Positions 1 through 64,000 of a stretch of DNA of 64,000 nt are shown one piece after another; positions within the stretch are counted from its first letter, which is position 1; every line of letters begins with the position of its first letter. Origin of the DNA: a virus (taxonomy: Duplodnaviria > Caudoviricetes); IMG/VR virus record IMGVR_UViG_3300008116_000002. The stretch is one strand, 5' to 3'. Below the pieces are notes generated by a model. The model saw only the letters and a list, made by a program, of their open reading frames with translations, ran no database searches and had not been told where the DNA came from. Made by a program: the position numbers and the translations under genes.

Positions 1-177
1 AGACACGTAGAAATACATTTGGATATTAACCCAGATGAAAAACATAACAGTAGTATTGTGATTCAGCAAGCAGTTGGTTATATCAAAGGTATGTGTAATG
101 TGGTACCTATGGTTAAACCAAAAGCATTTGCCGCAAGTTATGCAGCAGATAGACTTAAAGAATTGCTTGCAGCATGA
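1..177 (+). CDS. 3' end of a YkuK/DUF458-like (RNase H-like) protein, truncated by window edge
   Basis: Frame 1 open to TGA 175-177: RHVEIHLDINPDEKHNSSIVIQQAVGYIKG...KPKAFAASYAAD, resembling the EIHxDI...KP...AAD C-terminus of YkuK-like proteins. Confidence 0.55.
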   Translation, partial: RHVEIHLDINPDEKHNSSIVIQQAVGYIKGMCNVVPMVKPKAFAASYAADRLKELLAA

Positions 178-182
178 AATTC

Positions 183-256
183 GCCCTCTTAGTTAAATGG
201 TATAACAGTTGATTTGTAATCATCTATTGGCAGTTCGATTCTGTCAGAGGGCACCA
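183..256 (+). tRNA. tRNA-Thr(UGU)
   Basis: Acceptor GCCCTCT/AGAGGGC, anticodon loop TT-TGT-AA, T-loop GTTCGATT, encoded CCA. Confidence 0.93.
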
Positions 257-272
257 TTTTAGAAAGGTCGGT

Positions 273-473
273 ATGTTAGGATTGGAACAGGCAGGTGTAT
301 TTTTAGGAGCAACAATTCTTATTGGCTTTGGTATAGCATTTATTGGAATGGTTGTGATTTTTCTTAATAACATGATTCATAGATTTTGGAAGCCGTTAAA
401 CTGGTTCGGAAAGTATTTTAACTTTAACGAGCCAACCAACCCTGAGCCTCCAAAAACTAAACCTTCATTATAA
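273..473 (+). CDS. small membrane protein
   Basis: 66 aa ORF with RBS (GAAAGG) and one long hydrophobic helix. Confidence 0.6.
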   Translation: MLGLEQAGVFLGATILIGFGIAFIGMVVIFLNNMIHRFWKPLNWFGKYFNFNEPTNPEPPKTKPSL

Positions 474-482
474 GGAGTTTGT

Positions 483-635
483 ATGCAAAAGGAATTACTA
501 AAAGAAAATGGACCTAAGTGTGGTTGTGGTCGTAGCCCAAGTGGGTATTGCATTGGTTGGCATGGACTTTCTGAATCGGAATATAAAGAGCGTTTGGAAC
601 AATACAAGCAAGATCTAGGCGAGAACGACAAATAA
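483..635 (+). CDS. CDGSH-like iron-sulfur mini-protein (50 aa, not in ORF track)
   Basis: RBS TAAGGAG; MQKELLKENGPKCGCGRSPSGYCIGWHGLSESEYKERLEQYKQDLGENDK carries a C-x-C-x2-S-x4-C-x-G-x-H motif. Confidence 0.65.
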   Translation: MQKELLKENGPKCGCGRSPSGYCIGWHGLSESEYKERLEQYKQDLGENDK

Positions 636-645
636 ATAGTTACAT

Positions 646-719
646 GCGGGATTAGTTTAATGGTAAAACGAAAGCCTTCCAAGCTCTAATCATCGGTTCG
701 ATTCCGATATCCCGCTCCA
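646..719 (+). tRNA. tRNA-Gly(UCC)
   Basis: Acceptor GCGGGAT/ATCCCGC, anticodon loop CT-TCC-AA, GTTCGATT, CCA end. Confidence 0.93.
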
Positions 720-723
720 TAAT

Positions 724-1011
724 ATGCGTATTCAAAAAGATGAGACTTACGAGCAATGGTCAGAAAAGGTTCGTCTTTTTGAATATGGAGTTGCACTGCA
801 AAGAATTGCTAAAGGCGACGATATAGATATTGTTTTGGAGTCTATGTCGAAAAAAATTAATCAAAAACTTTTGCATCCTTTGATCGAAAGCATCAAACAA
901 TCATGTCAAATAGATTATGATCCTTTGATCGCAAGAAAAAATTACGAAGAAAATTACTTAGGAAAAGCAAATCCTGTAGCAGATCATATGAATGATGTAG
1001 ACTTCTATTAA
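724..1011 (+). CDS. stand-alone protein resembling the glutamyl-tRNA reductase (HemA) C-terminal dimerisation domain
   Basis: VRLFEYGVALQRIAKGDDIDIVLESMSKKINQKLLHP resembles the HemA C-terminal VR..E..AL..L..G.D...L...L.NKLLH pattern; no catalytic or NADPH domains. Confidence 0.6.
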   Translation: MRIQKDETYEQWSEKVRLFEYGVALQRIAKGDDIDIVLESMSKKINQKLLHPLIESIKQSCQIDYDPLIARKNYEENYLGKANPVADHMNDVDFY

Positions 1012-1041
1012 TCACAAAGACCCCCTTAAACTTTGTGTCTA

Positions 1042-1049
1042 TATAAATA
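1042..1049 (+). promoter_or_regulatory. T4-type late promoter (TATAAATA)
   Basis: Exact TATAAATA 18 nt upstream of the HNH gene start. Confidence 0.65.
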
Positions 1050-1066
1050 GATATAAAGGAGGGTCT

Positions 1067-1495
1067 ATGATAGATATTAATGAATTCATTAAAACTAGTA
1101 AACAAGAACGGCAATCTCATTTATTATTATCTGAAAAATGTATTGAACGTGGGGGAAATTCGACCAATCACAAGGGGGTATTAGCTCAGTATTTGAATAC
1201 CTCTATCCCTTCGGGTAGAATACTTTTATGCCATGCGTGCAACAATGAAAAATGTAGTAATCCAAAACATTTATATTGGGGTACAGACAAAGAAAATATT
1301 ACTGAAGATAATAAAAAATGGAAATCTGTTTGGGAAAGAACCATTGAAAAATATGGATATGAGGAAGCCTGCAGGATAAATTCTCGTAAGCAAATTGGAA
1401 ACAAAAATGGTTCGGGCAATAAAGGTAAATCTAAAACTGAAGAACATAAAAAAAAGATAGCAAAGTCTATTAAAAGCAATTATAATAAGATGTGA
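1067..1495 (+). CDS. HNH (His-Me finger) homing endonuclease with NUMOD3-like tail
   Basis: LCHACNNEKCSNPKHLYWGTDKEN motif; C-terminal KGKSKTEEHKKKIAKS; free-standing between tRNA genes. Confidence 0.8.
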   Translation: MIDINEFIKTSKQERQSHLLLSEKCIERGGNSTNHKGVLAQYLNTSIPSGRILLCHACNNEKCSNPKHLYWGTDKENITEDNKKWKSVWERTIEKYGYEEACRINSRKQIGNKNGSGNKGKSKTEEHKKKIAKSIKSNYNKM

Positions 1496-1505
1496 TGTAT
1501 TTAAT

Positions 1506-1591
1506 GCGAGTGTGGTGGAACGGTATACACTTTGGACTTAAAATCCAACGCCCGTAAGGGATTGAGGGTTCAAATCCCTCCACTCGTACCA
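1506..1591 (+). tRNA. tRNA-Leu(UAA)
   Basis: Acceptor GCGAGTG/CACTCGT, anticodon arm TTGGA-CTTAAAA-TCCAA, long variable arm, CCA. Confidence 0.93.
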
Positions 1592-1622
1592 GTGTTTTAT
1601 ATTTTTATTTTAAGGAGATTGA

Positions 1623-2159
1623 ATGAAAACAGTAGGTGATAAACTTGAATCATTTTCAGTTACCGGTGTTAATCCCGGTAAGGATGATTTCTTTACTATT
1701 ACAGAAAAATCTTTTGAAGGTAAGTGGAAAGTAATTGTTTACTATCCAAAAGATTTTACATTCGTATGCCCAACAGAAATCGTAGCATATGATAAATTGT
1801 TCCAAGACTTTGCAGATCGTGATGCAGTATTGTTGACAGGTTCAACAGATAATGAATTCTGCAAACTAGCATGGCAACGTAGTCATGAAGATCTTTCAAA
1901 GATCAAGCATATTCAATTTGCTGACACCGCACGTGAATGGGGCGTATCTTTGATCGAGCAATTGGGTGTGTTCTACGCACCGGCAGGCGCAGCACTTCGT
2001 GCAACCTTTATCGTTGATCCAGAGAACACCATTCAGCACGTTACCGTAAACAACTTGAACGTTGGTCGTAGCCCAGAAGAAACACTTCGTATTCTTGATG
2101 CGCTACAAACTGGTGAACTATGTGCATGCAATCGCACAATCGGCGGAGAGACTCTATAA
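1623..2159 (+). CDS. ahpC: alkyl hydroperoxide reductase C (2-Cys peroxiredoxin)
   Basis: YPKDFTFVCPTEI peroxidatic motif; ALRATFIVDP; C-terminal GELCACN. Confidence 0.95.
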   Translation: MKTVGDKLESFSVTGVNPGKDDFFTITEKSFEGKWKVIVYYPKDFTFVCPTEIVAYDKLFQDFADRDAVLLTGSTDNEFCKLAWQRSHEDLSKIKHIQFADTAREWGVSLIEQLGVFYAPAGAALRATFIVDPENTIQHVTVNNLNVGRSPEETLRILDALQTGELCACNRTIGGETL

Positions 2160-2677
2160 TGACTGCTTGGGTAGATACACTAAAAGAAGTAAGTATTCCT
2201 GAGTATGCCAAGGATACTAAACTTAATTTAGATGCGGTTATCAAACGTAGTTCACTACCCGCAGAAGAGGCGGAGGCAATTGCTCTTGCAGCTGCCTTTG
2301 CTACAGGTAATAGTAAACTATGGACATGGCTTCACGATCAACTTACAGATCGTAAAGAGGCAGATGCCGCTCTTACCGCAGGCGCAATCATGGCACAAAA
2401 TAATGTATGGTATCCATATGTTGAAATGGCAGATGATGCGAACCTAAAAGGTCTTCCTGCTCAACTTCGTATGAATGCAATTGCAAGCCATGGTGGTACA
2501 ACAAAGGCAAGGTTTGAAGCATATAGTCTTGCAGCAAGTATTGTGGGCAAGTGTCATTTTTGTGTAAAAGCGCATTACGAAACTTTGAAGCAAGAAGGTT
2601 ATACTGTAGAACAATTACGAGACATTGGTCGTATTGCTGCAGTAATGAAAAGTGTTGCAAGTGTTTTAGCTAATTAA
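2159..2677 (+). CDS. ahpD: alkyl hydroperoxide reductase D
   Basis: IPEYAKDTKLNL N-terminus, ASIVGKCHFCVKAH CxxC-x3-H motif; ATG overlaps ahpC stop (TAATG), so start set at 2159. Confidence 0.92.
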   Translation: MTAWVDTLKEVSIPEYAKDTKLNLDAVIKRSSLPAEEAEAIALAAAFATGNSKLWTWLHDQLTDRKEADAALTAGAIMAQNNVWYPYVEMADDANLKGLPAQLRMNAIASHGGTTKARFEAYSLAASIVGKCHFCVKAHYETLKQEGYTVEQLRDIGRIAAVMKSVASVLAN

Positions 2678-2684
2678 AGCACAA

Positions 2685-2761
2685 GGGCCGGAAGCTTAAT
2701 TGGTATAAGCGTCCGACTCATAATCGGGGGACAGTGAGTTCGAGTCTCACCCGGCCCACCA
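2685..2761 (+). tRNA. tRNA with CAU anticodon (probably Ile2, possibly elongator Met)
   Basis: Acceptor GGGCCGG/CCGGCCC, anticodon arm TCCGA-CTCATAA-TCGGG, CCA; paired 1:72 argues against initiator. Confidence 0.88.
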
Positions 2762-2775
2762 TTTAAGGAGAAGTT

Positions 2776-3036
2776 ATGCTAGGTATTATAGAAAATGATC
2801 GTGTAGATAAAGGTAGATATACCTCGCAAGAAGCAGCAAATAAAGTAGGTGGCATTTATAATTTGGTTTTAATTGCAAGTGCCAGAGCACGAGAACTAAA
2901 AAAACATCAATCCGCAGATACTGCAAGAACTATGATTGTTGCGGCACTCGCAGATGTTGAAGATGGTAAGGTAGGTGCAGATTATCTGCGTAGGCATCAA
3001 AAAGATATTGACAAACAATATCGCAAAAGCAAATGA
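2776..3036 (+). CDS. rpoZ: RNA polymerase omega subunit homolog
   Basis: RYTSQEAANKVGGIYNLVLIASARARELK...IVAALADVEDGKVG matches the omega pattern RVTVEDA..KI.NRFDLVL.AA.RARQL...ALREI..G. Confidence 0.8.
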   Translation: MLGIIENDRVDKGRYTSQEAANKVGGIYNLVLIASARARELKKHQSADTARTMIVAALADVEDGKVGADYLRRHQKDIDKQYRKSK

Positions 3037-3047
3037 ACAACTTGTGA

Positions 3048-3076
3048 TAGACTTTTTCCGAAAAGTATATTATAAT
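3048..3076 (+). promoter_or_regulatory. sigma70-type promoter with inverted repeat in spacer
   Basis: TAGACT-N17-TATAAT; ACTTTT-tccg-AAAAGT at 3051-3066. Confidence 0.6.
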
Positions 3077-3123
3077 TGTACTGTAGTTAAATGCTACATT
3101 TTTTTATTTTAATGGAGATCAAT

Positions 3124-3375
3124 ATGTTGAAAGAACGTATTTTGAAAGTACTTAAGTCTGGTCGCCAATACACTCCTGCTCAACTCGCAGGTTTGACTGG
3201 CACTTCTGAGGATTCTATTCGTCCTCGTATCAGCGAGCTTCGTTCTGAAGGCTTCGCAATCTACACTAACAGCACCAAGAATGGCAAGACTGCATATCGC
3301 CTAGGCACTCCTAGTCGTAAGATGGTTGCTGCTGCTTATCATCTTTATGGCAGCGAGGCATTTGCTCGGGTATAA
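3124..3375 (+). CDS. winged helix-turn-helix DNA-binding protein
   Basis: RILKVLKSGRQYTPAQLAGLTGTSEDSIRPRISELRSEGFAI HTH pattern; RBS GGAGA before ATG 3124. Confidence 0.75.
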   Translation: MLKERILKVLKSGRQYTPAQLAGLTGTSEDSIRPRISELRSEGFAIYTNSTKNGKTAYRLGTPSRKMVAAAYHLYGSEAFARV

Positions 3376-3403
3376 TCTAATCCTTATTGCCTAAACTTAT
3401 ATT

Positions 3404-3952
3404 ATGAATATCAATTTTTCCGATCCTTCAGTTAAGAAAGAGATGAACAAACTAGTCGCTGCCAAGCGCAGTGGTCTAGTCAAGTTGACGCAAGATCAGC
3501 TTGAGAGTATCGCCCAATACTCTAAGTGGAAATATGAAGAGAAGAAGGCTTCTTTATCTCCTCAAAAGAAAGCAGCTCTTCGCAAAAAGACTCGTGCAGC
3601 TCACAGAGCTAAAAAAGCAGACCCATCTAAATTCGGAAAGACCGAATACACCGCTCTAAAGACCAGAGCGAAAGAAAAGAATCTGCCATTTGATCTAACT
3701 CCAAGCTTTTTGCAGGATCTCTTTGATACGACAAACGGTGTTTGTCAACAAACAGGTATTCCTTTTGATATGACTTTAGGCACTAAAAAGAATAGAAACC
3801 CGTTGCGGCCTAGCATTGATCGTATATCCTCAGATGGCGGATATACTCAGGACAATGTGCGAGTAGTCCTTACACTGGTAAATATTGCGAAAGCTGATTT
3901 TTCAGATGACGTAGTAAATCTGGTAATTAAGGCCTGGGCTGAAAAAATTTAG
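3404..3952 (+). CDS. putative His-Me finger-type endonuclease
   Basis: C-terminal CQQTGIPF...PSIDRISSDGGYTQDNVRVV...VN typical of phage SIDR-type HNH-like proteins. Confidence 0.55.
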   Translation: MNINFSDPSVKKEMNKLVAAKRSGLVKLTQDQLESIAQYSKWKYEEKKASLSPQKKAALRKKTRAAHRAKKADPSKFGKTEYTALKTRAKEKNLPFDLTPSFLQDLFDTTNGVCQQTGIPFDMTLGTKKNRNPLRPSIDRISSDGGYTQDNVRVVLTLVNIAKADFSDDVVNLVIKAWAEKI

Positions 3953-3967
3953 AGTTAGATCCCCTTG

Positions 3968-3992
3968 GGGCGACGAAAGTCGCCCTTTTTTT
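3968..3992 (+). terminator. intrinsic terminator
   Basis: GGGCGAC-GAAA-GTCGCCC followed by T7. Confidence 0.85.
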
Positions 3993-4009
3993 GTCTCGTA
4001 TTTTCTAGA

Positions 4010-4017
4010 TATAAATA
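4010..4017 (+). promoter_or_regulatory. T4-type late promoter (TATAAATA)
   Basis: Exact motif directly after the terminator, heading the internal-protein-like cluster. Confidence 0.75.
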
Positions 4018-4045
4018 TTATTAAATTAATATTTGGATGGAACTT

Positions 4046-5062
4046 ATGATTCAAGCATTTAAAGAATTCCTCACAGAAGCCAGAGAAACCGGCAAAGCCT
4101 CAGACGCAGAGGGCAAATTGCATGAACTTCTAACCGGTTTTCATTTCAATAAAAAGAAACACGTAGAATCATATCGTGAAGAAGGTCAAACACCTCAAGA
4201 AGTTCACGATAGATTAAAGTCCGAAGTTAGTGCTGCAACTTATGATAGAATTCATAAGCATGCTAATGAAATGGCTAATCATCTACATAACTTTATTAAA
4301 GCATCGGGCTTTAAAGGTAAAGTAGGTAAAACAGCCTGGACATCTCAGACATCGGACATTGAGCATTTTACGGGAAAGAAAGATCCGAATAATGAATCAG
4401 ATCTGATGACTACTTTGGTTCACGGAAAAGGCTCTACTAAACCTGAAGGCACCACTGAGCATATTGGCTTTAGTATGAAATATGCAGATAATGCTCCAAC
4501 ATTAAAAAATAAAACTCCAAAGACAATGGCTGAAAGCTATAACATGGATCATAAAACCTTAGCTGAACCTCACGAAGAACATATGAAAAATGTTAGAGTT
4601 CATCTTCGTGCAGGCGAAAAAACTTCTGCGGCAGAAATGCATAAGAAGTTTAAAGAATTAAAAGGTACAGATAAAGGTAATGCGATAGAAAAAACTTCTA
4701 ACTCTTCTCGTATTGAGATGATCGGTAGACTTCATGATCACCTTGCTAAAATGAATCCGCAAGAATTGCACGATCATATATTGAATCATATTGCAGGACC
4801 AACCAACTCTACTGTTATTATGGCAAGTACCTCAAGCGAAGGTAAACATCATATTCTTGATACCAGAGAGCACTACAAAAAAATATTAGCAGAACATAAA
4901 GATAGTTTATCTGTTAAAAAGGGTACAGGTACAACGATGTCTATTATCGGAAAAGAAGGTAAGCCATTACTAAATTTCCAAGCTGTTAATAAAGGCAGAC
5001 CAACTAAGACACCTGAGTTTATTGCTAAACCTGGTGCAGCTCTAATGAAAACCTCAGTATGA
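4046..5062 (+). CDS. putative internal head protein with PD-(D/E)xK-like nuclease motif
   Basis: Starts MIQAFKEFLTE (alternative ATG 4037); NESDL...IGFSMKY resembles the SD...SxK variant of the PD-(D/E)xK motif. Confidence 0.45.
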   Translation: MIQAFKEFLTEARETGKASDAEGKLHELLTGFHFNKKKHVESYREEGQTPQEVHDRLKSEVSAATYDRIHKHANEMANHLHNFIKASGFKGKVGKTAWTSQTSDIEHFTGKKDPNNESDLMTTLVHGKGSTKPEGTTEHIGFSMKYADNAPTLKNKTPKTMAESYNMDHKTLAEPHEEHMKNVRVHLRAGEKTSAAEMHKKFKELKGTDKGNAIEKTSNSSRIEMIGRLHDHLAKMNPQELHDHILNHIAGPTNSTVIMASTSSEGKHHILDTREHYKKILAEHKDSLSVKKGTGTTMSIIGKEGKPLLNFQAVNKGRPTKTPEFIAKPGAALMKTSV

Positions 5063-6234
5063 AAAACTTTTTATCCTTCCTAGCAGAACAAGTTGCACCC
5101 GAAAAGTCTAAAGCGGTTAAACACCTTTCGCATTTGGGAGGTGAAGCTCATTTCAATAGTAAAGAAGAATCTGAAGCTGATCTAAAACGATTAGAAGATC
5201 TGCACAAATATCTAAAGGGCGACCAATCTACAACTAAAAGTGTGGTGATTAAAGCAGACGGTTCACCTTCATTTGAAATGGGGCATGTCAAAAATCCTGA
5301 AACAGGACAAAGAGAATTTGGTGTAGCATATAAAGGTGCTTCTAAAGGATATGCCTTCAATCAGAAAGACATAGATGAGAAGTTTGGACACTCTGAAGGT
5401 TTACATTCTAAGATGTCTCAGCTATTAGAACACGGCAAAAAAGTTTTAAGTCCATTACATGGAGTCTATCAAGGCGACTTCATGGGCAGTTCTAAGGATG
5501 GTACGATTAAAAAAGAAGGCGATGAGATTACTCATAAAGAGAATTTAATTAAGTATCATTACCCTGCAAATTCAGAAGAAGGTAAGGCAGTAAAGCGAGC
5601 AAAAATTAGTCTATCTTTACACACTCGTATAGATAAAGAACAGCCTGAATATGAAGTAGACACATCTAAATTTTATTCTCATCCTGATGTTCATATCTTC
5701 AATAACAAATTGAACAAAAGAAATCTTAACTATAATTTAGATGATAGAAAAGATTTCGAAAAGCATTACACCAAGGCGATGCAGCATTTTGCCAACATAG
5801 ATAACCATGATGAGTTAATACAAGGTCACAGTCAGCATCTACACACATATATTAATAAAACAGTTAGAACGGGAACCGCACCTTCGCCTGCAGGCTATAA
5901 GAAACATTTAGATACTGTGCTACAAAAAGAAGTAGAAAAAGTAAAGAAGCCTGAGACTAAGATGAAAAAGTTCAACGATAAATTAGCAATGATGCATCAT
6001 GTGGAAACCAATAAACAACAATTCGGCGAACTGTTTAATGCTCACAGAAGTCTTGATAGAGCAAAAAATATTTTGTTAAAGACTTTAGAAAACTCTGGGC
6101 AAAATCAAAAACATACTATTGATGGCCAACATACTAACCCAGAAGGATTTGTTGTTGCATATAAAGATGGCTCTGTAGCAAAGGTGGTAAATAGAAGTAA
6201 AGAAGGATTTTCAGGAAAGAATTTAAATAAATGA
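5059..6234 (+). CDS. putative internal head protein, ATP-dependent ligase-like nucleotidyltransferase
   Basis: Starts MKNFLSFLAE; motifs IKADGSP (I), YQGDFM (III), PEGFVV (IV), AKVVNR (V). Confidence 0.55.
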   Translation: MKNFLSFLAEQVAPEKSKAVKHLSHLGGEAHFNSKEESEADLKRLEDLHKYLKGDQSTTKSVVIKADGSPSFEMGHVKNPETGQREFGVAYKGASKGYAFNQKDIDEKFGHSEGLHSKMSQLLEHGKKVLSPLHGVYQGDFMGSSKDGTIKKEGDEITHKENLIKYHYPANSEEGKAVKRAKISLSLHTRIDKEQPEYEVDTSKFYSHPDVHIFNNKLNKRNLNYNLDDRKDFEKHYTKAMQHFANIDNHDELIQGHSQHLHTYINKTVRTGTAPSPAGYKKHLDTVLQKEVEKVKKPETKMKKFNDKLAMMHHVETNKQQFGELFNAHRSLDRAKNILLKTLENSGQNQKHTIDGQHTNPEGFVVAYKDGSVAKVVNRSKEGFSGKNLNK

Positions 6235-7004
6235 TAAGTTTCAAATCCTACTTAGCTGAAGATACTACCAAGCATACACTTCATGTCTTTGATATAGACG
6301 ACACGCTGTTACATACGACTGCCAAAATACACGTAAGAAATAAAGAAGGTAAAGTAGTAGACACTCTTACCAACCAACAGTTCAACGATCACAAATTGCC
6401 TGCAGGACATAGTTATGACTTTAGTGAATTTAGAAATGCTGCAAAGTTTAGAAAAGAATCTAAACCTATTCATTCTATGATTAACAAAGTTAAGTCCGTA
6501 GCAAGCAAACCCGGTCACCATGTTATATTCAATACCGCAAGAGCAAACTTTGATGATAAGAATACCTTCTTAGGTGCCTTCAAAGATCACGGCATACCTA
6601 TGCATAAAATCCATGTTATCAGAGCAGGCAACATTAATATGGAAGGCCCTCCCGCGGAAAAGAAAGCCGTAGTTATTCATGGCTATATAAAGAAACATAA
6701 GTACAATGATGTACACATGTATGACGATAGCAAAACGAATTTAAGATCGTTTCTATCTTTAAGAAATAAACATCCGAATACAAACTTCCATGCACATCAC
6801 ATTGTTGGTTCGGATGCTAAACGCTTTGTGAATGAAAACTTTGCTGATGGTCGTAACCCAGAAGACAAGGGTGACAGCAAACGCTACAAAGTACCTACTA
6901 AAGCTAGTATTACAACCTTGCGTCGTGTTGCTAAAGAAGGAGGACGTAGAGGACAATTAGCGCATTGGATGGCTAATATGAAGAGCGGTAAACGTAAAGC
7001 CTAG
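6231..7004 (+). CDS. putative internal head protein, HAD-superfamily phosphatase
   Basis: Starts MISFKSYLAE; HVFDIDDTL (DxD motif I), FNTAR (II), MYDDSKTN (IV). Confidence 0.7.
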   Translation: MISFKSYLAEDTTKHTLHVFDIDDTLLHTTAKIHVRNKEGKVVDTLTNQQFNDHKLPAGHSYDFSEFRNAAKFRKESKPIHSMINKVKSVASKPGHHVIFNTARANFDDKNTFLGAFKDHGIPMHKIHVIRAGNINMEGPPAEKKAVVIHGYIKKHKYNDVHMYDDSKTNLRSFLSLRNKHPNTNFHAHHIVGSDAKRFVNENFADGRNPEDKGDSKRYKVPTKASITTLRRVAKEGGRRGQLAHWMANMKSGKRKA

Positions 7005-7056
7005 CATTATTAATAGGGTACATAGCAAAGTATAATTTCGTGTCAATGGAAAGTCA

Positions 7057-7857
7057 ATGAAAAGTATTAAAGAAAAGCAAAATTTGGTCAACTTGGCTAA
7101 AGCATTGGGTCAGAATGCTGACCCTACTTTGGTTAAAGAACTTGCTGCTTTCAATGCCATTAAGCAAGACGCTCATGCATCAATTAAAAAAACTGCGTTG
7201 AAAGATCTGACGGAGGCATTTAAAAAAGTAGATTTGGAAAAAGAAATACAACAGGTTATCGAATATCCTGTTCCTCCAACTTTAGATGAGGTGTTACAAA
7301 CTTTAAAAGAAGAGGATAACACAAATGAGCTGGTACAACCACAAACCGAAGAAGCACCCATCCGAGAATCAGAAACAACCGACCCCGAACCAACCCTCGC
7401 CGAAAGAGCCGCAAAGGTAATTAGCGAAGCTCCGAAAAAAGATAGCTTTCAACAACCTGATCCTGATCCAGTAGAAAAGAATTTTAGAGATGTACAATTA
7501 AAATTAAAATTCTTAGAACAAGCTATTGGTAAAATTGCAGCATATGGACCAGGCGGCGGTGCGGGCGATACAACATCAATTACATCGTATACGAAGTTAG
7601 TAACCTCTTCTACTTATGTGGTTAGTAGAAAAGATTACTATGTAGGAATAAATTACTCGGGTGCTACTACTATAACTCTACCTTCTATAAATGTGGAGAA
7701 TGGTAGACAGTTGGTAATTAAAGATGAATCTGGTAATGCAAGTTTAAATCCAATTACTGTTTTGGGTAATGTAGACAATGATCCGAATGGATTTATTATA
7801 AAAATAAACAATGGCGGAATACAATTAATTTATAGAAATGGTTGGAGAATAATATGA
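7057..7857 (+). CDS. hypothetical virion-associated protein
   Basis: 266 aa ORF; helical N-terminus, GPGGG linker, beta-rich C-terminus (DYYVGIN...TITLP...VIKDESG) seen in phage structural proteins. Confidence 0.55.
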   Translation: MKSIKEKQNLVNLAKALGQNADPTLVKELAAFNAIKQDAHASIKKTALKDLTEAFKKVDLEKEIQQVIEYPVPPTLDEVLQTLKEEDNTNELVQPQTEEAPIRESETTDPEPTLAERAAKVISEAPKKDSFQQPDPDPVEKNFRDVQLKLKFLEQAIGKIAAYGPGGGAGDTTSITSYTKLVTSSTYVVSRKDYYVGINYSGATTITLPSINVENGRQLVIKDESGNASLNPITVLGNVDNDPNGFIIKINNGGIQLIYRNGWRII

Positions 7858-9215
7858 CATATCTTTTTAGTAATACCGTCATTGTTGCTAATGAAGTGGA
7901 AATAAAAAATGATGCAGCTAACACTTTACCTATAAGTATAATACATGAGGGAAATGTTGTAAATCATTATAATGAGCTTCCTGTAACATTGTCAGCAGGT
8001 GCATCTGACGCATTTGGTAGATTGAGAATTAGTAATCCTTACACATTGGGAGATTACAAACACTTATATGGCATCGATCCCAATTTTATAGATAAACTTG
8101 ATAACGGCGGAACCATTGCGTTCGTTAGAAATCAAGCATGCGCAAAGCTAGCCACAAATGCACACCCCCATAGTAATGTTATACATCAAACTAAAATGTA
8201 TCATCATTATATGCCGGGCAAGAGTCAGTTAATAAAAAGCACCTTTAATTTTTATTCTAACACCACAAACGTAATTAAACGTACCGGATATTTTGACGAG
8301 TATAATGGTATTTATTTTGAACAAGATGGCAATGGAGTTCTAAGTTTTTGTATAAGAACAGATGTATCTGGTTCAGCAAGTGATGCTAGAAAGATACCAC
8401 AAAGTCAATGGAATGTAGACAAATGTGATGGTACGGGACCTTCAAAGTTTAACCTAGATATCACAAAGACACAAATTCTTTTTATAGATTTTCAGTGGTT
8501 AGGCGTTGGTAGAGTACGCTGTGGATTTGTGCATGATGGTATTTTTATATCCGCCCATGAATTTTATAACAGTAATAACTTAGATGTAGTTTATATGAGT
8601 AATCCTAATCTACCAGTTAGATGTGAGATTAGAAATGTTGGTGCTACCACCGGAGCGAATCTAGATCAAATTTGTTCTACTGTAATTAGTGAAGGCGGTT
8701 ATGTGGAATCGGGACAGGATTGGGGGGTAACTAGTCCTAGTTCCCGTTCGCTAAATTCTGGTAATACTTTACCAATTATGGCAATTAAACTAGCACCAAC
8801 TCTGCGAGGATATCCGAATCGAGAAACCGTAAGAATGGGGCAAATAAGTTTATACAGTTCTGCTAGTACAATTAAATATAAACTGATAAAGCTTCCAAAC
8901 GAAGGTTTTTTAATAGGTGGCGACTGGGCAAATGTTAATATAGAAAGCGGAGTTTTATATAACTCAAATGCGACTCTGTCTATTGATGGCGAAGAAATTG
9001 ATAATGGGTTCATAACCGCAACTGCTGGTTCGGGGTCATCGGGTAAAGCGACTGCGGGAACTGCAACACCAAATGCCCCAAGTGTTGCTAAGAAAAATTT
9101 CATTACGCAGAATTACTTCAATTCTAATAGCGAAGTTTTTGTAGTAGTCGTTACCAATATTGGGCCAGATCCAACAACTGTGGAAGCTGGGGTGCAATGG
9201 CGTGAGATTTACTGA
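7854..9215 (+). CDS. hypothetical structural protein
   Basis: ATGA overlap with the previous gene; DAFGRLRIS and W.GVG.VR.G motifs; beta-rich. Confidence 0.6.
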   Translation: MTYLFSNTVIVANEVEIKNDAANTLPISIIHEGNVVNHYNELPVTLSAGASDAFGRLRISNPYTLGDYKHLYGIDPNFIDKLDNGGTIAFVRNQACAKLATNAHPHSNVIHQTKMYHHYMPGKSQLIKSTFNFYSNTTNVIKRTGYFDEYNGIYFEQDGNGVLSFCIRTDVSGSASDARKIPQSQWNVDKCDGTGPSKFNLDITKTQILFIDFQWLGVGRVRCGFVHDGIFISAHEFYNSNNLDVVYMSNPNLPVRCEIRNVGATTGANLDQICSTVISEGGYVESGQDWGVTSPSSRSLNSGNTLPIMAIKLAPTLRGYPNRETVRMGQISLYSSASTIKYKLIKLPNEGFLIGGDWANVNIESGVLYNSNATLSIDGEEIDNGFITATAGSGSSGKATAGTATPNAPSVAKKNFITQNYFNSNSEVFVVVVTNIGPDPTTVEAGVQWREIY

Positions 9216-9231
9216 TCCAAATATCAAAACA

Positions 9232-9239
9232 TATAAATA
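9232..9239 (+). promoter_or_regulatory. T4-type late promoter (TATAAATA)
   Basis: Exact motif upstream of 9266. Confidence 0.7.
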
Positions 9240-9265
9240 ATAAGAATTATATTCTGATAGAGCTC

Positions 9266-11101
9266 ATGAAATTTAAAGATTACATCCGAGAAGAAGCCAG
9301 CAAACCTGATACCATAGTAGTCCTTAATGGCCGCATGAATCCAATGACTCGTGGCCACGAGGAAAATATAAATGGTATGCTAAAATTTGCCAAAAATCAC
9401 AAAGCTGATCATTTGGTAATCGCTTCCCATTCTCATGATAGTAAGAAAAATCCATTAACTCCAGAACAAAAATTAAAGCATCTTAAAAGAGCTTTTCCCG
9501 GGGTTAATATAAAAACGTCATCTAAAGAACATCCTACAATATTTCATCAGCTATCTCAGGTACATTCTCAGGGGTATTCCCATGTGGTATTGCCCTCCGG
9601 TTCCGACCGCACTGAGGATTATGATAGAATAAAAGAATATAATGGTAAGCATGGCAAACATGGTTACTATAACTTTAAGACAATTACAACTGCCAGCACC
9701 GGAGAAAGACAAGAAGGTATCTCAGGAACAGACATGAGAAATCATGTTACTAATAATAATTTTAAAAAGTTCAGAGAAAATCTTCCTTCTAAATTATCTG
9801 CAAATGAACAGCATGCCAGAGAAGTGTTTAATGATGTAAAGACTGGGCTGACACCAAAGAAAAAAGTTACCGAGGATTATGAAAATCCAAATCGCTTTGA
9901 TTGGGGCACTCCTGGCGGTACTAAGTATATGCAGAAAATGACTCCGAATAAACCTATTGAGTGCGTAACGCCCAATGAGGTCTGGAGCGAAAAGATGGGA
10001 ATGTGTGTTCCTATTAGAGAAGCATATATTAATAATGAAATTTTTAAATTGGATGAAATCGTTGAAGCAAAAAATGGTGACAAAGGTCCTATCGTATTTC
10101 GAGGATCAACCTATGTTACTATAAAATTAAACGAAGGTGTTACTGTTAAGCACTGGCTTAAAGATATTAAAGAGTCAACCGGCAAACTTGTTGAAAAGAA
10201 AACTACTGAGCCTGTTGTAACTTATAAGAAAAGATTTAGCGAAAAGAGAATACCTGCCTTATTAATGACTAAGGAACAACTTGTAGAAATGAATAAAGAA
10301 AATTCTCAAATTACCTACATGGGATATAAGACAGAGCATTTTGATATGTGCCCCTCTGCACATGCTTTATTCACCAAATTAATGACTTTAGATAAATTAA
10401 ATCCTAAGTACATTCTTCAAGCAATGCAGGCAACAGATCACTATTTGGGTATAGAAAAAAATGCACAGGCGAAAGGATTCGCTAACGAACAAATGGTACA
10501 TGACTTTAATATGAAATTTGCTATTGCACATGACACCTTAAATATGTTATACGTTGAAGATAAAGATTTAGAATTCATGCAAGATCATCTTAAGATTATG
10601 TCTGATTTAAGTATGCATAGAGACGGAACCTTTGCGAATGAACCTTTAGGTACAGTAACTGTACAAGGTACAAGTATGGAAGAAAGTTCAGACAGCGCTG
10701 ATTATAAAATTGTTATAGAACCCGGCGGTAGAAAACGTAAAGTTCGTATGTTTAAAGAACAAAGAAAGACAATAACTATGAATAACAAATATTCTAATCT
10801 TCGTAAAAGAATTCAAGAACTTTACGAACCAGATGCTCCTACCCATAACCGAGACATTAATTTCTCAAACGAAAAAGATGTGTTCCATGGTATAGATCAC
10901 CCAATTGCTGACCAACACGTAGATGGAAAAGCTGTTGGAATGGTATCTTTTAAATCTTTTATGAATGATCCTGTTAATCAAAGGGTGGCAGCAGAGCACG
11001 AGAAAGATAGACAAGATGTGCATAGAGCTCAAACTCAATTAGGATTGAATCCAAGCCCTGCATATAAGCAGATGAAAAAAGTAAAACAACTGGAGCCATA
11101 G
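9266..11101 (+). CDS. putative internal head protein with N-terminal HxGH-type (cytidylyltransferase-like) nucleotidyltransferase
   Basis: Starts MKFKDYIREE; NGRMNPMTRGH, KNPLTPEQKLKHLK, SGSDR, ISGTDMR motifs of the phage cytidylyltransferase-like family; long C-terminal extension. Confidence 0.7.
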   Translation: MKFKDYIREEASKPDTIVVLNGRMNPMTRGHEENINGMLKFAKNHKADHLVIASHSHDSKKNPLTPEQKLKHLKRAFPGVNIKTSSKEHPTIFHQLSQVHSQGYSHVVLPSGSDRTEDYDRIKEYNGKHGKHGYYNFKTITTASTGERQEGISGTDMRNHVTNNNFKKFRENLPSKLSANEQHAREVFNDVKTGLTPKKKVTEDYENPNRFDWGTPGGTKYMQKMTPNKPIECVTPNEVWSEKMGMCVPIREAYINNEIFKLDEIVEAKNGDKGPIVFRGSTYVTIKLNEGVTVKHWLKDIKESTGKLVEKKTTEPVVTYKKRFSEKRIPALLMTKEQLVEMNKENSQITYMGYKTEHFDMCPSAHALFTKLMTLDKLNPKYILQAMQATDHYLGIEKNAQAKGFANEQMVHDFNMKFAIAHDTLNMLYVEDKDLEFMQDHLKIMSDLSMHRDGTFANEPLGTVTVQGTSMEESSDSADYKIVIEPGGRKRKVRMFKEQRKTITMNNKYSNLRKRIQELYEPDAPTHNRDINFSNEKDVFHGIDHPIADQHVDGKAVGMVSFKSFMNDPVNQRVAAEHEKDRQDVHRAQTQLGLNPSPAYKQMKKVKQLEP

Positions 11102-11102
11102 A

Positions 11103-11537
11103 ATGGATGAATTGAAAACAGCGTTAACTAAAGTTTTAGCAAATACTTTCGTTATGTACTTTAAAGCACATGCATATCATTGGAATGTAGAGGGAATGTT
11201 TTTCCCCCAGTTCCATGAATTTTTCGGAAACCTATACGAAGAACTACACGGTGCAGTCGATCCTATTGCTGAACACATTAGAGCAATTGACGGTTACGCT
11301 CCAGCATCCTTATCAGATATAAAGTCTGCTTCTGTGATAGCAGAAAGTATGCTCATAACAGAACCTAAACAAATGATTAGTAATTTAATTTCTGATAATA
11401 ATTTAGTTATTATTTCTTTAATGCAAGCGTATCAGGAAGCAGAAAAGGTTTCGGAAATAGGGTTGGCAAATTTCCTACAAGACAGAATCGACATTCATCA
11501 AAAACATGGTTGGATGCTAAAGGCTAGTGCAAAATGA
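11103..11537 (+). CDS. dps: Dps/ferritin-like DNA-protecting protein
   Basis: KAHAYHWNVEG..F.QFHEFFGNLYEE...D.IAEHIR ferroxidase signature; HQKHGWML. Confidence 0.9.
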   Translation: MDELKTALTKVLANTFVMYFKAHAYHWNVEGMFFPQFHEFFGNLYEELHGAVDPIAEHIRAIDGYAPASLSDIKSASVIAESMLITEPKQMISNLISDNNLVIISLMQAYQEAEKVSEIGLANFLQDRIDIHQKHGWMLKASAK

Positions 11538-11977
11538 TTACATTTAAAAATTTTACTCAGGAAATTTCAGAAGAAGATATCGATAATCTAATCGAATCTT
11601 TAGAATGGGAAGATGTCATTGAGCTTTTTGATGAGGAAAATTTTATATTAGACGAGGCTATCTCCGCAACTGAAAGACTTAAGCGTGGGCAAAAGATGCG
11701 CTCAAGAAAAGAGATGCTTAAGATTGCAAGAAATATTAAGTTAAAAAGAGCTGCAAATACAGATGTTTTAAAAAGAAGATCTAAAGTGTCTGCAAGAAAA
11801 CTTCTTATGAGAAAGTTTCTGAAGGGAAGAAGCAAGTCTGATCTTTCCGCAGGAGAAAAAAGTGCGTTGGAAGCTAGAATTTCTGCAGCGCTAAAAATGG
11901 CGAAAAATCTTCCAGATAGATTAATGCCAAAGGTTAGAGATATTGAAAGAAAACGTTTGCATAGTAGGGGAAAATGA
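11534..11977 (+). CDS. putative internal head protein, basic DNA-binding C-terminus
   Basis: Starts MITFKNFTQE; acidic N-half, highly Lys/Arg-rich C-half. Confidence 0.6.
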   Translation: MITFKNFTQEISEEDIDNLIESLEWEDVIELFDEENFILDEAISATERLKRGQKMRSRKEMLKIARNIKLKRAANTDVLKRRSKVSARKLLMRKFLKGRSKSDLSAGEKSALEARISAALKMAKNLPDRLMPKVRDIERKRLHSRGK

Positions 11978-12798
11978 GCATGAAGTTTAAAGAACTCAGA
12001 GAAAGTATTACCTCTAGAATGATATCCATGGCGGTGAAACATACTACACCAAAGAAAAAATCCATGGTGAAAGAAGGTGAGGCAGAGGATTCTTTAGCTA
12101 AATCGGATAAAGACAAGTTTAAGTCCAAATCTTATATGGATAATGATGGCGGTGCGGCGGTACCAAAGAACTTTAATGGTGCTGACAAATATATGGATAA
12201 AGGCCCTGCTAGCGGTACTGTAAAGAAAACTTATATGGATAAAGGCCCGGCTACTCCTCCTGTAGTAAAAGAGGAATATCCGCAAATAGGAGATGGAATT
12301 TATCTAGAATTAGATGATGTTTTAATTGAAACAGAAATTATAGATGAAACCGAAGATGGTTTTATTATTTACATGGATGAGCAAAGTGAAACTTTAGTAT
12401 CAAAAATTCCTGAGTTTATTTTTGGGAAAGATACTGTTGATTCTTTGAAAAGAATTAAAGATAGGGATCGTGAAAATCAGGATCCTATGAAGAAAACTGC
12501 AGCTGCTGCAGATTTTTGGAGTAAAAGATTAAACAATCCTACAGGAAAAAATGTTAATGAAGCAGAGTATCAGGGTCGGGATGTTTCATTAAATAAACCA
12601 ATGGCGGGCGATGTAGCTAAATCAAAAGTTTATGTTAAGGGGCCCAGCGGAAGAGTAGTGAAAGTAAATTTCGGTGATAAAAATCTTAGTATTAAAAAGC
12701 ATATTCCTGCCAGAAGAAAATCTTTTAGAGCAAGGCACAAATGCGAAACCCCTGGACCAAAACACAAAGCAAGGTATTGGTCGTGTAAAGCTTGGTAA
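11974..12798 (+). CDS. conserved T4-like phage hypothetical (head-associated)
   Basis: MSMKFKELRES start; C-terminal KVYVKGPSGRVVKVNFG...RRKSFRARHKC..PGPK.KARYWSCKAW domain. Confidence 0.65.
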   Translation: MSMKFKELRESITSRMISMAVKHTTPKKKSMVKEGEAEDSLAKSDKDKFKSKSYMDNDGGAAVPKNFNGADKYMDKGPASGTVKKTYMDKGPATPPVVKEEYPQIGDGIYLELDDVLIETEIIDETEDGFIIYMDEQSETLVSKIPEFIFGKDTVDSLKRIKDRDRENQDPMKKTAAAADFWSKRLNNPTGKNVNEAEYQGRDVSLNKPMAGDVAKSKVYVKGPSGRVVKVNFGDKNLSIKKHIPARRKSFRARHKCETPGPKHKARYWSCKAW

Positions 12799-12852
12799 TA
12801 GGCATCATTTTTTAATAATAAATAATTTAAGTAACATTAAAAGGAAATAAAA

Positions 12853-14157
12853 ATGGCACGTATAACAAACAACTTATTTGAATCAATTCAAAAAGTGACT
12901 GCCGGCGAAGTCGTAGAAAGTTCGGTAGATAAAGCTCATTACTGCGCTACACACGTAGAACACGCTCTTTTGGGCTATGGACAATGTATTTCAGAACAAC
13001 ATGCTGAACCAGATGAGAATGGCGATATTGCATGGTATACTGTTCAATTCCCAACGGGAACTCATAAAATTTCTACAAACCAACTTAGAGTTGTAGAAGG
13101 CAAATCTCATATGCATTCTAAGAAGATGGCTGAAGATACCGAAGCCATCGAGGAAGCTGAAGGCGGAATTCCAAAGACCGACAGACATAAAAAATTAGCA
13201 TCGCATTATGGCGATCCAAATCGCATTACCAGAGGCGATGTCATCACTGCTGCTAAAAAGAATGCAATGAAGGAAGCTAAAGATGTAAGCGCTTTCGATT
13301 GGAAGAGTAAATCTAAGGCACCTGAAAGTAAATTTTCGGCTAAGAAAACTGCTTCCGGAACCATTTATACTAAAAAGTATAAAGAGGAAAAGGATGATGA
13401 TGATTTAAAATCACCTTCAAGAAGAGCTAGAGATTCTGCAGCAGTTCTCGGTAAAGGTGAAGTAAGAAAACAAAAATCCATGAAAGAGGGAACCATGCAA
13501 ACAGTTATTAACCATAATGACTTCGTATTAGAAGTCACAGACAATCCTACGTTTAAAGATTATTTTGCAGCAATGCAAGCAATTGTTCCTTCTCTTGACG
13601 AGAACGTACAACAAGAAATGATTACAATTGCGACTGAAGCCTACAAAGAAGGTTACATTGACGTAATCTTAGAATCAATGGCAAAACAGGCATTTACTGA
13701 TAGGATAAATAATTATAGAAAAGCAGGCTATGAAGTATATAATGAAAAGTATGTAGTGAATTCTGGCGATCCATACGTAGAATATACTGTAGAAAAGAAC
13801 GGCGAAGTAACGAAGTATGTACATACCGGTGTTGCTATGCAAGTTAGTGAAGAAGATGAGATTCAGACTTCTGTAGATTCTCAGGGTCGTATTCGTTATA
13901 TGAAAGATCCAAAGAATCCTAGTCCACAAAAATCATCTGTAGATGATAAAGGTAGACTACAATATAAGGATACAGACAGACCAAATTCTTCTTCCGTAGA
14001 TGATCAAGGTCGTATTCAGTATATGAGAGATCCAAATAATCCTACTCCTCAGTATTCTTCAGTTGATTCTAAGGGTAGACTACAGTACAAGGGACCTACT
14101 GCTGGTCCTCAGCAAACTACTGTAGATGACAAAGATAGAATTATCTTCCGTAAGTAA
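12853..14157 (+). CDS. multidomain hypothetical head/prohead-core-like protein
   Basis: 434 aa; LFESIQKV N-terminus, CATHVEH domain, C-terminal repeats. Confidence 0.55.
   Translation: MARITNNLFESIQKVTAGEVVESSVDKAHYCATHVEHALLGYGQCISEQHAEPDENGDIAWYTVQFPTGTHKISTNQLRVVEGKSHMHSKKMAEDTEAIEEAEGGIPKTDRHKKLASHYGDPNRITRGDVITAAKKNAMKEAKDVSAFDWKSKSKAPESKFSAKKTASGTIYTKKYKEEKDDDDLKSPSRRARDSAAVLGKGEVRKQKSMKEGTMQTVINHNDFVLEVTDNPTFKDYFAAMQAIVPSLDENVQQEMITIATEAYKEGYIDVILESMAKQAFTDRINNYRKAGYEVYNEKYVVNSGDPYVEYTVEKNGEVTKYVHTGVAMQVSEEDEIQTSVDSQGRIRYMKDPKNPSPQKSSVDDKGRLQYKDTDRPNSSSVDDQGRIQYMRDPNNPTPQYSSVDSKGRLQYKGPTAGPQQTTVDDKDRIIFRK
13864..14154 (+). repeat. five imperfect SVDxxGR(I/L)xY peptide repeats
   Basis: SVDSQGRIRY, SVDDKGRLQY, SVDDQGRIQY, SVDSKGRLQY, TVDDKDRIIF; 123-bp higher-order period (13873 to 13996). 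Confidence 0.85.
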
Positions 14158-14217
14158 TGGCGTAAGCCCGACAGGTCGGGGTCGTTAGCCCGATCAAAAA
14201 ATAATAAGGAGAGCAAA

Positions 14218-15072
14218 ATGTCTCAATGGGGCAATTTAGATTACAAAGAATTGTTGGGAACCGCGGCAGTAGTTGAGGGCGCAACTAACGTAACAACAAC
14301 AATCGGTAGCTTTACTACAGCTAACGTAAGACCAGGAGACGCTCTTCTGATTTCGAACGTTAAGTATAGAGTAGCAGCTATTACTTCTAATACAACTTTA
14401 ACACTAAGTAATGCCTATACTGCAGCAACAGGTGCAGGCAGGGCAATGGCTATACAACAATCGCCTAAAGATCTTCTAACCTATGGTTGGACGTCAAACG
14501 TTAATTACGATAACCTAGTAGGTAAGCGTAATGTATTTGGTGTAGATAAATTAGAAGTTCAAAATCCTGATGTAAAAGCCAAAGGTATTAACTCACCAGG
14601 CTGGGTGCATTATAAGACTTGGACAAACACTCAGGGCTCTACTCGTCACAGAGCAGAAACTTTAGTTGCAATGTCGAAGAACTTTAATAGTAATGCTATT
14701 CCTTCACTGCAACTTGATGCACCAGATGATGCAACAATTCCTGATTATGGTGTAACCGTTTCAACAGTTAGTGCAACTAAGACAGGTACTGCGGCATCAC
14801 CAAGTGCAATTTATGCGGCAACAGGAACAGTTATTCCTTCAGGTCCGACCCCAACATATACATGGCAGTTCTCGCCAAATAATATCGTTTGGGTAGGTCT
14901 ATTGAACAACGATGGTCCGGTAAACACAGGAAATGCTACATCGTCAATAACTCTATCTAATATCTACGCAACACCTAATGTTATTAGTGGTTATGTAAGA
15001 GTTGTAGTTGGTGCAGCAGGAACAACTGATACAGCAACATCTGCAGCATTCCAGATTGTAGCAGGTTCCTAA
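14218..15072 (+). CDS. virion structural protein
   Basis: RBS TAAGGAG; MSQWG start, PGWVHYKTW...RHRAETLVAMS motif, Ig-like C-terminus. Confidence 0.6.
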   Translation: MSQWGNLDYKELLGTAAVVEGATNVTTTIGSFTTANVRPGDALLISNVKYRVAAITSNTTLTLSNAYTAATGAGRAMAIQQSPKDLLTYGWTSNVNYDNLVGKRNVFGVDKLEVQNPDVKAKGINSPGWVHYKTWTNTQGSTRHRAETLVAMSKNFNSNAIPSLQLDAPDDATIPDYGVTVSTVSATKTGTAASPSAIYAATGTVIPSGPTPTYTWQFSPNNIVWVGLLNNDGPVNTGNATSSITLSNIYATPNVISGYVRVVVGAAGTTDTATSAAFQIVAGS

Positions 15073-15098
15073 TTAGTGAAATAAATTAAAAGAAAATA

Positions 15099-18002
15099 AT
15101 GGCAGATCTAAAATTATCTGATTTACTTGCCGCGACCGCTATATCTGAAGATACCTTCATTTATGGTATTCAAAACGGCATAAGTAAAAAGATTGGTTCA
15201 AATGTTTTATTCCAAAATCTAACCGACCCTATTCTTAAAGGTAGGGTCGTTTTAGATGGTGTGCAATTAATTAAGGGAACCGATACTAATCAAACTATTA
15301 GTGTAACTAAATCAAGAACTGAATTTAGTACAGGTTCTCTTGTGATGTACCCTAGTCTGCCAGAACCTTCTATTGATGGCGTTATTAAAATTCTAACCTT
15401 GGCAAATACGCAAGGTGGCAGAGTTGAAATAACTACAGCAAATTCTAGAATATTTCCTAATGTCTCAATTACTATGGATAAGCGTGGCGAGAGCCTTATG
15501 CTTATCTATAGTAGTAATTCTTATTCTAATGGCTGGGTTATCTTAGGAACAACACCTGGTCTGAAAACAAGTTTAGAATTACCTGAAGCAAATATTAGTG
15601 ATCAAAGAATTCGTAGAGCTATTAGTGCGGGCAACGAAACTATAATTTATGATGAAGCTAACGGTAAAATTCGCATAGGCGATCTTTCTAATACTGTAGC
15701 GCAAATTAGTTTAGCCAATGTAACAACTGACGATTTACGTGAAGGTAACATCAACTTATACTTCACAAATAATAGAGCAGTAACTGCTCTAATTCCGGAT
15801 TTAAATCAACTTAGAAAACCTAACGCAAATGTAATATACGTTTCAGTAAATGGTGATGACCGTTTAGACGGTTTAACAATGCCGAATGCTATTGCAAATA
15901 TTCATGTTGCATTAAGTAGAGTTAACGCATATTGGACTGTTAAAGTTTTCCCAGGCGTTTATACGTTATATGGAAATCCTGTTACTATTCCAAGAAAAGT
16001 TTCTTTGATCGGTAATGATTTAAGAACTTGTGATATCTATCCTGAGAATCAAACCGAAGACATGTTCTATATGAACAACGGAGCATATGTCAATGGGTTT
16101 ACATTCAGAGGGCATAGAGCAGCAAATCCGAATGATATTAAAAACGGATCTGCAGTATTCTCCTACAATCCCGATGGGTCTGCAGGAAATATTACAACCA
16201 GTCCATATATTCAGAATTGTTCGTCTATTACCACTACCGGCACTGGCGTAAGAGTAAATGGTAATTACGTGGGCGGACTACGTTCAATGGTTCTTGATGC
16301 CTATACGCAGTTTAATCAGGGTGGCATAGGTGTACACCTGTTGAACAAGGGATATATGCAGTTAGTATCTCTATTCACAATTTGCTGCGAATATTCCGTT
16401 CTTGCAGAACATGGTGGTTTTGGTTCCATTACTAACTCTAATAGCTCATTTGGTAATTTTGGTTTAGTTGCAGATGGTGCAAGTGAAACTTTATATTCTG
16501 CAAAAATAATTAGGCAAATTTCAAGTAGAGCAGTTGAAATAGAAACAACAGTTAAGCCAAATATTCAAGATAGATTATTAATGGCTAACTATAATCAAGA
16601 AAAATGTTTTAGAGACACTGGTCTAATTGTAGATTCCTTAGCGTTAGATTTAGCATATCAATCAAATACTCAGTCAAGATTCGCAGGATTACAGTACTGG
16701 GCACAGAGCGTATCTAAAGTATTAGATCAAAAAAATGAAGTTTCATCTACACTTAGATATCTAAAGACCTTAGCTACGAACGTAGTAATTAACAGTACTA
16801 ACTGGGATAATGCTGCCAATGTACCTTTTCAGGGAACAAATACACAAGTTATTTTGGGCGCCGCTCCCGGCGATGGCAACACTTCTAATTTGGTTGCAGG
16901 TGCGTTTGATTTATTTTTAGATGTTTATGAAAATGGTTTATTTGGCGTTACTGACAGGATAATACCTAATTCATATCCCGCAAATTCAAATCCAGTCATT
17001 CAAAATACTGCAAATTTACTTATTGCAAATAAGAACTTCATGCAGTCTGAAGCGCAGGCATTTTTGACAACAAATTTTCCATACGCGACATATATTCCCG
17101 GAACAAGTATGTTCCTAGATGCGGGTAAACTTATAGATGCTATAACTTTTGATGTTTTACATGGCGGTAATAGACAAACTATTACCAGGGCAATATTATA
17201 TTATGATTATATACAGGATTCAACCGCAGTTAGAAATCAAAGGGTTCAAACCAGCGGAGCTTTCTCCTTTATTAAAACCTTTATAGACGATATTCTAACT
17301 CTAACGCCTATTGCAAATACTTATCAAACTACTTATACTCAAAATACTACTATAGGTAATGCAGTAACCAGTAGCGAAGTTTTATATGTAAGAAATAGGA
17401 TTGATGACATAACAAATATTATTGATAACGGTCCTGATTATGAAAATGTTCAATATAATATTGAACCGATCTCGCTTACCGCAAATACTAACCCCAATGT
17501 AGTTCTCGCCACTCAGATTATTCTGGCAAACAGAGATTTTATTAGAGCAGAAGTACTTGAGTATGTAAATCAAAATTGGAAAGATTTAAGTAATGGTACA
17601 AGAAACTTCTATACAGTAAACGAATCAACTGACGTATCTTCTAACCTTTGCATTGTTACTTTTGATGAGAAAATTCTTGCCGTAGATAGACCTTTGGCAA
17701 ATAATAGAATTAGTTTTTATCAGGGAAGTTACATATCAGGTTCTAGTCATACTTTTGAATATGTAGGTGCGGGAACTCAATTATTGCCTGCCTTACCAAT
17801 GAATGGCGGCATACCTGTACAAGACCATGAAGTTGTTGAAACTCGTGGAGGTTCAGTATACTATACAAGTACAGACCATAAGGGTGATTTTAGAATTGGT
17901 AACGAACTACTAATTAATAGAGCAACTGGTACGATCAACGGTAGAACATTTAATAAGAGCTTGTTCGCGGTTATGACCCCGTACATTTTGGCATTACAAT
18001 AA
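15099..18002 (+). CDS. large tail/virion structural protein with beta-helix-like region
   Basis: 967 aa; YVSVNGDD, SPYIQNCSSI, C-terminal STDHKGDFRIG...MTPYILAL; paralog of 25591. Confidence 0.65.
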   Translation: MADLKLSDLLAATAISEDTFIYGIQNGISKKIGSNVLFQNLTDPILKGRVVLDGVQLIKGTDTNQTISVTKSRTEFSTGSLVMYPSLPEPSIDGVIKILTLANTQGGRVEITTANSRIFPNVSITMDKRGESLMLIYSSNSYSNGWVILGTTPGLKTSLELPEANISDQRIRRAISAGNETIIYDEANGKIRIGDLSNTVAQISLANVTTDDLREGNINLYFTNNRAVTALIPDLNQLRKPNANVIYVSVNGDDRLDGLTMPNAIANIHVALSRVNAYWTVKVFPGVYTLYGNPVTIPRKVSLIGNDLRTCDIYPENQTEDMFYMNNGAYVNGFTFRGHRAANPNDIKNGSAVFSYNPDGSAGNITTSPYIQNCSSITTTGTGVRVNGNYVGGLRSMVLDAYTQFNQGGIGVHLLNKGYMQLVSLFTICCEYSVLAEHGGFGSITNSNSSFGNFGLVADGASETLYSAKIIRQISSRAVEIETTVKPNIQDRLLMANYNQEKCFRDTGLIVDSLALDLAYQSNTQSRFAGLQYWAQSVSKVLDQKNEVSSTLRYLKTLATNVVINSTNWDNAANVPFQGTNTQVILGAAPGDGNTSNLVAGAFDLFLDVYENGLFGVTDRIIPNSYPANSNPVIQNTANLLIANKNFMQSEAQAFLTTNFPYATYIPGTSMFLDAGKLIDAITFDVLHGGNRQTITRAILYYDYIQDSTAVRNQRVQTSGAFSFIKTFIDDILTLTPIANTYQTTYTQNTTIGNAVTSSEVLYVRNRIDDITNIIDNGPDYENVQYNIEPISLTANTNPNVVLATQIILANRDFIRAEVLEYVNQNWKDLSNGTRNFYTVNESTDVSSNLCIVTFDEKILAVDRPLANNRISFYQGSYISGSSHTFEYVGAGTQLLPALPMNGGIPVQDHEVVETRGGSVYYTSTDHKGDFRIGNELLINRATGTINGRTFNKSLFAVMTPYILALQ

Positions 18003-18012
18003 AGGATTAAAA

Positions 18013-18375
18013 ATGGCAACGTTAGTTCCCTTAAATACTTTTAAAACAATTGCGGCAAATATTACTACGAATCAAACATTACTCTATACTACTCCTGAAG
18101 AAGTCGCAACAATTATTCTTACAGCTCAGGTAAGTAATACGGGAAGCGCCGACGCTAATGTTACATTTATTCATAGATCCAATGTATTAGTAGGTGGCAC
18201 TAGAGTAATTACTGATACAGAATTGGTTAAAGATTTTGACATCCCTACAAAAGATGCATCATCAGTTATTGTAGGTAAAATTGTTTTAGAAGAAAATCAG
18301 GCAGTTCTGGTTAGAGGTAGCGCAAATGCTACTCTAAAAATTCTTTTAAGCTTGTTAGAAACTTCATTAGTATAA
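18013..18375 (+). CDS. small beta-rich structural protein
   Basis: LLYTTP...IILTAQVSN...KIVLEENQ; paralog of 29743 and 61657. Confidence 0.6.
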
Positions 18376-18379
18376 AAAA

Positions 18380-20149
18380 ATGTCCTTAAAAAGTCTAAGC
18401 GGAAGAGTAAGGGTAAAAAACCCGGCAAGTGCGGATCCGGCACGATATAGCTATTTAAACGTAGAAAATGCGGAACCTAATTTAGGGTTACCGGATGCAG
18501 ATGGCTACATTTTAAAGGGTGATGTAAACGGAAGACGATATTGGACTGCAGGTGCTGCCAACGTAAGACCTTCTCTTAGATATGACTACATTGCAAGCGA
18601 AGGGCAAAATGTTTTTAGTAATACTACCGTAAGTTTAACAGGTAGATCTTTATTCTTTGCAAATACAGATGTAGTTTTAGTTCATATCAACGGGGTATTA
18701 CTTTCTCCAACTGGTAATGTTCTTTTAGGTGCAGAACAGATACCTGACTACACCTTGGGCGATAGTTCTATAACATTGTCCGAAGCTGCATCCGCAGGCG
18801 ATATTGTTACAATTATGCCTGTTCTTGGTGGGTCTAGTGGAGATCGAGGACCAGCTGGACCAACAGGCCCGCAGGGTGCTACGGGTGCAACTCTTTTAGT
18901 TGGTGGACCTACAGGTGCAACCGGAGTTCGAGGAGCAACAGGTGCCACTGGTGCAACAGGACCTACGGGACCGCAAGGCTCTACAGGATTAGGTGCCACA
19001 GGCGCAACAGGGCCAACCGGTCCGACGGGACCTACGGGGCCTACAGGCCCCGCAGCAGCGACAGGTGCAGAAGGTTCGACCGGAGCCACAGGCCCAACCG
19101 GTGCTACGGGAATTGGTGCAACAGGTCCAACAGGTGCCACGGGTGCGACAGGTCCTAGCGGCCCATCGGGATTTATAGGACCATCTGGGCCTTCGGGTCC
19201 TACAGGATCTACAGGTTCGACCGGAGCCACCGGACCTACGGGACCAACAGGGCCTTCGGGACCAACAGGACCATCTGGACCCACTGGCCCATCGGGATTT
19301 ATCGGACCTACCGGACCAAGCGGACCTACCGGACCTAGTGGGCCGACGGGACCAACAGGGCCTTCGGGACCAACCGGACCAAGCGGACCTACGGGAGTCT
19401 CGGGGCCTAGTGGCCCTTCAGGGCCTTCCGGACCTAGTGGAGCAAGAGGACTTCAAGGACTTCAAGGAATACAAGGAATACAAGGATTGCAAGGAAATCC
19501 TGGCTCCCAAGGTATTCAAGGGCCAACAGGACCTACTGGGCCCACTGGGCTTACTCCCGCAATAGGCGGATCGACTACGCATATACAGTACAATAACAAC
19601 GGATCCCTATCCGGAGATTCAAACTTAACATGGACGGCTAGCGGATCAGGTAGAAATTTAATAGTTGGTGGATCAGATGGCACAGCAAATCATGGAATAG
19701 TTTCTAGATTCTTTAATTTCAATTCTTCCGGCACGACGATATATTATAACGTCGCATCGACTTGGATTTCTTTTGATATTGCAAGTGGGCAAAAATTCCG
19801 AATCGCAAACAACGGAGACGTAACTGCGGCGGGTGACGTTATTGCGTATGGTGTATCTGATATTAGACTAAAGAATAATATTAAGGTTATAGACAAGGCG
19901 TTAAATAAAGTATTACAGCTAGAAGGTATAACTTATAATTGGAACAATATTGCTGCTGAAAAAATAGAAAAATCTACAACAGAAAGAGAATCTGGTATTA
20001 TTGCACAACAAGTTAAAGAAGTTTTGCCTGAGGCTGTTTCTGAAAGAGCAGATGGTTATTTAGGAGTACGTTACGAAAAACTAATACCTCTTTTAGTTCA
20101 AGCAATTAAGGAGTTGAAGGAAGAAGTAGAAGAACTTAAAAATCGTTAA
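18380..20149 (+). CDS. collagen-like tail fibre with C-terminal intramolecular chaperone (peptidase S74)
   Basis: Long Gly-X-Y tract; SDIRLKNNI...GIIAQQV...[16 protein letters not shown]. Confidence 0.85.
18839..19556 (+). repeat. collagen Gly-X-Y repeat (GPT/GAT/GPS-rich, ending in GIQ/GLQ)
   Basis: Translated triplets visible directly. Confidence 0.95.
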
Positions 20150-20167
20150 TTTTATTGAAAGTATATT

Positions 20168-21853
20168 ATGAGATTTCATATTTTGGGAATACCTCATACG
20201 GTAACATCTAAAGAATATAATGCCTGCGCATATACGCAAAAGGTTGTTAAATTTGGTAAGATGATGACACAGAGAGGGCATACTGTTATTCATTATGGGC
20301 ATGAAGATTCTGATCTTATTTGTTCTGAACACGTTAGTGTAATTACAAACAAAGATTTAGAAATTGCATATGGTAATTATGATTGGAGAAAAAACTTTTT
20401 TAAGTTTGACGTAAATGATCATGCTTATCAAACATTCTACAAAAATGCAATTGCTGAAGTAGGTAAAAGAAAGCAAAAGAATGATTTTATTTTACCTTTT
20501 TGGGGGCATGGTGTAAGACCTATTTGCGACGCTCATCAGCATGATATGATTGTAGTTGAGCCAGGTATAGGATACGCCGGCGGACATTGGGCAAGATGGA
20601 AAGTATTTGAATCCTATTCTATAATGCACGCATTTTATGGAATGCAGGGAGTCGGGCATTGTCAGTCTGATTGGTATGATGTAGTTATACCAAATTACTT
20701 TGACGAAGAAGATTTTATTTATTCTGAGGAAAAAGAAGATTATATTTTGTTTTTGAGCAGGGTGTACGAAGGCAAGGGTATTCATATTGCAGTACAAGCA
20801 GCACAAGCAGCGGGAGTTAAGTTAATTGTTGCAGGTCAAAATCCAGACAATCTTCAATTCCCTGATAATGTTACTTACGTTGGTTATGCAGATGTAGAAA
20901 CAAGAAAAAGATTGATGGCAAAAGCCAAAGGATTAATTGTAGCATCGTTGTATATGGAACCATTTGGTGGTGTGCAAATAGAAAGTTTATTATCCGGAAC
21001 ACCGACTATTACTACAGATTGGGGCGCATTTACAGAAAATAATATACAAGGTGTTACTGGATATAGATGCAGAACATTTGCAGATTTTGTAAACGCAATG
21101 AAAAATGTGGACAAAATCAAATCATCGGATTGTAGAAAACAAGGGGAAAGATTTTTACTTCAGAATGTTGCCCCAATGTATGAGAAGTATTTTCAAGATG
21201 TGCTAAATGTATATACCGGAAAAGGCTGGTATGAAATTAAAAAGAAAAAGGAACCAAAAAAAATTTTTATAGACTGCGGAACACATATGTTCCAAGGATT
21301 TGAGAAACACAGATTAAATTTAAACATAGATAATAAATGGGTAATACATGGGTTTGAAGCTAATCCATATGTTTACGAAGCAGCAAAAGATTTAAGAAAA
21401 AATTACATATCTGAAGGTTTAAATTTTAATCATCATAATCTAGCGGTAGGAACTAAAACTAAATCATCCACAGTTAATTGTGCTTGGGCAGGATATTTGG
21501 GAGGGTTTTTGCACGTTGGATCCAACACGTTAAAAAATCCTCCAGCAGTTGATACAGTTTTTGGTGAGAATTTTGATTATGTGGAAAAAAGAATACATGA
21601 AATTAATTTTTCAGACTTTGTTAAAAACATATGTGATGACGAAGATTATTCAATTTTAAAAATGGATATTGAGGGTTCGGAATTTGAGGTTTTGGATCAT
21701 ATGATATTAACGGGCGCTATTAAATTATTCAAAGAGGTTTATATAGAATTTCATCAAAGATTTTTTGATAATCCCTCTTTTTATGAACAAAAAATTCTAA
21801 AGTATAAAGAATTTTTTAAAGAAAATAATATAATTCTAAGGGAAGATGGATAA
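20168..21853 (+). CDS. GT4-type glycosyltransferase fused to FkbM-family methyltransferase
   Basis: N-part: LFLSRVYEGKG, YMEPFGGVQIESLLSGTP; C-part: FIDCGTH, GFEANP, LKMDIEGSEF. Confidence 0.85.
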   Translation: MRFHILGIPHTVTSKEYNACAYTQKVVKFGKMMTQRGHTVIHYGHEDSDLICSEHVSVITNKDLEIAYGNYDWRKNFFKFDVNDHAYQTFYKNAIAEVGKRKQKNDFILPFWGHGVRPICDAHQHDMIVVEPGIGYAGGHWARWKVFESYSIMHAFYGMQGVGHCQSDWYDVVIPNYFDEEDFIYSEEKEDYILFLSRVYEGKGIHIAVQAAQAAGVKLIVAGQNPDNLQFPDNVTYVGYADVETRKRLMAKAKGLIVASLYMEPFGGVQIESLLSGTPTITTDWGAFTENNIQGVTGYRCRTFADFVNAMKNVDKIKSSDCRKQGERFLLQNVAPMYEKYFQDVLNVYTGKGWYEIKKKKEPKKIFIDCGTHMFQGFEKHRLNLNIDNKWVIHGFEANPYVYEAAKDLRKNYISEGLNFNHHNLAVGTKTKSSTVNCAWAGYLGGFLHVGSNTLKNPPAVDTVFGENFDYVEKRIHEINFSDFVKNICDDEDYSILKMDIEGSEFEVLDHMILTGAIKLFKEVYIEFHQRFFDNPSFYEQKILKYKEFFKENNIILREDG

Positions 21854-21940
21854 CAATTGAGATATAATTTTGGCGAGTAACCTATAGTAATTGAATTCTT
21901 TTTTTCATGAAATGCTATCTACTATCCAATTTTGGATTAA

Positions 21941-21948
21941 TATAAATA
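21941..21948 (+). promoter_or_regulatory. T4-type late promoter (TATAAATA)
   Basis: Exact motif followed by ATAGAG, as at 53597. Confidence 0.75.
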
Positions 21949-21972
21949 ATAGAGAAAAGTCTTGGAAAAAGA

Positions 21973-24900
21973 ATGACAAGAGCACGAGTATTTTCAAAAG
22001 GTTTGGGTGGCGGAGGCGGAGCAAATGCTAATATAAATTTAGCAGATGTCCTACCTCTTCTTACTACTGCTAATGTAATTGAGATTTTCCCAAATGTTTA
22101 CTACAGTAATGCTAGAGTATTTGCAAATATTAATCTTGCAAGTCTAGATGATCTGTTTGATGTAGGAAATACTACTGGTAAGGTCGCAGGACAAGGGCTA
22201 GTTTGGAATGGAAATGTTTGGACATTTGGTAACATTTCTGCAAATTTAAGTCTATTTACTACTGACGATTTACCTCAGGGCAATACCAATTTTTACTTCT
22301 CTAATGCTCTGGCTAGACGAGCATTTACTGCAGGAACCCCTTCAATTGTAATCGACTGGAATCTAGGTACCATTTCGGCTAACCTAGAAGCAGTTGCTGC
22401 GTCTGCAAATACAACTGATACATTACCAGAAGGCGCTGTTAATCTTTACTATAGAGACTCGAGAGCGCACGCTAATTTAAAATTAGCTAGACTTTCTGAT
22501 TTAAGTGATGTATATACAAAAGGTGATATCCTACCAACAGGTCATCCTGGGGCAGGAACTCCCTTAACTCAAGTAAATACCGGATATACTTTAGTTTGGC
22601 ATGAAGAATCTAATTCATGGATTGCCGGCAGAGTAGTATCTGAAGAATCAAATGTTGCTAATTCTGCAATAGAAGCCAATACTGTATTAAGTCTTGGTAA
22701 TCTTACAACAAATGATTTAGCTGAAGGCAATGTAAATTTCTATTTTACCAATGCTCGTGTTTTAGCCAATGTAGAAAGAATGAGTATCAACGTATTGGCA
22801 GATGTCAATACTTCAGATAGTCAAGAAGGTTACATACTTACTTACATTGGATCTACTTGGGTTGCAAGATCTCTAGGTAATATCTCAAATATTGATATTG
22901 TAGTATCCACAAACTTCGCAAACACCGCAGGGTTAGCTAATGTTGCTCTAATAGCCAATACTGCAAATTTAGCTTTAGTAGCTAGTGTTGCAAACTTAGC
23001 CCTTAATACCCAATTAGCTAATTCTGCGACCTTCGCATTTACTGCAAACGTTGCGAACCTTGCGTTAGTAGCATTGACTGCTTTAACAACAAATGCGGCA
23101 ACACAGGTTCAGAATTTAAATAATTTTACTACTGCTAATTTAGCAGAAGGTGTAAATCTTTACTATACAAATGCAAGAGTTCTATCTAATGTAGAACAAA
23201 TGAGTATTAATGTATTGGCAGATGTCAATACAACAAATGTTTCCGTTGGTACAGGCATTGGCTATGTTTTAACTTGGACAGGTTCAGAATGGGCGCCTAA
23301 TGCCTTGCCCGGTGCAAGCGATACTTCAGGTTTTGCAGAAAGATCCAATGTAGCTAACGTAGCGTTGTCCGCAGTATCTACAGAAAGAGCTAATGTAGCA
23401 AATACTGTTTTAACGCTAAGTAATTTTACAACTGCGGATTTACGCGAATCTTTTAGCAATCTTTATTACACATCTCAAAGAGTACGAGATGATATTCAAA
23501 ATGCTATTCTCAATAAAGATATTGAGATAGGCGATGCAATTGTTAATGGTAATCTTAATGTTAGGGGAAATTTAACATTACTAAATAGCGATAATGTTTT
23601 AGTTAAAGCCAGAAGAATAACTTTAGCTTCACAGGCATCTGGAGTATCCCAGGCAGAAGGCGCTGGCATCTATATTGAAGGTGCCAATGTAGCATTCGCA
23701 TATAGTCAGACAAATGATGGTTGGGGTTTAGATAAAAATCTAACCATCAATGGTAACCTATTACCTGCAGTAAATGGACAATATAACTTAGGTCAACCCG
23801 GAAAGTTATGGAGAGGCGTTTATATTGGCGCCCAAACCATCTTCTTAGGCAATACCTCTATTGGTGAAAATCCAACGGGCGGATTAATCGTTCAAGATCA
23901 GTTTGGTAATCCTGCAGGAATTGATTTATCTAATATTGTTGGTACCGAATATGTTTCGATTAACAGATTAATAGGTAATACAAACCCCGAAATAGAAAAT
24001 CAAGCCTATATCGGCGGTAATGTTAAGCAATTCACATCCGGCAAGACGGGTAATATTTACTTTGGTATTTTAAAGGATGGAACTGTTAACGAATTCGCAG
24101 GTATGCGAGTTATTGAAGCCAATATTGATGGTAATGTAAGAAGTGATGTTCTATTCTACAATGATTATGAAAATAGAAATAATTCTACAATTAGATTGGG
24201 ATTATATGGTGATGGTAATATTGGTTTAACAAGTAATCTTGTTATATTCAATAACATTAATTTAATTGATAGATTTGGTAATTTTGTAGGTAACGCATTC
24301 TTAGGTACTACAGACGTAGCAATAGAAAAAGGCGGCACCGGCGCTAACACCCGACCAAATGCAAGAAGAAATCTATTCTCAGATTTCTCGGGCGGCCTTG
24401 TAGCTAAGATTGGCGGAGCAACAAATACACTTGTAGCAACATCTATTGTTGCAGGTACAGGTGTTTATGTAACGGATGGTGATGCACAGAATGGTAGTCC
24501 AACTATTGCTATTGGTCAGAACGTACATCCTACTGCATCAGTTATATTTAGTAACGTTACTGTTAATGGACAATTAAACAGCGATGACATTACTGCGGCA
24601 GTTATTACCGCAAGAACAGATTTAATTGTTCAAGGTAATTTGACAATTCGTGGTAATATTACTACAATTAATTCTACCACAGTAGTAATTGATGATAAGA
24701 ATTTAGTACTTGCGAATAATGCGATCGATGCATCGCAAGCGGATGGTGCGGGCATTACAATTAATGGTGCCAATGCTACAATTAATTACGCAAGTGGCGG
24801 CGACAAGTTTGTAGTAAATAAAGCATTAGAAGTACAAGGCAATTTAACTTTAGGTTCGTATTCTGTTACCGCAGAACAAGTTAATGTTACTGGCGATAAA

Positions 24901-25587
24901 GTAATTCTTCTTTCATCGGTTGCAGGATCACCAACTTCCAATGCAAGCTTAGTAGTAAATAGAGGATCCAGTCCAGATGTAGATTTAAAATGGAATGAAT
25001 CTACTGATCGTTGGGAATTTACTAACGACGGCACAAACTATTTTGTTTTACCCAGACCAGAAGAATATGACAATGTAATATATGATGTTTCAATACAGAG
25101 TGGAACCACTCCTGCTCTAAGTGCTAATTTAATTCTAAATGGAAGAAAATCTGGTAATGTAATTTCTACAGATAGAATTGAAATTGTTGGTTCTGGTTTA
25201 GTAAAAGTAACAAGAACAAATGATGACAAGTTAAATATTGCAGCAGGCGTTGGTACAATTACAGTAACAAATATTGATAATGCCGGAAATTATGTTCTAG
25301 ATCAATTTCCGCTAGGAACCTATAGATCAGCAAAGTACGTTTATAGTGCTTTAACGACATCATATATTTCTGGCGGCCCACATCACGCAACAGGAGAAAT
25401 TTTAGTATTGCATGATGGTGCAAATGCGTATATTACTCAGTATGCAATGTTGACGTCTACAGACGATGATGTAATTAATTTGGACGCCGACATAAATAGT
25501 GGGAACCTAAGATTGTTAGCAACTGCAACGTCGGGTGGTCATTTGGTTACCTTAAAATTAACTGGTATAACTTATACTGAAATATAA
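21973..25587 (+). CDS. long tail-fibre-like structural protein
   Basis: 1204 aa, Asn/Ala/Thr-rich, recurring TxxLxEGxxNLY(F/Y)TNxR and IDDKNLVLAN...ADGAGITI modules. Confidence 0.65.
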   Translation: MTRARVFSKGLGGGGGANANINLADVLPLLTTANVIEIFPNVYYSNARVFANINLASLDDLFDVGNTTGKVAGQGLVWNGNVWTFGNISANLSLFTTDDLPQGNTNFYFSNALARRAFTAGTPSIVIDWNLGTISANLEAVAASANTTDTLPEGAVNLYYRDSRAHANLKLARLSDLSDVYTKGDILPTGHPGAGTPLTQVNTGYTLVWHEESNSWIAGRVVSEESNVANSAIEANTVLSLGNLTTNDLAEGNVNFYFTNARVLANVERMSINVLADVNTSDSQEGYILTYIGSTWVARSLGNISNIDIVVSTNFANTAGLANVALIANTANLALVASVANLALNTQLANSATFAFTANVANLALVALTALTTNAATQVQNLNNFTTANLAEGVNLYYTNARVLSNVEQMSINVLADVNTTNVSVGTGIGYVLTWTGSEWAPNALPGASDTSGFAERSNVANVALSAVSTERANVANTVLTLSNFTTADLRESFSNLYYTSQRVRDDIQNAILNKDIEIGDAIVNGNLNVRGNLTLLNSDNVLVKARRITLASQASGVSQAEGAGIYIEGANVAFAYSQTNDGWGLDKNLTINGNLLPAVNGQYNLGQPGKLWRGVYIGAQTIFLGNTSIGENPTGGLIVQDQFGNPAGIDLSNIVGTEYVSINRLIGNTNPEIENQAYIGGNVKQFTSGKTGNIYFGILKDGTVNEFAGMRVIEANIDGNVRSDVLFYNDYENRNNSTIRLGLYGDGNIGLTSNLVIFNNINLIDRFGNFVGNAFLGTTDVAIEKGGTGANTRPNARRNLFSDFSGGLVAKIGGATNTLVATSIVAGTGVYVTDGDAQNGSPTIAIGQNVHPTASVIFSNVTVNGQLNSDDITAAVITARTDLIVQGNLTIRGNITTINSTTVVIDDKNLVLANNAIDASQADGAGITINGANATINYASGGDKFVVNKALEVQGNLTLGSYSVTAEQVNVTGDKVILLSSVAGSPTSNASLVVNRGSSPDVDLKWNESTDRWEFTNDGTNYFVLPRPEEYDNVIYDVSIQSGTTPALSANLILNGRKSGNVISTDRIEIVGSGLVKVTRTNDDKLNIAAGVGTITVTNIDNAGNYVLDQFPLGTYRSAKYVYSALTTSYISGGPHHATGEILVLHDGANAYITQYAMLTSTDDDVINLDADINSGNLRLLATATSGGHLVTLKLTGITYTEI

Positions 25588-25590
25588 TAA

Positions 25591-28500
25591 ATGCAAGATT
25601 TTAGAGTAAAATCCGGACTAAGAGTCGATGGTAATGTATATGGCGTTACCAATTTAACCGTTACCTATAGCGGTTCCTTTGGTAATATTAGAGTTACCGG
25701 AGATATTGTAGGTAATGTTGTTGGCACAGTTAGTAGCTTAGCCAATCATACTACATCAAATCTTGCAGAGGGTAACAATCTATATTATACAAATGCCAGA
25801 GCATACGCTAATTTAACTTTAGCCAGTATCAATGCTCTGGCGGATGTTGATACTGTTAATGTTTCTCCGCTATTAGGATATGGATTACTTTGGGACGGTT
25901 CAAAATGGGCGCCAAACGTAATCACAGTTTCAGATACAGAATTAGCGAATGTTGCTAATAGTGTTCTTGGTATTGTACAACAATCTATTTCATCATTCCA
26001 AGCAAATGCTGCTCTCGTATCGGAAGAAGCAAACGTTGCTAATGTTGTTAGAACTTTAGCGAATTTCACTACTGCAAACTTAGCAGAAGGTACTAATCTT
26101 TACTTTACTTCTGAAAGAGTGCTAGATGCCTTAGAAGGCAATAATGTTACAGTTAATAATTTAACTGTATCTGGTGATTTAGAAGTACAAGGAAATATTG
26201 TAACTATTAATACTGCAACACTAGTTGTAGAAGATAAAAATATTCTTCTTGCGAACGGTGCAATTAATGCCGGCCAAGCTAACGGTGCAGGTATTACCAT
26301 TGCGGGTGCAAATGCATCCATTACATATGATTCAGCCAACGATCAATTTGAAACTAATAAAGATTTAGAAGTACAAGGTAATGTAAATATTGCCGCAGCA
26401 ACTGAAGCAGCAAATGGATCGACTACTGGCGCACTAACAGTTACAGGTGGCGCATATATTGCTGGTAATTTGAATGTTGCTGGTGCAATATTCTCAGAAG
26501 CAGAGCCGGTAATTAATTTAAGTGCAATGAATCAGAGCTTGGCGGTATTAAGATCGCAAGTTCTCGCACCTTCAAGTAACGTATTATATGTAAATGGCAA
26601 CGGTGATGATGCAAACGATGGTTTCTCATATGCAAACGCTCTTGCTAATATTCACACTGCATTAAATCGCGCACAACCTTGGACAACAGTTTTTGTTAAG
26701 AGCGGCGATTATGTACTTTATAATCAGCCAGTAACAATTAAGCAAAGAGTTGGTTTGGTTGGTGATAACTTAAGAACAACAACTGTTAGACCAAGTCAAG
26801 CAAACGTAGATATGTTCTACGTTGAAAACGCATCATATGTAACAGGAATTACATTTAGAGATCATATTGCACCTGCTGCAGTATTCTCATATAATCCAGA
26901 TGGTTCCGCTGGAACTATTGTAACAAGCCCGTACATCCAAAATTGCTCATCCATTACAACTACCGGTACAGGTATGCGTGTAAATGGTAATTATGTAAGC
27001 GGATTACGTTCAATGGTTTGTGATTCTTATACCAATACTAATGAAGGTGGTATAGGAATTCATATGTTGAACAGAGGCTATACTCAGTTAGTTTCTGTAT
27101 TTACTATTTGCTGTGATATTGCTGTACTTTGCGAGGATGGAGGTTTCTGTTCTATCACAAACTCCAACGCATCGTTTGGTAGATTGGGTCTATTAGCAAG
27201 AGGTGTTAGCCAGCCGCTAAACTTCGGAAAGTTCGATTCAATCGTAGATACGGATGAAGGAACCAAATATTTAATTAAGGATTTGAATTCAAGACCGAAC
27301 TATGGTGACGCAGTTCTGTTTGCCAATTACAATCAAGAAAAATGTTCTAGAGACACAGGTTTAATTGTAGATTCATTGGCATTTGATTTGGCATATCAGT
27401 CAAATACACAATCTGCTTTCTCTGGTTTACAATATTGGGCACAAGCAGAATCTGCTATTCCAAACCAGGCAGAGGAAACAATTGCCGCATTTAATTATGC
27501 TAAAGATTTAGCAACGAATGTTGCATTAAATATTACCATTACATCTCCAAGACAAGCAAATGTTACCCAAACATCTGGCACTGCTGGGGCATGGGTATCG
27601 AGAATTTCTGACGGATTTGATTTAGTTGCAAATATTATTACCGGCGGAACGATAGGTGTAACTGATAGAATTATTCCAAATGGATTCCCTGCAAATACAA
27701 ATGTAGCTGTTAATGATGCAGCCAATTTAGTTCTTCTGAACAAGTCATTTATTCAGAAAGAAGTAATTGCATTTGTTAATCAAGAATATCCAGGATTCTT
27801 TAGTAATGCAAGTAATTTTATTGATGCAGCAAATGCTGCATCAAAATGCGAAAGAGATACAGGTTACTTACTTGATAGTATAGTATTTGACTTCCTACAT
27901 AATGGTAATAGACAAGCTATTACTTCGGGTGTATATTATTATAATAATGATTTCAATACTACACAAATTGCCAATCAAATTCCGCAAACAACTGCGGCAT
28001 ATGATTTTATTGGATCCATAGTTGATGATATTGTAAGAAATAAAAAGGTTGCGGCATATAATCAAGAAAAATGTGAAAGAGATACTGGTCTAATCGTAGA
28101 TTCTCTAGCATTTGATTTAGCTTATAATAGTAATACGCAATCCAACTTCGCAGGTTTACAATACTGGTCTCAGACATCTTCGGCAATCCCTAACCAGTCT
28201 GAAGAAACTGTGGCAGCAATTAATCATGCCAAAGTATTAGCTGCAAATGTTGCACAAAATATTACTATTGCTTCTCCAAAGCAAGCTAATATTCTGCAAG
28301 TATCTGGTACAGGTGGTAGCGCACTAGAGTCAAATACAATTACTAATAATTATAACTTAATTATTGATATTATTAATAATGGAACTGTTGGTGTAACTGA
28401 TAGAATTGTTCCTAACAGATTCCCCGCTAATTCTGATGTAAATGTTAATAATGCTGCGAATTTAATTCTTTTGAATAGATCATTTATCCAGGCAGAAACA

Positions 28501-29736
28501 ATTGCGTATATAAATCAAACATACCCAGGATTCTTTGCTAACGCTAATAACTTTATTGATCCTGTAAATGCAGAAGCAAAATGTTCAAGAGACGTTGGAT
28601 TCATTTTAGATAGCGTAGCTTTTGATTTAAGACATGATGGTAATAGACAATCGATTCAATCGGGTGTGTTCTACTATAACTTCAGTGCAAACACAACTCA
28701 AATTAATGATCAGATTGTACAGACCGGCGCAGCATATAATTTTATTGGTAGTATCATAGATGAGGTTGTAAGAGGAGTTCCTGTAGCAAATGTAAGGCAA
28801 AATGTCTATACTCAAAATACTACAGCAGCGACTGCCGCAACCTTTGAAGAAGCAAACATTGTTCTGCAGAAAATTAGTTTAATTAATAATATTATTACTA
28901 GTGGGCCAAATGTTGCTCTGGCCAAAACATCATTAAGCGGAAATGTTATTACAATCTCCACAAATGTGTCAAATGCAGTTAAATTAATTTTAGCAAACAA
29001 AGATTTTATTAGAGCAGAGACAATTGAATTTGTAAATGCTACATTGTTCGATCCTCCGTATCAGTCTGTTTATAGACAAAATACTACAGCTTTCCCTGCG
29101 GCAAGTTTAACCGAAGCAAACTTAGTATTAAATAATATAGATCTAATTACAAATATTATTGAGAATGGTGCAAATGCTGCTCCTGCTAGAAGACCAATAT
29201 CTTATAGTACGTTAAGTAATGACTCAAATGTAATTAATGCAGCTAAAATTATTCTATCTAATAGAGACTTTATTGTTGCAGAAGTAAATGGATACATTAA
29301 TAGAAATTGGGCAAATATTAGTAATGGAACAGTTGCTTTCTATACAGTAGCTAACAGCACACCGCTTGTAGGAAATACTTCGTTAGTTACTTTCCTTGAG
29401 GGTGCGATAGAAGATATTACTCCGATAGCAAATTCTACAGTGAGTTTCCATCAACCAAGTTATATTTCTGCGTTGGGTTACACATTTGAATATATTGGTT
29501 CGGGCACTAATTTACAAACGGCATTACCGTATAATGGCGGATTCCCGATTCAAGAAAATGAAGTTACTGAAGAAAAAGGCGGAAGAGTTTATTTCACAAG
29601 TACAGACCAACAGGGCGACTTTAGAATTGGTACAGAACTAGTTTTCAATAGAGTAGATGGAACAATTTCAGGTAGAACATTTACCAAGGCATTGTTCTCA
29701 GTTATGACACCATATATATTAGCAGTCGAAGGATAA
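25591..29736 (+). CDS. large structural protein, paralog of 15099, with four KCxRDxG helical repeats
   Basis: 1381 aa; shares SPYIQNCSSITTTGTG and GDFRIG...MTPYILA with 15099; internal duplication of YNQEKCxRDTGLIVDSLAFDLAY. Confidence 0.65.
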   Translation: MQDFRVKSGLRVDGNVYGVTNLTVTYSGSFGNIRVTGDIVGNVVGTVSSLANHTTSNLAEGNNLYYTNARAYANLTLASINALADVDTVNVSPLLGYGLLWDGSKWAPNVITVSDTELANVANSVLGIVQQSISSFQANAALVSEEANVANVVRTLANFTTANLAEGTNLYFTSERVLDALEGNNVTVNNLTVSGDLEVQGNIVTINTATLVVEDKNILLANGAINAGQANGAGITIAGANASITYDSANDQFETNKDLEVQGNVNIAAATEAANGSTTGALTVTGGAYIAGNLNVAGAIFSEAEPVINLSAMNQSLAVLRSQVLAPSSNVLYVNGNGDDANDGFSYANALANIHTALNRAQPWTTVFVKSGDYVLYNQPVTIKQRVGLVGDNLRTTTVRPSQANVDMFYVENASYVTGITFRDHIAPAAVFSYNPDGSAGTIVTSPYIQNCSSITTTGTGMRVNGNYVSGLRSMVCDSYTNTNEGGIGIHMLNRGYTQLVSVFTICCDIAVLCEDGGFCSITNSNASFGRLGLLARGVSQPLNFGKFDSIVDTDEGTKYLIKDLNSRPNYGDAVLFANYNQEKCSRDTGLIVDSLAFDLAYQSNTQSAFSGLQYWAQAESAIPNQAEETIAAFNYAKDLATNVALNITITSPRQANVTQTSGTAGAWVSRISDGFDLVANIITGGTIGVTDRIIPNGFPANTNVAVNDAANLVLLNKSFIQKEVIAFVNQEYPGFFSNASNFIDAANAASKCERDTGYLLDSIVFDFLHNGNRQAITSGVYYYNNDFNTTQIANQIPQTTAAYDFIGSIVDDIVRNKKVAAYNQEKCERDTGLIVDSLAFDLAYNSNTQSNFAGLQYWSQTSSAIPNQSEETVAAINHAKVLAANVAQNITIASPKQANILQVSGTGGSALESNTITNNYNLIIDIINNGTVGVTDRIVPNRFPANSDVNVNNAANLILLNRSFIQAETIAYINQTYPGFFANANNFIDPVNAEAKCSRDVGFILDSVAFDLRHDGNRQSIQSGVFYYNFSANTTQINDQIVQTGAAYNFIGSIIDEVVRGVPVANVRQNVYTQNTTAATAATFEEANIVLQKISLINNIITSGPNVALAKTSLSGNVITISTNVSNAVKLILANKDFIRAETIEFVNATLFDPPYQSVYRQNTTAFPAASLTEANLVLNNIDLITNIIENGANAAPARRPISYSTLSNDSNVINAAKIILSNRDFIVAEVNGYINRNWANISNGTVAFYTVANSTPLVGNTSLVTFLEGAIEDITPIANSTVSFHQPSYISALGYTFEYIGSGTNLQTALPYNGGFPIQENEVTEEKGGRVYFTSTDQQGDFRIGTELVFNRVDGTISGRTFTKALFSVMTPYILAVEG

Positions 29737-29742
29737 AATCAA

Positions 29743-30084
29743 ATGGCAACCGCATTAAACGTATTCAGAACAGTTACAGCAGACCTTACAACCGAAGATA
29801 AGTTGTTATATACTGCACCAAGCAGAAAAACATCTATTTTCCTTTCGGTTCAGGCTACTAATCTAACTAATAATACTGTTCAAGTATCTTTTTATCATGG
29901 ATCAACTGCAAATGTAAAGACTGCTCTTGCTAAAAACTTCAAAATTCCAACAGGCGATTCTATGGCAGTTATCAGCGCGGGTGCTAAGTTGGTGTTAGAA
30001 ACAGGACAAAAAGTATATTCAAGCGCAAGCGCAAACAATTCAGTTCAATTAGTAATGAGCGTACTAGAATCAGCAAATGACTAA
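29743..30084 (+). CDS. small beta-rich structural protein
   Basis: MATALNVFRTV...LLYTAP...KLVLETGQ; paralog of 18013. Confidence 0.6.
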   Translation: MATALNVFRTVTADLTTEDKLLYTAPSRKTSIFLSVQATNLTNNTVQVSFYHGSTANVKTALAKNFKIPTGDSMAVISAGAKLVLETGQKVYSSASANNSVQLVMSVLESAND

Positions 30085-33000
30085 ACTAATATCGGGAAGA
30101 ATTGCTAAAGTAGACAGCGCTAATGTCAGTGCTGATCGTTATCAATTCATAGAGCTTTCAGAAACAGAACCAGATTTAGGCCTACCTTCTGAGTTAGGTC
30201 AAATATTCACCTCAGACTTATCCGGTAACAGATATTGGGTTCGTTTAGATACTGCAAACGTAACAGAACTTAATAATCTATATTTTACCAATACTAGAGT
30301 TATAAGTGCTCTTGTTGGTGCAAATGTATCTTTAAATAATTTAATTGTATCCGGTGATCTAGAAGTACAAGGCAATCTTGTAACTTTAAATGTGGTTTCC
30401 GTTTCAATTGAAGATAAGAATTTATTACTGGCAAATGGTGCCACTAATTCAGCCGCAGCAGATGGCGCAGGAATCACTATTGCGGGTGCTAATGCTGAAA
30501 TAACATATCAAAATACCGGCGATAGAATTAATTTCAACAAACCGGTTAATGTTCAAGGCAATTTAACGATCGATGGTTCGTTTGTTGGCAATGGCTTAAT
30601 AATTAGAAACATTGCTGTTACTGATGAAATATTAACAGGAAATATTTTAGGTCAAGGGTTTACATCTAATACAATTGTTGTATCCGAAACCTTAACTGGT
30701 AATATAATCACTGCAAATGTAGTAACTTCAAAAGAATGGTATGGCATTTATACTGCCAACGTACTAGAAACTTCGGGCAACCTGTACTATACAAATGATA
30801 GAGTATTCTCATTTGTAACAGGAATGTCTATAGGTGACCTTGTAGATGTTGCAAATATCTATACCCACAATGGCGGAGCTTATGTAGGTATACAGGAAGG
30901 ACAAGCTTTAGTTTGGGATGGTAATGTATTTATTCCAGTATTCGTTAATAGTGAAGTTGCAAACGTAGCAGATCTTGCTGTTAAGGTTCTAAATTTAGAA
31001 AATCAAACTACTGCCAATGTCCGTGAAGCAGCATCCAATCTATACTTTACAAATACTAGAGTATTAGATGCGATTTCACTTGCAACTATTAATCCAAATA
31101 ATATTAACGCAAATAATATTGTTGTAGATAGTATTACTGCAAATATTTGGAACAGAATATATACGGCAAATGTAATTGAAACTGCAGGTAATTTATATTT
31201 TACCACACAAAGAGCTAGAAGTTCCGTTTCAAACAGTACAGGTGTTTATTATAGTTCAGACAATGGGGTGTTCTCAATTGGACAAGATGTTGCAATAACA
31301 TCCGATGTTCAATTTAGAGATTTAACACTATCAGGTAATTTATTCATATTAGGTAATGTCGCAATTATTGCAGCCAATACCTTAGAAATTAATGATCCGA
31401 TTATACATCTTGGTTTAGGTAATCCAGGTGATCAGTGGGATATTGGATTCGTTGGGCATTATGTAGACGCCGGGGACAGACACACAGGTCTCTTTAGAGA
31501 TGCAACTGATAAGAAATTTAAATTTTTCAGCAATACAACTGTAGATCCTAGTAATGTAAATTATATCGATACTACTGAAGATTCATTTAGATTAGCTTCA
31601 GTTGTTGCAGAGACATTTGAAGGTAATGTAATTGGTACTGTAAGCAGTATCGCCAATCATAATACTGATGCTCTTGCTGAAGGCGTAAATAACCTTTACT
31701 ATACCAATGCAAGAACTGTCCAAACAGTAACACCATTATTAACTACTGCAAATGTAGTAGAATTAACTAATCAATATTTTACTAACGTTAGAGTTCTACA
31801 AGCAGTAGAACCAAGATTAACTACTGCAAATGTAGTAGAATTAACTAATCAATATTTTACTAACGTTAGAGTTCTACAAGCAGTAGAACCAAGATTAACT
31901 ACTGCTAATGTAACAGAACTAGATAATCTATATTTTACCAATGCTCGTGTTCTAGCTAATGTAGAACAAATGAGTGTTAATGTGTTTGCTGATGTTGATA
32001 TTTCAGGTGTTGCTGTAAATGCAACATTAGTTTGGGATGGTACGAAGTTTGTTCCAGGTTCTACAGATACGTCTTTAAGATCTAACTTCGCAAATGCTGC
32101 AACTTTTGCTAACATTGCAGGATCATCTAATGTTGCCCTACTTGCAGACTTAGCTAATTTAGTATCTTCGTTAAGTAATCATAATACTTCGAATCTTGCT
32201 GAAGGTACTAACTTATATTATACAAATAGTAGAGTTTTATCAGCATTAGTTTTTGCAAATGTTTTAGTTGCGGATTTAACAGCAGCAGGTAATCTTGTTG
32301 CAAATGGTCTAATCATCCGCGGTATTAATGTTAATGATAATTTTCTGACGGGCAATATTAACATTACGAATATTGCCGCAGCAAATGTAATTAATGCAAA
32401 TATTATTTCTGCGCAGCAATGGCAAGGAATTTATACTGCCAATGTAATTGAATCGCCAACAAATTTATACTTTACTAATACCAGAGCAATTTCTGTAGTA
32501 ACGCCTTTATTAACTACGGCGAATGTAAATGAATTTGGATCGAATCTTTACTTTACACCTGAAAGAGTAGTTCAGACAGTAACGCCTTTATTAACTACGG
32601 CGAATGTAAATGAATTTGGATCGAATCTTTACTTTACACCTGAAAGAGTAGTTCAGACAGTAACGCCTTTATTAACTACAGCAAACGTAAATGAAACAGG
32701 TGCAAATCTATATTTTACCCCTACAAGAGTAGTTCAAACAGTAACGCCTCTATTAACTACAGCAAACGTAAATGAAACAGGTGCAAATCTATATTTTACA
32801 AATGCGAGAGTTTTAGCTTCTCTTGTTAATGCAAATGTTCTAGTTGCAGATTTAACAGCAGCAGGTAATTTAGTAGCAAATGGTTTAATTATTCGCGGTA
32901 TTAATGTTACTGATGCTGTACTAACAGGCAATCTTACCGTTACTAATATTACAAATGGTAATGTAATTATTGCGAATGTTATTTCTTCACAAGTTTGGCA

Positions 33001-34483
33001 GAATTTATATTCCGGCAACATAATTGAATCCACAAATCTATTCTTCTCAAATGCAAGAGTAAATGTAGCAGTTCGTCCGATGATGACGACTGCAAATGTG
33101 GTAGAAAAGGATAACCTATATTTTACAATTCAACGAGTATTTGATACCTTATCATATGCAAATTTAGGATTAAACAATCTAACAGTTATCGGTGATTTAG
33201 AAGTACTTGGGAATACCGTTACTCTAAATACCGGTATTCTTACTGTTGAAGATAAAAACATTACGCTGGCAAATGGATCTACTTCTGCTGCGGTAGCAGA
33301 TGGTGCAGGTATTCATGTCGCCGGCGCCGGCGCCAATATCATTTATGAAGTCGCAGGTGATGTTTGGGGCTTTAATAAAGATATTAGAGTTACCGGCAAT
33401 ATAATTGCAACCGCAAACTTAATTGCGAATGGCTTAATAATCAGAAACATTAACGTATCTGATACTGTTCTTGCAGGTAACGTAACAGGTACGGCTGTTA
33501 CTGGAGCAAATTTATTAGCTGATAGTGTAACAGCTAATATTTGGAATAGATTATATACTGCAAATGTAATTGAAACTGCAGGTAATTTATATTTCACAAC
33601 TGCAAGGGCAAGAGCATCCTTTACTGCTGGCGAAAATGTTACGATTACTGATGGTGAAATTTCAGCACAATTAGGATCTACAGTTGTAGTTAATGATAGC
33701 ACAACAGTTGTGGCTGCAGCAAATACTTTAACCTATTCAATGGGTAGAAATATAACTGATCCAAGAAACGTATTAGTTATTATCGAAGGTTTATTGCAGA
33801 TACCTACAACAGATTATACTGTTAGTGGTTCTAGTTTAACATTAACCTCGCAGCCTCCGGTTGGTACTAGTATTGAAATAAGATTCTTTGGTACTGAGGC
33901 ATTTAGATCTACTACACCATCAACACTTGCTACAGTTAATACATTTGTTGGTAACGGAGCAAATTCTAGTTTCAATTTAACAGTTAGTCCTCCAAGTAAA
34001 TCATATGTTACCGTAGTTATTGACGGTGTTACGCAATTAGCTGAAGCATATGAAATAGTAGGTACAACTTTAATTTTAGATGAAGCACCAGATAATTCTG
34101 CAAATATTGATGTAAGAATTATAACCGGTGTTGGTACAGGTGCATTCAACACCAGAACATTTAATGGCGACGGTGCCAATACTAATTTTACAATTACTTC
34201 AGGGTTTTCCAACGATACTATACTTGTATTTGAGAATGGTGTTGCGCAGGTACCTGTTACCGATTATAATGTTTCAGGAACCACATTACAATTTACAACA
34301 GCACCCGCACCAAATGTAATTGTTCAAATTAGGGAATTAGGAGTGGTTCCGAACGTAAGTCAACAATCTAATAATTTAGTTTTTGTTATGGCAAATTCAT
34401 TACATTGGCAAGGCGAAACTATTACAACAGTTTCTGCAGCATTAAATCAATTAGCAGCTAGACTATACACCGCAGGTTATTAA
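30077..34483 (+). CDS. long repeat-rich tail-fibre-like protein
   Basis: 1468 aa; about 17 TANVxExxNLYFTxxR repeats; three C-terminal F.GDGA.T.F/VxxDGVxQ beta modules. Confidence 0.65.
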   Translation: MTKLISGRIAKVDSANVSADRYQFIELSETEPDLGLPSELGQIFTSDLSGNRYWVRLDTANVTELNNLYFTNTRVISALVGANVSLNNLIVSGDLEVQGNLVTLNVVSVSIEDKNLLLANGATNSAAADGAGITIAGANAEITYQNTGDRINFNKPVNVQGNLTIDGSFVGNGLIIRNIAVTDEILTGNILGQGFTSNTIVVSETLTGNIITANVVTSKEWYGIYTANVLETSGNLYYTNDRVFSFVTGMSIGDLVDVANIYTHNGGAYVGIQEGQALVWDGNVFIPVFVNSEVANVADLAVKVLNLENQTTANVREAASNLYFTNTRVLDAISLATINPNNINANNIVVDSITANIWNRIYTANVIETAGNLYFTTQRARSSVSNSTGVYYSSDNGVFSIGQDVAITSDVQFRDLTLSGNLFILGNVAIIAANTLEINDPIIHLGLGNPGDQWDIGFVGHYVDAGDRHTGLFRDATDKKFKFFSNTTVDPSNVNYIDTTEDSFRLASVVAETFEGNVIGTVSSIANHNTDALAEGVNNLYYTNARTVQTVTPLLTTANVVELTNQYFTNVRVLQAVEPRLTTANVVELTNQYFTNVRVLQAVEPRLTTANVTELDNLYFTNARVLANVEQMSVNVFADVDISGVAVNATLVWDGTKFVPGSTDTSLRSNFANAATFANIAGSSNVALLADLANLVSSLSNHNTSNLAEGTNLYYTNSRVLSALVFANVLVADLTAAGNLVANGLIIRGINVNDNFLTGNINITNIAAANVINANIISAQQWQGIYTANVIESPTNLYFTNTRAISVVTPLLTTANVNEFGSNLYFTPERVVQTVTPLLTTANVNEFGSNLYFTPERVVQTVTPLLTTANVNETGANLYFTPTRVVQTVTPLLTTANVNETGANLYFTNARVLASLVNANVLVADLTAAGNLVANGLIIRGINVTDAVLTGNLTVTNITNGNVIIANVISSQVWQNLYSGNIIESTNLFFSNARVNVAVRPMMTTANVVEKDNLYFTIQRVFDTLSYANLGLNNLTVIGDLEVLGNTVTLNTGILTVEDKNITLANGSTSAAVADGAGIHVAGAGANIIYEVAGDVWGFNKDIRVTGNIIATANLIANGLIIRNINVSDTVLAGNVTGTAVTGANLLADSVTANIWNRLYTANVIETAGNLYFTTARARASFTAGENVTITDGEISAQLGSTVVVNDSTTVVAAANTLTYSMGRNITDPRNVLVIIEGLLQIPTTDYTVSGSSLTLTSQPPVGTSIEIRFFGTEAFRSTTPSTLATVNTFVGNGANSSFNLTVSPPSKSYVTVVIDGVTQLAEAYEIVGTTLILDEAPDNSANIDVRIITGVGTGAFNTRTFNGDGANTNFTITSGFSNDTILVFENGVAQVPVTDYNVSGTTLQFTTAPAPNVIVQIRELGVVPNVSQQSNNLVFVMANSLHWQGETITTVSAALNQLAARLYTAGY
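31739..31905 (+). repeat. exact 78-bp tandem duplication (about 2.1 copies), in frame
   Basis: TTAACTACTGCAAATGTAGTAGAA...GAACCAAGA at 31739 and 31817. Confidence 0.9.
32498..32800 (+). repeat. 81-bp tandem repeat, about 4 copies in A-A-B-B pattern
   Basis: Units start at 32498, 32579, 32660, 32741 (VTPLLTTANVNE...NLYFT). Confidence 0.9.
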
Positions 34484-34498
34484 ACATAAATAATTTAT

Positions 34499-34909
34499 AT
34501 GGCAAGAAGAATAAGCAGATTACAAATAGAAACAAGTGCAGCTAGTAACAATGACATACTGGTTGTGGAGGCTGGCGACTTTGTTTTTAAGAATCTTGCC
34601 AATGTCTACGCTGGCATTAGTCCAAATTCAAATGTGGAAGGTAATATTAGATTTACCGGTTCGGTAACTGCTAATTCTTTTGCTTCTGCAGGCACGGGTA
34701 CTCCCACAGTAAGTTCTGAAACAAGTATTAATCTAAGTGCTAATGGTGCAAATGGTGGCGCAGTAGTAGTACAAAATTCAGCCTTAAGATTAAGATCATA
34801 TTCTACTGGAAATTTATCCTCTCTTACTGCAGTTGAGGGAGATCTAGTTTACAATAATACAACTAAAACTCTCCAATTTTATAATGGTACAGTTTGGGCA
34901 AACGTCTAA
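34499..34909 (+). CDS. short fibre-associated protein
   Basis: C-terminal GDLVYNNTTKTLQFYNGTVW, same module family as the 54-61 kb genes. Confidence 0.6.
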   Translation: MARRISRLQIETSAASNNDILVVEAGDFVFKNLANVYAGISPNSNVEGNIRFTGSVTANSFASAGTGTPTVSSETSINLSANGANGGAVVVQNSALRLRSYSTGNLSSLTAVEGDLVYNNTTKTLQFYNGTVWANV

Positions 34910-34928
34910 GAATTAGATAAAGAATCAA

Positions 34929-38170
<3,242 letters not shown>

Positions 38171-38171
<1 letters not shown>

Positions 38172-39241
38172 TGGCTCTTTTAAATGACGGAGAAATTAGT
38201 CTAGGTGGTAGTTCTACAGGTAGATCTATAAATTTAGAATTAAGCAAATTACCCGCAGCCATAGTTAGTCTTAATGATTCGGATGTACGAAGTCTAGCCG
38301 GCATTCTATCCGGCACTATTTCCCTAGAAAATTTTTACGGTAAATCTGTCTACATATATGGGCAGGAAGAATTTACCTCGGCTGGAACCTACACCTGGGT
38401 TTGTCCAGAAGGAGTTACCGCAGTATCTGTTTTATGCATAGGCGGTGGCGGCGGCGGTGATGCAGGTTCTGATCTTATTGGCGTAGGTGGAGGCGGCGGT
38501 GGCGGCGGTCTTGCCTACAGAAATAATATTTCCGTTATACCAGGACAAAGCTATACCATAGTTGTAGGTGCAGGCGGATTCGGTCAGATTACAGTGAATA
38601 GAGTAACTACACAAGTAAGTACAGATGGTGGACAATCTAGCGCATTTTCCTGCATTGCGACGGGCGGGGCAAAAGGTGCCAGAACTGCTGCCACAGTCGT
38701 AATTGGTTCAACCGCGGATGGCGATGGTGGGGGAAGATCGGGAGTATTTAATGGTGGGGCATCAGGCGGAGTAGGTGGTTCAATCGACACTTCCGTTTTA
38801 GGATTTAGAGGACCTGGGGGTGGCGGAGCTGCAGGTTATACTGGCACAGGAGGCTATGGCGCACGTGGTCAAAGGGCATCTGGCACACCAACTTCTGCTG
38901 CAGGATTTGCTGGAGGACCAGGAGCAGGTGGCGGCGCAGGCGGTGGAGGCTCAGCTTTTAGAAGCGATGTTGTTAGAGTAGCCACCGGAGCAGGTGGAGG
39001 TGGTGTAGGAATTTATGGCGCAGGTCCCAATGGCGCAGGTGGCACGGGTGGTTCCTCAACCGTAGCTGCGGTGGATGGTGGTGATGGTTCAAGTGGTTCT
39101 TTTGGCTATTATGGTGCAGGTGGAGGTGGAGGAGTAGGTGGAGATTCTAGATCAGCACAGGACGGAAAAAACGGTGCGGTAAGAATTATTTGGCCTGGTC
39201 AATTAAGAGCATTCCCACAAACAATTACAGAAAATGTATAA
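38171..39241 (+). CDS. glycine-rich fibre-tip/adhesin-like protein (gp38-like arrangement)
   Basis: Overlaps the fibre stop; N-terminal GEISL...SLAG..SGTISLENFYGKS adaptor-like segment, then many poly-Gly runs. Confidence 0.6.
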
Positions 39242-40823
39242 AGAATATATTGTTAGCTTAAATCGAGGTGTGGATTACGACGCTTTCTGGAATCAAATAG
39301 AAAACGAGAGCGAAAACGATTCCTTTGTACCATCTAGACGAGTAGAAATAATTAATAATAGAGATGGTAGCTCACGTAGTTGCCATTATTCTTTAACAGA
39401 TGAAGAAGCGGCAAACTTAAAAAATGATTCTAGAGTTTATTCGGTTGAAATTCCCCCTGATCAAAGAGACGATGTAAAAATTGGTCTAAGAGCTTTTCAG
39501 GTAGGAGACTTTTCAAAAGGAAATTCTTCTTCGGGTGACAGAAGAAACTGGGGATTAAAAAGGATAAACGAAGCAACAAATGTCTATGGCACAGGTAATA
39601 CTGCAAATGATATTTACAAGTATATCTTAGATGGCACAGGCGTAGATGTAGTTATACAAGATAGCGGTATTGAAGTTGCTCATCCTGAATTTAAAGATGA
39701 TGCGGGCAGCTCAAGAGTACAACAAATAAATTGGTATACTGAAAGTGGCTTAGGTGGAACACAGAATGCAAATCATTACAGAGATTTTGATGGCCATGGA
39801 ACTCACGTAGCAGGAATTGTTGCAGGCAAAACTTTTGGTTGGGCAAAAAATGCAAGAATATATTCCCTGAAGGTTAATGGTCTTGAGGGAGCAGGCGATA
39901 CTAACACAGGTATTTCCATTACAGATTGCTTTGATGTAATTAAACTTTGGCATAGAAGAAAACCAATAGATCCTAAAACAGGATTTAGAAGACCAACCAT
40001 TGTTAATATGAGTTGGGGATATAGTTTAACATATTCAAGTGTATCATCTGTAACCTATAGAGGAACAACTTACACTGACGGAAGTACTACAGGAGATGCT
40101 GCATACCGCTGGACAAATTATGGCTTAGTTAATTTGACCAGTGGAGGAAACTTTGTAACTAATTTTAGATTGGGTTCTGTTGATACAGATATACAAGAAT
40201 TAATAGATGAGGGAATACATGTTGTAATTGCGGGTGGAAATAATTATCATAAAATAGATGTACCATCAGGAGTAGATTATAATAATAGTTTTGTAACTGG
40301 TGGTTCCACATATGAATATCATAGGGGGTCTAGTCCGTATGATGATGAGGCATTAAAGGTTGGAAATATTGATACCATCACTTTTAACGCAGTACAAGAC
40401 CAAAAAGCACATTCAAGTGAAACAGGGCCAGGTATAGATATTTGGGCACCGGGTGCAAACGTAGTAAGTGCAACAAGTAACATTAATGAATATAGCAATG
40501 TTTCATATAATTTAGATTCAGGTTTTAAGCAAATTAATTTAAGCGGTACATCTATGGCAGCCCCGCAGGTATGCGGAGTAGGCGCACTTGTTTTACAATT
40601 AAATCCAGGATTAACCCCTGCAAATTTAAAGAACTGGTTTGTTACAAAAGCAGTAAGTAATTCGGTTATATATACTTCGAATGTCAACAATGATTACACT
40701 AATACAAGATCGTTGTTAGGCGGAAATAATAGATTTTTATATAATCCATTTGGTATAGAATCAGATTGTAATTTAGTTGGTCCTGTAACCATTACCAATG
40801 GAGCATTTACTTTAGAAAAATAA
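39234..40823 (+). CDS. subtilisin-like serine protease (S8)
   Basis: Catalytic motifs VVIQDSG, HGTHVAG, GTSMAAP; N-terminal propeptide-like region. Confidence 0.92.
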   Translation: MYKEYIVSLNRGVDYDAFWNQIENESENDSFVPSRRVEIINNRDGSSRSCHYSLTDEEAANLKNDSRVYSVEIPPDQRDDVKIGLRAFQVGDFSKGNSSSGDRRNWGLKRINEATNVYGTGNTANDIYKYILDGTGVDVVIQDSGIEVAHPEFKDDAGSSRVQQINWYTESGLGGTQNANHYRDFDGHGTHVAGIVAGKTFGWAKNARIYSLKVNGLEGAGDTNTGISITDCFDVIKLWHRRKPIDPKTGFRRPTIVNMSWGYSLTYSSVSSVTYRGTTYTDGSTTGDAAYRWTNYGLVNLTSGGNFVTNFRLGSVDTDIQELIDEGIHVVIAGGNNYHKIDVPSGVDYNNSFVTGGSTYEYHRGSSPYDDEALKVGNIDTITFNAVQDQKAHSSETGPGIDIWAPGANVVSATSNINEYSNVSYNLDSGFKQINLSGTSMAAPQVCGVGALVLQLNPGLTPANLKNWFVTKAVSNSVIYTSNVNNDYTNTRSLLGGNNRFLYNPFGIESDCNLVGPVTITNGAFTLEK

Positions 40824-40824
40824 T

Positions 40825-41214
40825 ATGCAATTTGAATTGACTGAAGATAATTTTATTATGTTTGCGGTAAAAAATTACGATAATCCTGGTTGTGTGGGGA
40901 TGGATGAATTTTATGATGACTTAAAAAGATTTAAGTATATAAAAAGATTACTTAGAAAACATAATGTTGGTAAAGATTTAAAAGAAAGATTAATTTTAAA
41001 TCACATTATAGTTCTTGGTAATTTGTTTGGGGTTGAAGCCACAACTAAAATGTTATTTTTTAAACTTGAGAAAAAGTTTTGGCCTCAGATAAAAACCTTT
41101 TTAGTATTTCTAAATTATATGCCATTAAAAGTTATAGTATCACCGGGTGTGGAAATTTTAGATATAGACATACCGATCGACGAAAAAATTTTTGAAACTT
41201 TAAAGACAATCTAA
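40825..41214 (+). CDS. conserved T4-like phage hypothetical protein
   Basis: FAVKNYDNP...EFYDDLKRFKYIKRLL...RLILNHII. Confidence 0.7.
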   Translation: MQFELTEDNFIMFAVKNYDNPGCVGMDEFYDDLKRFKYIKRLLRKHNVGKDLKERLILNHIIVLGNLFGVEATTKMLFFKLEKKFWPQIKTFLVFLNYMPLKVIVSPGVEILDIDIPIDEKIFETLKTI

Positions 41215-41215
41215 T

Positions 41216-41785
41216 ATGGGACGATTTGTAGATTCAATTATTGCTTATAGAATTTTAACATTATTAGTTACTCCTTTTGAAAATACTGAGGCATTTCGTC
41301 GCGGAATAATTGATACCAAAGGCAAAGAATTAAAAAAGATGAGCGATCTTAAATCTGTTGAAGATAGAGACGCTTATACTTTATTACATAGATTAGTATA
41401 TAGAATAAAAAGAATAATAGAGAAAGTGCCCATTGATAATAAAAAGATTGTATCTTTAGCTGCGGCATATTCTCTAATTAAAGAACATCTGAATAATAAT
41501 AAAGAACCAATAAATTTAGAAGAACAATATCTTAAAAGACTAGATACTAATCTTAACGAAGAAGTTGCTTATTTAGAAACACTTATGGAAAAGAACAAGA
41601 TGTTTACGTTTAAGCAATTTACTGAGGAAAATGGTCCAGTCGCAGCAGCTCCCGCAAATAACGCAGCAGCTACACCTGGCATTGCAGGTTTAGGAAAAGA
41701 TGTACCTGTTAGTGTAAAAGCGCAAAAAAGATATACCTCTAAAAATTCTAAATTTATGTTTAGACGAGGAAAAGTAAATGGCTGA
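41216..41785 (+). CDS. conserved T4-like phage hypothetical protein
   Basis: AYRILTLLVTPFENTEAF..GIID..G motif. Confidence 0.65.
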   Translation: MGRFVDSIIAYRILTLLVTPFENTEAFRRGIIDTKGKELKKMSDLKSVEDRDAYTLLHRLVYRIKRIIEKVPIDNKKIVSLAAAYSLIKEHLNNNKEPINLEEQYLKRLDTNLNEEVAYLETLMEKNKMFTFKQFTEENGPVAAAPANNAAATPGIAGLGKDVPVSVKAQKRYTSKNSKFMFRRGKVNG

Positions 41786-42119
41786 GCAAAAGATTAGAGA
41801 TCTAGATACAGATATTAGAGTGTCTGTTTTAGAAACTCAGGTTAATTCGTTAACTCATGATCTTGAGAAAATAGAAAAGAAAATTGATGATAACTATTCA
41901 GTTCTCCACACCAGAATAAATGAATTGGATGAGGCGTTTGAAATAAAAAATGAAAAGATATTGAAAAAGATAGATGACCATAGTTTGGCAAGCACCCAAC
42001 ACACCAGAGAACTTTTGGATAAGATTAATAAAATCGAAAAATGGAGATGGATGATTATGGGCGGGGCCTTGGTTGCTGGTTATGTTCTGGCACATATTAG
42101 AATGGAAAATCTATTTTAA
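41778..42119 (+). CDS. coiled-coil protein with C-terminal transmembrane helix (holin/XhlA-like)
   Basis: Heptad-rich body, KWRWMIMGGALVAGYVL tail. Confidence 0.5.
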   Translation: MAEQKIRDLDTDIRVSVLETQVNSLTHDLEKIEKKIDDNYSVLHTRINELDEAFEIKNEKILKKIDDHSLASTQHTRELLDKINKIEKWRWMIMGGALVAGYVLAHIRMENLF

Positions 42120-42122
42120 CAC

Positions 42123-42151
42123 TTGACATTCTACCTGTGATATAATATAAT
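42123..42151 (+). promoter_or_regulatory. consensus sigma70 promoter
   Basis: TTGACA-N17-TATAAT upstream of primase. Confidence 0.85.
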
Positions 42152-42173
42152 TTAGGCTTATATAGGAGCCTAA

Positions 42174-43196
42174 ATGTCTTTATTTGTCGATCTAAAATAT
42201 TTAAAATTAGTTAGTTCACAACTGCCCCTTTTTAAACAAAAGGGCGATCATCTATATAATTGCAGATGTATCATCTGTGGTGATTCTTCCAAAAAGAAAA
42301 ATAGAGCAAGGGGATACTTTTACTCATCGAAGAACGAACTGTATTATAAGTGTCACAATTGCAGCGCTTCTATGCACTTTGGTTCATTTCTAAAACAGTT
42401 TTTTAATGTACAATATAATCATTATGCTTTAGAAAGATATGGTCAAGGAATTCCAAAAAATAAACCTCATCAAAGTGTTGAGGAAAAATTTAAAATGGCT
42501 GAACCTGTTTTTGAAAAGAAAACCGAAAGACTTATTGATAAAATTTTAGATAGAGTAGATACCTTACCCGAGGATCATATTGCAGTAAAGTTTTGCGAAA
42601 AAAGAAAAATTCCTGTAGAAAAGTATGAGGATATATACTTCATTGATAATGTTAAAAACATAGAACAACTAAGTGAAAAATATAAAAACAAAATAGAAAC
42701 AAGTGAGCCTAGACTCGTACTTCCTTTTTATGACAGAGATGGGCAAATGACGGGAGTTACTTGCAGGGCATTAGGAAAAGAAACTCTAAGATATTTGACT
42801 ATTAAAGTTAAAGAAGATGAAATACTCGCATTTAATTTAGATAAGGTAAATACTGAAAAAGATATTTTTGTAGTTGAAGGTCCTATTGATAGTTTGTTTT
42901 TGCCTAACGCTATTGCAGTAGCAGGAACAGCATTTGTTAAACTTAACACACTTGATTTGCCTAAAGATAAATTAACAGTTATTTTAGATAATCAACCTCG
43001 CAATAAAGATGTTTGTAAAATAATAGATAAAATGATCGACGGCGGATATAAAGTAGTTATCTGGCCTCAGTCATTGGTGGAAAAAGATATTAATGACATG
43101 GTGCTTGCTGGTAAGAAACCATTAGATATAATTAAAAAGAGTACATATCAGGGACTTGAAGCAAAAATTAAATTCACTGAATGGAAGAGGTGCTAA
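42174..43196 (+). CDS. DNA primase (T4 gp61-like)
   Basis: Zn finger CRCIICGDS...CHNC; TOPRIM VVEGPIDSLF, DNQPRN, KDINDM. Confidence 0.92.
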   Translation: MSLFVDLKYLKLVSSQLPLFKQKGDHLYNCRCIICGDSSKKKNRARGYFYSSKNELYYKCHNCSASMHFGSFLKQFFNVQYNHYALERYGQGIPKNKPHQSVEEKFKMAEPVFEKKTERLIDKILDRVDTLPEDHIAVKFCEKRKIPVEKYEDIYFIDNVKNIEQLSEKYKNKIETSEPRLVLPFYDRDGQMTGVTCRALGKETLRYLTIKVKEDEILAFNLDKVNTEKDIFVVEGPIDSLFLPNAIAVAGTAFVKLNTLDLPKDKLTVILDNQPRNKDVCKIIDKMIDGGYKVVIWPQSLVEKDINDMVLAGKKPLDIIKKSTYQGLEAKIKFTEWKRC

Positions 43197-43904
43197 ATGA
43201 AGGTTTACATTAACAAATACAAAGATCATTGGATAAGTCCATATACAGTAATTGATCGCATTTTCTTCTGGACTGAATGGTCCAAGTGCAGTCGTGATCG
43301 TAGTGCTATTATTGATGATGCCAAATATGTCGAGCATCCTGAATGGGTAGATAAACTAGCAGACTTTTTAAATCCAATTTCTGTAGCTATTCAATCGGTG
43401 TTAGATAAAATTGATCGCAAGATTGATTATGTTAAAATTGATCGTTGGGATACTTGGAGTATGGACAATACTTTAAGTCATATTGTTCTACCTATGCTAA
43501 AACAACTAAAAGAAACTAAGCATGGTTCTCCCTATGTAGACGATGATGACGTACCAGAAGAATTAAGATCAACGTCTGCTCCTCCTAGAAAAAATGAATG
43601 GGATACAGATGATAATCATTTTAAGCGTTGGGATTATGTTCTTGATGAGATGATCTTTGCCTTTGAGCATAAAGTTAGTGATGATTGGCAAGATAATTTC
43701 CGTTCCGGTGAAATTGATATGATCTGGACACCCGTTGATGCGGATGGTAAAGAAGTACCAAAGGGAGAGCATAAATTTTATACGATGAAAGATGGACCTA
43801 AGCACACATATGTTTGTGACTATGATGGAATAAAGGCGATCGAAGATCGTATGCAGAATGGTTTTAGACTTTTCGGAAAATACTATCAAGGATTGTGGGA
43901 CTAG
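43197..43904 (+). CDS. conserved phage hypothetical protein
   Basis: DTWSMDNTL..I.LPMLKQLKETKHGSP; WDYVLDEMIFAFE. Confidence 0.7.
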   Translation: MKVYINKYKDHWISPYTVIDRIFFWTEWSKCSRDRSAIIDDAKYVEHPEWVDKLADFLNPISVAIQSVLDKIDRKIDYVKIDRWDTWSMDNTLSHIVLPMLKQLKETKHGSPYVDDDDVPEELRSTSAPPRKNEWDTDDNHFKRWDYVLDEMIFAFEHKVSDDWQDNFRSGEIDMIWTPVDADGKEVPKGEHKFYTMKDGPKHTYVCDYDGIKAIEDRMQNGFRLFGKYYQGLWD

Positions 43905-43906
43905 AA

Positions 43907-44074
43907 ATGACGATAGAACAAGAAAGAGCGTTTAACGATTGGTGGAATAAGTACTATAAATCTTCCAGCGATATACAAATAAAAGAAGCTGCAAAAGAAG
44001 CTTGGATTGCGGCAGTAGAATACTCAGAAAATAAAAGTGATAGAAATTTTAGATGGGATGGTATTATTAAATGA
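43907..44074 (+). CDS. small hypothetical protein (55 aa, not in ORF track)
   Basis: MTIEQERAFNDWWNKYY...; fills the gap and overlaps thyX start by ATGA. Confidence 0.55.
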   Translation: MTIEQERAFNDWWNKYYKSSSDIQIKEAAKEAWIAAVEYSENKSDRNFRWDGIIK

Positions 44075-44739
44075 AAGTAAATTTGATTAGCTATTCCGAA
44101 CCTGCAGGAACAATGCCGGCGGATATTGATAACATGCAAGACTTGGTGGCATATTGTGCAAGAGTTTCAAATCCATCAAACCAACTTAATACGGAAACTT
44201 CTGAAAAATTAATCAGATATCTAATTAAAAATCAGCACTGGTCTCCATTGGAAATGGTGAGTGTTTGTCTTGAGATAATAACCACACGAGATATTGCTAG
44301 ACAAATGCTTAGACACAGAAGTTTTAGTTTTCAAGAGTTTAGCCAAAGATATGCAGACCCCGTACAGGAGTTAGAATTTGTAACTCGTGAAGCAAGATTG
44401 CAGGATACGAAAAATCGTCAGAACAGCATAGAGATGAATTTTTCTAATACTGAACATAGAGAAATCTCAAGGCTCTGGCAAGAAAAACAACAAGAAATTA
44501 TCAGATTGGCCAAGGAAAATTACGTTTGGGCCATAAATAATGGTATAGCTAAAGAACAGGCCAGGGCTGTTCTGCCCGAAGGCCTTACTACTAGCCGACT
44601 GTATATGTCCGGAACTCTACGGAGCTGGATACATTATATACAACTTAGGTCGGAAAACGGAACACAAAAAGAACACGCGGAAATAGCAAAGGCTTGTGCC
44701 GAAGTCATTTCCTCTATTTTCCCAATGATTAAAGAGTAA
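44071..44739 (+). CDS. thyX: flavin-dependent thymidylate synthase
   Basis: HWSPLE, RHRSFSFQEFSQRY ThyX motif, TQKEH. Confidence 0.95.
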   Translation: MKVNLISYSEPAGTMPADIDNMQDLVAYCARVSNPSNQLNTETSEKLIRYLIKNQHWSPLEMVSVCLEIITTRDIARQMLRHRSFSFQEFSQRYADPVQELEFVTREARLQDTKNRQNSIEMNFSNTEHREISRLWQEKQQEIIRLAKENYVWAINNGIAKEQARAVLPEGLTTSRLYMSGTLRSWIHYIQLRSENGTQKEHAEIAKACAEVISSIFPMIKE

Positions 44740-44745
44740 ACTATT

Positions 44746-45207
44746 ATGTGGATACTTAATTTCTTACCCGATTCTTTTCTGGTACTTGTAGTACATGCAA
44801 TCACGCTGTTAGGTATTATTGGTCTTACCGTCGGATTTTTCCTAGGGTTTATACCATTAATCAGAACATATTCTAAAACAATTAAAATCGCAAGCACGGT
44901 TATTCTTCTAGCAGGTGTTTATCTGCAAGGGGGTCTTGATACTGAAATGGAATGGAGACAACGTGTTGCTGAGATGGAAGAAAAAGTTAAAGTTGTAGAA
45001 AAGAAAGTCGAAGTAACAAACACTAAAATTAAAACTAAAATTGTAACAGTCAATAAACTTATTGAGAAAAAGGGACAAAAGACTGTAGAATATATCGATA
45101 GAGAAGTTGTAAAGTATGATAACAGTTGCGTCATTCCAAAAGAATTTGTAAGAGCTGTTAATGACGCTGCAGCAAAAGTAGACGTAAAAGAAGGAGAAGG
45201 ACAATGA
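44746..45207 (+). CDS. putative inner-membrane spanin (Rz-like)
   Basis: N-terminal TM helices then periplasmic coiled coil with one Cys; followed by a lipoprotein. Confidence 0.55.
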   Translation: MWILNFLPDSFLVLVVHAITLLGIIGLTVGFFLGFIPLIRTYSKTIKIASTVILLAGVYLQGGLDTEMEWRQRVAEMEEKVKVVEKKVEVTNTKIKTKIVTVNKLIEKKGQKTVEYIDREVVKYDNSCVIPKEFVRAVNDAAAKVDVKEGEGQ

Positions 45208-45470
45208 ACAAAATTTTTCTATTTTTAACTTCTCTGTTTCTGGTTGGTTGCTCAACCACAGTACCTGTAGTTATGAAGTTCCCCGCAGCACCCGAAGAAC
45301 TAAGACAACCGTGTCAGGATTTATCTGTCTTGAATGAGGAAGCAAAACTTAGTGATGTAGCGAAATCAGTTTCTTCAAATTATACACTTTATCATAAATG
45401 TGCAAGCAAAGTAGATCTATGGAATGAATGGTATACTGAACAAAAGAAAAATTTCGAATCTTTAAAATAA
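45204..45470 (+). CDS. putative outer-membrane spanin lipoprotein (Rz1-like)
   Basis: Signal peptide with lipobox LVGC; Pro-rich PVVMKFPAAPEELRQPC. Confidence 0.6.
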   Translation: MNKIFLFLTSLFLVGCSTTVPVVMKFPAAPEELRQPCQDLSVLNEEAKLSDVAKSVSSNYTLYHKCASKVDLWNEWYTEQKKNFESLK

Positions 45471-45488
45471 TAATAACCGGAGTAAAGA

Positions 45489-47288
45489 ATGGCAGAAAAT
45501 ATGGTACATGGGATTGTTGTCGATTATTCTAGAGACACACTATTCGATGAGTTGGGTATTAAAAGACTAAAAGATAGTTACATGAAGGAAGAAGAACAAT
45601 CTCCTCAAGAAAGGTTTGCCTATGTTTCAAAAGCTTTCGGATCTAACAAAGACCATGCTCAGCGCCTTTACGATTACAGCTCTAGGCACTGGCTTTCTTA
45701 TTCTACTCCTATTCTTTCTTTTGGGCGTAGTAAGCGTGGCCTTCCTATTAGTTGCTTTCTTCCCTATCTGGATGATAGCGCAGAAGGTCTTGTCAACACA
45801 CTTTCGGAAGTCAACTGGCTTTCGATGCTAGGTGGAGGAGTTGGAATTGGACTGGGTATTCGTTCTGCTGATGACAAGTCAGTTGGCATTATGCCTCATC
45901 TTCGAACGTATGATGCATCCTCGCTTGCGTATAGACAAGGTCGCACTCGTCGCGGCAGTTATGCTACATATCTTGACATTAACCATCCTGACATATTACT
46001 TTATCTAGAGATGAGAAAGCCCACAGGCGATCCTAATATGCGGGCGTTGAATTTACATCACGGAATCAACATTACAGATGATTTCATGAATTTGGTAGAG
46101 AAGTGTATGATTGATTCTCAGGCAGATGATACCTGGGAATTGAGAGATCCTCATTCTGGAGAGGTTCGAGATACAATTTCTGCCAGAGAACTTTGGCAGC
46201 GCATTCTCGAAATTAGAATGATGACGGGTGAACCATATCTACATTTTATTGATACAAGTAACAGGCACATGCCAAAGTTCCAAAAAGAACTGGGACTTAG
46301 TATTAGACAATCTAATTTGTGTTCTGAAATTATTTTACCTACAGATAAGAAACGTACTGCAGTTTGTTGCCTTTCGTCTGTTAATTTGGAGTATTATGAT
46401 GAGTGGAAAGATAACAAACTTTTTCTTCGGGACGTCGCGGAGATGCTGGATAACGTACTTCAGTATTTTATTGACAATGCTCCTGATGCTATTTCTAGAG
46501 CCAGGTTCTCTGCTGAGCAAGAGCGCAGCATTGGTGTGGGGGCTCTTGGCTTCCATGCTTATTTACAGAAGAATAATATTGCCTTCGAAAGCCCGATGGC
46601 GATAGGAAGAAATAAACAAATCTTCAAACACATCAGGGGAAAATTAAATGAAGCGAATATTGCCTTGGCGAAAGAACGAGGTGAAGCTCCGGATGCTACA
46701 GGTACTGGTAACCGCTTCAGCCATCTCATGGCTATTGCACCCAATGCTAGCTCTTCTATCATCATGGGCAACACTAGCCCTAGCGTTGAACCTTATCGAG
46801 CAAATGCATATAGACAAGATACGCTCAGCGGATCATCTTTAAATAAAAACAAGTATTTAGATTCAATTATTCGCAAAGAAGCAGAATCTCATAAGGATGG
46901 TTGGTATGAGGAAGTCTGGTCAAGTATTATCGCAAATGATGGTTCGGTGCAACATCTAGAATGGATGGATGGATGGACAAAAGATGTATTCAAAACATCT
47001 ATGGAAATAGATCAGCGCTGGATCATTGAACACGCTGCAAATAGACAGGAATATATAGATCAAGCACAATCTATTAATCTTTTCTTCAGACCAGATGCAA
47101 ACGTAAAATATCTACATGCAGTACATTTTATGGCATGGAAGTTAGGTCTAAAAACTCTTTACTATTGCCGCTCCGAAAAGATTGGTAAAGCGGATAAAGT
47201 ATCAAAGAGAATTGAAAGAGAAGTCATTAAAGAAATTGATATGAAAGCTATGATCGAAGGAGATGCTTGTTTAGCCTGCGAGGGATAA
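45489..47288 (+). CDS. nrdA: ribonucleoside-diphosphate reductase alpha subunit (class Ia, no ATP cone)
   Basis: LPISCF, SNLCSEI, AIAPNASSS, KTLYY, C-terminal CLACEG. Confidence 0.95.
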   Translation: MAENMVHGIVVDYSRDTLFDELGIKRLKDSYMKEEEQSPQERFAYVSKAFGSNKDHAQRLYDYSSRHWLSYSTPILSFGRSKRGLPISCFLPYLDDSAEGLVNTLSEVNWLSMLGGGVGIGLGIRSADDKSVGIMPHLRTYDASSLAYRQGRTRRGSYATYLDINHPDILLYLEMRKPTGDPNMRALNLHHGINITDDFMNLVEKCMIDSQADDTWELRDPHSGEVRDTISARELWQRILEIRMMTGEPYLHFIDTSNRHMPKFQKELGLSIRQSNLCSEIILPTDKKRTAVCCLSSVNLEYYDEWKDNKLFLRDVAEMLDNVLQYFIDNAPDAISRARFSAEQERSIGVGALGFHAYLQKNNIAFESPMAIGRNKQIFKHIRGKLNEANIALAKERGEAPDATGTGNRFSHLMAIAPNASSSIIMGNTSPSVEPYRANAYRQDTLSGSSLNKNKYLDSIIRKEAESHKDGWYEEVWSSIIANDGSVQHLEWMDGWTKDVFKTSMEIDQRWIIEHAANRQEYIDQAQSINLFFRPDANVKYLHAVHFMAWKLGLKTLYYCRSEKIGKADKVSKRIEREVIKEIDMKAMIEGDACLACEG

Positions 47289-47289
47289 A

Positions 47290-47928
47290 ATGAAAGGCAC
47301 CATAGCCTTATTTTTAAATCATCCAAAGTGTTCTGTACAATCAGGCAATGGTATTATCAAGGCATTAGATCCTTATTATCATTTTAAGATTTTTACAAAG
47401 CATGATATAGAAAGTAAATTCTTTGATGATGTGGATATGGTTTGCTTTCCTGGGGGAGTCGGTGACATGACTTCCTTCTCGTCTATGCATCCTGAGACAA
47501 AGAAACTAGTTAGAAACTATGTTAGACGAGGCGGAAAGTATCTTGGTATTTGCATGGGTGCCTATTGGGCAGATTCAAAGTTTTTTAATATTCTTGATGA
47601 TGTGAGAGTGGTACAATATATTAAACAACCCAATGTAAATACCAGGAGACCTCATGCAAAGGCAATGCCGGTAACATGGCGAGGTGTTGAAGATAAAATA
47701 TTCTTTTTTGATGGTTGTACCTACGTAGGAAATAAGTTTAAAACCATTGCTAAGTATGAAACAGGCCACCCAATGGCTATTATACAAAACAATGTTGGTC
47801 TAATAGCATGTCATCTTGAAAGTGAAAAATATTGGTATGATGATTATTCTTGGATGCCGAAACACTGGCATAATTACAGACATCAAAAATTATTAGTTGA
47901 TTTTGTAGATACACTATACAGGAGTTAG
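47290..47928 (+). CDS. class I glutamine amidotransferase-like (BPL_N-type) protein
   Basis: FPGG oxyanion strand, YLGICMGAY nucleophile elbow, CHLE His-x-Glu. Confidence 0.75.
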   Translation: MKGTIALFLNHPKCSVQSGNGIIKALDPYYHFKIFTKHDIESKFFDDVDMVCFPGGVGDMTSFSSMHPETKKLVRNYVRRGGKYLGICMGAYWADSKFFNILDDVRVVQYIKQPNVNTRRPHAKAMPVTWRGVEDKIFFFDGCTYVGNKFKTIAKYETGHPMAIIQNNVGLIACHLESEKYWYDDYSWMPKHWHNYRHQKLLVDFVDTLYRS

Positions 47929-47929
47929 A

Positions 47930-48118
47930 ATGGTGGGTGAAATTTTAGTATGGGGATTCTTTTCTGCTTTTGGTTGGATGGCGGCAAATTGGACAGCTGA
48001 TAAAATTATACCAGAAAAACCTAAGCAGGAGGTTCAAGTTTGTACTGCCTGGGAGGAAAAAGATAATGGTGATGGTACAAGAACAAGATCAAGAACCTGC
48101 AATTTTTTAAAGGAGTAG
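47930..48118 (+). CDS. small membrane-anchored protein
   Basis: N-terminal hydrophobic segment; two Cys. Confidence 0.5.
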   Translation: MVGEILVWGFFSAFGWMAANWTADKIIPEKPKQEVQVCTAWEEKDNGDGTRTRSRTCNFLKE

Positions 48119-48123
48119 CATGA

Positions 48124-48450
48124 ATGCTTAGTATTTCAGAATCAGCTACCAAAAAAATTAAAGAAATAATTGACGAAGAGAGCAACCCGGATTTAAAATT
48201 AAGAATATTTGTGCAGGGTGGCGGTTGCTCAGGATTTCAATATGGGTTTACCTTAGATGAAAAAACTGAAGAGGATGATTTTTCTTTTGAGAAAAACGGA
48301 GTACAAGTGTTAGTAGATTCTATAAGTATGCAGTATTTGAATGAAGCGGAAATAGATTATGAAAAGACTTTGACTTCTGCAGAATTTAAAATTAAAAATC
48401 CAAACGTAAAGGCAACCTGCGGTTGCGGGTCAAGTTTCACTATAGATTAA
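48124..48450 (+). CDS. erpA: A-type Fe-S carrier (ErpA/IscA/HesB family)
   Basis: [17 protein letters not shown] and [14 protein letters not shown]. Confidence 0.9.
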
Positions 48451-48489
48451 GAAACGGAAAAATCTCATGTTAGAACCATAATCTAAAGG

Positions 48490-48517
48490 TAGACTTAACC
48501 CTCACTGGAATTATAAT
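48490..48517 (+). promoter_or_regulatory. possible sigma70 promoter for nrdB
   Basis: TAGACT-N16-TATAAT. Confidence 0.45.
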
Positions 48518-48536
48518 AGAAAGGCAAAACCGTAAA

Positions 48537-49532
48537 ATGAATGAAGCTCACAAAAAATTAAAACTTACAGATGAAAGATCATATTTTAAGCCCTTTAAAT
48601 ATCCTCAATTCTATGATGCCTGGCTAAAACATGAACAAAGCCATTGGCTGCATACAGAAGTCCCTATGTTAGAAGATGTAAAGGATTGGAAGAAAAAATT
48701 AACAGATGCAGAAAAACAATTTTTAACTAATATTTTTAGATTTTTTACTCAGGGCGATGTTGATGTTGCCGGAGGATATGTAAAGAACTATCTTCCTCAC
48801 TTCCCACAACCTGAAGTAAGAATGATGTTAGCAGGATTTGCAGCAAGAGAAGCATTACATATTGCCGCATATTCTCATTTAATTGAAACACTTGGCATGC
48901 CCGAGTCTACGTATAATGATTTTTTAGAATATCAGGAGATGAGAGATAAACATGATTACGTTCTTGGTATTAGCTCACAGAATGGCGATGCTGCTAGTAC
49001 TGCTACTCATATTGCAGTATTCAGTGCTTTCACCGAAGGGATGCAATTATTCAGTTCCTTTATCATGTTACTTAACTTTCCTAGACATGGAAAGATGAAG
49101 GGCATGGGGCAGATTGTTACCTGGTCTATTGTGGATGAAACACAGCACGCCGAGGCAATGATTAAGCTATTCCGAACATATATAGAAGAAAACAAGGAGA
49201 TCTGGAACGATGAGCTTAAAGGGAAGATTTACACGATTGCGGAGAAGATGGTGGATCTTGAAGATAAGTTTATTGAACTTGCTTTTCGATCTGGCGCAAT
49301 CGAAGGTTTAACTGAAAATGAAGTAAAAGAATATATTCGTTATATTGCGGATAGACGTCTTATTAGTTTAGGATTAAAAGGTATCTTTAAACGTAAAAAG
49401 AATCCTTTACCCTGGGTTGAGGAAATGATCAACGCACCAACGCATACTAACTTCTTTGAAAACAGAGCGACAGATTATGCTAAAGGTGCACTAAGTGGAA
49501 ATTGGAATGATGTATGGGGCAAGGCGGCGTGA
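48537..49532 (+). CDS. nrdB: ribonucleoside-diphosphate reductase beta subunit
   Basis: FFTQGD, REALHIAAYSH, FTEGMQLFSSF, VDETQH, NFFE. Confidence 0.95.
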   Translation: MNEAHKKLKLTDERSYFKPFKYPQFYDAWLKHEQSHWLHTEVPMLEDVKDWKKKLTDAEKQFLTNIFRFFTQGDVDVAGGYVKNYLPHFPQPEVRMMLAGFAAREALHIAAYSHLIETLGMPESTYNDFLEYQEMRDKHDYVLGISSQNGDAASTATHIAVFSAFTEGMQLFSSFIMLLNFPRHGKMKGMGQIVTWSIVDETQHAEAMIKLFRTYIEENKEIWNDELKGKIYTIAEKMVDLEDKFIELAFRSGAIEGLTENEVKEYIRYIADRRLISLGLKGIFKRKKNPLPWVEEMINAPTHTNFFENRATDYAKGALSGNWNDVWGKAA

Positions 49533-49708
49533 AGGAAGTGCCTATTCATTTTGTGGATAGGCGCAGACAAATTTGTACTTCATGTGAGCATTTGACTACC
49601 ATTATTGGAGTTAAAAGTTGTAATGTATGCGGATGTGCTATCTGGGCTAAAACTATGCTCAGGGGCACATCTTGCCCAGAAGGAAAATGGAATGCCGAAC
49701 AGGATTGA
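49529..49708 (+). CDS. small Cys-rich metal-binding protein
   Basis: RRQICTSCE...CNVCGC...SCPEGKW; GTG start overlapping the nrdB stop. Confidence 0.6.
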   Translation: MKEVPIHFVDRRRQICTSCEHLTTIIGVKSCNVCGCAIWAKTMLRGTSCPEGKWNAEQD

Positions 49709-50123
49709 TTATGCACATATGAAAACGGCAGAGAACTATGCCGAACTATCATATGCAAGAAGATTGAAGGTAGGTGCAATCGTAACCAAAGATGATAGAG
49801 TAATATCTATTGGTTATAATGGCACACCGAAAGGATGGGACAATAATTGCGAGGATGAGATTCGCACACCATCATTCTTAGAAAAACAACTAAAAACCAA
49901 ACCTGAAGTAATACATGCAGAAGCCAATGCTATCGCAAAACTAGCAAGAAGTAAGGAATCTGGAGAAAATGCGTCGATGTACATTACCCATGCTCCTTGC
50001 TTCGATTGTGCAAAGCTTATATATACTGCAGGCATTAAGAAAGTTTTTTATCGTGAACACTATAGAAGTGAGCAAGGTATAAAATTTTTACATAAATGTG
50101 GAATAGAAGTGGAGAAAATATAA
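49692..50123 (+). CDS. dCMP deaminase
   Basis: GYNGTPKG, HAEANAI, PCFDCAK zinc motifs. Confidence 0.92.
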   Translation: MPNRIDYAHMKTAENYAELSYARRLKVGAIVTKDDRVISIGYNGTPKGWDNNCEDEIRTPSFLEKQLKTKPEVIHAEANAIAKLARSKESGENASMYITHAPCFDCAKLIYTAGIKKVFYREHYRSEQGIKFLHKCGIEVEKI

Positions 50124-50146
50124 GATAACCTGTAGAACATTTGCTT

Positions 50147-50154
50147 TATAAATA
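50147..50154 (+). promoter_or_regulatory. T4-type late promoter (TATAAATA)
   Basis: Exact motif upstream of the GIY-YIG endonuclease. Confidence 0.6.
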
Positions 50155-50173
50155 TTTGTATTTAGGAGCAGAT

Positions 50174-50851
50174 ATGTTTGGATATATCTATATCGTTGAA
50201 AATACATTAAATGGTAAAAAATACATAGGAAAAAAGACTGGTAAATTCGATAAAAACTATTATGGATCCGGCATTATAATTACACAAGCAATAAAAAAAT
50301 ATGGTGAAAAATTCTTTTCCTTAAAAGTTTTAAAATATTGCGATTGTCAAGAAACACTGAATCTGCTTGAAAAATATTTTATAAAAAAATTTAAACCAAA
50401 ATATAATATAGCTTCAGGTGGAGATGGGGGACATGTATTAAAATATGCAGATAAAGATTATATTAGATCTATATATTTTAAACGAAGTAAAACTATGAGT
50501 AATACATGGAAAAACTTATCTGCAGAAAAAAGAAAAGAGTGGGGGGAAAATATTAGTAAGTCTCGTAAAGGAAGTAATGGTAGAATTGGATCTAAACATA
50601 GTCAAGTGACGAAGGATAAAATAAGAGAATCTAATAAAATTGCAGCAAAAAACCGTTCGCCTTCTTGGTATGAAAATCACAAAAAAGCTTCGGAAAGAAG
50701 AAAAGGGAAATCTAATACCGCATGCAATAAAATCATATTTGTTGATGGTGTACAATATGAATCTGTAAAAAGCGCAACTAATTTGTTAAAAATATCTAGA
50801 CCAAAGCTTATGAATTATGTTAAAAATGGAAGGGCATATTATGGAAAGTGA
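50174..50851 (+). CDS. GIY-YIG (Seg-like) homing endonuclease with NUMOD-like repeats
   Basis: GYIYIVEN..NGKKYIG, YYGSG, LEKYFI, YNIASGG; KHSQVTKDKIRES; RBS AGGAG before ATG 50174. Confidence 0.85.
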   Translation: MFGYIYIVENTLNGKKYIGKKTGKFDKNYYGSGIIITQAIKKYGEKFFSLKVLKYCDCQETLNLLEKYFIKKFKPKYNIASGGDGGHVLKYADKDYIRSIYFKRSKTMSNTWKNLSAEKRKEWGENISKSRKGSNGRIGSKHSQVTKDKIRESNKIAAKNRSPSWYENHKKASERRKGKSNTACNKIIFVDGVQYESVKSATNLLKISRPKLMNYVKNGRAYYGK

Positions 50852-51344
50852 AAAAATCAAAAACAAATCTGTAGGATTCACAGCATCCGCATTTGATTTA
50901 TTCCACGCAGGACATATTGTTATGCTTGAGGAGGCGAAACGACAGTGTGATTATTTAATTGTAGGTATTCAAATTGATCCTACTCTAGATAGATCAACAA
51001 AAAACAAACCGGTGCAATCTATAATTGAAAGACAACTTCAAGTAAAAGCCTGTAAATATGTAGATGAGGTTATTCTATATAGTACAGAAAAAGAACTAGA
51101 AGATATACTGATGACCTTACCTATTAATGTTAGAATCTTAGGTGAGGAGTATATGGACAAAGAATTTACAGGAAAAGATATTTGTCTGAAGCGAGGGATT
51201 AAACTGCACTATAATAAGAGAGATCATTATTTTAGCTCTACAGACCTTCGTAAGCGGGTGTTTGAGGCTGAGGCAAAAAGAAAGGGAATTTCATGGCAAG
51301 AAAACACTACGAGTGCTTCGAATGTGACGCAGTCTTCAAGATAA
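50841..51344 (+). CDS. cytidylyltransferase (TagD/glycerol-3-phosphate CT-like)
   Basis: GFTASAFDLFHAGH, ER..QVKACKYVDEV, SSTDLR. Confidence 0.85.
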   Translation: MESEKIKNKSVGFTASAFDLFHAGHIVMLEEAKRQCDYLIVGIQIDPTLDRSTKNKPVQSIIERQLQVKACKYVDEVILYSTEKELEDILMTLPINVRILGEEYMDKEFTGKDICLKRGIKLHYNKRDHYFSSTDLRKRVFEAEAKRKGISWQENTTSASNVTQSSR

Positions 51345-51460
51345 ATCATGACCTAGACGAAAATTACTATAAAGTAATACACTGTCCTTTCTGTGGTACG
51401 GAGATGGATGGAGAGGATGATCGTTACGAAGAAGAAGGGTATGACGAAGACTTGTCCTAA
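51293..51460 (+). CDS. small zinc-ribbon protein with acidic tail (55 aa, not in ORF track)
   Basis: MARKHYECFECDAVF...HCPFCG followed by an Asp/Glu-rich tail. Confidence 0.65.
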   Translation: MARKHYECFECDAVFKINHDLDENYYKVIHCPFCGTEMDGEDDRYEEEGYDEDLS

Positions 51461-51794
51461 ATGCGGAACTGAGCACAAGAAACGCGGGGCATTTTGCAGC
51501 AGACCTTGTGCTAACTCTCGTCAATGGACAGAAGAACAGAAGCAGGTATTTTCAAAGAAGCAAAAAGAATATATGGCCAAGGATGAGTCCGAAGGTCATA
51601 GGTATAAAAAGTCTATTCAGACTACAATGCTACATAAAACTGGTCAAATGGGTAGGGGTATTGCAACTGAAAGAATTGAAGATGTGATGACCGACCCAGA
51701 TGACTATTTTCTTGTCCCGCCTTCACAGGACATAAATCATTTTGTCGAGGATGGGGATTACTGGGAGGTGGTAGATGACCATAATAAATACTGA
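51441..51794 (+). CDS. hypothetical zinc-binding protein
   Basis: KTCPKCG...FCSRPCAN. Confidence 0.6.
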   Translation: MTKTCPKCGTEHKKRGAFCSRPCANSRQWTEEQKQVFSKKQKEYMAKDESEGHRYKKSIQTTMLHKTGQMGRGIATERIEDVMTDPDDYFLVPPSQDINHFVEDGDYWEVVDDHNKY

Positions 51795-51812
51795 TTTAGA
51801 TATGGTATTATT

Positions 51813-52208
51813 ATGTGGTTATATAAAGATGTTCCCTTAGAGGAAATTCCTGAAAATGCATATGGATATGTTTATTTGATAACAAACAATGTTACGGGTA
51901 AAAAATACATAGGTAAAAAATTGTTTTGGTTTAAAAAAACTAAAACGGTTAAAGGCAAAAAGAAAAGATTAAAAGCAGAATCTGATTGGAGAGAATATTG
52001 GTCTTCATCTGATGATGTAAAGAAAGATGTAGAGACCTACGGTAAAGATAATTTCATTCGAGAAATTCTTCATATCTGCCCTAATAAAGGATCATGTAAT
52101 TATTTAGAAGCACGAGAACAAATGGATAGAAGAGTTCTTGAAACGGATGAATATTATAATGGTCAGATTCAATGCAGAGTACATAGAACACATATTAAGG
52201 TAAAATAA
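51813..52208 (+). CDS. short GIY-YIG-like nuclease conserved in T4-like phages
   Basis: GYVYLITN..GKKYIGKK, SDWREYWSS, YLEA, YYNG.I. Confidence 0.75.
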   Translation: MWLYKDVPLEEIPENAYGYVYLITNNVTGKKYIGKKLFWFKKTKTVKGKKKRLKAESDWREYWSSSDDVKKDVETYGKDNFIREILHICPNKGSCNYLEAREQMDRRVLETDEYYNGQIQCRVHRTHIKVK

Positions 52209-52212
52209 TATT

Positions 52213-52845
52213 ATGTCATTTTTAGTTGCGAACACGCCACCTGTTCATTGTTATATTCGTAAAGAATTTCTCTATGATTTTGAAAAAGGACACGGGGAAT
52301 TTGAACCTTGTGTCTGGGTATCAATAAAAAGTATACGAGGACAAGCATTTAGAATAGAAGCATATTTACCTAATTACGGAGCTTTATATGATAAATTACC
52401 TTTACACGCTTTCGTTAGTAGAACAGAAAATCTACCTGGAGAATTTTTACCGCTAGACACTCTGCAAATTTGGGATTGCTTTGATTATGATATTGCGATC
52501 ATACAAAAGGCATTTCTAAGTAATTTAAGTTGCAAATTCTATGCGAAAGATAAAAATTTCTACACAGGTAACTATCTGTTTACCGTCGACAATGCACATC
52601 CTGATAGAAATATAATCGACATGGGATACAGCGAATGGCCAGAGGATCATAAAAGCTTTAACTTTATTGAATTGGATAATGGTCAATACGCAGCACAACC
52701 TAATAATCGTTGTTTATTCTTCGATGCAGCAAGCAATCCAAAAGAATTAAAATTCCCAGACTTTAAAGTGTGTACTAAGAAATATATTGTAGAGCAAAAT
52801 CCTAAATGGTCGTTGGGGGATTCAACAACAGTAATGTATGAATAA
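52213..52845 (+). CDS. conserved hypothetical protein
   Basis: VANTPP...YGALYDKLPLHAF...GQYAAQPNNR. Confidence 0.7.
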   Translation: MSFLVANTPPVHCYIRKEFLYDFEKGHGEFEPCVWVSIKSIRGQAFRIEAYLPNYGALYDKLPLHAFVSRTENLPGEFLPLDTLQIWDCFDYDIAIIQKAFLSNLSCKFYAKDKNFYTGNYLFTVDNAHPDRNIIDMGYSEWPEDHKSFNFIELDNGQYAAQPNNRCLFFDAASNPKELKFPDFKVCTKKYIVEQNPKWSLGDSTTVMYE

Positions 52846-53596
52846 TGATAGATTGTTCACATACCTTCTTCTTTTAACCGCATTGAGTATTTCTGCAGTA
52901 GCAGGATATTTCTCAATCGTTGGTCTGACTCTAATCTTCTCCGCGGCATTTTGGCCTATCGTAACGATGGGTGTGGTACTTGAACTAGGTAAACTTGTTA
53001 CCGCCTCCTTTATCTACAGAATGTGGACAAAGGTAAATTGGTTAATGAAGTTCTATTTCATTATCAGTGTTATTATTCTATCCGCAATTACTTCTTTAGG
53101 TATCTTTGGATATCTGTCTAAATCATATACATCTGACTCAGCGGTTTTATATGATAACGAAACCAAAATAGCAACGAACAAAGACATACTGGAAGTCGAA
53201 AGAAGAAGATTGGATAATCTGCTGGTTCAGCTTGAGAAAAGAGACAAAGGTAATTCTCGTATAGAGAAAGATATCAAGCAAACGCAGGATAAAATATCTC
53301 AGTTGACACGAGAGATTGGCGAGTATCAGAAAGAGAAAAACAAACAGAATTCTGAAATAGGACCGATACGATATATTACAGAGTTGTTCTATAGTAAGAA
53401 CGATCTGGAGACAATAGATAAAGCTGTCAGAATGATCATTGTTATACTGGTATTTGTATTTGATCCGCTGGCTATTCTGTTGGTCGTTGCAGCAAATATG
53501 CTTCTCGGGCAAAAACCTAAGGTTAAAAAGTCCAAATATTCGATAGAAATCGAAAAAGATGCGGTTTTTAGCATCAAAAATAAAGACTTAGGATAA
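52838..53596 (+). CDS. membrane protein with coiled-coil domain
   Basis: Three N-terminal TM segments, coiled coil, C-terminal IFVFDPLAILL-type TM. Confidence 0.7.
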   Translation: MNNDRLFTYLLLLTALSISAVAGYFSIVGLTLIFSAAFWPIVTMGVVLELGKLVTASFIYRMWTKVNWLMKFYFIISVIILSAITSLGIFGYLSKSYTSDSAVLYDNETKIATNKDILEVERRRLDNLLVQLEKRDKGNSRIEKDIKQTQDKISQLTREIGEYQKEKNKQNSEIGPIRYITELFYSKNDLETIDKAVRMIIVILVFVFDPLAILLVVAANMLLGQKPKVKKSKYSIEIEKDAVFSIKNKDLG

Positions 53597-53604
53597 TATA
53601 AATA
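53597..53604 (+). promoter_or_regulatory. T4-type late promoter (TATAAATA)
   Basis: Exact motif heading the fibre-tip gene array. Confidence 0.75.
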
Positions 53605-53627
53605 ATAGAGTTCATAAGGAATCTACA

Positions 53628-54029
53628 ATGGCTTTAACACGAATTAAATCTTCAGGTCTTGCTCCGAATTCTATTACCAGTTCTCAGCTTACTGGTAATA
53701 CATTAGCAAGCATCTTAATTGCTGGAGATAACATTTCCATTGCTGCAAATGGTAGAATATCATCTACAACTAGTTTAACAAGTGAAACTGTAGCCAATGT
53801 GCTAATTGCTGGCGACAATATTACTATCGCTGCAAATGGTAGAATATCATCTACAGCTACTGGTGGCGGTGGCGGTGGCGGATCTGGAGTAATTCTTTTT
53901 TCCAATACGACGATAAGTTCAAATATCACAATTCCTGCGGGGCAAAATGGATTATCTGTAGGTCCAGTTACAATTACTGATGGTTCAAACGTAACTATTA
54001 CAACTGGACAAAGGTGGCTGATACTATGA
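53628..54029 (+). CDS. small structural protein with internal duplication
   Basis: LIAGDNIxIAANGRISST twice; C-terminal NITIPAGQNGLSVGPVTI...WLIL. Confidence 0.6.
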   Translation: MALTRIKSSGLAPNSITSSQLTGNTLASILIAGDNISIAANGRISSTTSLTSETVANVLIAGDNITIAANGRISSTATGGGGGGGSGVILFSNTTISSNITIPAGQNGLSVGPVTITDGSNVTITTGQRWLIL

Positions 54030-54238
54030 GTATTACCATTGACGGCGATTTAAATACAATTTCAGCAAATGGTACGGTATTGTCATTTTCCTCGAGATCT
54101 ATAACTATACCTTCTGGTAACACATTACAAAGACCACAAACACCAGTTCAGGGCATGCTTAGATTTAATACACAAATACTTGAACTTGAAGGATATAACG
54201 GTAATACATGGAGTAACATAAGGGTCAACTTAATATGA
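54026..54238 (+). CDS. mini fibre-module protein
   Basis: ATGA-coupled; PSGNTLQRP...GMLRFNT...EGYNGNTW. Confidence 0.6.
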   Translation: MSITIDGDLNTISANGTVLSFSSRSITIPSGNTLQRPQTPVQGMLRFNTQILELEGYNGNTWSNIRVNLI

Positions 54239-55299
54239 CAATTTCTATTTTAGGCGGTGGAGAAATAGTAACTGAGGAAACTTCCTTAAAATTATCCGGA
54301 AGTTCAATTATAATTCCTAAGGGCAATACCGCAGATAGACCATCTGTACCAGTCACTGGTATGATCAGATTTAATGAAGAAACTAGAGTTTTTGAATTAT
54401 ACTCAGGTAATAGTTGGCTAAACGTTACTCAGCCCGCAAACGTTACTTTAAACTTATTAGTAGTTGCAGGTGGCGGTGGGGGTGGACCTTCTCAGGTGTC
54501 GGATATGCCAAGACAAGCTGGGGGTGGAGGTGGAGGAGCAATTGTTGGAAATATTAGTCTTGGAGTTATAACATCTATTTCAGTATTTTCTATAGGTGCA
54601 GGCGGGTTAAATGGTGCACCGTCGTTAAGCGCAAGTACTCGAGGGTCTAATACTGTTATAACCTTAGTTGGAAAAAATAATTCAATTCGTATGACTTCTT
54701 TTGGTGGGGGCATTGGCGGCGCAGTTGCAGGTCCTGCAGGTCAATTTAACCCTGATAGTGATGGTGGTTGCGGTGGCGGAAGAGGAGGATATTCCCCCCC
54801 TGCATCTAATAATGGCGTAGAAGGTTTTGGGGGTAATGCGATTACTGGGCCAAGTGCAATTGGTTCCGGTGTACAAGGATTTTCTGGTGGCGCATCTATA
54901 CAAGCCCCAGGGGCCCTCGGCGCAGGCGGCGGTGGCGCAGGTCAAAGAGGAGGTAACGCATCAGTAGGAGGTTGGGGAGGTAATGGTTATCTTTGGTTAA
55001 ATGGTAAATATTATTCCGGCGGTGGTGGGCGCACCGGCGCAATTGGAGGATTGGGTGGCGGTGGATATGGCAACGGAACATCTGCTACTGCATTTACTGG
55101 AGGAGGTGGAGGTGCCGGTTCACCTGGACCAGGTGGTGTTGGCGCTGGAGGATCCGGAATAATACTTCTTTCTCATTCTAACATTATTTCAAACGCTGTT
55201 ATTTCTGAGGGATTGACGGTTACGGTAAATACGACTGTAATTCCTGGATCCTTTGTATACGAAATCACTGCAGGTACAGGCTCATTAAGTTGGGTATAA
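54235..55299 (+). CDS. fibre module plus glycine-rich domain (putative receptor-binding tip)
   Basis: PKGNTADRP...GMIRFN module, then LLVVAGGGGGG...GGSGIILL. Confidence 0.65.
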   Translation: MTISILGGGEIVTEETSLKLSGSSIIIPKGNTADRPSVPVTGMIRFNEETRVFELYSGNSWLNVTQPANVTLNLLVVAGGGGGGPSQVSDMPRQAGGGGGGAIVGNISLGVITSISVFSIGAGGLNGAPSLSASTRGSNTVITLVGKNNSIRMTSFGGGIGGAVAGPAGQFNPDSDGGCGGGRGGYSPPASNNGVEGFGGNAITGPSAIGSGVQGFSGGASIQAPGALGAGGGGAGQRGGNASVGGWGGNGYLWLNGKYYSGGGGRTGAIGGLGGGGYGNGTSATAFTGGGGGAGSPGPGGVGAGGSGIILLSHSNIISNAVISEGLTVTVNTTVIPGSFVYEITAGTGSLSWV

Positions 55300-55314
55300 C
55301 TAAAAGAAAAATAT

Positions 55315-56412
55315 ATGCCAGCAATAATTAATTCTGATAGCGGAGTAATAACAGGTTCCGCTGGTTTAAAAATTCATGGTAATTCAGATGGTATTCTTGA
55401 AATACAGAACAATGGTGTGACTTCCTTAGTTGTTGCCAATAATTATATACGAGTACCTGTAGGAAATACTGCGACCAGGCCAACTGCAACTAGTGCCGGT
55501 ATGCTTCGTTTCAATACTGATGGTAATTCCTTTGAGGCATATAATGGAACTCAATGGTTTAATTTAGCATATAGTTATTCGTTTAATTTAGAATATTTGG
55601 TTGTAGGGGGCGGCGGTGGCGGTGGATCTTTACGAGGTGGCGGCGGTGGCGCAGGCGGTTTTAGAACCGGCAATATCACTGCAGTTTCAAACTCACCAAG
55701 CATTCCTACATCCTATACTGTAACGGTCGGCGCAGGTGGCGCAGGGTCGCCATCTGGACCAAGGGGCCAAGGATCAAATGGTTCTGTATCAAGCTTTTCT
55801 ACCATTCTTTCAGAGGGCGGCGGTGGTGGAGGCGGAGACAGTATTCAACCTGGAGGTTCTGGAGGTTCTGGTGGAGGATCTGCTAGAGGATCACCGGCTG
55901 GTTCAGGAAATTCCCCTCCGGTTTCACCTAGTCAAGGCAATCCTGGAGGGCAAGGAAGTAATTCAGGTCCGGCATATGGCGGCGGGGGAGGAGGAGGTGC
56001 TTCCCAAGCTGGTGCTGCCGGTACAAGTGCAGCTGCAGGTAAAGGAGGAGATGGTAGCCCATCCTTAATTACCGGAGCTAATGTAATTTATGCTGGCGGT
56101 GGGGGTGGAGCATCTGGACCAGGACCCGGAGCTGCAGGTGGCAATGGCGGTGGCGGAGCAGGCGGTTCTGCACCAACACAAACTGGCGTCTCTGCCAATA
56201 TTAATTCTGGCGGTGGAGGAGGTGGTGGCGGATTTCCACCAGAAGGAGCAGGTGGTTCGGGGGGAACAGGTGTAATTATACTTGCGCACTCAAATACTTA
56301 TCCAAATGCTATAGTAACTGCTGGATTAACTTACACATTAAACACTATATCAAGACCAGGATTTTTCGTTTATACATTTACCGCCGGTACGGGCACAATT
56401 ACATGGAATTAA
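55315..56412 (+). CDS. fibre module plus glycine-rich domain (putative receptor-binding tip)
   Basis: PVGNTATRP...GMLRFNT, YLVVGGGGGGG...GGTGVIIL. Confidence 0.65.
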   Translation: MPAIINSDSGVITGSAGLKIHGNSDGILEIQNNGVTSLVVANNYIRVPVGNTATRPTATSAGMLRFNTDGNSFEAYNGTQWFNLAYSYSFNLEYLVVGGGGGGGSLRGGGGGAGGFRTGNITAVSNSPSIPTSYTVTVGAGGAGSPSGPRGQGSNGSVSSFSTILSEGGGGGGGDSIQPGGSGGSGGGSARGSPAGSGNSPPVSPSQGNPGGQGSNSGPAYGGGGGGGASQAGAAGTSAAAGKGGDGSPSLITGANVIYAGGGGGASGPGPGAAGGNGGGGAGGSAPTQTGVSANINSGGGGGGGGFPPEGAGGSGGTGVIILAHSNTYPNAIVTAGLTYTLNTISRPGFFVYTFTAGTGTITWN

Positions 56413-56413
56413 A

Positions 56414-56641
56414 ATGCCGAAAAGTATAGCTATAGAAAATTCAGTATTGAAGTTTACTAATTCTGAAGATTCGGATTTAAATCTATTTGGTTTAGTTTTA
56501 GATCATAATCATATGGATATACCAGCGGGAAACACGGCTCAAAGACCAAGTTCTCCGGTTGTAGGTATGATAAGATTTAATACACAAACAAATGTCCTCG
56601 AAGGATATAACGGGGCAAGTTGGGCAACGATAAGTCAATGA
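56414..56641 (+). CDS. mini fibre-module protein
   Basis: PAGNTAQRP...GMIRFNT...EGYNGASW. Confidence 0.6.
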   Translation: MPKSIAIENSVLKFTNSEDSDLNLFGLVLDHNHMDIPAGNTAQRPSSPVVGMIRFNTQTNVLEGYNGASWATISQ

Positions 56642-57819
56642 GCACTATAAGAGCAGGTAGAACAAAAAGTACAAGTTTATCGATAGAATCTGACGGTGCT
56701 GATTCTATCGTCTTTATGTCTAGTAATAATAGAATAGTAACGATAGACAATACAGGTGTTACTGTAAATGCAAATTCTTTAGTTCTACCAACAGGTAATA
56801 CTGCAACAAGACCAGCAAATCCAATAACCGGCGAAATTAGATATAATACTACTACAAGCTCGTTTGAAGTTTATACCGGTACTATCTGGGATGGATTAAC
56901 TACCAGAACCACCTCAGTAGCAGGTACTTTTATTCCTGCAGATTACCTCATAGTTGCAGGTGGCGGAGGCGGCGGAGGATGGTTAGGAGGGGGTGGCGCA
57001 GGTGGAGGTGTTCTATATGCATCAGATAATTCCTTATTTTCACCAAATGTATTATATACTATAACTATTGGTGCAGGTGCAGTAGGTAAAAATTCGGCAG
57101 GTGGCGCACCTTCGGATGGGTCCAATACAAGTATATCAGGTTTAGGTATAGCGGATGGTAGTTTAACTGCAATAGGCGGAGGTGGCGGCGGAACATATGC
57201 TCCCCCATTTAACCCAACAGGTGCAGGTGGTAGAGGAGGTTCGGGTGGCGGCGGCAGTGCAGGGGGTTCAGGCACACCAGCAGCATCTGCTGCAGGAGGA
57301 GAATTTTGGAGATCGGCATATGGGCCTTTGGTGAATTTTAGACAGGGATACATGGGAGGATTCGGCCAAAGATCAGACGGAAGCAGATCCTCGGGCGCGG
57401 GTGGTGGTGCAGGACAAGCAGGAGCTAACGCAACAAGTACTACTTCTTTCAACAATGGTGGAAATGGTTATTCTTGGTTGAACGGAGTTTTCTATGGTGG
57501 GGGTGGCGGTGGAACAGGCATTCTTCCAACCGGTTCAGGACCAGGTGGTCTTGGTGGAGGCGGGGCGGCAGCTGCCAATATAGGTGTCTCAGGAACAGTG
57601 AATACTGGGGGTGGAGGTGGCGGTTGTATTAATGAGGGCGGCCCTGCAGGATTCCCACTAGGAAATACCGGAGGAGCGGGCGGTTCAGGTGTTGTTATAA
57701 TTAGATATCTAAACTCGTTTGCTTATATATCAAATACTACAGGAAACGTTTTAACAACCAATGTAGATGGATTTATATACCAAACGTTTTATGGTTCAGG
57801 TACTATAATTTGGAGTTAA
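56638..57819 (+). CDS. fibre module plus glycine-rich domain (putative receptor-binding tip)
   Basis: ATGA-coupled start 56638; PTGNTATRP...GEIRYNT, YLIVAGGGGGG...GGSGVVIIRY. Confidence 0.65.
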   Translation: MSTIRAGRTKSTSLSIESDGADSIVFMSSNNRIVTIDNTGVTVNANSLVLPTGNTATRPANPITGEIRYNTTTSSFEVYTGTIWDGLTTRTTSVAGTFIPADYLIVAGGGGGGGWLGGGGAGGGVLYASDNSLFSPNVLYTITIGAGAVGKNSAGGAPSDGSNTSISGLGIADGSLTAIGGGGGGTYAPPFNPTGAGGRGGSGGGGSAGGSGTPAASAAGGEFWRSAYGPLVNFRQGYMGGFGQRSDGSRSSGAGGGAGQAGANATSTTSFNNGGNGYSWLNGVFYGGGGGGTGILPTGSGPGGLGGGGAAAANIGVSGTVNTGGGGGGCINEGGPAGFPLGNTGGAGGSGVVIIRYLNSFAYISNTTGNVLTTNVDGFIYQTFYGSGTIIWS

Positions 57820-57822
57820 TGA

Positions 57823-58080
57823 ATGACTGTACTTAGATCCAATGCTACAATTGGTTTAAATATTGAACCCGATAGAGCAGGAAATATCGTTTTAATTTCT
57901 AATAATATTACTTGCTTTAGAGTAGAATCTACGGAGATATCCTTTCCTTCAAGATTTTCTATTCCCGTGGGAAGTACGGCGCAGAGGCCAACCTCTCCTA
58001 CATCTGGAGAAATAAGATTTAATACCACCACTTTATCCGTAGAAGGATATGATGGTACTCAATGGGTTAATTTAAGCTGA
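57823..58080 (+). CDS. mini fibre-module protein
   Basis: PVGSTAQRP...GEIRFNT...EGYDGTQW. Confidence 0.6.
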   Translation: MTVLRSNATIGLNIEPDRAGNIVLISNNITCFRVESTEISFPSRFSIPVGSTAQRPTSPTSGEIRFNTTTLSVEGYDGTQWVNLS

Positions 58081-58081
58081 T

Positions 58082-61000
58082 ATGCCAACTATTAGATCAA
58101 GTGCACAGACAGGATTGAAAATAGATTCCGATCTATCTTCCAACGTCTTTTTTTCGACAGGTTCTAGTAATACTGCTTTGAAAGTATACGATACTGGTGC
58201 AGTAGAAGTACCTACAAAACTTGTTTTGCCTAAGATTAGTACATCCACACGACCAACCTCTCCCAGAGAAGGCGTGGTAGTATTCAATACCGATCTAAAT
58301 GTTTTTGAAACATATGGTTCTAGAGGCTGGGAACCTTTTCCTACTAAGGATACATTATATGTAGATACTATTCTACACTTAGCAGGAGATGGTGCAAACA
58401 ATGCTAATAATAATGTTATTGTTGATAGTACTAGCGGAGCCTATGCTTTAAATAAATTTGGTAATCCTCAAATAGGTTCCTTCAATCCTTCGCAACCAGG
58501 GTGGAGTGCATATTTTGACGGGCAGGGTGATTTCATTAGTAACACCGCCTCATCAAGATTTAATGTTTCTACTAATGGTTTTTATGATTTTACTATTGAA
58601 GCTTGGGTATATCAAACATTTAGATCGCCGATTACGCCAAATGGAGGTAGAGATATCATTTGGGATCCAAGATCGGCTGAAGATTCTAGCGGACCTATAT
58701 TTGCAATAACAGGAACCACGGGACAACTAGAAATATCATCAAACACCCAAGCACAATCTGCAGCAAGACATAGATCTAATTCCATAATAGATTTAAATAC
58801 ATGGAATCATATTGCCTTTGTTAGACAAAGTAATGTATTATACTATTATATAAATGGTGTTAAAGATGCAAACACCTTCCTGTTAAATATTCCCTATAGC
58901 GCACAAACTCCTAAAATAGGAGGCACTAGCATCGGGACAGCTAATAATTTTAATTTTCAAGGATTTATATCTAACTTTAGATTTACTAAAGATGCAGTAT
59001 ATTCAAATAATTTTGTAGTACCGAGTACACCTTTAACGGTACTAGCAAACACTGCAATTTTAACTTGCAATAGACCTTATATTGTAGATGATAGTAATTC
59101 TACAAATGATTTGGTAAAAAATGGAGAAGTAACGATAACATCCTTCTCACCATTTTCATCCAATCTTTACTATAATAAAAATACTAATGGCGGTTCGGCT
59201 CTGTTTAATCATGATGGGTCTGCATTAACTGGAGATTATTTTACTGTTCCATATATAGATACAAGATTTAACATTGCCGGCGGCGCATCAGCAGGAGCTA
59301 GTTCTGAAGATTTCACTTTAGAAACGTGTTTTTATTCTACAGATCTTCTTTTATTGGCCACACCAAAAACCATAATAGATACTTCGGGAAAATCTGCAGG
59401 CAACAACGTCAACGGAATTGAAATAAGAATAGTGCAGGTTGGGGGTATTCCTGTTATAGCTTTAGGTAACATTTCTAACAGTACGTATCTTACAGGAAAA
59501 TCTAAAATTCTTCCTTCTCAATGGAATCATGTTGCGGTAACTAGATTTTCAGGTAATACTAGAGTTTTTGTTAACGGAAAATTAGAAGCAAATACTGCTT
59601 CACATACAAGTTCATTCTCCACGGGCATCGGGGGAGTTTACATAGGAAAAGACGGGGCTAACGTTGCGCAATCTTTCAACGGATATATTGGGTTTGTACA
59701 CTTGTTGGGGGGAAATGCAAAATATACTACGACATTTACTCCCTCTTTTGTAATACCAACTGCAACTGCAAATACTAAATTTTTAGTTGGTTTTCAGAAT
59801 GCAGGTATCTTCGATAGCACTCAGGAAAATACTATAGATAGTGTGGGTAACGTTAGAATTTTAGGACCTATTGCTACTCCGTATAACTACGCAAATAGTG
59901 CAATATATTTTACGGGCGATGATTATTTGAATATAGCGGATAAATCAGAACAATTATTTGGAATATCTAATTTAACTTTAGAAGCATGGATTTATAGACT
60001 AAATTCAAATACTCATACTATCTTTAACAAGGGAAATATTTTTACGCAGGTATTGCAATTATCCATAACCTCAGGAAATATACTTGTTTTATCTGAAGGT
60101 GCGAACTCTTTTGTATCATCTAAAGATTCATATGCAGGAATTTTTCCGGGGAAAGGATCGGGCTCTAATGGGGATTACTTATCATATACTGGAAATATAA
60201 GACATGCATTCCAAGCTAATAATTTTACCATAGAATGCTGGGTATATCCGCAAAACTCGGGGGTAGATAGAGGAATTGTTAATACTTGGCAAACTGGAGG
60301 AGCGTGGAATTTAAATGTTTTCGCAAATAGTCAAATAGCATTTGCACATAATATTACTCCTGGATCTACAGGTCAAAGAGGAATAGGATCGGGTTCCTCA
60401 GTTTTACAATCTAATGTATGGTCTCATATAGCAATTTCAAAAGAATGGACCAGTAATACATCAGGTAATCTAAGAATTTTTATCAATGGTTCATTGGTTG
60501 GGGCAAATACAGCTCATATAGATAGAGTTGACTTTTTTGGAAATACTATTAAAAATGTTAGGGTTGGTATTGGTAACGATTTAGCAAACCCATTTAACGG
60601 TAGAATAGCTGGTCTTCGTATAATAAACGGCACTGCATTATATACTGCCAATTTTACGCTTCCTACGACTACTCTTCCTCTGGTTTCGAATACTGTATTA
60701 CTATCTTTGCAGAGCGGTGATTCTATTGATAGAAGTACTATGGCTAACCCTGTTTTTAGATCAGGCAATGTTTATGTAGATATTCTTGGTCCATATGCGA
60801 ATGCGAACGTGGTTACTGTTCCGGTTGGACAATGGACACATATTGCTGCAGTGAGAACAGGCAATACAACAGATCAAGTAAGGTTATATATAAATGGTAA
60901 TGTCTCCGGAATAGGTACAATCAGTACTAACTTCATAACTCCAAATGCTGCAATTATCATAGGCGAGAATGAAATTCTGGCCAATGGCTTTGTTGGATAT

Positions 61001-61084
61001 ATGCGAGATTTAAGAGTAACACGAAAAGCTAGATACACTAGTAATTTTAAGCCGTTAGGTAGATTTCCGGAGAGAGGTAATTAG
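58082..61084 (+). CDS. fibre module plus multiple LamG/concanavalin A-like lectin domains
   Basis: Repeated FTIE(A/C)W.Y, W.HIA.VR, .ING, FxG.I..LR motifs. Confidence 0.8.
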   Translation: MPTIRSSAQTGLKIDSDLSSNVFFSTGSSNTALKVYDTGAVEVPTKLVLPKISTSTRPTSPREGVVVFNTDLNVFETYGSRGWEPFPTKDTLYVDTILHLAGDGANNANNNVIVDSTSGAYALNKFGNPQIGSFNPSQPGWSAYFDGQGDFISNTASSRFNVSTNGFYDFTIEAWVYQTFRSPITPNGGRDIIWDPRSAEDSSGPIFAITGTTGQLEISSNTQAQSAARHRSNSIIDLNTWNHIAFVRQSNVLYYYINGVKDANTFLLNIPYSAQTPKIGGTSIGTANNFNFQGFISNFRFTKDAVYSNNFVVPSTPLTVLANTAILTCNRPYIVDDSNSTNDLVKNGEVTITSFSPFSSNLYYNKNTNGGSALFNHDGSALTGDYFTVPYIDTRFNIAGGASAGASSEDFTLETCFYSTDLLLLATPKTIIDTSGKSAGNNVNGIEIRIVQVGGIPVIALGNISNSTYLTGKSKILPSQWNHVAVTRFSGNTRVFVNGKLEANTASHTSSFSTGIGGVYIGKDGANVAQSFNGYIGFVHLLGGNAKYTTTFTPSFVIPTATANTKFLVGFQNAGIFDSTQENTIDSVGNVRILGPIATPYNYANSAIYFTGDDYLNIADKSEQLFGISNLTLEAWIYRLNSNTHTIFNKGNIFTQVLQLSITSGNILVLSEGANSFVSSKDSYAGIFPGKGSGSNGDYLSYTGNIRHAFQANNFTIECWVYPQNSGVDRGIVNTWQTGGAWNLNVFANSQIAFAHNITPGSTGQRGIGSGSSVLQSNVWSHIAISKEWTSNTSGNLRIFINGSLVGANTAHIDRVDFFGNTIKNVRVGIGNDLANPFNGRIAGLRIINGTALYTANFTLPTTTLPLVSNTVLLSLQSGDSIDRSTMANPVFRSGNVYVDILGPYANANVVTVPVGQWTHIAAVRTGNTTDQVRLYINGNVSGIGTISTNFITPNAAIIIGENEILANGFVGYMRDLRVTRKARYTSNFKPLGRFPERGN

Positions 61085-61092
61085 GAGAACAT

Positions 61093-61461
61093 ATGGCACA
61101 TTATGCTTTTTTAGATGGAAATAACGTAGTAACAGAAGTTATTGTAGGTAAAGACGAGAACGAAGATGGCATTCTTTGGGAATTGCATTATGGTGCATTT
61201 AGAAACCAAGTTTGCAAAAGAACATCATACAATACCAGAGGTGGAGTACATACATCAGGTGGTACACCATACAGAAAAAATTATGCCGGTATAGGTTATA
61301 CATATGATGAGAGCAGAGACGCTTTCATTCCACCTAAGCCATTTAATTCTTGGGTATTGAATGAAACGTCTTGTCTTTGGGATGCTCCCGTAGCTATGCC
61401 AGATGACGGCAAACCATACTACTGGAACGAAGACACAACTAGCTGGGTAGAAGTAACATGA
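61093..61461 (+). CDS. fibre-associated (tail-fibre assembly-like) small protein
   Basis: MAHYA...TSYN...RKNYAGIGYTYD..RDAFIPPKP..SW.L....C.W.AP..MP. Confidence 0.65.
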   Translation: MAHYAFLDGNNVVTEVIVGKDENEDGILWELHYGAFRNQVCKRTSYNTRGGVHTSGGTPYRKNYAGIGYTYDESRDAFIPPKPFNSWVLNETSCLWDAPVAMPDDGKPYYWNEDTTSWVEVT

Positions 61462-61649
61462 CAACAAAAATAGCATTATCGCAAATAAATACCGGCACTA
61501 CTGCGAATTTGGTAGTGTCCAATCTTCCGCAAGGAGCAACATTTACTGCCGGGGACAATATCTCTATTTCTGAAAATGGCGAAATTTCTTCTAGTGCCGC
61601 GGGCGGATCAGAATTAAGTTTAGTAAATCACATGTTATCATTAATTTAG
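61458..61649 (+). CDS. small structural protein
   Basis: TAGDNISISENGEISS shared with 53628. Confidence 0.5.
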   Translation: MTTKIALSQINTGTTANLVVSNLPQGATFTAGDNISISENGEISSSAAGGSELSLVNHMLSLI

Positions 61650-61656
61650 GAAAAAT

Positions 61657-61986
61657 ATGGCAACAAATTTTAAAGTCCTAGGTCAAATACAATCAGTAGC
61701 AAATACATTACAAGATGTTTATGTCGTTCCTAATAATGCAAATACTATTGTTTCTACGATAAATGTTTGCAATCAGGCGAGCACTTCTGATATATTCAGA
61801 GTTGCTATTAGACCCGGCAATGCTACAATTCAATCAAAACATTATATAGCATTTAATACTACTGTACCGCCAAACGACACTGTAAGTTTAAGTTTAGGGT
61901 TAGGTCTAGGACAAACCGACGTTATTACGGTAATGGCTAATACATCTTCAGTAAGTTTTGGTATATTTGGTACAGAGATTAGTTAA
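61657..61986 (+). CDS. small beta-rich structural protein
   Basis: MATNFKVLGQ...VYVVP...IVSTINVCN; related to 18013/29743. Confidence 0.6.
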   Translation: MATNFKVLGQIQSVANTLQDVYVVPNNANTIVSTINVCNQASTSDIFRVAIRPGNATIQSKHYIAFNTTVPPNDTVSLSLGLGLGQTDVITVMANTSSVSFGIFGTEIS

Positions 61987-62837
61987 TGTCTAAAAAACTT
62001 CTATCGAAATCTAGTTTAGTTCAGGTAAACACCGGAACATCGATAACTGGAGGCAATGTTATACGTGCCGGTGGCTATACTATTCATAAATTTGAAACGT
62101 CTGGATTCATAACATTCCCGACACCCGCTGTTGTGGACGTTCTTATAGTTGCGGGTGGAGGTGGTGGAGGACAAAATTCAGGGGGCGGAGGTGGGGGAGG
62201 CAATGCACTTTCGTATCCAGGCATTAGAGTAGATGCAGGAAGTCACAAAGTAACAGTCGGTGCCGGAGGAGCAGGGTCAGGCACACCACCTGCCAGAGGT
62301 TCTGTAGGTGAGCCTAGTGTTTTTTATGATAAAATTGCAGTAGGCGGAGGCGGCGGTGGTAGTGAATCTAATATCCCTGGCGGAACCGGAGGAAGCGGTG
62401 GCGGAGGAGATGCAAATGCAACAGCTGGGGGATCAGGCGCAACCGGGGTATTGGGGGGATTTTCTGGAGGATCGGGTTCTGTTTTTATCTCACCTTCAGT
62501 AAGTTATAGAGCAGGTGGCGGTGGAGGACAAGGGGGAGCAGGTGTAAGTGGCCCAGCCGGAGGGACAGGTGGAGCAGGAATAAGTAGTACATATTCTGGT
62601 GTTACTACAACGTATGGTGGCGGTGGGGGTGGCGGAGGATTTAATCCTGTAGCATTTCCAGTTGCTGCAGGCACAGATGGCGGCGGGAATGGATCGAATT
62701 TTACTCCTACTAATCAAGTAAACGGATCCAATGGTGCAACTAATCGAGGCGGCGGTGGCGGCGGAGGTGGAGGCACAGGAGGAAACGGCGGTTCTGGTTT
62801 CGTAGTTATACGCTATCCGAATTCATATTCCAAATAA
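61986..62837 (+). CDS. glycine-rich domain protein (putative fibre tip)
   Basis: GGYTIHKFETSG, VLIVAGGGGGG...GGSGFVVIRY. Confidence 0.65.
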   Translation: MSKKLLSKSSLVQVNTGTSITGGNVIRAGGYTIHKFETSGFITFPTPAVVDVLIVAGGGGGGQNSGGGGGGGNALSYPGIRVDAGSHKVTVGAGGAGSGTPPARGSVGEPSVFYDKIAVGGGGGGSESNIPGGTGGSGGGGDANATAGGSGATGVLGGFSGGSGSVFISPSVSYRAGGGGGQGGAGVSGPAGGTGGAGISSTYSGVTTTYGGGGGGGGFNPVAFPVAAGTDGGGNGSNFTPTNQVNGSNGATNRGGGGGGGGGTGGNGGSGFVVIRYPNSYSK

Positions 62838-63029
62838 ATGAATATGCAGACAACAATCGCAGATTTTGTTTTAAGTAATCCCGCTAATCAAGATGTGGAT
62901 AAAACTACTTTTGAAACGGGATTGGATTTTGATAGTATCATAACTGACGCTGAGCCAACGTTAGTTTATGTTAAAAATAACATTGCAATAGCTTGGTATG
63001 AGCAAAACGCAATGGTTGGTTTTAAATAA
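62838..63029 (+). CDS. small hypothetical protein
   Basis: 63 aa ORF filling the gap in a co-oriented cluster. Confidence 0.45.
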   Translation: MNMQTTIADFVLSNPANQDVDKTTFETGLDFDSIITDAEPTLVYVKNNIAIAWYEQNAMVGFK

Positions 63030-63038
63030 GGAGATAAA

Positions 63039-63375
63039 ATGAGTCATTTTGCTAAAGTAGAAAACGGTATTGTAACTCAAGTTATTGTTGCGGAACAAGA
63101 TTTTATTAATTCCGGAGCAGTCGGTGATCCATCGACATGGGTTCAAACCAGTTACACCATTACGTAAGAACTATGCCGGTATTGGTATGGTTTACGATTC
63201 GGTGCGAGACGCCTTCTATGCACCTCAACCATTCCCAAGTTGGGTATTGGATGACACAACCTGCATTTGGAATGCACCTGTTCCAATGCCTGCAGACGCT
63301 GGTCAAGGTGATCCACCAAAAGCGTATAACTGGGACGAAGCTACAACGAGCTGGGTCGAAGTTACACCGCAGTAA
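63039..63375 (+). pseudogene. frameshifted paralog of 61093
   Basis: RBS TAAGGAG and MSHFAKVENGIVTQVIVAEQ...WVQTSY stop at TAA 63165-63167; the C-half TPLRKNYAGIG... continues in the +1 frame to 63375. Confidence 0.75.
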
Positions 63376-63382
63376 TAATGGA

Positions 63383-63414
63383 CAAGCCCCCGTTTGCGGG
63401 GCTTGACTTCTTCC
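63383..63414 (+). terminator. probable intrinsic terminator overlapping the next -35 box
   Basis: CAAGCCCCCG-TTTG-CGGGGCTTG hairpin then a T-rich run. Confidence 0.55.
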
Positions 63415-63431
63415 ATTTTAGAATATATAAT
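63403..63431 (+). promoter_or_regulatory. sigma70-type promoter
   Basis: TTGACT-N17-TATAAT. Confidence 0.75.
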
Positions 63432-63477
63432 TGCTCTGTGAATAGGTAACCTTAACCTATTTTCTAAAAGGTAAATT

Positions 63478-63915
63478 ATGAAACTGCAAAAATCTATAGC
63501 CTTAGGCGCACTTTTTCTTTGCAATCTTGCATTGGCAGATACTGCTGTCATTGTACAGAGCACTCCGGTATATCAAACCATTTCTACAACTCAAAATCGT
63601 TGCACAGTAGAAAGAGGTAGACTAAAAGATAATACGAGAGAGATTGGAATTGGTTCGTTAATAGGAGCAGCAATCGGTGCACAACATGATACTGCCTCTG
63701 CAATTGCAGGTTTATTAATTGGTGGATTTATTGCTGATAAAGCTTCGGAGGGACCTAGAGATTATGAAAAGTGTGTTCCTGAAACAAGATATACTCAGAC
63801 AGTAATAGGATATGATGTAAAGTACGTATTCAATAATAGAGAGTATGTGCAAAGATTAGATTATGATCCCGGCGTAGGTACCAGAGTGGAGGTGCGTACA
63901 ACCATCGGGAGATGA
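63478..63915 (+). CDS. secreted glycine-zipper protein (YcfJ-like)
   Basis: Signal peptide, IGSLIGAAIG...AGLLIGG zipper, VIGYDVKY...RLDYDPG. Confidence 0.7.
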   Translation: MKLQKSIALGALFLCNLALADTAVIVQSTPVYQTISTTQNRCTVERGRLKDNTREIGIGSLIGAAIGAQHDTASAIAGLLIGGFIADKASEGPRDYEKCVPETRYTQTVIGYDVKYVFNNREYVQRLDYDPGVGTRVEVRTTIGR

Positions 63916-63941
63916 GCGTGTTTAACAACCAGGAGAGTTAG

Positions 63942-64000
63942 ATGGAAATAAGTTTGAAGAAAACAGCCGCAAATGCTGCTAGCTTCACGACGAAGTTCAT
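63942..64000 (+). CDS. 5' end of a gene truncated by window edge
   Basis: RBS AGGAG then ATG MEISLKKTAANAASFTTKF. Confidence 0.45.
   Translation, partial: MEISLKKTAANAASFTTKF

Follow-up and report, generated by a model that had tools for sequence, protein, structure and literature searches.

The gene at 724-1011 of the window (the whole 64-kb stretch of DNA analysed here) encodes a 95-aa protein that corresponds to a single part of a larger one, its interaction domain, namely the dimerisation domain of glutamyl-tRNA reductase (GluTR or HemA). This protein, referred to here as MINI, is a candidate member of a haem-to-bilin module: many related phages carry genes for haem oxygenase (HO) and ferredoxin-dependent bilin reductase (FDBR), either nearby or in the same genome. 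It also looks interchangeable with a viral 5-aminolevulinate (ALA) synthase, vAlaS. We tentatively propose that MINI docks on the pairing surface of host GluTR and thereby sustains the ALA supply for the haem-to-bilin module.

The source of the window is a T4-like phage. All of the large open reading frames (ORFs) lie on one strand at approximately 37% G+C, the gene content includes tail-fibre, baseplate, virion-protein and ribonucleotide-reductase genes, and T4-type gp23, UvsX and gp41-like genes are present in relatives. The features around MINI are as follows:

183-256: tRNA-Thr, part of the tRNA array around MINI
483-635: 50-aa Cys-rich ORF (CGCG...C..WH) without a family match, between a 66-aa hydrophobic ORF and tRNA-Gly
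646-719, plus strand: tRNA-Gly(UCC), ending 4 nt short of the start codon of MINI
724-1011, plus strand: MINI, an ATG-to-TAA ORF for the 95-aa stand-alone GluTR dimerisation-domain protein
1067-1495, plus strand: HNH homing-endonuclease gene (PHROG endonuclease families, E 1e-12)
1506-1591, plus strand: tRNA-Leu(UAA), which is conserved on the downstream side of MINI in the lineage of the window
1623-2677: two overlapping genes between tRNA-Leu and tRNA-Met, one for a peroxiredoxin of the AhpC type (Pfam E 1e-21) and one for a CMD protein resembling AhpD (E 3e-12)
2685-2761: tRNA-Met, part of the tRNA array around MINI
2776-3036: 86-aa protein matching RNA polymerase omega (Rpb6/RpoZ; Pfam 26.9 bits, cut-off 26)

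The gene had been described from the letters alone as sitting inside a tRNA cluster, and it does so, with Thr, Gly, Leu and Met tRNAs spread over 183-2761. The order tRNA-Gly(UCC), 4 nt, MINI and then tRNA-Leu(UAA) is common to the window and to the related loci L001, L012, L108, L205 and L207; across the lineage members examined, the 3' end of tRNA-Gly lies 4-5 nt from the MINI start without a Shine-Dalgarno sequence, which is also missing ahead of the start codon in the window. The junctions between tRNA-Gly and the MINI start are located as follows:

window: 646-726
L001: 5923-6003
L012: 9923-10003
L108: 5922-6003
L205: 2923-3003

Because the 4-nt gap is kept in relatives and the Shine-Dalgarno sequence is absent, the MINI mRNA is probably freed by tRNA processing, which would leave its 5' end almost leaderless, and tRNA-Leu(UAA) is likely to be the 3' processing boundary of the transcript. 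The HNH gene is an extra in the window, missing at the same site in L001, L012 and L108, and is a feature of the local layout that lies outside MINI function. In L001 and L012, an ORF equal in length to that of the 86-aa omega-like protein comes after MINI. The tRNA-cluster siting of MINI is peculiar to the 160-kb-class lineage of the window, whereas the copies in jumbo phages lie away from tRNAs. A reading in which the tRNA neighbourhood reflects the tRNA substrate of GluTR was rejected, both because tRNA is bound by a part of the enzyme other than the dimerisation domain and because the jumbo-phage copies are so placed.

The homology of MINI to the GluTR dimerisation domain was evident in several profile comparisons. 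The Pfam model PF00745 (GlutR_dimer) matched MINI at 26.2 bits and E 1e-5, against a gathering cut-off of 22.9 bits, with MINI residues 9-61 aligned to profile positions 29-81 of 99, and was matched independently by 111 of 113 full-length relatives, the best at E 8.5e-10. When a profile of the MINI family was compared with the C-terminus of Burkholderiales HemA, MINI 8-58 aligned with HemA 343-393 (hhalign 97.5%, E 5e-12), and the top PDB match of the same profile, a weak one (E 0.071), was Methanopyrus kandleri GluTR (1GPJ, residues 339-393). The sequence-only reading, which held that the 95-aa protein resembles the C-terminal dimerisation helices of GluTR and nothing else, is therefore borne out by a Pfam score above the gathering cut-off and by the profile comparison with the GluTR dimerisation domain; the motif quoted for it is also present, as V16 R17..E20..A24 L25..I28..G31.D33...L38 E39....K44 I45.Q47 K L L H51. 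The best-kept MINI positions (E20, A24, I28, G31, V37, M41, K48, H51 and P52) are the positions that are invariant in four Burkholderiales HemA C-termini. Helices 1 and 2 of the GluTR dimerisation domain (PF00745; M. kandleri 1GPJ; Arabidopsis GluTR-DD) are thus homologous to MINI, and the two share the core E..A...[IL]..G.D...VL..[ML]S.....K[LM][LM]H.P, although the GluTR motif H-x-P is H-P in MINI.

The likeness stops at these two helices. The third helix of GlutR_dimer (profile positions 82-99) is unmatched and is replaced in MINI by a family-specific segment (residues 62-95) that is not GluTR-like and that contains the conserved Y74, D87 and H88, the last two within a conserved A-D-H motif at 86-88. 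The AlphaFold2 monomer model (pLDDT 89) has three helices, at 9-29, 34-60 and 67-79, the third being predicted although it lies outside the GlutR_dimer alignment. A phmmer search of MINI against the PDB gave no match, and fold searches with the monomer model (Foldseek against the PDB and VIA-align wide) returned generic helical hairpins only, with a best Z of 7.0; these matches speak neither for nor against a GluTR fold. Unlike GluTR, which is encoded by cells, MINI is encoded by phages as 95 aa alone, without the catalytic domain, the NADPH domain or the spinal helix. An identity as the enzyme glutamyl-tRNA reductase (EC 1.2.1.70) was consequently rejected, given that this 95-aa protein has neither the PF05201 catalytic domain nor an NADPH-binding domain, and the recurrent IMG label 'glutamyl-tRNA reductase' on MINI-family proteins is a mis-annotation.

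The MINI family is large and almost purely viral. Searched exhaustively with phmmer, a set of 1.84 billion representatives yielded 165 clusters (50% identity) that match MINI at E<=1e-3; among the matches listed (150 of the 165), all are 50-151 aa long and none is a full-length HemA, and a typical family protein has approximately 92 aa. In the ESM Atlas, the clusters that belong to this family have a viral share of 94-100%. The family is absent from cultured phages: tblastn with three family members against 50,697 GenBank phages gave no true match, and the start of the window, compared with these phages by megablast, likewise had no match. PHROGs contained no family for MINI, and longer, fused forms were not found in word-index searches with a single protein and a profile, which constitute weak evidence on this point. 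Could so short an ORF be a decaying remnant of the 3' end of a captured hemA, or a chance ORF, without function? Its length, the missing Shine-Dalgarno sequence in the window and its mobile HNH neighbours would suit such an origin. However, dN/dS values of 0.15-0.22 against orthologues (three pairs) indicate purifying selection, the 165 clusters keep both the length and the N- and C-terminal motifs, synteny is kept across several phage lineages, and the predicted fold is confident. MINI is a real gene, and these conservation data effectively refute a functionless remnant, the probability of which we regard as next to negligible.

Nor do these phages encode a C5 pathway of their own, which is ruled out by the finding that the catalytic domain GlutR_N (PF05201) occurred in 0 of 50 related phage records, five of which are at least 92% complete, and hemL likewise in 0 of 50. 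With neither a catalytic domain nor HemL encoded by the phage, MINI must either work alone or have a host protein as its partner. To model the first of these possibilities, MINI was combined with the C-terminal 114 residues (300-413) of a Burkholderiales HemA, chosen as a stand-in because the phage AhpC is closest, among cellular genomes, to that of Burkholderiales (63-70% identity). This similarity is a weak hint that the host is a betaproteobacterium, in which case it would rely on the C5 pathway. AhpC matches at 73-82% were also seen in metagenome-assembled genomes (MAGs) that belong to unrelated phyla; short contigs carry most of these matches, some of which may come from misbinned phage contigs. 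The MINI-HemA model scored 0.76, a mark reached by 58 of 80 solved complexes and by 2 of 110 mismatched pairs, and the best of three controls scored 0.02; the runs shared at least 68% of contacts, with a partner pLDDT of at least 67. In the predicted interface, MINI 9-61 faces HemA 337-386 in a pseudo-symmetric copy of the homodimer contact, with the same antiparallel packing of a helix pair on the partner helices as in GluTR, and MINI takes the place of the second GluTR protomer. Thus, a complex with HemA, as envisaged in the sequence-only reading, is predicted to form on the dimerisation helices, but the model may recall the solved GluTR homodimer and, for that reason, its passing score may show likeness only.

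GluTR is known to dimerise via three helices per protomer, and the resulting V-shaped dimer is thought to cradle HemL (PMC6399207). Placed at the homodimer interface, MINI would make GluTR monomeric and break this dimer, which reads more naturally as inhibition. MINI might then be a dominant-negative protein that caps the GluTR dimerisation helices, disrupts the hand-over to HemL and shuts the C5 pathway, such that Glu-tRNA(Glu) goes to translation and HO scavenges existing haem for iron and bilin. The lack of a catalytic domain and the position of the gene within a tRNA array in the lineage of the window are in line with this idea. 'Microproteins' limited to a dimerisation domain classically inhibit their targets, and we counted this logic in its favour. 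The sparing of tRNA-Glu has also been listed as a possible benefit of vAlaS (PMC11480375). By a rough estimate, however, GluTR accounts for ~1% of the Glu-tRNA flux in a non-phototroph, hence the saving would be small, and the jumbo-phage copies are not near tRNAs.

MINI might alternatively work independently of GluTR, as a homodimer of its own that either carries haem or bilin or serves as an adaptor for HO, FDBR, DUF454 or ClpS; the residues involved would be W12, Y74, D87 and H88, which are conserved specifically in this family, and also H51. The conserved Y74, D87 and H88 of the family-specific C-terminal third indeed lie outside the modelled interface, and the recombinant GluTR dimerisation domain is stable alone (PMC4726326). 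On the other hand, the positions that MINI keeps best are the ones that real GluTR dimerisation domains hold invariant, and Pfam and PHROGs recognised no haem- or bilin-binding motif in MINI. We consider it probable that MINI acts through the GluTR pairing surface; the nature of its effect there was assessed from gene context.

Within the 64-kb window, MINI has no haem gene nearby; HO (PF01126), FDBR (PF05996) and vAlaS (TIGR01821) were not found anywhere in it. Pfam matches of the large fibre proteins encoded at 15099-29736 were to collagen, the S74 chaperone and, weakly, endosialidase, and a Pfam scan (E<=0.01) found no phycobiliprotein domain in them. HO was likewise not found in five fragments of the window lineage that are only 11-37% complete. 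Relatives carry more. Among 23 IMG/VR records selected for the MINI family, 13 encode both HO and FDBR, and most of the remaining ten are fragments with an estimated completeness of 2-37%. ClpS is encoded directly upstream of HO in 12 of these 13, and in the jumbo clade the genes follow one another on one strand in the order MINI-[PfkB]-[DnaK]-Hsp20-ClpS-HO-[hydrolase]-FDBR. In L170, which represents a separate lineage, MINI abuts HO, an arrangement that would also suit a GluTR-independent adaptor. Two genomes, G001 (364 kb) and G022 (164 kb; 98% complete, with a strong gp23 match), encode MINI and HO-FDBR 63-82 kb apart. One genome rated complete, G018, contains MINI without HO, and its contig ends ~0.9 kb after MINI.

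As a neutral control, 80 loci were chosen by a neighbouring Metallophos gene. MINI and HO were both present in 17 of these loci, MINI alone in 3, HO alone in 4 and neither in 56 (Fisher p = 6e-11, a value that still includes shared ancestry). The three of the 20 MINI loci that lacked HO were all cut by a contig end; all 17 assessable copies lay 0.9-4 kb upstream of Hsp20-ClpS-HO-bilin reductase, and MINI occurred in 0 of the other 56 loci that lack HO. Gene context thus strongly links MINI to haem supply. An earlier suggestion that the protein might retune haem supply gains from this link.

Several further arrangements were observed in this region. The string (DnaK)-Hsp20-ClpS-HO-FDBR, followed by CsgF- and CsgG-like genes, occurs in L009 (11137-15776) and in ~30 other loci. 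Two tandem bilin-reductase paralogues (~227-238 aa and 221-222 aa) lie downstream of HO in L130, L134, L125 and L118, and a gene for a protein of 404-408 aa separates ClpS from HO in L125, L130 and L134. ClpS is an adaptor of ClpAP.

To examine the relation of MINI to vAlaS, we used 50 viral records picked for HO alone, regardless of MINI. MINI was present in 17 of them and vAlaS in 18, all 18 calls being above the cut-off of the model; no record had both, and 15 had neither, one of which is 92% complete. vAlaS was also found in 0 of the 23 family-selected records. The raw one-sided Fisher test for exclusivity gave p = 5.7e-5, but the records are related phages, many of them fragments, and co-occurrence statistics of this kind are inflated because the phages share ancestry. 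On the HO tree, the MINI and vAlaS labels interleave, with at least seven switches by parsimony, at least four of which are forced by well-supported branches. A phylogeny-aware pair test yielded four well-supported independent contrasts, in which vAlaS changed opposite to MINI in two to three of the four and in the same way in none; with so few contrasts the test is underpowered (sign test p ~0.25).

In L184, MINI is encoded on the minus strand and overlaps the start of the DUF454 gene, and in L189, a close relative of L184, and in L145 and L120, vAlaS occupies the same place with the same DUF454 overlap. These loci are:

L184: 1897-2599, MINI overlapping DUF454
L189: 2222-3932, vAlaS overlapping DUF454
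L145: 3639-5280, vAlaS overlapping DUF454
L120: 1635-3330, vAlaS overlapping DUF454

Among sister phages, MINI and vAlaS are therefore alternatives at one position of the operon, immediately ahead of DUF454. DUF454, a YbaN-like membrane protein, is also encoded ~1.2 kb from MINI in L002, L005 and L101.

This exchange bears on both alternatives introduced above. If MINI shut off the host C5 pathway, it would naturally be paired with the vAlaS bypass, yet the two co-occur in neither the HO-selected nor the family-selected records, none of the 18 vAlaS carriers has MINI, the two swap in a single slot, and MINI travels with haem-consuming enzymes. A dominant-negative protein that spares Glu-tRNA for translation, as the sequence-only reading had suggested, thus fares poorly against the vAlaS distribution, the shared slot and the haem-consuming neighbours; we judge it unlikely, while keeping it as a live rival. 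A role independent of GluTR, to which the translational coupling of MINI to DUF454 in L184 would lend itself, leaves both the exclusivity with an ALA-making enzyme and the shared slot unexplained, and we rate it lower still.

We lean, with some hesitation, towards a sustaining rather than a dominant-negative effect of MINI, because MINI and vAlaS swap in one slot beside the same haem-consuming genes. GluTR controls entry into haem synthesis in hosts that use the C5 pathway. Under the proposed mechanism, the two GluTR-like helices of MINI would dock on the same helices of host GluTR, or on their usual binder, and the phage would thereby control the ALA supply while HO and bilin reductase turn haem into bilin. 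Lon and ClpAP are reported to degrade HemA that has haem bound, and HemA is more stable when haem is limiting (PMC6399207). MINI may keep ALA and haem flowing, for example if GluTR were freed from haem-triggered inhibition or from turnover by Lon and ClpAP; both the sign of the effect and the link to proteolysis are what we infer. vAlaS would then bypass the host step and MINI would retune it, and both would secure the ALA supply. A more specific form of the proposal, in which MINI is a viral regulatory subunit that pairs with host GluTR as a heterodimer and releases the enzyme from feedback by haem and from proteolysis, is more doubtful.

Several known systems can be compared with MINI. Tetrapyrrole cassettes have been described in large freshwater phages (bioRxiv 10.1101/2020.02.13.942896), and phage cassettes of the type vAlaS-HemO-PcyA/X are proposed to maintain ALA production outside the control of haem, vAlaS being a proven phage enzyme that makes ALA itself (PMC11480375). 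MINI shares with these cassettes the phage groups, the HO-FDBR module, the neighbourhood and the slot upstream of DUF454. Whereas vAlaS is catalytic, MINI lacks a catalytic domain, and any effect it has would need to run through a host protein. The vAlaS paper (PMC11480375) makes no mention of MINI, and a full-text literature search for glutamyl-tRNA reductase with phage or auxiliary metabolic gene (AMG) terms returned the vAlaS work only. In plants, the TPR domain of FLU binds the GluTR dimerisation domain and represses ALA synthesis (PMC4726326). The control of plant GluTR by FLU (and GBP) provides a precedent for the dimerisation domain as a regulatory docking surface; however, FLU is a plastid TPR membrane protein unrelated in sequence to MINI, which mimics the target surface and not the regulator. 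To our knowledge, FLU has no bacterial counterpart, and we know of no bacterial regulator that binds the GluTR dimerisation domain. The closest parallel in design is provided by the 'microproteins' Id and LITTLE ZIPPER, small proteins that retain nothing of a larger multidomain protein except its interaction domain and that inhibit eukaryotic transcription factors. Like them, MINI is an interaction domain alone; unlike them, it would target a metabolic enzyme and comes from a virus.

Phage genes for HO, for bilin reductase and, since 2024, for ALA synthase are known, also from phages of non-photosynthetic hosts. Among the auxiliary genes that phages carry for tetrapyrrole metabolism, MINI would encode a domain mimic and not an enzyme: a widespread, unstudied fourth member of the phage haem-to-bilin module that mimics the regulatory and pairing surface of the host gatekeeper enzyme. 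Its analysis corrects a recurrent 'glutamyl-tRNA reductase' database label, and the either/or pattern of MINI and vAlaS offers a handle on the purpose of the module, pointing to an ALA supply that feeds haem and bilin production. As a small and easily expressed protein, MINI could also serve as a tool for tuning bacterial GluTR, which is known to limit the bioproduction of ALA and haem. If MINI does act as a regulatory subunit in a heterodimer with GluTR, it would be the C5-pathway equivalent of the phage ALA synthase and would be the first phage factor to control the rate-limiting step of tetrapyrrole synthesis through mimicry of an enzyme domain and not through an enzyme supplied by the phage.

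Follow-up and report, generated by a model that had tools for sequence, protein, structure and literature searches.

A phage-encoded RNA polymerase omega homologue with a leader ahead of its conserved site-1 segment

The omega locus and its surroundings

The DNA analysed here is a stretch of 64,000 nucleotides (the window) from a virus of the Caudoviricetes, IMG/VR record IMGVR_UViG_3300008116_000002, in which all large ORFs lie on one strand and include those for virion proteins, tail fibres, a primase and the ribonucleotide reductase NrdAB. A short ORF near its start encodes a real phage homologue of the omega subunit of RNA polymerase (Table 1). In many Proteobacteria the cellular gene sits in the order gmk-rpoZ-spoT. 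A neighbourhood of this type is absent at the window omega gene, which, unlike proteobacterial rpoZ, has a tRNA-Met gene on one side and a winged-helix gene on the other.

Table 1. Coordinates of the omega gene, its parts and the adjoining features in the window
Feature	Position	Strand	Description	Basis
tRNA-Met (CAT)	2685–2761	+	ends 14 nt 5' of the omega ORF	ARAGORN
Shine-Dalgarno AAGGAG	2765–2770	+	5 nt 5' of ATG 2776	sequence
Phage omega (RpoZ-like) gene	2776–3036	+	86 aa, pI 9.6	profiles, PDB alignment, model, fold search
Leader of unconstrained sequence, codons 2–10	2779–2805	+	pN/pS 1.18; residues 1–8 modelled as disordered	alignment, model
Codons 11–21, D-K-G-R-Y-T-S-Q-E-A-A	2806–2838	+	most constrained segment, pN/pS 0.14; invariant or near-invariant columns	alignment, PDB alignment
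Core omega domain, residues 22–66	2839–2973	+	A-x-A-R-A-R-E helix and D-V-E-D-G block	Pfam match, invariant residues
Conserved basic C-terminal helix, residues 74–86	2995–3033	+	net charge +3; pN/pS 0.28	predicted helix 75–85, alignment
Sigma-70-like promoter TAGACT-17-TATAAT	3048–3076	+	between omega and the next gene	consensus scan, 10/12 matches
83-aa winged-helix protein (HTH_39)	3124–3375	+	immediately 3' of omega in 26 of 79 IMG/VR loci	Pfam
182-aa endonuclease-VII-like protein	3404–3952	+	third gene of the block	phrog_3322, 8e-31; synteny
Intrinsic-terminator-like hairpin	3967–3986	+	closes the block; followed by TATAAATA at 4010	sequence scan

The order tRNA-Met (found before omega in L001, for example), omega, 83-aa winged-helix gene and endonuclease-VII-like gene (182–188 aa) recurs in related contigs, and at related loci the genes 5' of omega include one for a DnaB-like helicase and one for UvsX, the latter recognised by its T4 UvsX C-terminal domain. 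Across the 26 loci that share it, the winged-helix protein is 80–95% identical, while the omegas there are 40–84% identical to that of the window; the endonuclease-like (44–88%) and ligase-like (26–80%) genes of the same loci are more diverged too. The winged-helix protein keeps this identity even where omega is just 40–54% identical, a conservation that suggests a very constrained target. Its gene has a sigma-70-like promoter of its own. A complex prediction for phage omega with the winged-helix protein scored 0.00, which gives no verdict either way. There are also weak matches of the 182-aa protein to PHROGs annotated as 'decoy of host sigma70' or as 'Srd anti-sigma factor'.

The T4-type late promoter motif TATAAATA was found six times in the window, not above the 10.5 copies expected by chance. 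Five of the six (at 1042, 4010, 9232, 21941 and 53597) are on the coding strand 25–34 nt 5' of an ORF start, a placement resembling that of T4 late promoters, and two of the ORF starts so preceded (1067 and 4037) bracket the block holding omega. Upstream of omega, an AhpC-AhpD peroxidase pair (1623–2677) lies between tRNA genes; pairs 68–80% identical occur in L005, in L017/L018 and also in L074, where the adjacent omega is of a very different type. Within the tRNA cluster, a 95-aa ORF (724–1011) matches glutamyl-tRNA reductase in its dimerisation domain only (PF00745, 26.2 bits), and a 91–93-aa homologue of it precedes the tRNAs and omega in L001–L004.

In three metatranscriptome runs, which come from two studies, contigs that match exactly lie over omega, at 2738–2917, 2827–2990 and 2796–2980. 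In all four RNA runs the late genes at 6943–7743 are uncovered, and such unevenness fits RNA rather than contaminating DNA; the contigs attest presence in RNA libraries rather than proving transcription, and they can neither rank expression nor map transcript ends. Contigs from two runs begin at 3083 and 3087, some 7–11 nt after the TATAAT at 3071–3076, and contigs from three runs end at 3959–3962, just 5' of the terminator-like hairpin, a weak hint that the winged-helix and endonuclease-like genes may have a transcript to themselves.

Omega fold, start codon and leader

Scores of the window protein against the omega profiles are marginal, at 26.9 bits for PF01192 (RNA_pol_Rpb6; cut-off 26) and 23.6 bits for TIGR00690 (rpoZ), which equals the cut-off of 23.6. 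The Pfam match spans residues 22–66 and nearly the whole profile (positions 4–51 of 53). A phmmer search of the PDB matched 17 distinct omega sequences (E 1.4e-4 to 3e-3), the nearest of them proteobacterial. An AlphaFold model built with 25 family members has a pLDDT of 76.5; its residues 1–8 fall below 50 and are predicted to be disordered, and its first helix begins at residue 17. In Foldseek, omega chains of bacterial RNA polymerases fill the first 31 places (probability up to 0.99), and in VIA the first 37 (Z 4.1–6.1, 53–70 residues aligned, rmsd 2.9–7.2). The Z values are modest, as they tend to be when a protein is small and helical.

The phage protein thus shares its family with proteobacterial RpoZ (E. 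coli 10ma_K and 9gdo_E, Francisella 6wmr_E) by profile and by fold. The RpoZ helix motif A-x-x-R-A-R-[QE] is matched by A34-S-A-R-A-R-E40 and the block E-[IV]-E-x-G by D60-V-E-D-G64, both invariant or nearly so across the 25 sequences, with A34, A36, R37, A38, R39, E40 and G64 invariant. Equivalents of Arg3 and Thr5 are likewise present: the PDB alignment with E. coli omega pairs R14 with R3, T16 with T5 and G13 with A2, and the fold alignments pair the model from residues 11–16 with chain residues 1–5. G13-R14-Y15-T16 therefore stands in the place of A2-R3-V4-T5, with which omega contributes its half of ppGpp site 1. Across all 25 aligned sequences, conservation of R14 and T16 is 90% or more. 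Unlike the proteobacterial proteins, to which it is just ~25–30% identical, the phage omega has an 11-residue leader, a Gly in place of Ala2 and a conserved basic C-terminal helix, and its two conserved blocks lie 4–5 residues closer together than those of E. coli omega. Met-Ala-Arg does not form its N-terminus; the Arg is residue 14, behind Gly13 and 12 further residues.

The first-pass annotation had read the ORF as an omega homologue with about 12 extra N-terminal residues, and profiles, PDB alignment, fold and start analysis all agree with it, the count being 11 residues ahead of the position of E. coli Met1 and 12 ahead of that of Ala2. The start at ATG 2776 is upheld as well. It is the sole ATG, GTG or TTG ahead of the conserved core, which begins at codon 13; an in-frame TAA lies at 2764–2766, a Shine-Dalgarno sequence is in place, and the ATG is kept in about 20 homologues. 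Were the rare starts ATT or ATA at codons 4–5 used, 8–9 extra residues would still remain.

A search of 5.8 billion proteins returned 24 relatives, of which 20 are 58–99% identical to the window omega and have their ATG 8–10 codons before an invariant D-x-G-R-x-T-S, so that leaders in this close clade are 8–10 residues long. At L005, L006, L007 and L010, four further loci that have diverged, the ATG follows a purine-rich box resembling a Shine-Dalgarno sequence. With the ATG kept in 20 homologues and such boxes in these loci, the leader is not a gene-calling artefact. The conceivable alternative, that the leader is untranslated or the omega ORF unexpressed, could appeal to the neutral look of codons 2–10 and to a comparable 'extension' in another phage omega clade that is a promoter misread as protein, and is nonetheless highly improbable given the lack of any second canonical start between the TAA and the core, the 8–9 extra residues left by ATT or ATA, the Shine-Dalgarno sequence, the frame and ATG kept in about 20 diverged homologues, and RNA-library contigs over the start region.

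That other clade (P0021/P0022/P0044), with its apparently conserved 14-residue extension (M-K-L-x-L-L-Y-N-N), was rejected as a second case of a leader. At L084, positions 5996–6050, the called 'extension' is a perfect TTGACA-17-TATAAT promoter followed by a Shine-Dalgarno sequence, with the true start at M-A-R-V-T; public gene calls in the clade are about 14 codons too long.

Selection on the parts of the gene was compared across five diverged omega genes (the window, L005, L006, L007 and L010). Leader codons 2–10 are neutral (pN/pS 1.18), codons 11–21 have the lowest value of any part (0.14), and the core (0.29) and the basic C-terminal helix (0.28) lie between. Presence and rough length of the leader are thus kept and its sequence is not. 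Neutrality of codons 2–10 implies a leader free of specific contacts, so that any specific action could come from Asp11 and Lys12 alone. In T4, internal proteins that are packaged and injected carry a conserved N-terminal capsid-targeting tag, about 10 residues long, with [LI]-x-E at its end. The window leader ends in I-I-E, and a reading of it as such a tag was rejected, as the leader is not conserved (pN/pS 1.18) and the motif is missing in L006, L007 and P0009.

Relatives in uncultured phages, phage type and host

A scan of IMG/VR gave 79 omega loci, the close ones with the layout of the window. The family profile matched 1,035 clusters (50% identity) at E ≤0.001, and 91 at E ≤1e-10. The nearest 150 clusters are short proteins of 49–175 residues (mostly 60–128) with the common signatures A-S-A-R-A-R-E and G-x-x-G-R-E-Y-L; basic tails are frequent, 47% of the 150 representatives having a net charge of at least +3 in their last 15 residues. 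P0158, a typical cellular omega, comes up with this profile only at E 6e-10. When conserved patterns of the family were sought in 185,579 species genomes, 395 stretches matched, none encoding an omega relative. Against 50,697 phage records, tblastn with the window omega found no match at E ≤0.01, and megablast with window positions 1500–5000 against phage records found none. Nine phage records that match a relative of the Met-Ala-Arg type (P0023) were rejected, since they look like host DNA or contamination: the same 46.2% identity recurs in records labelled Salmonella, E. coli and 'Campylobacter phage', and 240-kb 'Acinetobacter phage' contigs annotated rpoZ are among the nine. No bona fide omega of the family was found among the 50,697 phage records. 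A literature search found no published description of a phage-encoded omega; the automatic IMG annotation labels some proteins of the family 'subunit K/omega'.

Within the T4-like lineage that shares the 83-aa neighbour, omega N-termini fall into discrete types, each fixed in its clade: M-A-R-I-T-S, M-S-N-Q-I-T-S, M-K-D-L-D-R-G-R-Y-T-S, a longer leader followed by D-F-G-R-Y-T-S, and the 11-residue leader of the window. The Met-Ala-Arg omegas of sibling T4-like contigs (L020, L026 and L029 among them) and of other IMG/VR contigs belong to the same phage family and share both signatures, and in these three contigs the downstream 83-aa gene is that of the window. They differ in opening directly with M-A-R-I-T-S, which leaves the site-1 motif unmasked, whereas the window clade has its leader and D-K-G-R-Y-T-S. 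A tree built from 59 phage omegas nests the leader/R-Y-T-S group within the Met-Ala-Arg omegas with moderate support (85–87, not starred); the alignment behind it includes the N-terminal columns, which may bias the result. The leader looks derived from a canonical Met-Ala-Arg ancestor, on the strength of this nesting and of the siblings that have the same neighbour gene and start with Met-Ala-Arg.

No RNA polymerase family match was found among the large window proteins. The sibling genome G001 (190 kb, 100% complete by CheckV) encodes the T4 major capsid protein gp23 (E 2.9e-141) and an omega with a shorter leader followed by R-G-R-Y-T-S; it has no match to Rpb1_2 or Rpb2_6, the catalytic domains of beta' and beta, and a search for a T7-type RNA polymerase, run without a positive control, was empty. 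The earlier description of a T4-like phage relying on the host polymerase thus holds for this sibling, and as no polymerase gene was found in it beside the T4 capsid gene, its omega must act on the host enzyme. Among possible stringent-response partners, no DksA/TraR zinc finger was found in three related records; G001, in which none was seen either, has a marginal MazG-like ORF (L085, C1:113477-113701; 24.1 bits, cut-off 22).

Fifteen sequencing runs contain at least half of the sampled words of the stretch 1000–5000, 14 of them nearly all. Some are labelled freshwater or lake water; 11 may be the source data set, nine of these under the label 'fungus metagenome'. The window belongs to a freshwater phage that is T4-like, uncultured and abundant. 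Its host could plausibly be a proteobacterium, as omega is nearest to proteobacterial omegas in the PDB and the phage AhpC is 63–70% identical to many Burkholderiales AhpC proteins. The best AhpC matches (73–82%) come from taxonomically scattered genomes, mostly contigs of metagenome-assembled genomes, some of them perhaps phage DNA, and one endosymbiont chromosome, so the AhpC comparison is a weak pointer to a betaproteobacterial host.

The omega N-terminus and ppGpp site 1

On beta', the partners that bind ppGpp at site 1 are R362, R417, K615 and D622. On omega, residues 2–5 hold the ppGpp phosphates (PMC7676912), Ala2 and Arg3 supply most of the contacts to the 5'-diphosphate (PMC13192712), and an N-terminal Met-Ala-Arg, the MAR motif, predicts site 1 in Proteobacteria (PMC6912228); these studies confirm the contribution of the omega N-terminus to site 1 on which the first-pass annotation had built. 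Omega lacking residues 2–5 still assembles into purifiable E. coli RNA polymerase, and in E. coli deletion of these residues together with beta' substitutions cuts ppGpp binding just ~2-fold (PMC7676912). Loss of site 1 alone has a modest phenotype in E. coli, where rpoZ deletion causes a mild downshift lag and DksA/site 2 dominates (PMC7676912).

Since residues 2–5 are dispensable for assembly, the constraint on codons 11–21 is not explained by assembly alone and points to a function at the site-1 face. Furthermore, the invariant equivalents of Arg3 and Thr5 within this most constrained segment argue that the face is kept and not destroyed. We tentatively put first, without calling it probable, a remodelled site 1 with an altered, probably weaker, response to ppGpp. 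In such a mechanism, a working phage omega would be made during infection and would take the omega position on host beta', as expected of a phage without a polymerase of its own. The site-1 face would be rebuilt and not lost: the Arg and Thr that hold the 5'-diphosphate would stay, and the free Ala2 terminus would become an internal Gly, with a floppy leader of ~9 residues, an invariant Asp and, in most cases, a Lys ahead of it. Asp and leader would then sit in or over the phosphate pocket, and the response of the phage-loaded enzyme to ppGpp at site 1 would be changed, most likely weakened. The analysis itself establishes the homology and fold of the protein, its start codon, the pattern of selection on it, its setting in a phage and its presence in RNA libraries; that it would sit on beta', oust the host omega and alter the response to ppGpp is what we infer.

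In favour of remodelling, the N-terminus is where the omegas of the window lineage differ, and codons 11–21 are under stronger constraint than the core (0.14 vs 0.29). Against it, R14 and T16 are retained, so that ppGpp may bind normally with the leader simply extending into solvent; the leader is neutral; siblings that share the gene order keep an unmodified Met-Ala-Arg omega, and abolishing site 1 therefore cannot be the primary role of the phage omega; the weight of site 1 in E. coli is modest, the pointer to a Burkholderiales host is weak, and the profile scores barely reach their cut-offs. The reduced ppGpp sensitivity that the first-pass annotation had proposed is possible, with the sequence evidence cutting both ways.

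The main rival, which we regard as a fair possibility though a doubtful one, is that the phage merely tops up omega after shut-off of host gene expression, keeping all host polymerase furnished with it, its leader being tolerated and without function. A supply of this kind would favour beta' folding, stability of the elongation complex and processivity on long phage operons. It is in keeping with the greater sensitivity to termination and lower processivity of E. coli polymerase without omega (PMC13192885), with the 17–25% of elongation-complex particles that were removed from a data set for lacking omega (PMC13192712), with the canonical N-terminus of many phage omegas, including siblings that have the same neighbour gene, and with the neutrality of codons 2–10. 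It leaves unexplained why D-x-G-R-x-T-S should be the most constrained part when residues 2–5 can be dispensed with in assembly (PMC7676912), why all ~20 close homologues retain a leader of 8–10 residues, and why the phage family has diverged from cellular omegas in its conserved motifs and basic tail.

A stronger version of the remodelling idea, which we consider rather unlikely, is that the swapped-in phage omega leaves the polymerase blind to ppGpp at site 1, or locked in one state, with subunit replacement as a takeover strategy. The buried N-terminus and the Asp-Lys insert would be responsible, phage transcription would continue in starved, slow-growing freshwater hosts, and the N-termini of the siblings (Met-Ala-Arg, M-S-N-Q, leader plus G-R-Y-T-S) would represent alternative settings of one control.

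Less likely again is a docking platform, in which the leader, the Asp-Lys pair or the basic C-terminal helix would offer a phage-specific surface to a phage regulator or to nucleic acid. A regulator that acts via omega has a precedent in GafA (PMC9638019), the winged-helix gene directly follows omega in 26 loci, and the basic helix is under purifying selection in a phage family where basic tails are common. The winged-helix protein, however, stays 80–95% identical while omega drifts to 40–50% identity and changes its N-terminus, which is not the pattern of a co-evolving pair; the leader is free of sequence constraint, and adjacency alone is weak evidence. We give still less credence to a decoy or inhibitor that binds beta', or a host factor recognising omega, without normal function, for instance to disable host-directed transcription: the low identity to solved omegas and the missing stretch between the conserved blocks would suit it, whereas the conserved beta'-facing helix motifs are intact and, as is well established, T4-like phages need the host polymerase throughout infection.

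T4 re-programs the host RNA polymerase by Alt/ModA ADP-ribosylation and through AsiA/MotA, gp55/gp33/gp45 and RpbA, and some mobile elements carry TraR/DksA factors. A phage omega would have in common with these the strategy of re-programming the host enzyme and not replacing it; they act on existing subunits, however, and none replaces a core subunit, as the phage omega would on our reading. We know of no phage that replaces a core subunit of the host RNA polymerase, known takeovers modifying or binding existing subunits. Closer in its target is GafA, which activates transcription of the Rhodobacter capsulatus gene transfer agent through omega (PMC9638019). There too a virus-derived element controls transcription via the omega position of the host polymerase, but the regulator targets the host's own omega, whereas here the omega itself is phage-encoded.

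A whole phage-specific omega family thus exists in uncultured phages, and the window clade is set apart within it by a leader before a strongly conserved site-1 segment. In its omega, nature has run an experiment on that part of the subunit which is least understood: the ppGpp-contacting residues are under strong selection yet buried behind the leader, and canonical relatives are at hand. The natural variants bear on what site 1 and the omega N-terminus contribute, as well as on a possible use of omega by phages in nutrient-poor waters to evade the stringent response or to turn it to account. The phage omega is a candidate for a new way in which phages may retune the transcription enzyme of their hosts.

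Follow-up and report, generated by a model that had tools for sequence, protein, structure and literature searches.

The internal proteins (IPs) of bacteriophage T4 are made with an N-terminal propeptide of 10-19 residues, the capsid-targeting sequence (CTS), in which positions 4 and 7 are aromatic, position 8 is Ile or Leu and position 10 is Glu, or a later [LI]-x-E is present (PMC3012670, PMC9026906). In experiments on IPIII, residues 4 and 7 were mapped to targeting and residues 8 and 10 to processing (PMC9026906). The CTS has already been reviewed as a general loading route for diverse proteins in T4-like phages, and T4 packages an enzyme too, the ADP-ribosyltransferase Alt, which differs from the genes described here in bearing, according to the review, propeptides at both ends (PMC9026906, PMC3012670). 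Alt and CTS-fused staphylococcal nuclease, EcoRI and beta-galactosidase show that a T4 head can be loaded with enzymes of up to about 70-116 kDa, which gp21 processes and which then reach the host, and a packaged nuclease is tolerated alongside the DNA in engineered T4 (PMC9026906, PMC3012670). The CTS-bearing IPs, Alt and the CTS-fused foreign proteins are all ejected into the host (PMC9026906). The giant phages SPN3US and phiKZ and the P1 Dar system are reported to have numerous proteins inside the head, enzymes among them, which the prohead protease cleaves and which leave the capsid together with the DNA (PMC5694885, PMC7411985, PMC9024508).

The window, a 64,000-nt stretch of DNA from a member of the Caudoviricetes (IMG/VR record IMGVR_UViG_3300008116_000002), has a comparable set of genes, five of which, between 4046 and 11977, start with the motif M-x-x-F-K-x-[FY]-[LI]-x-E (Table 1). 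The original prediction had listed six Glu-ending N-terminal peptides downstream of late promoters at 4010 and 9232, and all six read as quoted, the sixth being degenerate. Its comparison with T4 also holds on the T4 record, where ipII and ipIII start with MKTYQEFIAE, while ipI starts with MKTFKEFTS...ITE. The window genes resemble the T4 IPs in the architecture of the propeptide, in having basic mature proteins that are unrelated to each other and share only the tag, and in belonging to T4-type phages with a gp21 protease, which here is known from relatives; the window's own copy was not seen, which counts against the reading. SPN3US, phiKZ and the P1 Dar system use other targeting determinants and cleavage logos and are not known to have the M-x-x-F-K-x-F-L-x-E tag. 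The leaders are likely to be propeptides that target the capsid as those of the T4 internal proteins do, carried by predicted late genes whose enzyme products would be packaged, cleaved and ejected.

Table 1. Features of the tagged cluster in the window. For tagged genes and gene 6 the pI is that of the mature protein; a slash marks a predicted cut.
Feature	Coordinates	Strand	Length (aa)	pI	Leader	Description
Intrinsic terminator-like hairpin	3967..3996	+				Strong; 8-bp stem, 6 GC pairs, T-run; closes upstream non-tagged genes
Late-promoter motif, T4-type	4010..4017	+				TATAAATA; 29 nt before tagged gene 1
Tagged gene 1	4046..5062	+	338	9.4	MIQAFKEFLTE	Basic protein, HinP1I/MspI-like PD-(D/E)xK fold; leader at 4046-4078
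Tagged gene 2	5059..6234	+	391	9.2	MKNFLSFLAE	DUF6267 protein
Tagged gene 3	6231..7004	+	257	10.1	MISFKSYLAE	HAD-type phosphatase; basic C-terminal tail
Untagged gene	7057..7857	+	266	5.1		Acidic protein in first late operon; conserved in syntenic L099
Untagged gene	7854..9215	+	453	5.9		Virion structural protein; phrog_1645 'virion structural protein', E 6e-98
Late-promoter motif, second	9232..9239	+				TATAAATA; 27 nt before tagged gene 4
Tagged gene 4	9266..11101	+	611	9.0	MKFKDYIRE(E)	HIGH-family nucleotidyltransferase (NTase)
Untagged gene	11103..11537	+	144	5.4		Dps/ferritin-like protein; Pfam Ferritin, E 3e-24
Tagged gene 5	11534..11977	+	147	10.2	MITFKNFTQE	25% K+R; leader 15.2 bits
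Gene 6	11980..12798	+	272	9.3	MKFKELRE/S	Lys-rich basic protein; degenerate tag, 2.7 bits

When the 167 N-termini of the window are scored on a position matrix derived from the leaders of relatives, the five tagged genes reach 15.2-20.3 bits, the next-best N-terminus, that of the sixth gene, only 2.7 bits, and the median is -10.5. The five tags are unambiguous; that of the sixth gene, taken alone, is at noise level. Homologues of the C-terminal domain of gene 6 start with MLKFKDHITE, MKFKEYLQSE, MISFKHFLND, MKTFLELRE and MKSFIKLRKE; these starts grade from its tag, a degenerate variant, to the canonical one. T4 gp24 starts with MAKINELLRE-S.

In the window and 60 related loci, the M-anchored motif occurs at 144 of 1410 coding-strand ORF starts vs two of 743 on the opposite strand, and only 10 times in 273,298 internal residues, so a chance origin of the tag is excluded by the sequence counts. 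Of 106 distinct leaders, 100 have Leu or Ile four residues after the anchor Phe and 101 have Glu six residues after it, even though the search pattern demanded neither Leu/Ile at +4 nor Lys at +1. Of the 60 related uncultured-phage loci, 48 carry the same tag, which heads about 11 cargo families unrelated to each other, among phages with no more than 30-50% identity in their cargo, and cargo is exchanged at a fixed slot, which holds the HAD protein in the window and a DUF6321 protein in L099. It is highly improbable that the similarity has no function and was left behind when neighbouring genes recently duplicated or recombined, or arose by chance: the tagged genes are adjacent, and gene 4 has an internal leader-like MVSFKSFMND within which its orthologues end, a hint of recombination at leaders, but the persistence of the tag across families, the strand asymmetry of ORF-start matches and the far lower scores of background N-termini all speak against it. 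This candidate is effectively refuted by the conservation statistics.

The four near-invariant leader positions (aromatic 4 and 7, Leu/Ile 8 and Glu 10) are those mapped in T4 IPIII, and the predicted cut site of gene 1, FLTE/A, is identical to that of T4 gp23. Since the codons of Leu, Phe and Glu vary synonymously, selection appears to act on the leader as protein, not as DNA. These features also bear on the reading that the shared N-terminus serves late genes in some other way, for example by aiding translation initiation or stability, or by directing proteins to a different assembly or compartment, which we regard as improbable. In its favour, the leaders are A/T-rich around the start codon, and cyanophage homologues of the DUF6267 protein and of the NTase function leaderless. 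However, conservation is at the amino-acid level and falls on functionally mapped CTS residues; the leaders of the nuclease family vary from 11 to 25 residues in length, yet [LI]-x-E/A always adjoins the conserved mature domain; most late and structural genes of the window are untagged; and the tag correlates with basic cargo. Among relatives, 92% of tagged proteins vs 36% of other proteins have a pI above 8, and in the window the mature tagged proteins (pI 9.0-10.2) are interspersed with untagged proteins of pI 5.1-6.3. The leaderless homologues show that the DUF6267 and NTase enzymes can work unpackaged, which counts against the capsid-targeting reading.

Each of the two operons is preceded by a predicted late promoter, as supported by the match to TATAAATA. 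This motif has six copies in the window, all on the coding strand and all in intergenic gaps, with a gene start 20-35 nt downstream, and 873 kb of window and relatives contain 72 copies on the coding strand vs eight on the other. In L099 it lies 37 nt upstream of the nuclease gene and 38 nt upstream of the NTase gene.

Gene 1 is predicted to encode a nuclease of the HinP1I/MspI fold whose catalytic motif is intact. Its start at 4046, not 4037, is backed by homologues. The AF2 model (pLDDT 84) matches HinP1I (Z 10.4) and MspI (Z 8.6) in VIA-align, with the next match at Z 5.1, and HinP1I in Foldseek (E 1e-5, prob 1.0). All of 10 homologues keep E27, D119 and S143-x-K145. Gene 1 has the two-sheet PD-(D/E)xK fold and the S-D...x-K catalytic layout of the monomeric type IIP enzymes HinP1I, MspI and HhaI, but has no sequence similarity to them, contains additional helical inserts and has Ser in place of the Glu, Gln or Asn that precedes Lys. 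The HhaI motif is SD-X11-EAK (PMC7026639), that of the gene 1 family S-D-X18-23-S-x-K. The T4 nuclease fusions are artificial, whereas here the tag is on a natural restriction-type nuclease. The family has matches only in phage contigs, no partner methyltransferase is seen in the cluster, and GCGC and CCGG are not avoided. A Mg-dependent nuclease beside the genome would need self-protection, which counts against packaging.

The product of gene 2 (Pfam DUF6267, E 1.5e-46) is modelled with pLDDT 88 and is predicted to have the fold of an ATP-dependent RNA/DNA-ligase-like nucleotidyltransferase. Ligases make up 17 of its 18 top VIA-align matches, among them the RNA ligase of Naegleria (Z 9.3) and Rnl1 and Rnl2 of T4 (Z 7.8); fungal tRNA ligase and the ligase domain of bacterial Pnkp also match. 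Among 18 homologues, K65 and D67 of the KxDG motif, E362-G363 and K375 are invariant and G68 is at least 90% conserved. In the models of genes 1 and 2, the leader is a detached low-confidence segment before the fold, with residues 1-16 of gene 1 below pLDDT 50.

Gene 3 has HAD motifs I (DIDDT, residues 21-25), II (VIFNTA) and IV (DD, 165-166), matches phrog_415 'polynucleotide kinase' (E 8.6e-10), and matches Pfam Acid_phosphat_B below threshold only. An RNA-ligase fold adjoining a phosphatase of a family named for polynucleotide kinase recalls the tRNA 'heal and seal' pair of T4 Pnkp and Rnl1 and bacterial Pnkp/Hen1, but, unlike T4 Pnkp/Rnl1, the window cluster encodes no kinase P-loop. T4 Pnkp and Rnl1 are cytoplasmic and are not known to be packaged. 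Gene 4 consists of an N-terminal HIGH-family domain of about 200 residues, cytidylyl/adenylyl-transferase-like, followed by a 400-residue extension. It matches phrog_3041 and phrog_395 'cytidyltransferase' (E 5e-47 and 2e-36), while its NMNAT-family match is weak. Twelve homologues all share G22, R23, P26, T28, G30 and H31 of G-R-x-N-P-x-T-x-G-H and S153 and R158 of S-G-T-x-M-R; conservation is at least 90% at N25 and M157, and G154 and T155 are variable. The four enzyme guesses of the original prediction (nuclease, ligase, phosphatase and nucleotidyltransferase) thus agree with the predicted folds and motifs. Gene 5, whose product is acidic in its N-terminal half but very basic in the other, resembles an internal protein; its orthologues start with MISFKEFIEVE, MINFSNFLQE and MITFKEFIEE.

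Compared with the T4 IPs (8-20 kDa), the cargo of the window includes enzymes of 28-69 kDa, five or six tagged genes lie in one late locus, and once the leaders are set aside the proteins do not resemble IPs in sequence. The much larger size of the cargo counts against the capsid-targeting reading. The original claim of a payload richer than that of T4 needs a qualifier, given Alt and the known role of the CTS as a general loader (PMC9026906, PMC3012670).

The 453-residue structural protein, encoded in one operon with tagged genes 1-3, is 47% identical to a 'virion structural protein' of cyanophage S-RIM32, and its ATG at 7854 is backed by the start of the L099 homologue, MTYLF. Pfam and PHROG searches gave no assignment for the 266-residue protein. 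The Dps-like gene (NCBIfam Dps models, E 4e-14) lies between tagged genes 4 and 5, to which it is translationally coupled, and is kept at the equivalent position in L099, L008 and L010. The tag may load the prohead while the proteins act only in the assembling or mature head, and are not effectors aimed at the host; they might nick and seal, process the ends of or, with the Dps-like protein, protect the packaged genome, or serve as scaffold accessories. The nuclease, ligase-like enzyme, phosphatase and Dps-like gene would form a coherent DNA-maintenance set, the structural gene shares the operon, and tagged ORFs of relatives lie in the prohead-core block, where the T4 counterparts are assembly factors. 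We nevertheless find this rather unlikely, as CTS-bearing IPs, Alt and CTS-fused foreign proteins of T4 reach the host (PMC9026906), the top fold matches of the ligase are RNA ligases, and the Dps-like protein has no tag.

By analogy, then, the phage probably carries ready-made enzymes within its capsid. The tagged genes would be transcribed late from the TATAAATA promoters, and the aromatic residues at 4 and 7 would draw the precursors into the prohead scaffolding core. Cleavage by a prohead protease of the gp21 type would follow the Glu of [LI]-x-E, and the mature basic proteins would remain with the packaged DNA until ejected into the host together with the genome, as are T4 IPs and Alt. 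The payload would comprise a restriction-enzyme-like monomeric nuclease, an RNA/DNA-ligase-like NTase, a HAD phosphatase, a HIGH-family NTase and two basic proteins. If true, this would be a pre-made nucleic-acid cut-and-mend kit, ready before any phage gene expression. We infer packaging, cleavage, ejection and any biological role, including anti-defence. The proposal of gp21-cleaved capsid targeting stands to this extent, favoured by the key residues, specificity and modularity of the tag, basic cargo, late-promoter motifs, and the gp21 and prohead-core tagged genes of relatives.

The lineage is an uncultured freshwater clade closer to Kyanoviridae than to Tevenvirinae, and this T4-like phage is widespread. 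Contigs from RNA libraries possibly reflect DNA carry-over. Each of six related contigs (118-190 kb, three rated complete) encodes Peptidase_S77 (gp21); one of the six, G011, encodes a nuclease 71% identical to that of the window. Beyond the cluster the motif is rare: in the complete 190-kb relative G001 it occurs in four of 1055 ORFs, all inside 5 kb, and G002 and G003 have few matches, the three strongest per genome being clustered. Three weaker matches lie elsewhere in G003, one adjoining gp21. A tagged ORF (MHFKQFLE) lies within the gp67-gp21 prohead-core block of G003, and variant starts of the gene 6 type (MKKFKELRES and MKLFNTLREE) are found in G001 and G011 on an ORF between gp67 and gp21.

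The leader-bearing genes lie in a run of ten co-oriented genes, arranged as two units between 4046 and 12798, in a window from an uncultured T4-like phage whose genes are nearly all on the + strand. The original prediction held that six of them begin with near-identical peptides of 9-11 aa ending in Glu. All six peptides are present letter for letter, but the likeness is clear in five and weak in the sixth. When the 167 N-termini of the window are scored with a position matrix made from the leaders of relatives, five genes reach 15.2-20.3 bits, the runner-up, which is the sixth gene, has 2.7 bits, and the median is -10.5 bits. Homologues of the C-terminal domain of the sixth protein begin MLKFKDHITE, MKFKEYLQSE, MISFKHFLND, MKTFLELRE and MKSFIKLRKE, and by its sequence the sixth gene carries a true, though degenerate, form of the tag.

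Features of the tagged cluster and of other parts of the window
Feature	Position	Strand	Remark
RNA polymerase omega-like gene	2776-3036		directly upstream of the tagged cluster
Strong terminator	3967-3996	+	precedes unit 1
Late-promoter motif TATAAATA	4010	+	heads unit 1
Tagged gene 1, nuclease-fold	4046-5062	+	unit 1, co-oriented with genes 2 and 3
Tagged gene 2, DUF6267	5059-6234	+	unit 1, co-oriented with genes 1 and 3
Tagged gene 3, putative HAD phosphatase	6231-7004	+	unit 1, co-oriented with genes 1 and 2
Untagged gene	7057-7857	+	unit 1, after the three tagged genes
Untagged gene	7854-9215	+	unit 1, after the three tagged genes
Late-promoter motif TATAAATA	9232	+	heads unit 2
Tagged gene 4, nucleotidyltransferase	9266-11101	+	unit 2, first gene after the promoter motif
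Internal leader-like motif of gene 4	10940-10969		residues 559-568
Untagged Dps-like gene	11103-11537	+	unit 2, between tagged genes 4 and 5
Tagged gene 5	11534-11977	+	unit 2
Gene 6, degenerate tag	11980-12798	+	unit 2
Glycosyltransferase gene	20168-21853		amid tail-fibre genes
Putative protease gene	39234-40823		adjoins fibre genes

The Dps/ferritin-like gene is translationally coupled and flanked by two tagged genes, a position that is kept in three related loci (L099, L008 and L010). The omega-like gene also keeps its synteny in L099 (8628-8867), where the orthologue has a match to the Pfam family RNA_pol_Rpb6.

The leader is specific to the starts of a small set of genes. In the window and 60 related loci, the simple leader pattern is found at 144 of 1410 coding-strand ORF starts versus 2 of 743 on the opposite strand, and only 10 occurrences are found inside proteins, among 273,298 internal residues. 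The complete 190-kb related contig G001 has the pattern at 4 of 1055 ORFs, all inside 5 kb. Two other large related contigs, G002 and G003, have few matches, the three strongest in each genome being clustered; three weaker ones in G003 lie away from the cluster, one of them adjoining the gene of the prohead protease gp21. An equal frequency of the motif among other genes had been named beforehand as speaking against the original prediction, and the motif is rarer there.

The 106 distinct leaders of the window and its relatives have the consensus M-[KLI]-[SNT]-F-K-x-[FY]-[LI]-x-E. Glu is present in 101 of the 106 and Leu or Ile two positions ahead of it in 100; the search pattern demanded F at position 4 and F or Y at position 7, while L/I before the Glu was not demanded. 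The codons vary (TTA, CTA, CTC, CTT and TTG for Leu, TTT and TTC for Phe, and four codons for the aromatic residue at position 7), and this synonymous variation rules out a nucleotide-level signal behind the conservation: the leader is conserved at the protein level. Leader length in the nuclease family ranges from 11 to 25 residues, yet the leader always ends with [LI]-x-E, followed by the Ala at which conservation of the mature domain begins. In the AlphaFold models of the gene 1 and gene 2 proteins, the leader is detached and of low confidence, with a confident fold behind it. Conservation as protein, the constant [LI]-x-E/Ala junction and the detached position in the models all fit a propeptide that would be cleaved off.

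A leader-like stretch, MVSFKSFMND with Asp at position 10, is also found inside the nucleotidyltransferase protein, and two orthologues end within the same motif (…MQFKQYLEL* at L010:11150-11203 and …MQFKQYLNV* at L008:4620-4657). This shared internal motif suggests gene fusion or deletion, possibly via recombination at leader sequences.

The comparison with T4 is borne out by the T4 record, in which ipII and ipIII, the genes of internal proteins IPII and IPIII, begin MKTYQEFIAE as had been stated. In the same record ipI begins MKTFKEF...ITE, gp23 has GSFLTE-A and gp24 begins MAKINELLRE-S. In IPIII, the first ten residues are enough for incorporation into the head; residues 4 and 7 mainly drive targeting and residues 8 and 10 drive processing, and an Asp at position 10 of the T4 capsid-targeting sequence (CTS) stops processing while still allowing targeting (PMC9026906). 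The four positions conserved here (4, 7, 8 and 10) are exactly these. Five of the six window genes carry the residues for targeting (4/7) and processing (8/10) together with [LI]-x-E, while the sixth is degenerate. T4 IPI follows the pattern of the nuclease family, a leader of differing length that ends in [LI]-x-E. The tagged proteins have no homology to the T4 internal proteins and, unlike these small proteins, range from 16 to 69 kDa, four of them being putative enzymes; like them, they are basic in their mature form. By analogy, the tagged proteins may work in the manner of an internal protein or of Alt, the packaged ADP-ribosyltransferase of T4. The internal proteins of T-even phages differ widely and have a conserved CTS alone in common, and the CTS may be a general protein-loading route of T4-like phages (PMC3012670, PMC9026906). 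Since reviews already describe both the shared CTS and the general loading route, the mechanism belongs to a known kind.

The surroundings of the tagged genes would fit expression as late head proteins. The T4-type late-promoter motif TATAAATA stands 27-29 nt ahead of both operons of the window, and 37-38 nt ahead of the same two genes in L099, a syntenic locus on a 224.8-kb contig. In 873 kb of the window and its relatives it occurs in 72 coding-strand copies versus 8 on the other strand. It lies at most 120 nt upstream of 26 of the 106 distinct tagged genes, the others being mostly operon-internal. In unit 1, tagged genes 1-3 are co-transcribed with the gene of a protein that has a cyanophage homologue bearing the annotation 'virion structural protein'. 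In freshwater RNA libraries from three metatranscriptome studies, short contigs of 100% identity cover patches of 3300-14300; among the contigs from RNA runs, a single additional A follows 5436 in one and 14195 in another. These contigs are compatible with transcription, and also with carry-over of DNA.

The head genes, which would include the prohead protease gp21 and the gp22/gp67 scaffolding core, fall outside the 64-kb window. A gp21-type protease (Peptidase_S77) is present in all six related contigs searched, which are of 118-190 kb, three of them rated complete. One of the six is G011, where the nuclease shares 71% identity with that of the window and some 72 kb separate the tagged cluster from the protease upstream of it. 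A search for gp21 in the contigs of the nearest relatives gave no match, which is uninformative because these are fragments 22-37% complete. Complex prediction with a 40-aa leader segment and the gp21-type protease that its own genome encodes, run without controls, gave a score of 0.00 and is evidence neither way.

Tag-like starts are also found at the position of T4 gp68, between the homologues of gp67 and gp21, in three related contigs. In G003 (L063:548-973) a 141-aa ORF beginning MHFKQFLE lies between the gp67 homologue (phrog_1064, 'prohead') and gp21, while the intervening ORF has a start of the gene 6 type, MKKFKELRES in G001 (L064:411-1007) and MKLFNTLREE in G011 (L108:635-1015). None of the three has a detectable likeness to T4 gp68; for the ORF of G003, BLASTP found no similarity to it, the equivalence being one of position only.

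Charge is an independent correlate of the tag: the six putative mature tagged proteins have pI values of 9.0-10.2, versus 5.1-6.3 for the four interspersed untagged ones. Across the relatives, 92% of tagged proteins versus 36% of other ORFs have a pI above 8, a contrast whose p-value is overstated, as homologous families are non-independent data points.

The gene 1 protein (338 aa) has no match in searches with family HMMs or against PDB sequences. Its predicted structure (pLDDT 84) aligns over 204-209 residues with HinP1I (Z 10.4, 209 residues) and MspI (Z 8.6), well ahead of the next match at Z 5.1, and Foldseek agrees, with HinP1I at E 1e-5 and probabilities of 0.98-1.0. Residues E27, D119 and S143-x-K145 are invariant across ten homologues, with the motif spacing S-D-X18-23-S-x-K. 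This site resembles the SD...xK sites of the monomeric HinP1I/MspI/HhaI group, the motif of HinP1I being reportedly SD-X18-QxK. That of HhaI is SD-X11-EAK (PMC7026639). All 14 detectable homologues come from uncultured phage contigs. In fold and in catalytic residues, the modelled gene 1 protein is a putative PD-(D/E)xK enzyme of the monomeric restriction-endonuclease type. A restriction-type nuclease packaged beside the genome would need a way to spare the phage's own DNA. Family searches found no methyltransferase partner in the cluster, and neither GCGC nor CCGG is depleted in the window. CGCG is strongly depleted there (19 observed versus 67 expected, ratio 0.28), but it was rejected as a clue to the target of the nuclease because the depletion is shared by G001 (ratio 0.58), a contig in which no tagged nuclease gene turned up. 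With no methyltransferase in the cluster and no attributable site avoidance, gene 1 has the fold and is not part of a classical restriction-modification pair. CATG, GTAC and CTAG are moderately depleted in the window and in G001. A common origin of the gene 1 family with gene 159 of cyanophage Syn1, its positional counterpart, was rejected, as hhalign found no homology.

Gene 2 encodes a DUF6267 protein that the original prediction had called ligase-like, a description that its model (pLDDT 88) and motifs support. An ATP-dependent-ligase adenylyltransferase domain is found in 17 of the 18 top VIA-align rows, which include the Naegleria RNA ligase (Z 9.3), T4 Rnl1 and Rnl2 (7.8), a fungal tRNA ligase and the ligase domain of bacterial Pnkp; the Z values of 7.8-9.3 are moderate. 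Across 18 homologues, residues K65, D67, E362-G363 and K375 never change and G68 is kept in at least 90%; the KxDG motif I, the EG motif IV and the Lys of motif V of the ligase superfamily are thus all present. Foldseek gave weak ligase matches (E 0.02 or worse), a PDB search with a profile from the DUF6267 alignment gave nothing meaningful, and single-sequence searches of the PDB with four cargo proteins gave no match. The ligase call therefore depends on VIA-align and the motifs, which support a ligase-like protein, short of a proven ligase.

The gene 3 protein (257 aa) has HAD motifs I (DxDxT), II (S/T) and IV (DD) and matches PHROG 415, annotated as polynucleotide kinase (E 8.6e-10), while its Pfam and NCBIfam matches are under the cut-off. 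In the gene 4 protein (611 aa), T28, G30 and H31 of T-x-G-H and S153 and R158 of S-G-T-x-M-R are invariant among 12 homologues; M157 is kept in at least 90% of them, and variation is seen at G154 and T155. It matches phrog_3041 (E 5e-47), has a weak NMNAT match and adds a 400-aa extension beyond the nucleotidyltransferase domain. Judged by these motifs, gene 4 encodes a HIGH-motif (cytidylyl/adenylyl) nucleotidyltransferase. Genes 5 and 6 encode basic proteins without enzymatic signatures. In relatives, the same tag precedes DUF6321 proteins, DUF5824-nucleotidyltransferase fusions, Gly-rich peptides of 60-80 aa and several unassigned proteins, and the cargo is swapped at fixed positions. The Syn1 homologues of the DUF6267 and nucleotidyltransferase proteins are without the tag, and the cultured pelagiphage HTVC008M has degenerate versions only (MLSFTGYSNLSE, MKSFKDF and MKTFTDF). 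The HTVC008M locus (L080, 5538-13489) has the same module with two additions, namely a further HAD protein and one with a P-loop (GPGSGKT).

The proposed mechanism has four steps. The tagged genes would be transcribed late; the tag would draw the precursor into the scaffolding core; gp21 would cut the tag off after the Glu; and the basic mature enzymes would stay beside the DNA and exit together with it when a cell is infected. Steps one to three would follow from a strong sequence analogy to the experimentally dissected system of a related phage, while ejection would follow the T4 precedent of internal proteins, Alt and CTS fusions. In the host, the monomeric nuclease might act on the DNA of the cell or of a rival, and broken ends of RNA or DNA might be repaired by the ligase-like enzyme and the putative phosphatase. 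As no kinase P-loop is encoded in the window cluster, the idea of a whole heal-and-seal pathway like that of T4 was rejected. A wider proposal, which seems rather doubtful, is that this widespread freshwater T4-like clade injects a 'cut, heal, seal' kit that attacks host or rival DNA and undoes nuclease defences before transcription, with the tag as a socket for swapping effectors. The parts of such a kit would be the restriction-type nuclease, the RNA-ligase-like enzyme, the end phosphatase and the nucleotidyltransferase, and the defences undone would include, for example, tRNA or DNA cleavage and NAD depletion.

What is known of how the T4 head delivers proteins comes mostly from the three small internal proteins and Alt of coliphages. 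No description was found in the literature of the tag in this aquatic clade or of this tag on a set of nucleic-acid enzymes, nor was a structural assignment found for DUF6267 or the gene 1 nuclease family. The rule M-x-x-F-K-x-[FY]-[LI]-x-E picks out, straight from metagenomes, the payload that is probably packaged by an abundant freshwater clade of uncultured phages, and nucleic-acid enzymes seem to predominate in this payload. Two of the cargo families, DUF6267 and a new phage-only HinP1I-fold nuclease family, are without an assigned function. If confirmed, the finding would assign a role to both, provide a natural precedent for engineered work with CTS-nuclease fusions in capsids, make a 'first-minute' counter-defence by injected repair enzymes testable and give T4-based protein-delivery vectors new tags and cargo rules.

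By Megablast the cluster has no match in a phage collection, and the window has no near DNA relative among its 50,697 records; an exact 35-mer search of viral contigs gave no match either. Near-identical DNA is present in freshwater and lake metagenomes of at least 14 studies, and at the protein level the kin of the window are T4-like cyanophages and HTVC008M (Kyanoviridae). The window also contains four tRNAs, RNR, a gp61-type primase and many giant tail-fibre genes. Amid the latter lies the gene of a 561-aa fusion protein, a glycosyltransferase (phrog_3408, E 7e-194) with a methyltransferase-like C-terminus. A 529-aa protein with a match to a PHROG 'protease' family and a subtilisin-like GTHVAG motif is encoded next to fibre genes.

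Follow-up and report, generated by a model that had tools for sequence, protein, structure and literature searches.

Domains related in sequence to phycobiliproteins in two tail fibre proteins of a freshwater T4-like phage

A bilin that sits in a C-x-R-D site is attached to the Cys by a thioether bond, and the Arg and the Asp contact the pigment. CXRD is the named bilin site of the phycobiliproteins and of BBAG-1/3 (PMC10151467), and this motif, in the form KCxRDxG, recurs in two large proteins encoded on a 64,000-nt stretch of viral DNA, which is called the window in the following. The locus raises the question whether the fibres of a phage carry relatives of the phycobiliproteins and whether such domains could bind a pigment.

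A six-frame regular expression search with KC.RD.G finds exactly five matches in the window, all on the + strand. They lie at the five Cys codons listed in an earlier note on this DNA: 16605 encodes Cys503 of the ORF 15099-18002 (+), and 27343, 27847, 28072 and 28582 encode Cys585, 753, 828 and 998 of the ORF 25591-29736 (+). The two sequence contexts quoted there are exact as well and read (F/Y)xNQxYPG-x16-KCxRDxG. The note had also described a sixth copy without the Cys in the first ORF, and BLASTP against the B-type domains of the second protein bears this out: a deletion of 11 residues near residue 672 removes K-C-x-R-D, and the remaining helix E reads GKLIDAITFDVLHGGNRQ. In 200 mononucleotide shuffles of the window the motif occurred 0.015 times on average and at most once, and for residue shuffles of the two proteins the count was 0 in 20000. 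Because the copies are paralogous repeats, the five occurrences are not independent events. They mark six helical domains, each some 120 residues long, in the paralogous fibre proteins P0001 and P0002, whose features are the following.

15099..18002, + strand: fibre protein P0001, 967 aa (ORF; PHROG tail-fibre families phrog_17885, 5342 and 9851)
15807..16508, + strand: putative beta-helix-like domain of P0001, about aa 237-470 (alignment with residues 323-555 of P0002)
16578..16928, + strand: A-type phycobiliprotein-like domain of P0001 with intact KCFRDTG, Cys503, codon 16605-16607
16929..17318, + strand: B-type domain of P0001, motif lost (BLASTP against both B-type domains of P0002)
25591..29736, + strand: fibre protein P0002, 1381 aa (ORF; PHROG tail-fibre matches)
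26557..27255, + strand: putative beta-helix-like domain of P0002, about aa 323-555 (PHROG; alignment with P0001)
27316..27663, + strand: domain A1 of P0002, aa 576-691, KCSRDTG, Cys585, codon 27343 (regular expression, E-helix HMM)
27664..28056, + strand: domain B1 of P0002, aa 692-822, KCERDTG, Cys753, codon 27847 (PF00502 with 15.5 bits, AF2)
28048..28395, + strand: domain A2 of P0002, about aa 820-935, KCERDTG, Cys828, codon 28072 (regular expression; HMM match at 824-864)
28396..28788, + strand: domain B2 of P0002, about aa 936-1066, KCSRDVG, Cys998, codon 28582 (PF00502 with 18.7 bits; HMM match at 995-1035)
28789..29736, + strand: helical ANKDFIxAE repeats and conserved C-terminal fibre domain of P0002 (phrog_17885)

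In P0001 an N-terminal region and the beta-helix-like domain precede two phycobiliprotein-like domains, of which the first is intact and the second degenerate; helical repeats come next, and a conserved fibre domain forms the C-terminus. The E-helix HMM matches its A-type domain at residues 499-538. P0002 begins with NLYYT-type repeats and the beta-helix-like domain. Four phycobiliprotein-like domains follow, arranged as two A+B double domains in tandem, then come helical repeats, and the C-terminus is again the conserved fibre domain. The two proteins are 50% identical across 527 residues and 45% identical in their C-termini, and judged by these sequences they are paralogues. A PHROG tail-fibre match at residues 365-467 falls into the beta-helix-like domain of P0001, a region in which some relatives contain DUF1565 or Mtd_N; the designation of this domain in both proteins denotes a putative fold taken from sequence comparison. 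The fibre assignment is supported by matches of P0001 and P0002 to phrog_17885, 5342, 4527, 9851 and 13163, where positions 872-1001 of phrog_17885 match P0002 residues 1250-1380. Both genes sit in a late structural gene block, next to genes for collagen-like fibres, a fibre-assembly-like protein and further giant fibre proteins. We assign P0001 and P0002 to the late fibre proteins, and the phage to the T4-like myoviruses of fresh water. The identical P0002 protein is encoded on at least 23 metagenome contigs with sizes up to about 213 kb, and a megablast search of the gene against cultured phage records found no near relative. The host of the phage is probably not a cyanobacterium, and the earlier remark that the phage does not look cyanobacterial is consistent with its psbA-less complete relatives.

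The gathering cut-off of the Pfam profile PF00502 (Phycobilisome) is 22.2 bits, and the window's own proteins stay below it. P0002 is matched at residues 954-1010 with 18.7 bits (E 0.0018) and at residues 709-766 with 15.5 bits, covering profile positions 33-88 in B2 and 33-89 in B1, and P0001 has no PF00502 match. Relatives exceed the cut-off as whole proteins (51.5, 38.6, 37.7, 29.7 and 26.6 bits), the best one with an E-value of 1.4e-13, and the matched stretches reach up to profile positions 38-141 of 155. The fibre ORF of one relative scores 26.2 bits in a six-frame search. Among 141 homologous A+B units PF00502 matches 45 at E<=0.1 (best 1e-7), while every other Pfam family matches at most two; divided by subtype, the matches concern 10 of 141 A-type and 30 of 144 B-type domains. 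By hhalign (99.9%) the two subtypes are also homologues of one another. Of the 120 closest homologues, about half have PF00502 as their sole Pfam domain in precomputed annotations.

In the reciprocal direction, profiles made from the phage domains were searched against 177,635 PDB sequences. In one search phycobiliproteins were the top 31 of 37 matches and in a second one all 33 of 33, with a best E-value of 9e-4 and a register that aligns the phage Cys with Cys84. The phage C-x-R-D corresponds to Cys84, Arg86 and Asp87 of phycocyanin alpha. The phycocyanin alpha context quoted in the earlier note and its one-residue difference in spacing agree with the alignment to 1f99_A, which has 18 residues between P and KC as compared to 17 in the phage domains. 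At the level of sequence the phage domain is a genuine relative of the phycobiliproteins.

For an A+B unit AF2 gives a model with a pLDDT of 91.6 and a pTM of 0.88, in which the A and B domains together form a single compact body of about 245 residues. The B-type domain consists of helices A and B, a loop, helices E and F', a beta-hairpin and a G-like helix, and the A-type domain of E-F', hairpin and G-like helix alone; domain A1 shows a helix at 18-37, a short helix, a beta-hairpin and a helix at 63-81. Beyond F', a beta-hairpin takes the place that the F helix has in phycobiliproteins, and a counterpart of helix H is missing from the model. A single-sequence AF2 run on P0002 residues 560-1010 was discarded as unusable (pLDDT 33.8), and a three-copy complex prediction of the A+B unit (score 0.00) gives no verdict and is uninformative either way.

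B1 is the copy that was modelled and superposed onto phycobiliproteins. Model residues 131-223 superpose on phycobiliprotein residues 1-121 with an rmsd of 2.5-3.5 A over 83-98 residues, covering helices A, B, E and F', and with Z scores of 4.3-4.6, values of up to 4.6 being often exceeded by helical models by chance. When the Foldseek candidates were realigned, the top 50 chains were all phycobiliproteins, and the structural and sequence alignments share the same register. Foldseek as such, which the earlier note had proposed as a check of the B-domain region, returned no significant global match from the PDB (E>=0.2, none at E<=1e-3). Nothing significant was found in the AFDB clusters and the ESM Atlas; against BFVD there was one borderline match (E 7.8e-4) besides weaker ones, to structural proteins of uncultured phages and cyanophages. 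Of the phycobilin-fold repeats postulated in the earlier note the sequence part stands, by Pfam and reciprocal profiles, whereas the fold is only partly phycobiliprotein-like (Z about 4.5). A convergent helix-loop-helix with a chance CxRDxG and no common descent would fit the sub-threshold Pfam scores of the window's own proteins, Z scores in a range deemed non-specific for helical models and a best reciprocal E-value of only about 1e-3. We consider such convergence highly improbable: against it stand PF00502 scores of relatives as high as 51.5 bits (E 1.4e-13), spanning profile positions 38-141, PF00502 as the sole recurrent Pfam family (45 of 141 units versus at most two), and the agreement in register between sequence and structure.

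The candidate pigment site was compared in 1428 copies of helix E (150 cluster representatives). Cys is conserved in 98.3%, Arg in 97.7% and Asp in 99.6% of the copies, and the complete CRD set is present in 1376 of the 1428, as well as in five of the six copies in the window. The Cys, on whose conservation the earlier proposal depended, is near-invariant. Losses of Cys and of Arg coincide (Fisher p 1.5e-4), 43% of all Cys in the carrier proteins sit in CxRDxG, and in 112 closer homologues the motif context holds 548 Cys and not a single other residue at this position. Relative to the Cys there are further invariant residues, Asp +9, Asp +14, Asn +20 and Tyr +30, which are absent from phycobiliproteins and point to some function of the domains' own.

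A rival reading is a cross-link or a metal site, in which the conserved Cys, together with Asp nearby, forms disulfides, between the two E helices of a unit or between chains, or binds a metal ion that staples the fibre. Each A+B unit holds exactly two conserved Cys, and an acidic D-x5-D-x4-D pattern follows the Cys in the domain. Metal ions are also bound by the T4 fibres gp12 and gp37. Nevertheless, this explanation appears improbable to us. One Cys is replaced in six units and the partner Cys is retained in all six, so that the two Cys of one unit are unlikely to be joined in an obligate disulfide; likewise P0001 retains its A-type Cys despite the deleted B-type motif. Moreover, fibre folding happens in the reducing cytoplasm, and the specific similarity to phycobiliproteins, from helix A to G, would remain unexplained.

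Studying the distribution of the domain, we found by tblastn of one unit against 50,697 cultured phage records 204 matching records, all of them cyanophages. The short tail fibre of S-RSM4, with 4482 aa, contains six KCxRD copies. In three cyanophages that were checked psbA is present and a bilin reductase is absent, and none of 20 large uncultured domain-bearing contigs has psbA. Adjacent genes for a heme oxygenase and a bilin reductase occur in all four domain-bearing contigs that are at least 65% complete and in one further contig at 31%, and in a domain-bearing contig that is 58% complete no reductase was seen. Conversely, Pelagibacter phage Mosig has heme oxygenase and reductase and lacks the domain, no domain was seen in a reductase-bearing relative that is 69% complete, and a search of viral contigs that started from the reductase gave few large contigs and showed the domain in only three of 13, most of them less than 45% complete. 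The domain is not strictly coupled to bilin synthesis. With few evaluable genomes, related to one another, and with cultured carriers all from a single virus family, the co-occurrence pattern could also result from shared descent. A control set of T4-like contigs chosen by gp23 consisted mostly of small fragments of close relatives, and a scan of genome contigs with the reductase profile yielded only two proteobacterial MAG contigs.

In the complete relatives the heme oxygenase and reductase genes overlap, and the closest cultured homologue is the Mosig reductase with 40% identity. This cassette lies far from the fibre genes of the relatives, before gp33-gp59-gp32; in the complete relative G001 it occupies 134-135 kb, and the fibre genes lie near 16 kb and 205 kb. 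The searches for lyases covered the CpcS/CpeS and CpcT/CpeT types. The lyase profile PF06206 is absent from five records (four domain-bearing contigs including both complete relatives, and Mosig), and PF09367 is absent from 20 domain-bearing contigs.

These data also bear on the view that the domain is a structural relic, descended from phycobiliproteins or bilin globins and now merely a rigid helical bead of the fibre shaft. Then C-x-R-D and the additional Asp, Asn and Tyr would be kept for folding, for capping helices or for contacts among domains or chains, and the cassette would serve something unrelated, for instance the release of iron, heme turnover or signalling through host phytochromes or BBAGs. 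The departure of the fold after F' with the missing helix H, the invariant residues not found in phycobiliproteins, the cassette of Mosig without the domain, the negative lyase searches and the alternative cassette roles discussed in PMC11480375 all agree with a relic. Against it, where overall identity is only about 30%, a position of purely structural importance would not usually keep a free Cys in 98% of 1428 copies. Conservation is highest exactly at the three residues of the bilin site, Cys and Arg are lost together, and a bilin source is present in all evaluable carriers. We regard a mere relic as rather unlikely.

Taken together, we give about an even chance to fibre domains of phycobiliprotein or bilin-binding-globin descent with putative bilin binding on the virion fibres. 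The homology, the near-invariance of Cys, Arg and Asp and the distribution of the domain are observations of this analysis; the events that would lead to a pigmented fibre are proposed as follows. Five of the six domains keep in helix E the C-x-R-D motif that holds the bilin in phycobiliproteins and BBAG-1/3. Late in infection the newly made fibre domains would acquire a bilin with no known lyase involved; we infer this by analogy to BBAGs and to ApcE, which takes up its bilin without a lyase. The bilin may be biliverdin or a phycobilin made by the phage heme oxygenase and a ferredoxin-dependent bilin reductase, and in cyanophages it would be supplied by the host. The outcome would be pigmented virion fibres, for which light-gated adsorption, photoprotection or an aid to folding or rigidity are speculative candidate purposes. 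That phage fibres carry covalent bilins and serve the virion as a photoreceptor or photoprotectant, for example in light-gated adsorption, is a tentative idea to which we give somewhat less than even chances. Such pigmented fibres would provide, in their CxRD domains, the missing acceptor for pigments that phage heme oxygenase and PcyX/PcyA produce in non-photosynthetic hosts, and the fibre domains of cyanophages would accept host phycobilins.

If true, this would offer a concrete acceptor for the bilins of phages of heterotrophs that carry heme oxygenase and reductase, and virus particles that carry a pigment would be a novelty. In some cyanophages adsorption takes place only in light, and a fibre with pigment-site domains would be a possible photoreceptor behind this behaviour. 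The phycobiliprotein/BBAG family, for which the origin is debated (PMC10151467), would gain a broader known evolutionary range through the phage domain. With cultured carriers available, Synechococcus phage S-RSM4 among them, the question is within reach of an ordinary bench experiment. Known already are automatic PF00502 labels on many database homologues; we found no paper that describes phycobiliprotein-like domains in phage structural proteins.

Comparing the phage domains with known systems, the nearest phycobiliprotein subunits by sequence are the C- and R-phycocyanin alpha chains (e.g. 1f99_A, 6jpr_A). Both share helices A and B, the loop and the E-F' segment in the same register; in both, helix E opens with K-C-x-R-D-[IV]-G-[YF] and a GG turn comes after it, with Y/F-P and KC one residue closer in the phage. 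However, the phage domains are arranged in tandem inside fibres of 1000 to more than 6000 residues, whereas phycobiliproteins are free alpha and beta subunits of 160 residues. They also lack the X-Y hairpin and the H helix, and they have a beta-hairpin after F'. Unlike the hosts of phycobiliproteins, the carriers are phages, many of them without photosynthesis genes.

BBAG-1 and BBAG-3 of heterotrophic bacteria, compared here by their description, are likewise non-photosynthetic paralogues of phycobiliproteins with CXRD, their genomes also encode heme oxygenase and bilin reductase, and bilin attachment proceeds without lyases (PMC10151467). While a BBAG is a stand-alone globin encoded beside the reductase gene, the phage domains are fused into fibres and the cassette is distant. 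A candidate pigment source is known from the hemO-pcyX and hemO-pcyA cassettes in phages of heterotrophs (Mosig among them), for which the role is stated to be unknown and light harvesting to be unlikely (PMC11480375), and the complete relatives contain a similar pair. The giant proteins of cyanomyoviruses (S-RSM4 SRSM4_214, S-ShM2 SShM2_093, DSL-LC03) belong to the same domain family and contain KCxRD copies; the cyanophage homologues are annotated as virion structural proteins or short tail fibres and are fibre- or baseplate-associated proteins of T4-like phages. These cyanomyoviruses infect Synechococcus and possess psbA and psbD and no bilin reductase, in contrast to the psbA-less lineage of the window, and P0001 and P0002 are shorter than their giant proteins, with only two and four domains, respectively.

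This window, the late structural region of a T4-like myovirus, encodes collagen-like fibres, several proteins of more than 1000 residues with matches to PHROG tail-fibre families and a fibre-assembly-like protein. Ribonucleotide reductase and four tRNAs are encoded there as well. A DNA search of phage records found no close cultured phage. The features concerned are:

183-2761, start of the window, tRNA genes Thr-TGT, Gly-TCC, Leu-TAA and Met-CAT
15099-18002, + strand, fibre protein P0001 (967 aa), KCxRDxG Cys codon at 16605
25591-29736, + strand, fibre protein P0002 (1381 aa), KCxRDxG Cys codons at 27343, 27847, 28072 and 28582

A collagen-like fibre protein with many PHROG tail-fibre matches is followed by a 561-aa protein (both within 18380-21853), residues 1-358 of which match the phage glycosyltransferase family phrog_3408 (E 7e-194). 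Further downstream, three consecutive Gly_rich_2 (PF21722) paralogues precede a protein of 1000 aa containing four concanavalin/LamG-like domains (54235-57819 and 58082-61084); these are probably further host-recognition proteins.

A six-frame search recovered exactly five KCxRDxG motifs, all on the + strand and at the very Cys codons reported in the earlier note, while shuffled windows give a mean of 0.015 matches. The two YPG-x16-KC contexts quoted there are exact, and the sixth copy without Cys in P0001 could be confirmed, as an 11-residue deletion has removed K-C-x-R-D from its second domain copy. P0001 and P0002 are paralogues (50% identity over 527 residues), and identical copies of P0002 occur on 23 or more metagenome contigs, the longest of ~213 kb. 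Most other Cys of both proteins lie in beta-helix-like domains (15807-16508 and 26557-27255), among them a conserved adjacent pair (FTICC).

P0002 residues 560-1010, searched against 1.84 billion cluster representatives, matched 759 proteins; many are very large (3000-6400 residues) and contain up to ~30 matched stretches. The repeat unit comprises ~245 residues with two motif-bearing helices, one in each of two homologous halves, A-type and B-type (hhalign 99.9% over 82 columns). In an alignment of 141 units C, R and D are nearly invariant at both sites. The confident AF2 model built from this alignment (pLDDT 91.6, pTM 0.88) shows for each half a long helix beginning at the Cys, then a short helix and a beta-hairpin, and finally a second long helix; in the B-type half two extra helices precede these.

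The Pfam profile PF00502 (Phycobilisome, cut-off 22.2 bits) matches two B-type domains of P0002 below threshold (18.7 and 15.5 bits, profile positions 33-89). It is the sole recurrent Pfam match across the domain family, being found in 45 of 141 homologous units (best E 1e-7; other families at most two each), in 10 of 141 A-type and in 30 of 144 B-type halves. Whole relatives exceed the cut-off with 26.6-51.5 bits over positions 32-141 of 155, corresponding to helices B to G. A six-frame search of contigs from relatives gave the same result, and no match in Pelagibacter phage Mosig. Of the 120 closest homologues in the database, about half have PF00502 and no other domain precomputed, and those with a name are almost all called "hypothetical protein". 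When profiles of the phage domains were in turn compared with all PDB sequences, phycobiliproteins, almost all phycocyanin alpha, were the top 31 of 37 matches and, for a second profile, 33 of 33 (best E 9e-4), with the phage Cys placed on Cys84. That the resemblance arose by convergence is very improbable.

The phycobilin-fold repeats proposed in the earlier note thus hold as sequence kinship, while the fold match is weak. Foldseek, one of the checks suggested there, returned nothing at E<=1e-3 for the model of the A+B unit. An exhaustive VIA search gave Z values of at most 4.6, which are not specific for helical models; its top 50 include phycobiliproteins, ApcE, photocobilin globins and other globins. 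Once the Foldseek candidates were realigned, phycobiliproteins made up the entire top 50 chains, and model residues 131-223 superpose on phycobiliprotein residues 1-121 (rmsd 2.5-3.5 A, 83-98 residues); beyond helix F' the model leaves this fold. The predicted structure agrees, if weakly, with the sequence register. Taking the sequence matches and this in-register superposition together, the domain is very probably a relative, though divergent and truncated, of the phycobiliprotein/bilin-binding-globin family and not a canonical member.

The earlier note had reckoned with the possibility that the Cys is not conserved. In 1428 helix-E copies (150 cluster representatives) Cys is kept in 98.3%, Arg in 97.7% and Asp in 99.6%, and losses of Cys and Arg are associated (p 1.5e-4). 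The motif context of 112 closer homologues holds 548 Cys and 0 non-Cys, and 43% of all Cys in the homologous proteins sit in CxRDxG. Such Cys could instead form a disulfide or metal staple, which we consider unlikely. Where a unit has lost one Cys the other is retained (6 of 6), and P0001 keeps its single remaining motif Cys; the two observations speak against an obligate disulfide. With somewhat better prospects, yet still doubtful, the domain could be a purely structural relic.

Domain, psbA and bilin genes in carriers and relatives
Cyanophages DSL-LC03, S-ShM2, S-RSM4: psbA and psbD, domain; reductase absent (the one of the two bilin genes searched for)
Two 100% complete uncultured relatives, G001 (222 kb) and G005 (190 kb): no psbA; domain, heme oxygenase and reductase
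Contigs 77%, 65% and 31% complete: no psbA; domain, heme oxygenase and reductase
Remaining 15 of the 20 large contigs with the domain (<=58% complete): no psbA; domain; heme oxygenase and reductase not seen
Pelagibacter phage Mosig: no psbA, no domain; heme oxygenase and reductase
Relative 69% complete: domain not seen; reductase present

Among 50,697 cultured phage records, 204 matched a unit from a family member, all of them cyanophages; the short tail fibre of S-RSM4 (4482 aa) has six KCxRD copies. Given the cyanophage hosts and the cassettes (heme oxygenase and bilin reductase genes) in the most complete psbA-less carriers, a source of bilin, either in the host or encoded by the phage itself, exists for every carrier that can be evaluated. 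The genomes behind this are few and many of them related, and a single virus family accounts for all cultured carriers. Mosig, the relative at 69% completeness and a domain-bearing contig at 58% run counter to the pattern, which is not strict.

In G001 the cassette lies directly ahead of gp33-gp59, an order repeated on other contigs, and on many freshwater contigs the two genes overlap directly upstream of gp33 (the late-transcription coactivator), gp59 and gp32 (L080 1486-2689; L247, L249, L255). This site is a conserved insertion point for the cassette; the genes upstream vary (2OG-Fe(II) oxygenase, cell-wall hydrolase or PD-(D/E)XK nuclease). In Mosig one block by the neck genes (1-3579) encodes ferrochelatase, endonuclease V, three 2OG-Fe(II) oxygenases, heme oxygenase and bilin reductase. 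Bacterial-genome matches to the phage-type reductase (39-40% identity) come only from short contigs of a Glaciecola and a Rhodobacteraceae MAG, which could be phage contigs binned into these MAGs. The role of hemO-pcyX/pcyA in phages of heterotrophs has been stated as unknown (PMC11480375).

CpeT-type lyases (PF06206) are absent from five records (Mosig and four domain-bearing contigs, including both complete relatives), and CpeS-type lyases (PF09367) from 20 domain-bearing contigs. S-RSM4 encodes a CpeT-like bilin-lyase homologue (6230-6754) ~1 kb upstream of its giant short-tail-fibre gene (7708-21156), with only tRNAs and an HNH endonuclease in between; the proximity may be fortuitous or may hint at a lyase that acts on the fibre.

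We give even odds to the reading that bilin-binding globins gave rise to the shaft domains of these fibre proteins, and that C-x-R-D is still a site of bilin binding. The pigment would probably attach autocatalytically and would come from the phage's cassette or, in cyanophages, from the host. Homology, site conservation and distribution of the domain are what the analysis shows; that it binds bilin, and that this serves to sense light, to shield or to fold, is inferred. Literature searches turned up no account of phage structural proteins with phycobiliprotein-like domains. The window contributes short versions of the family, with two and four domains, from a T4-like phage, and one copy whose motif was deleted naturally. 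It further contributes the anatomy of the A and B subtypes, site statistics across the whole family and clear exceptions to a strict tie with bilin synthesis.

CXRD is the named bilin-attachment motif of phycobiliproteins and of the bilin biosynthesis-associated globins BBAG-1/3, which take bilins without lyases (PMC10151467). In contrast to phycobiliproteins, the phage domains have invariant residues of their own (alignments A1, A4 and A5; window 27316-28788), namely Asp at +9 and +14, Asn at ~+20 and Tyr at ~+30 from the Cys.
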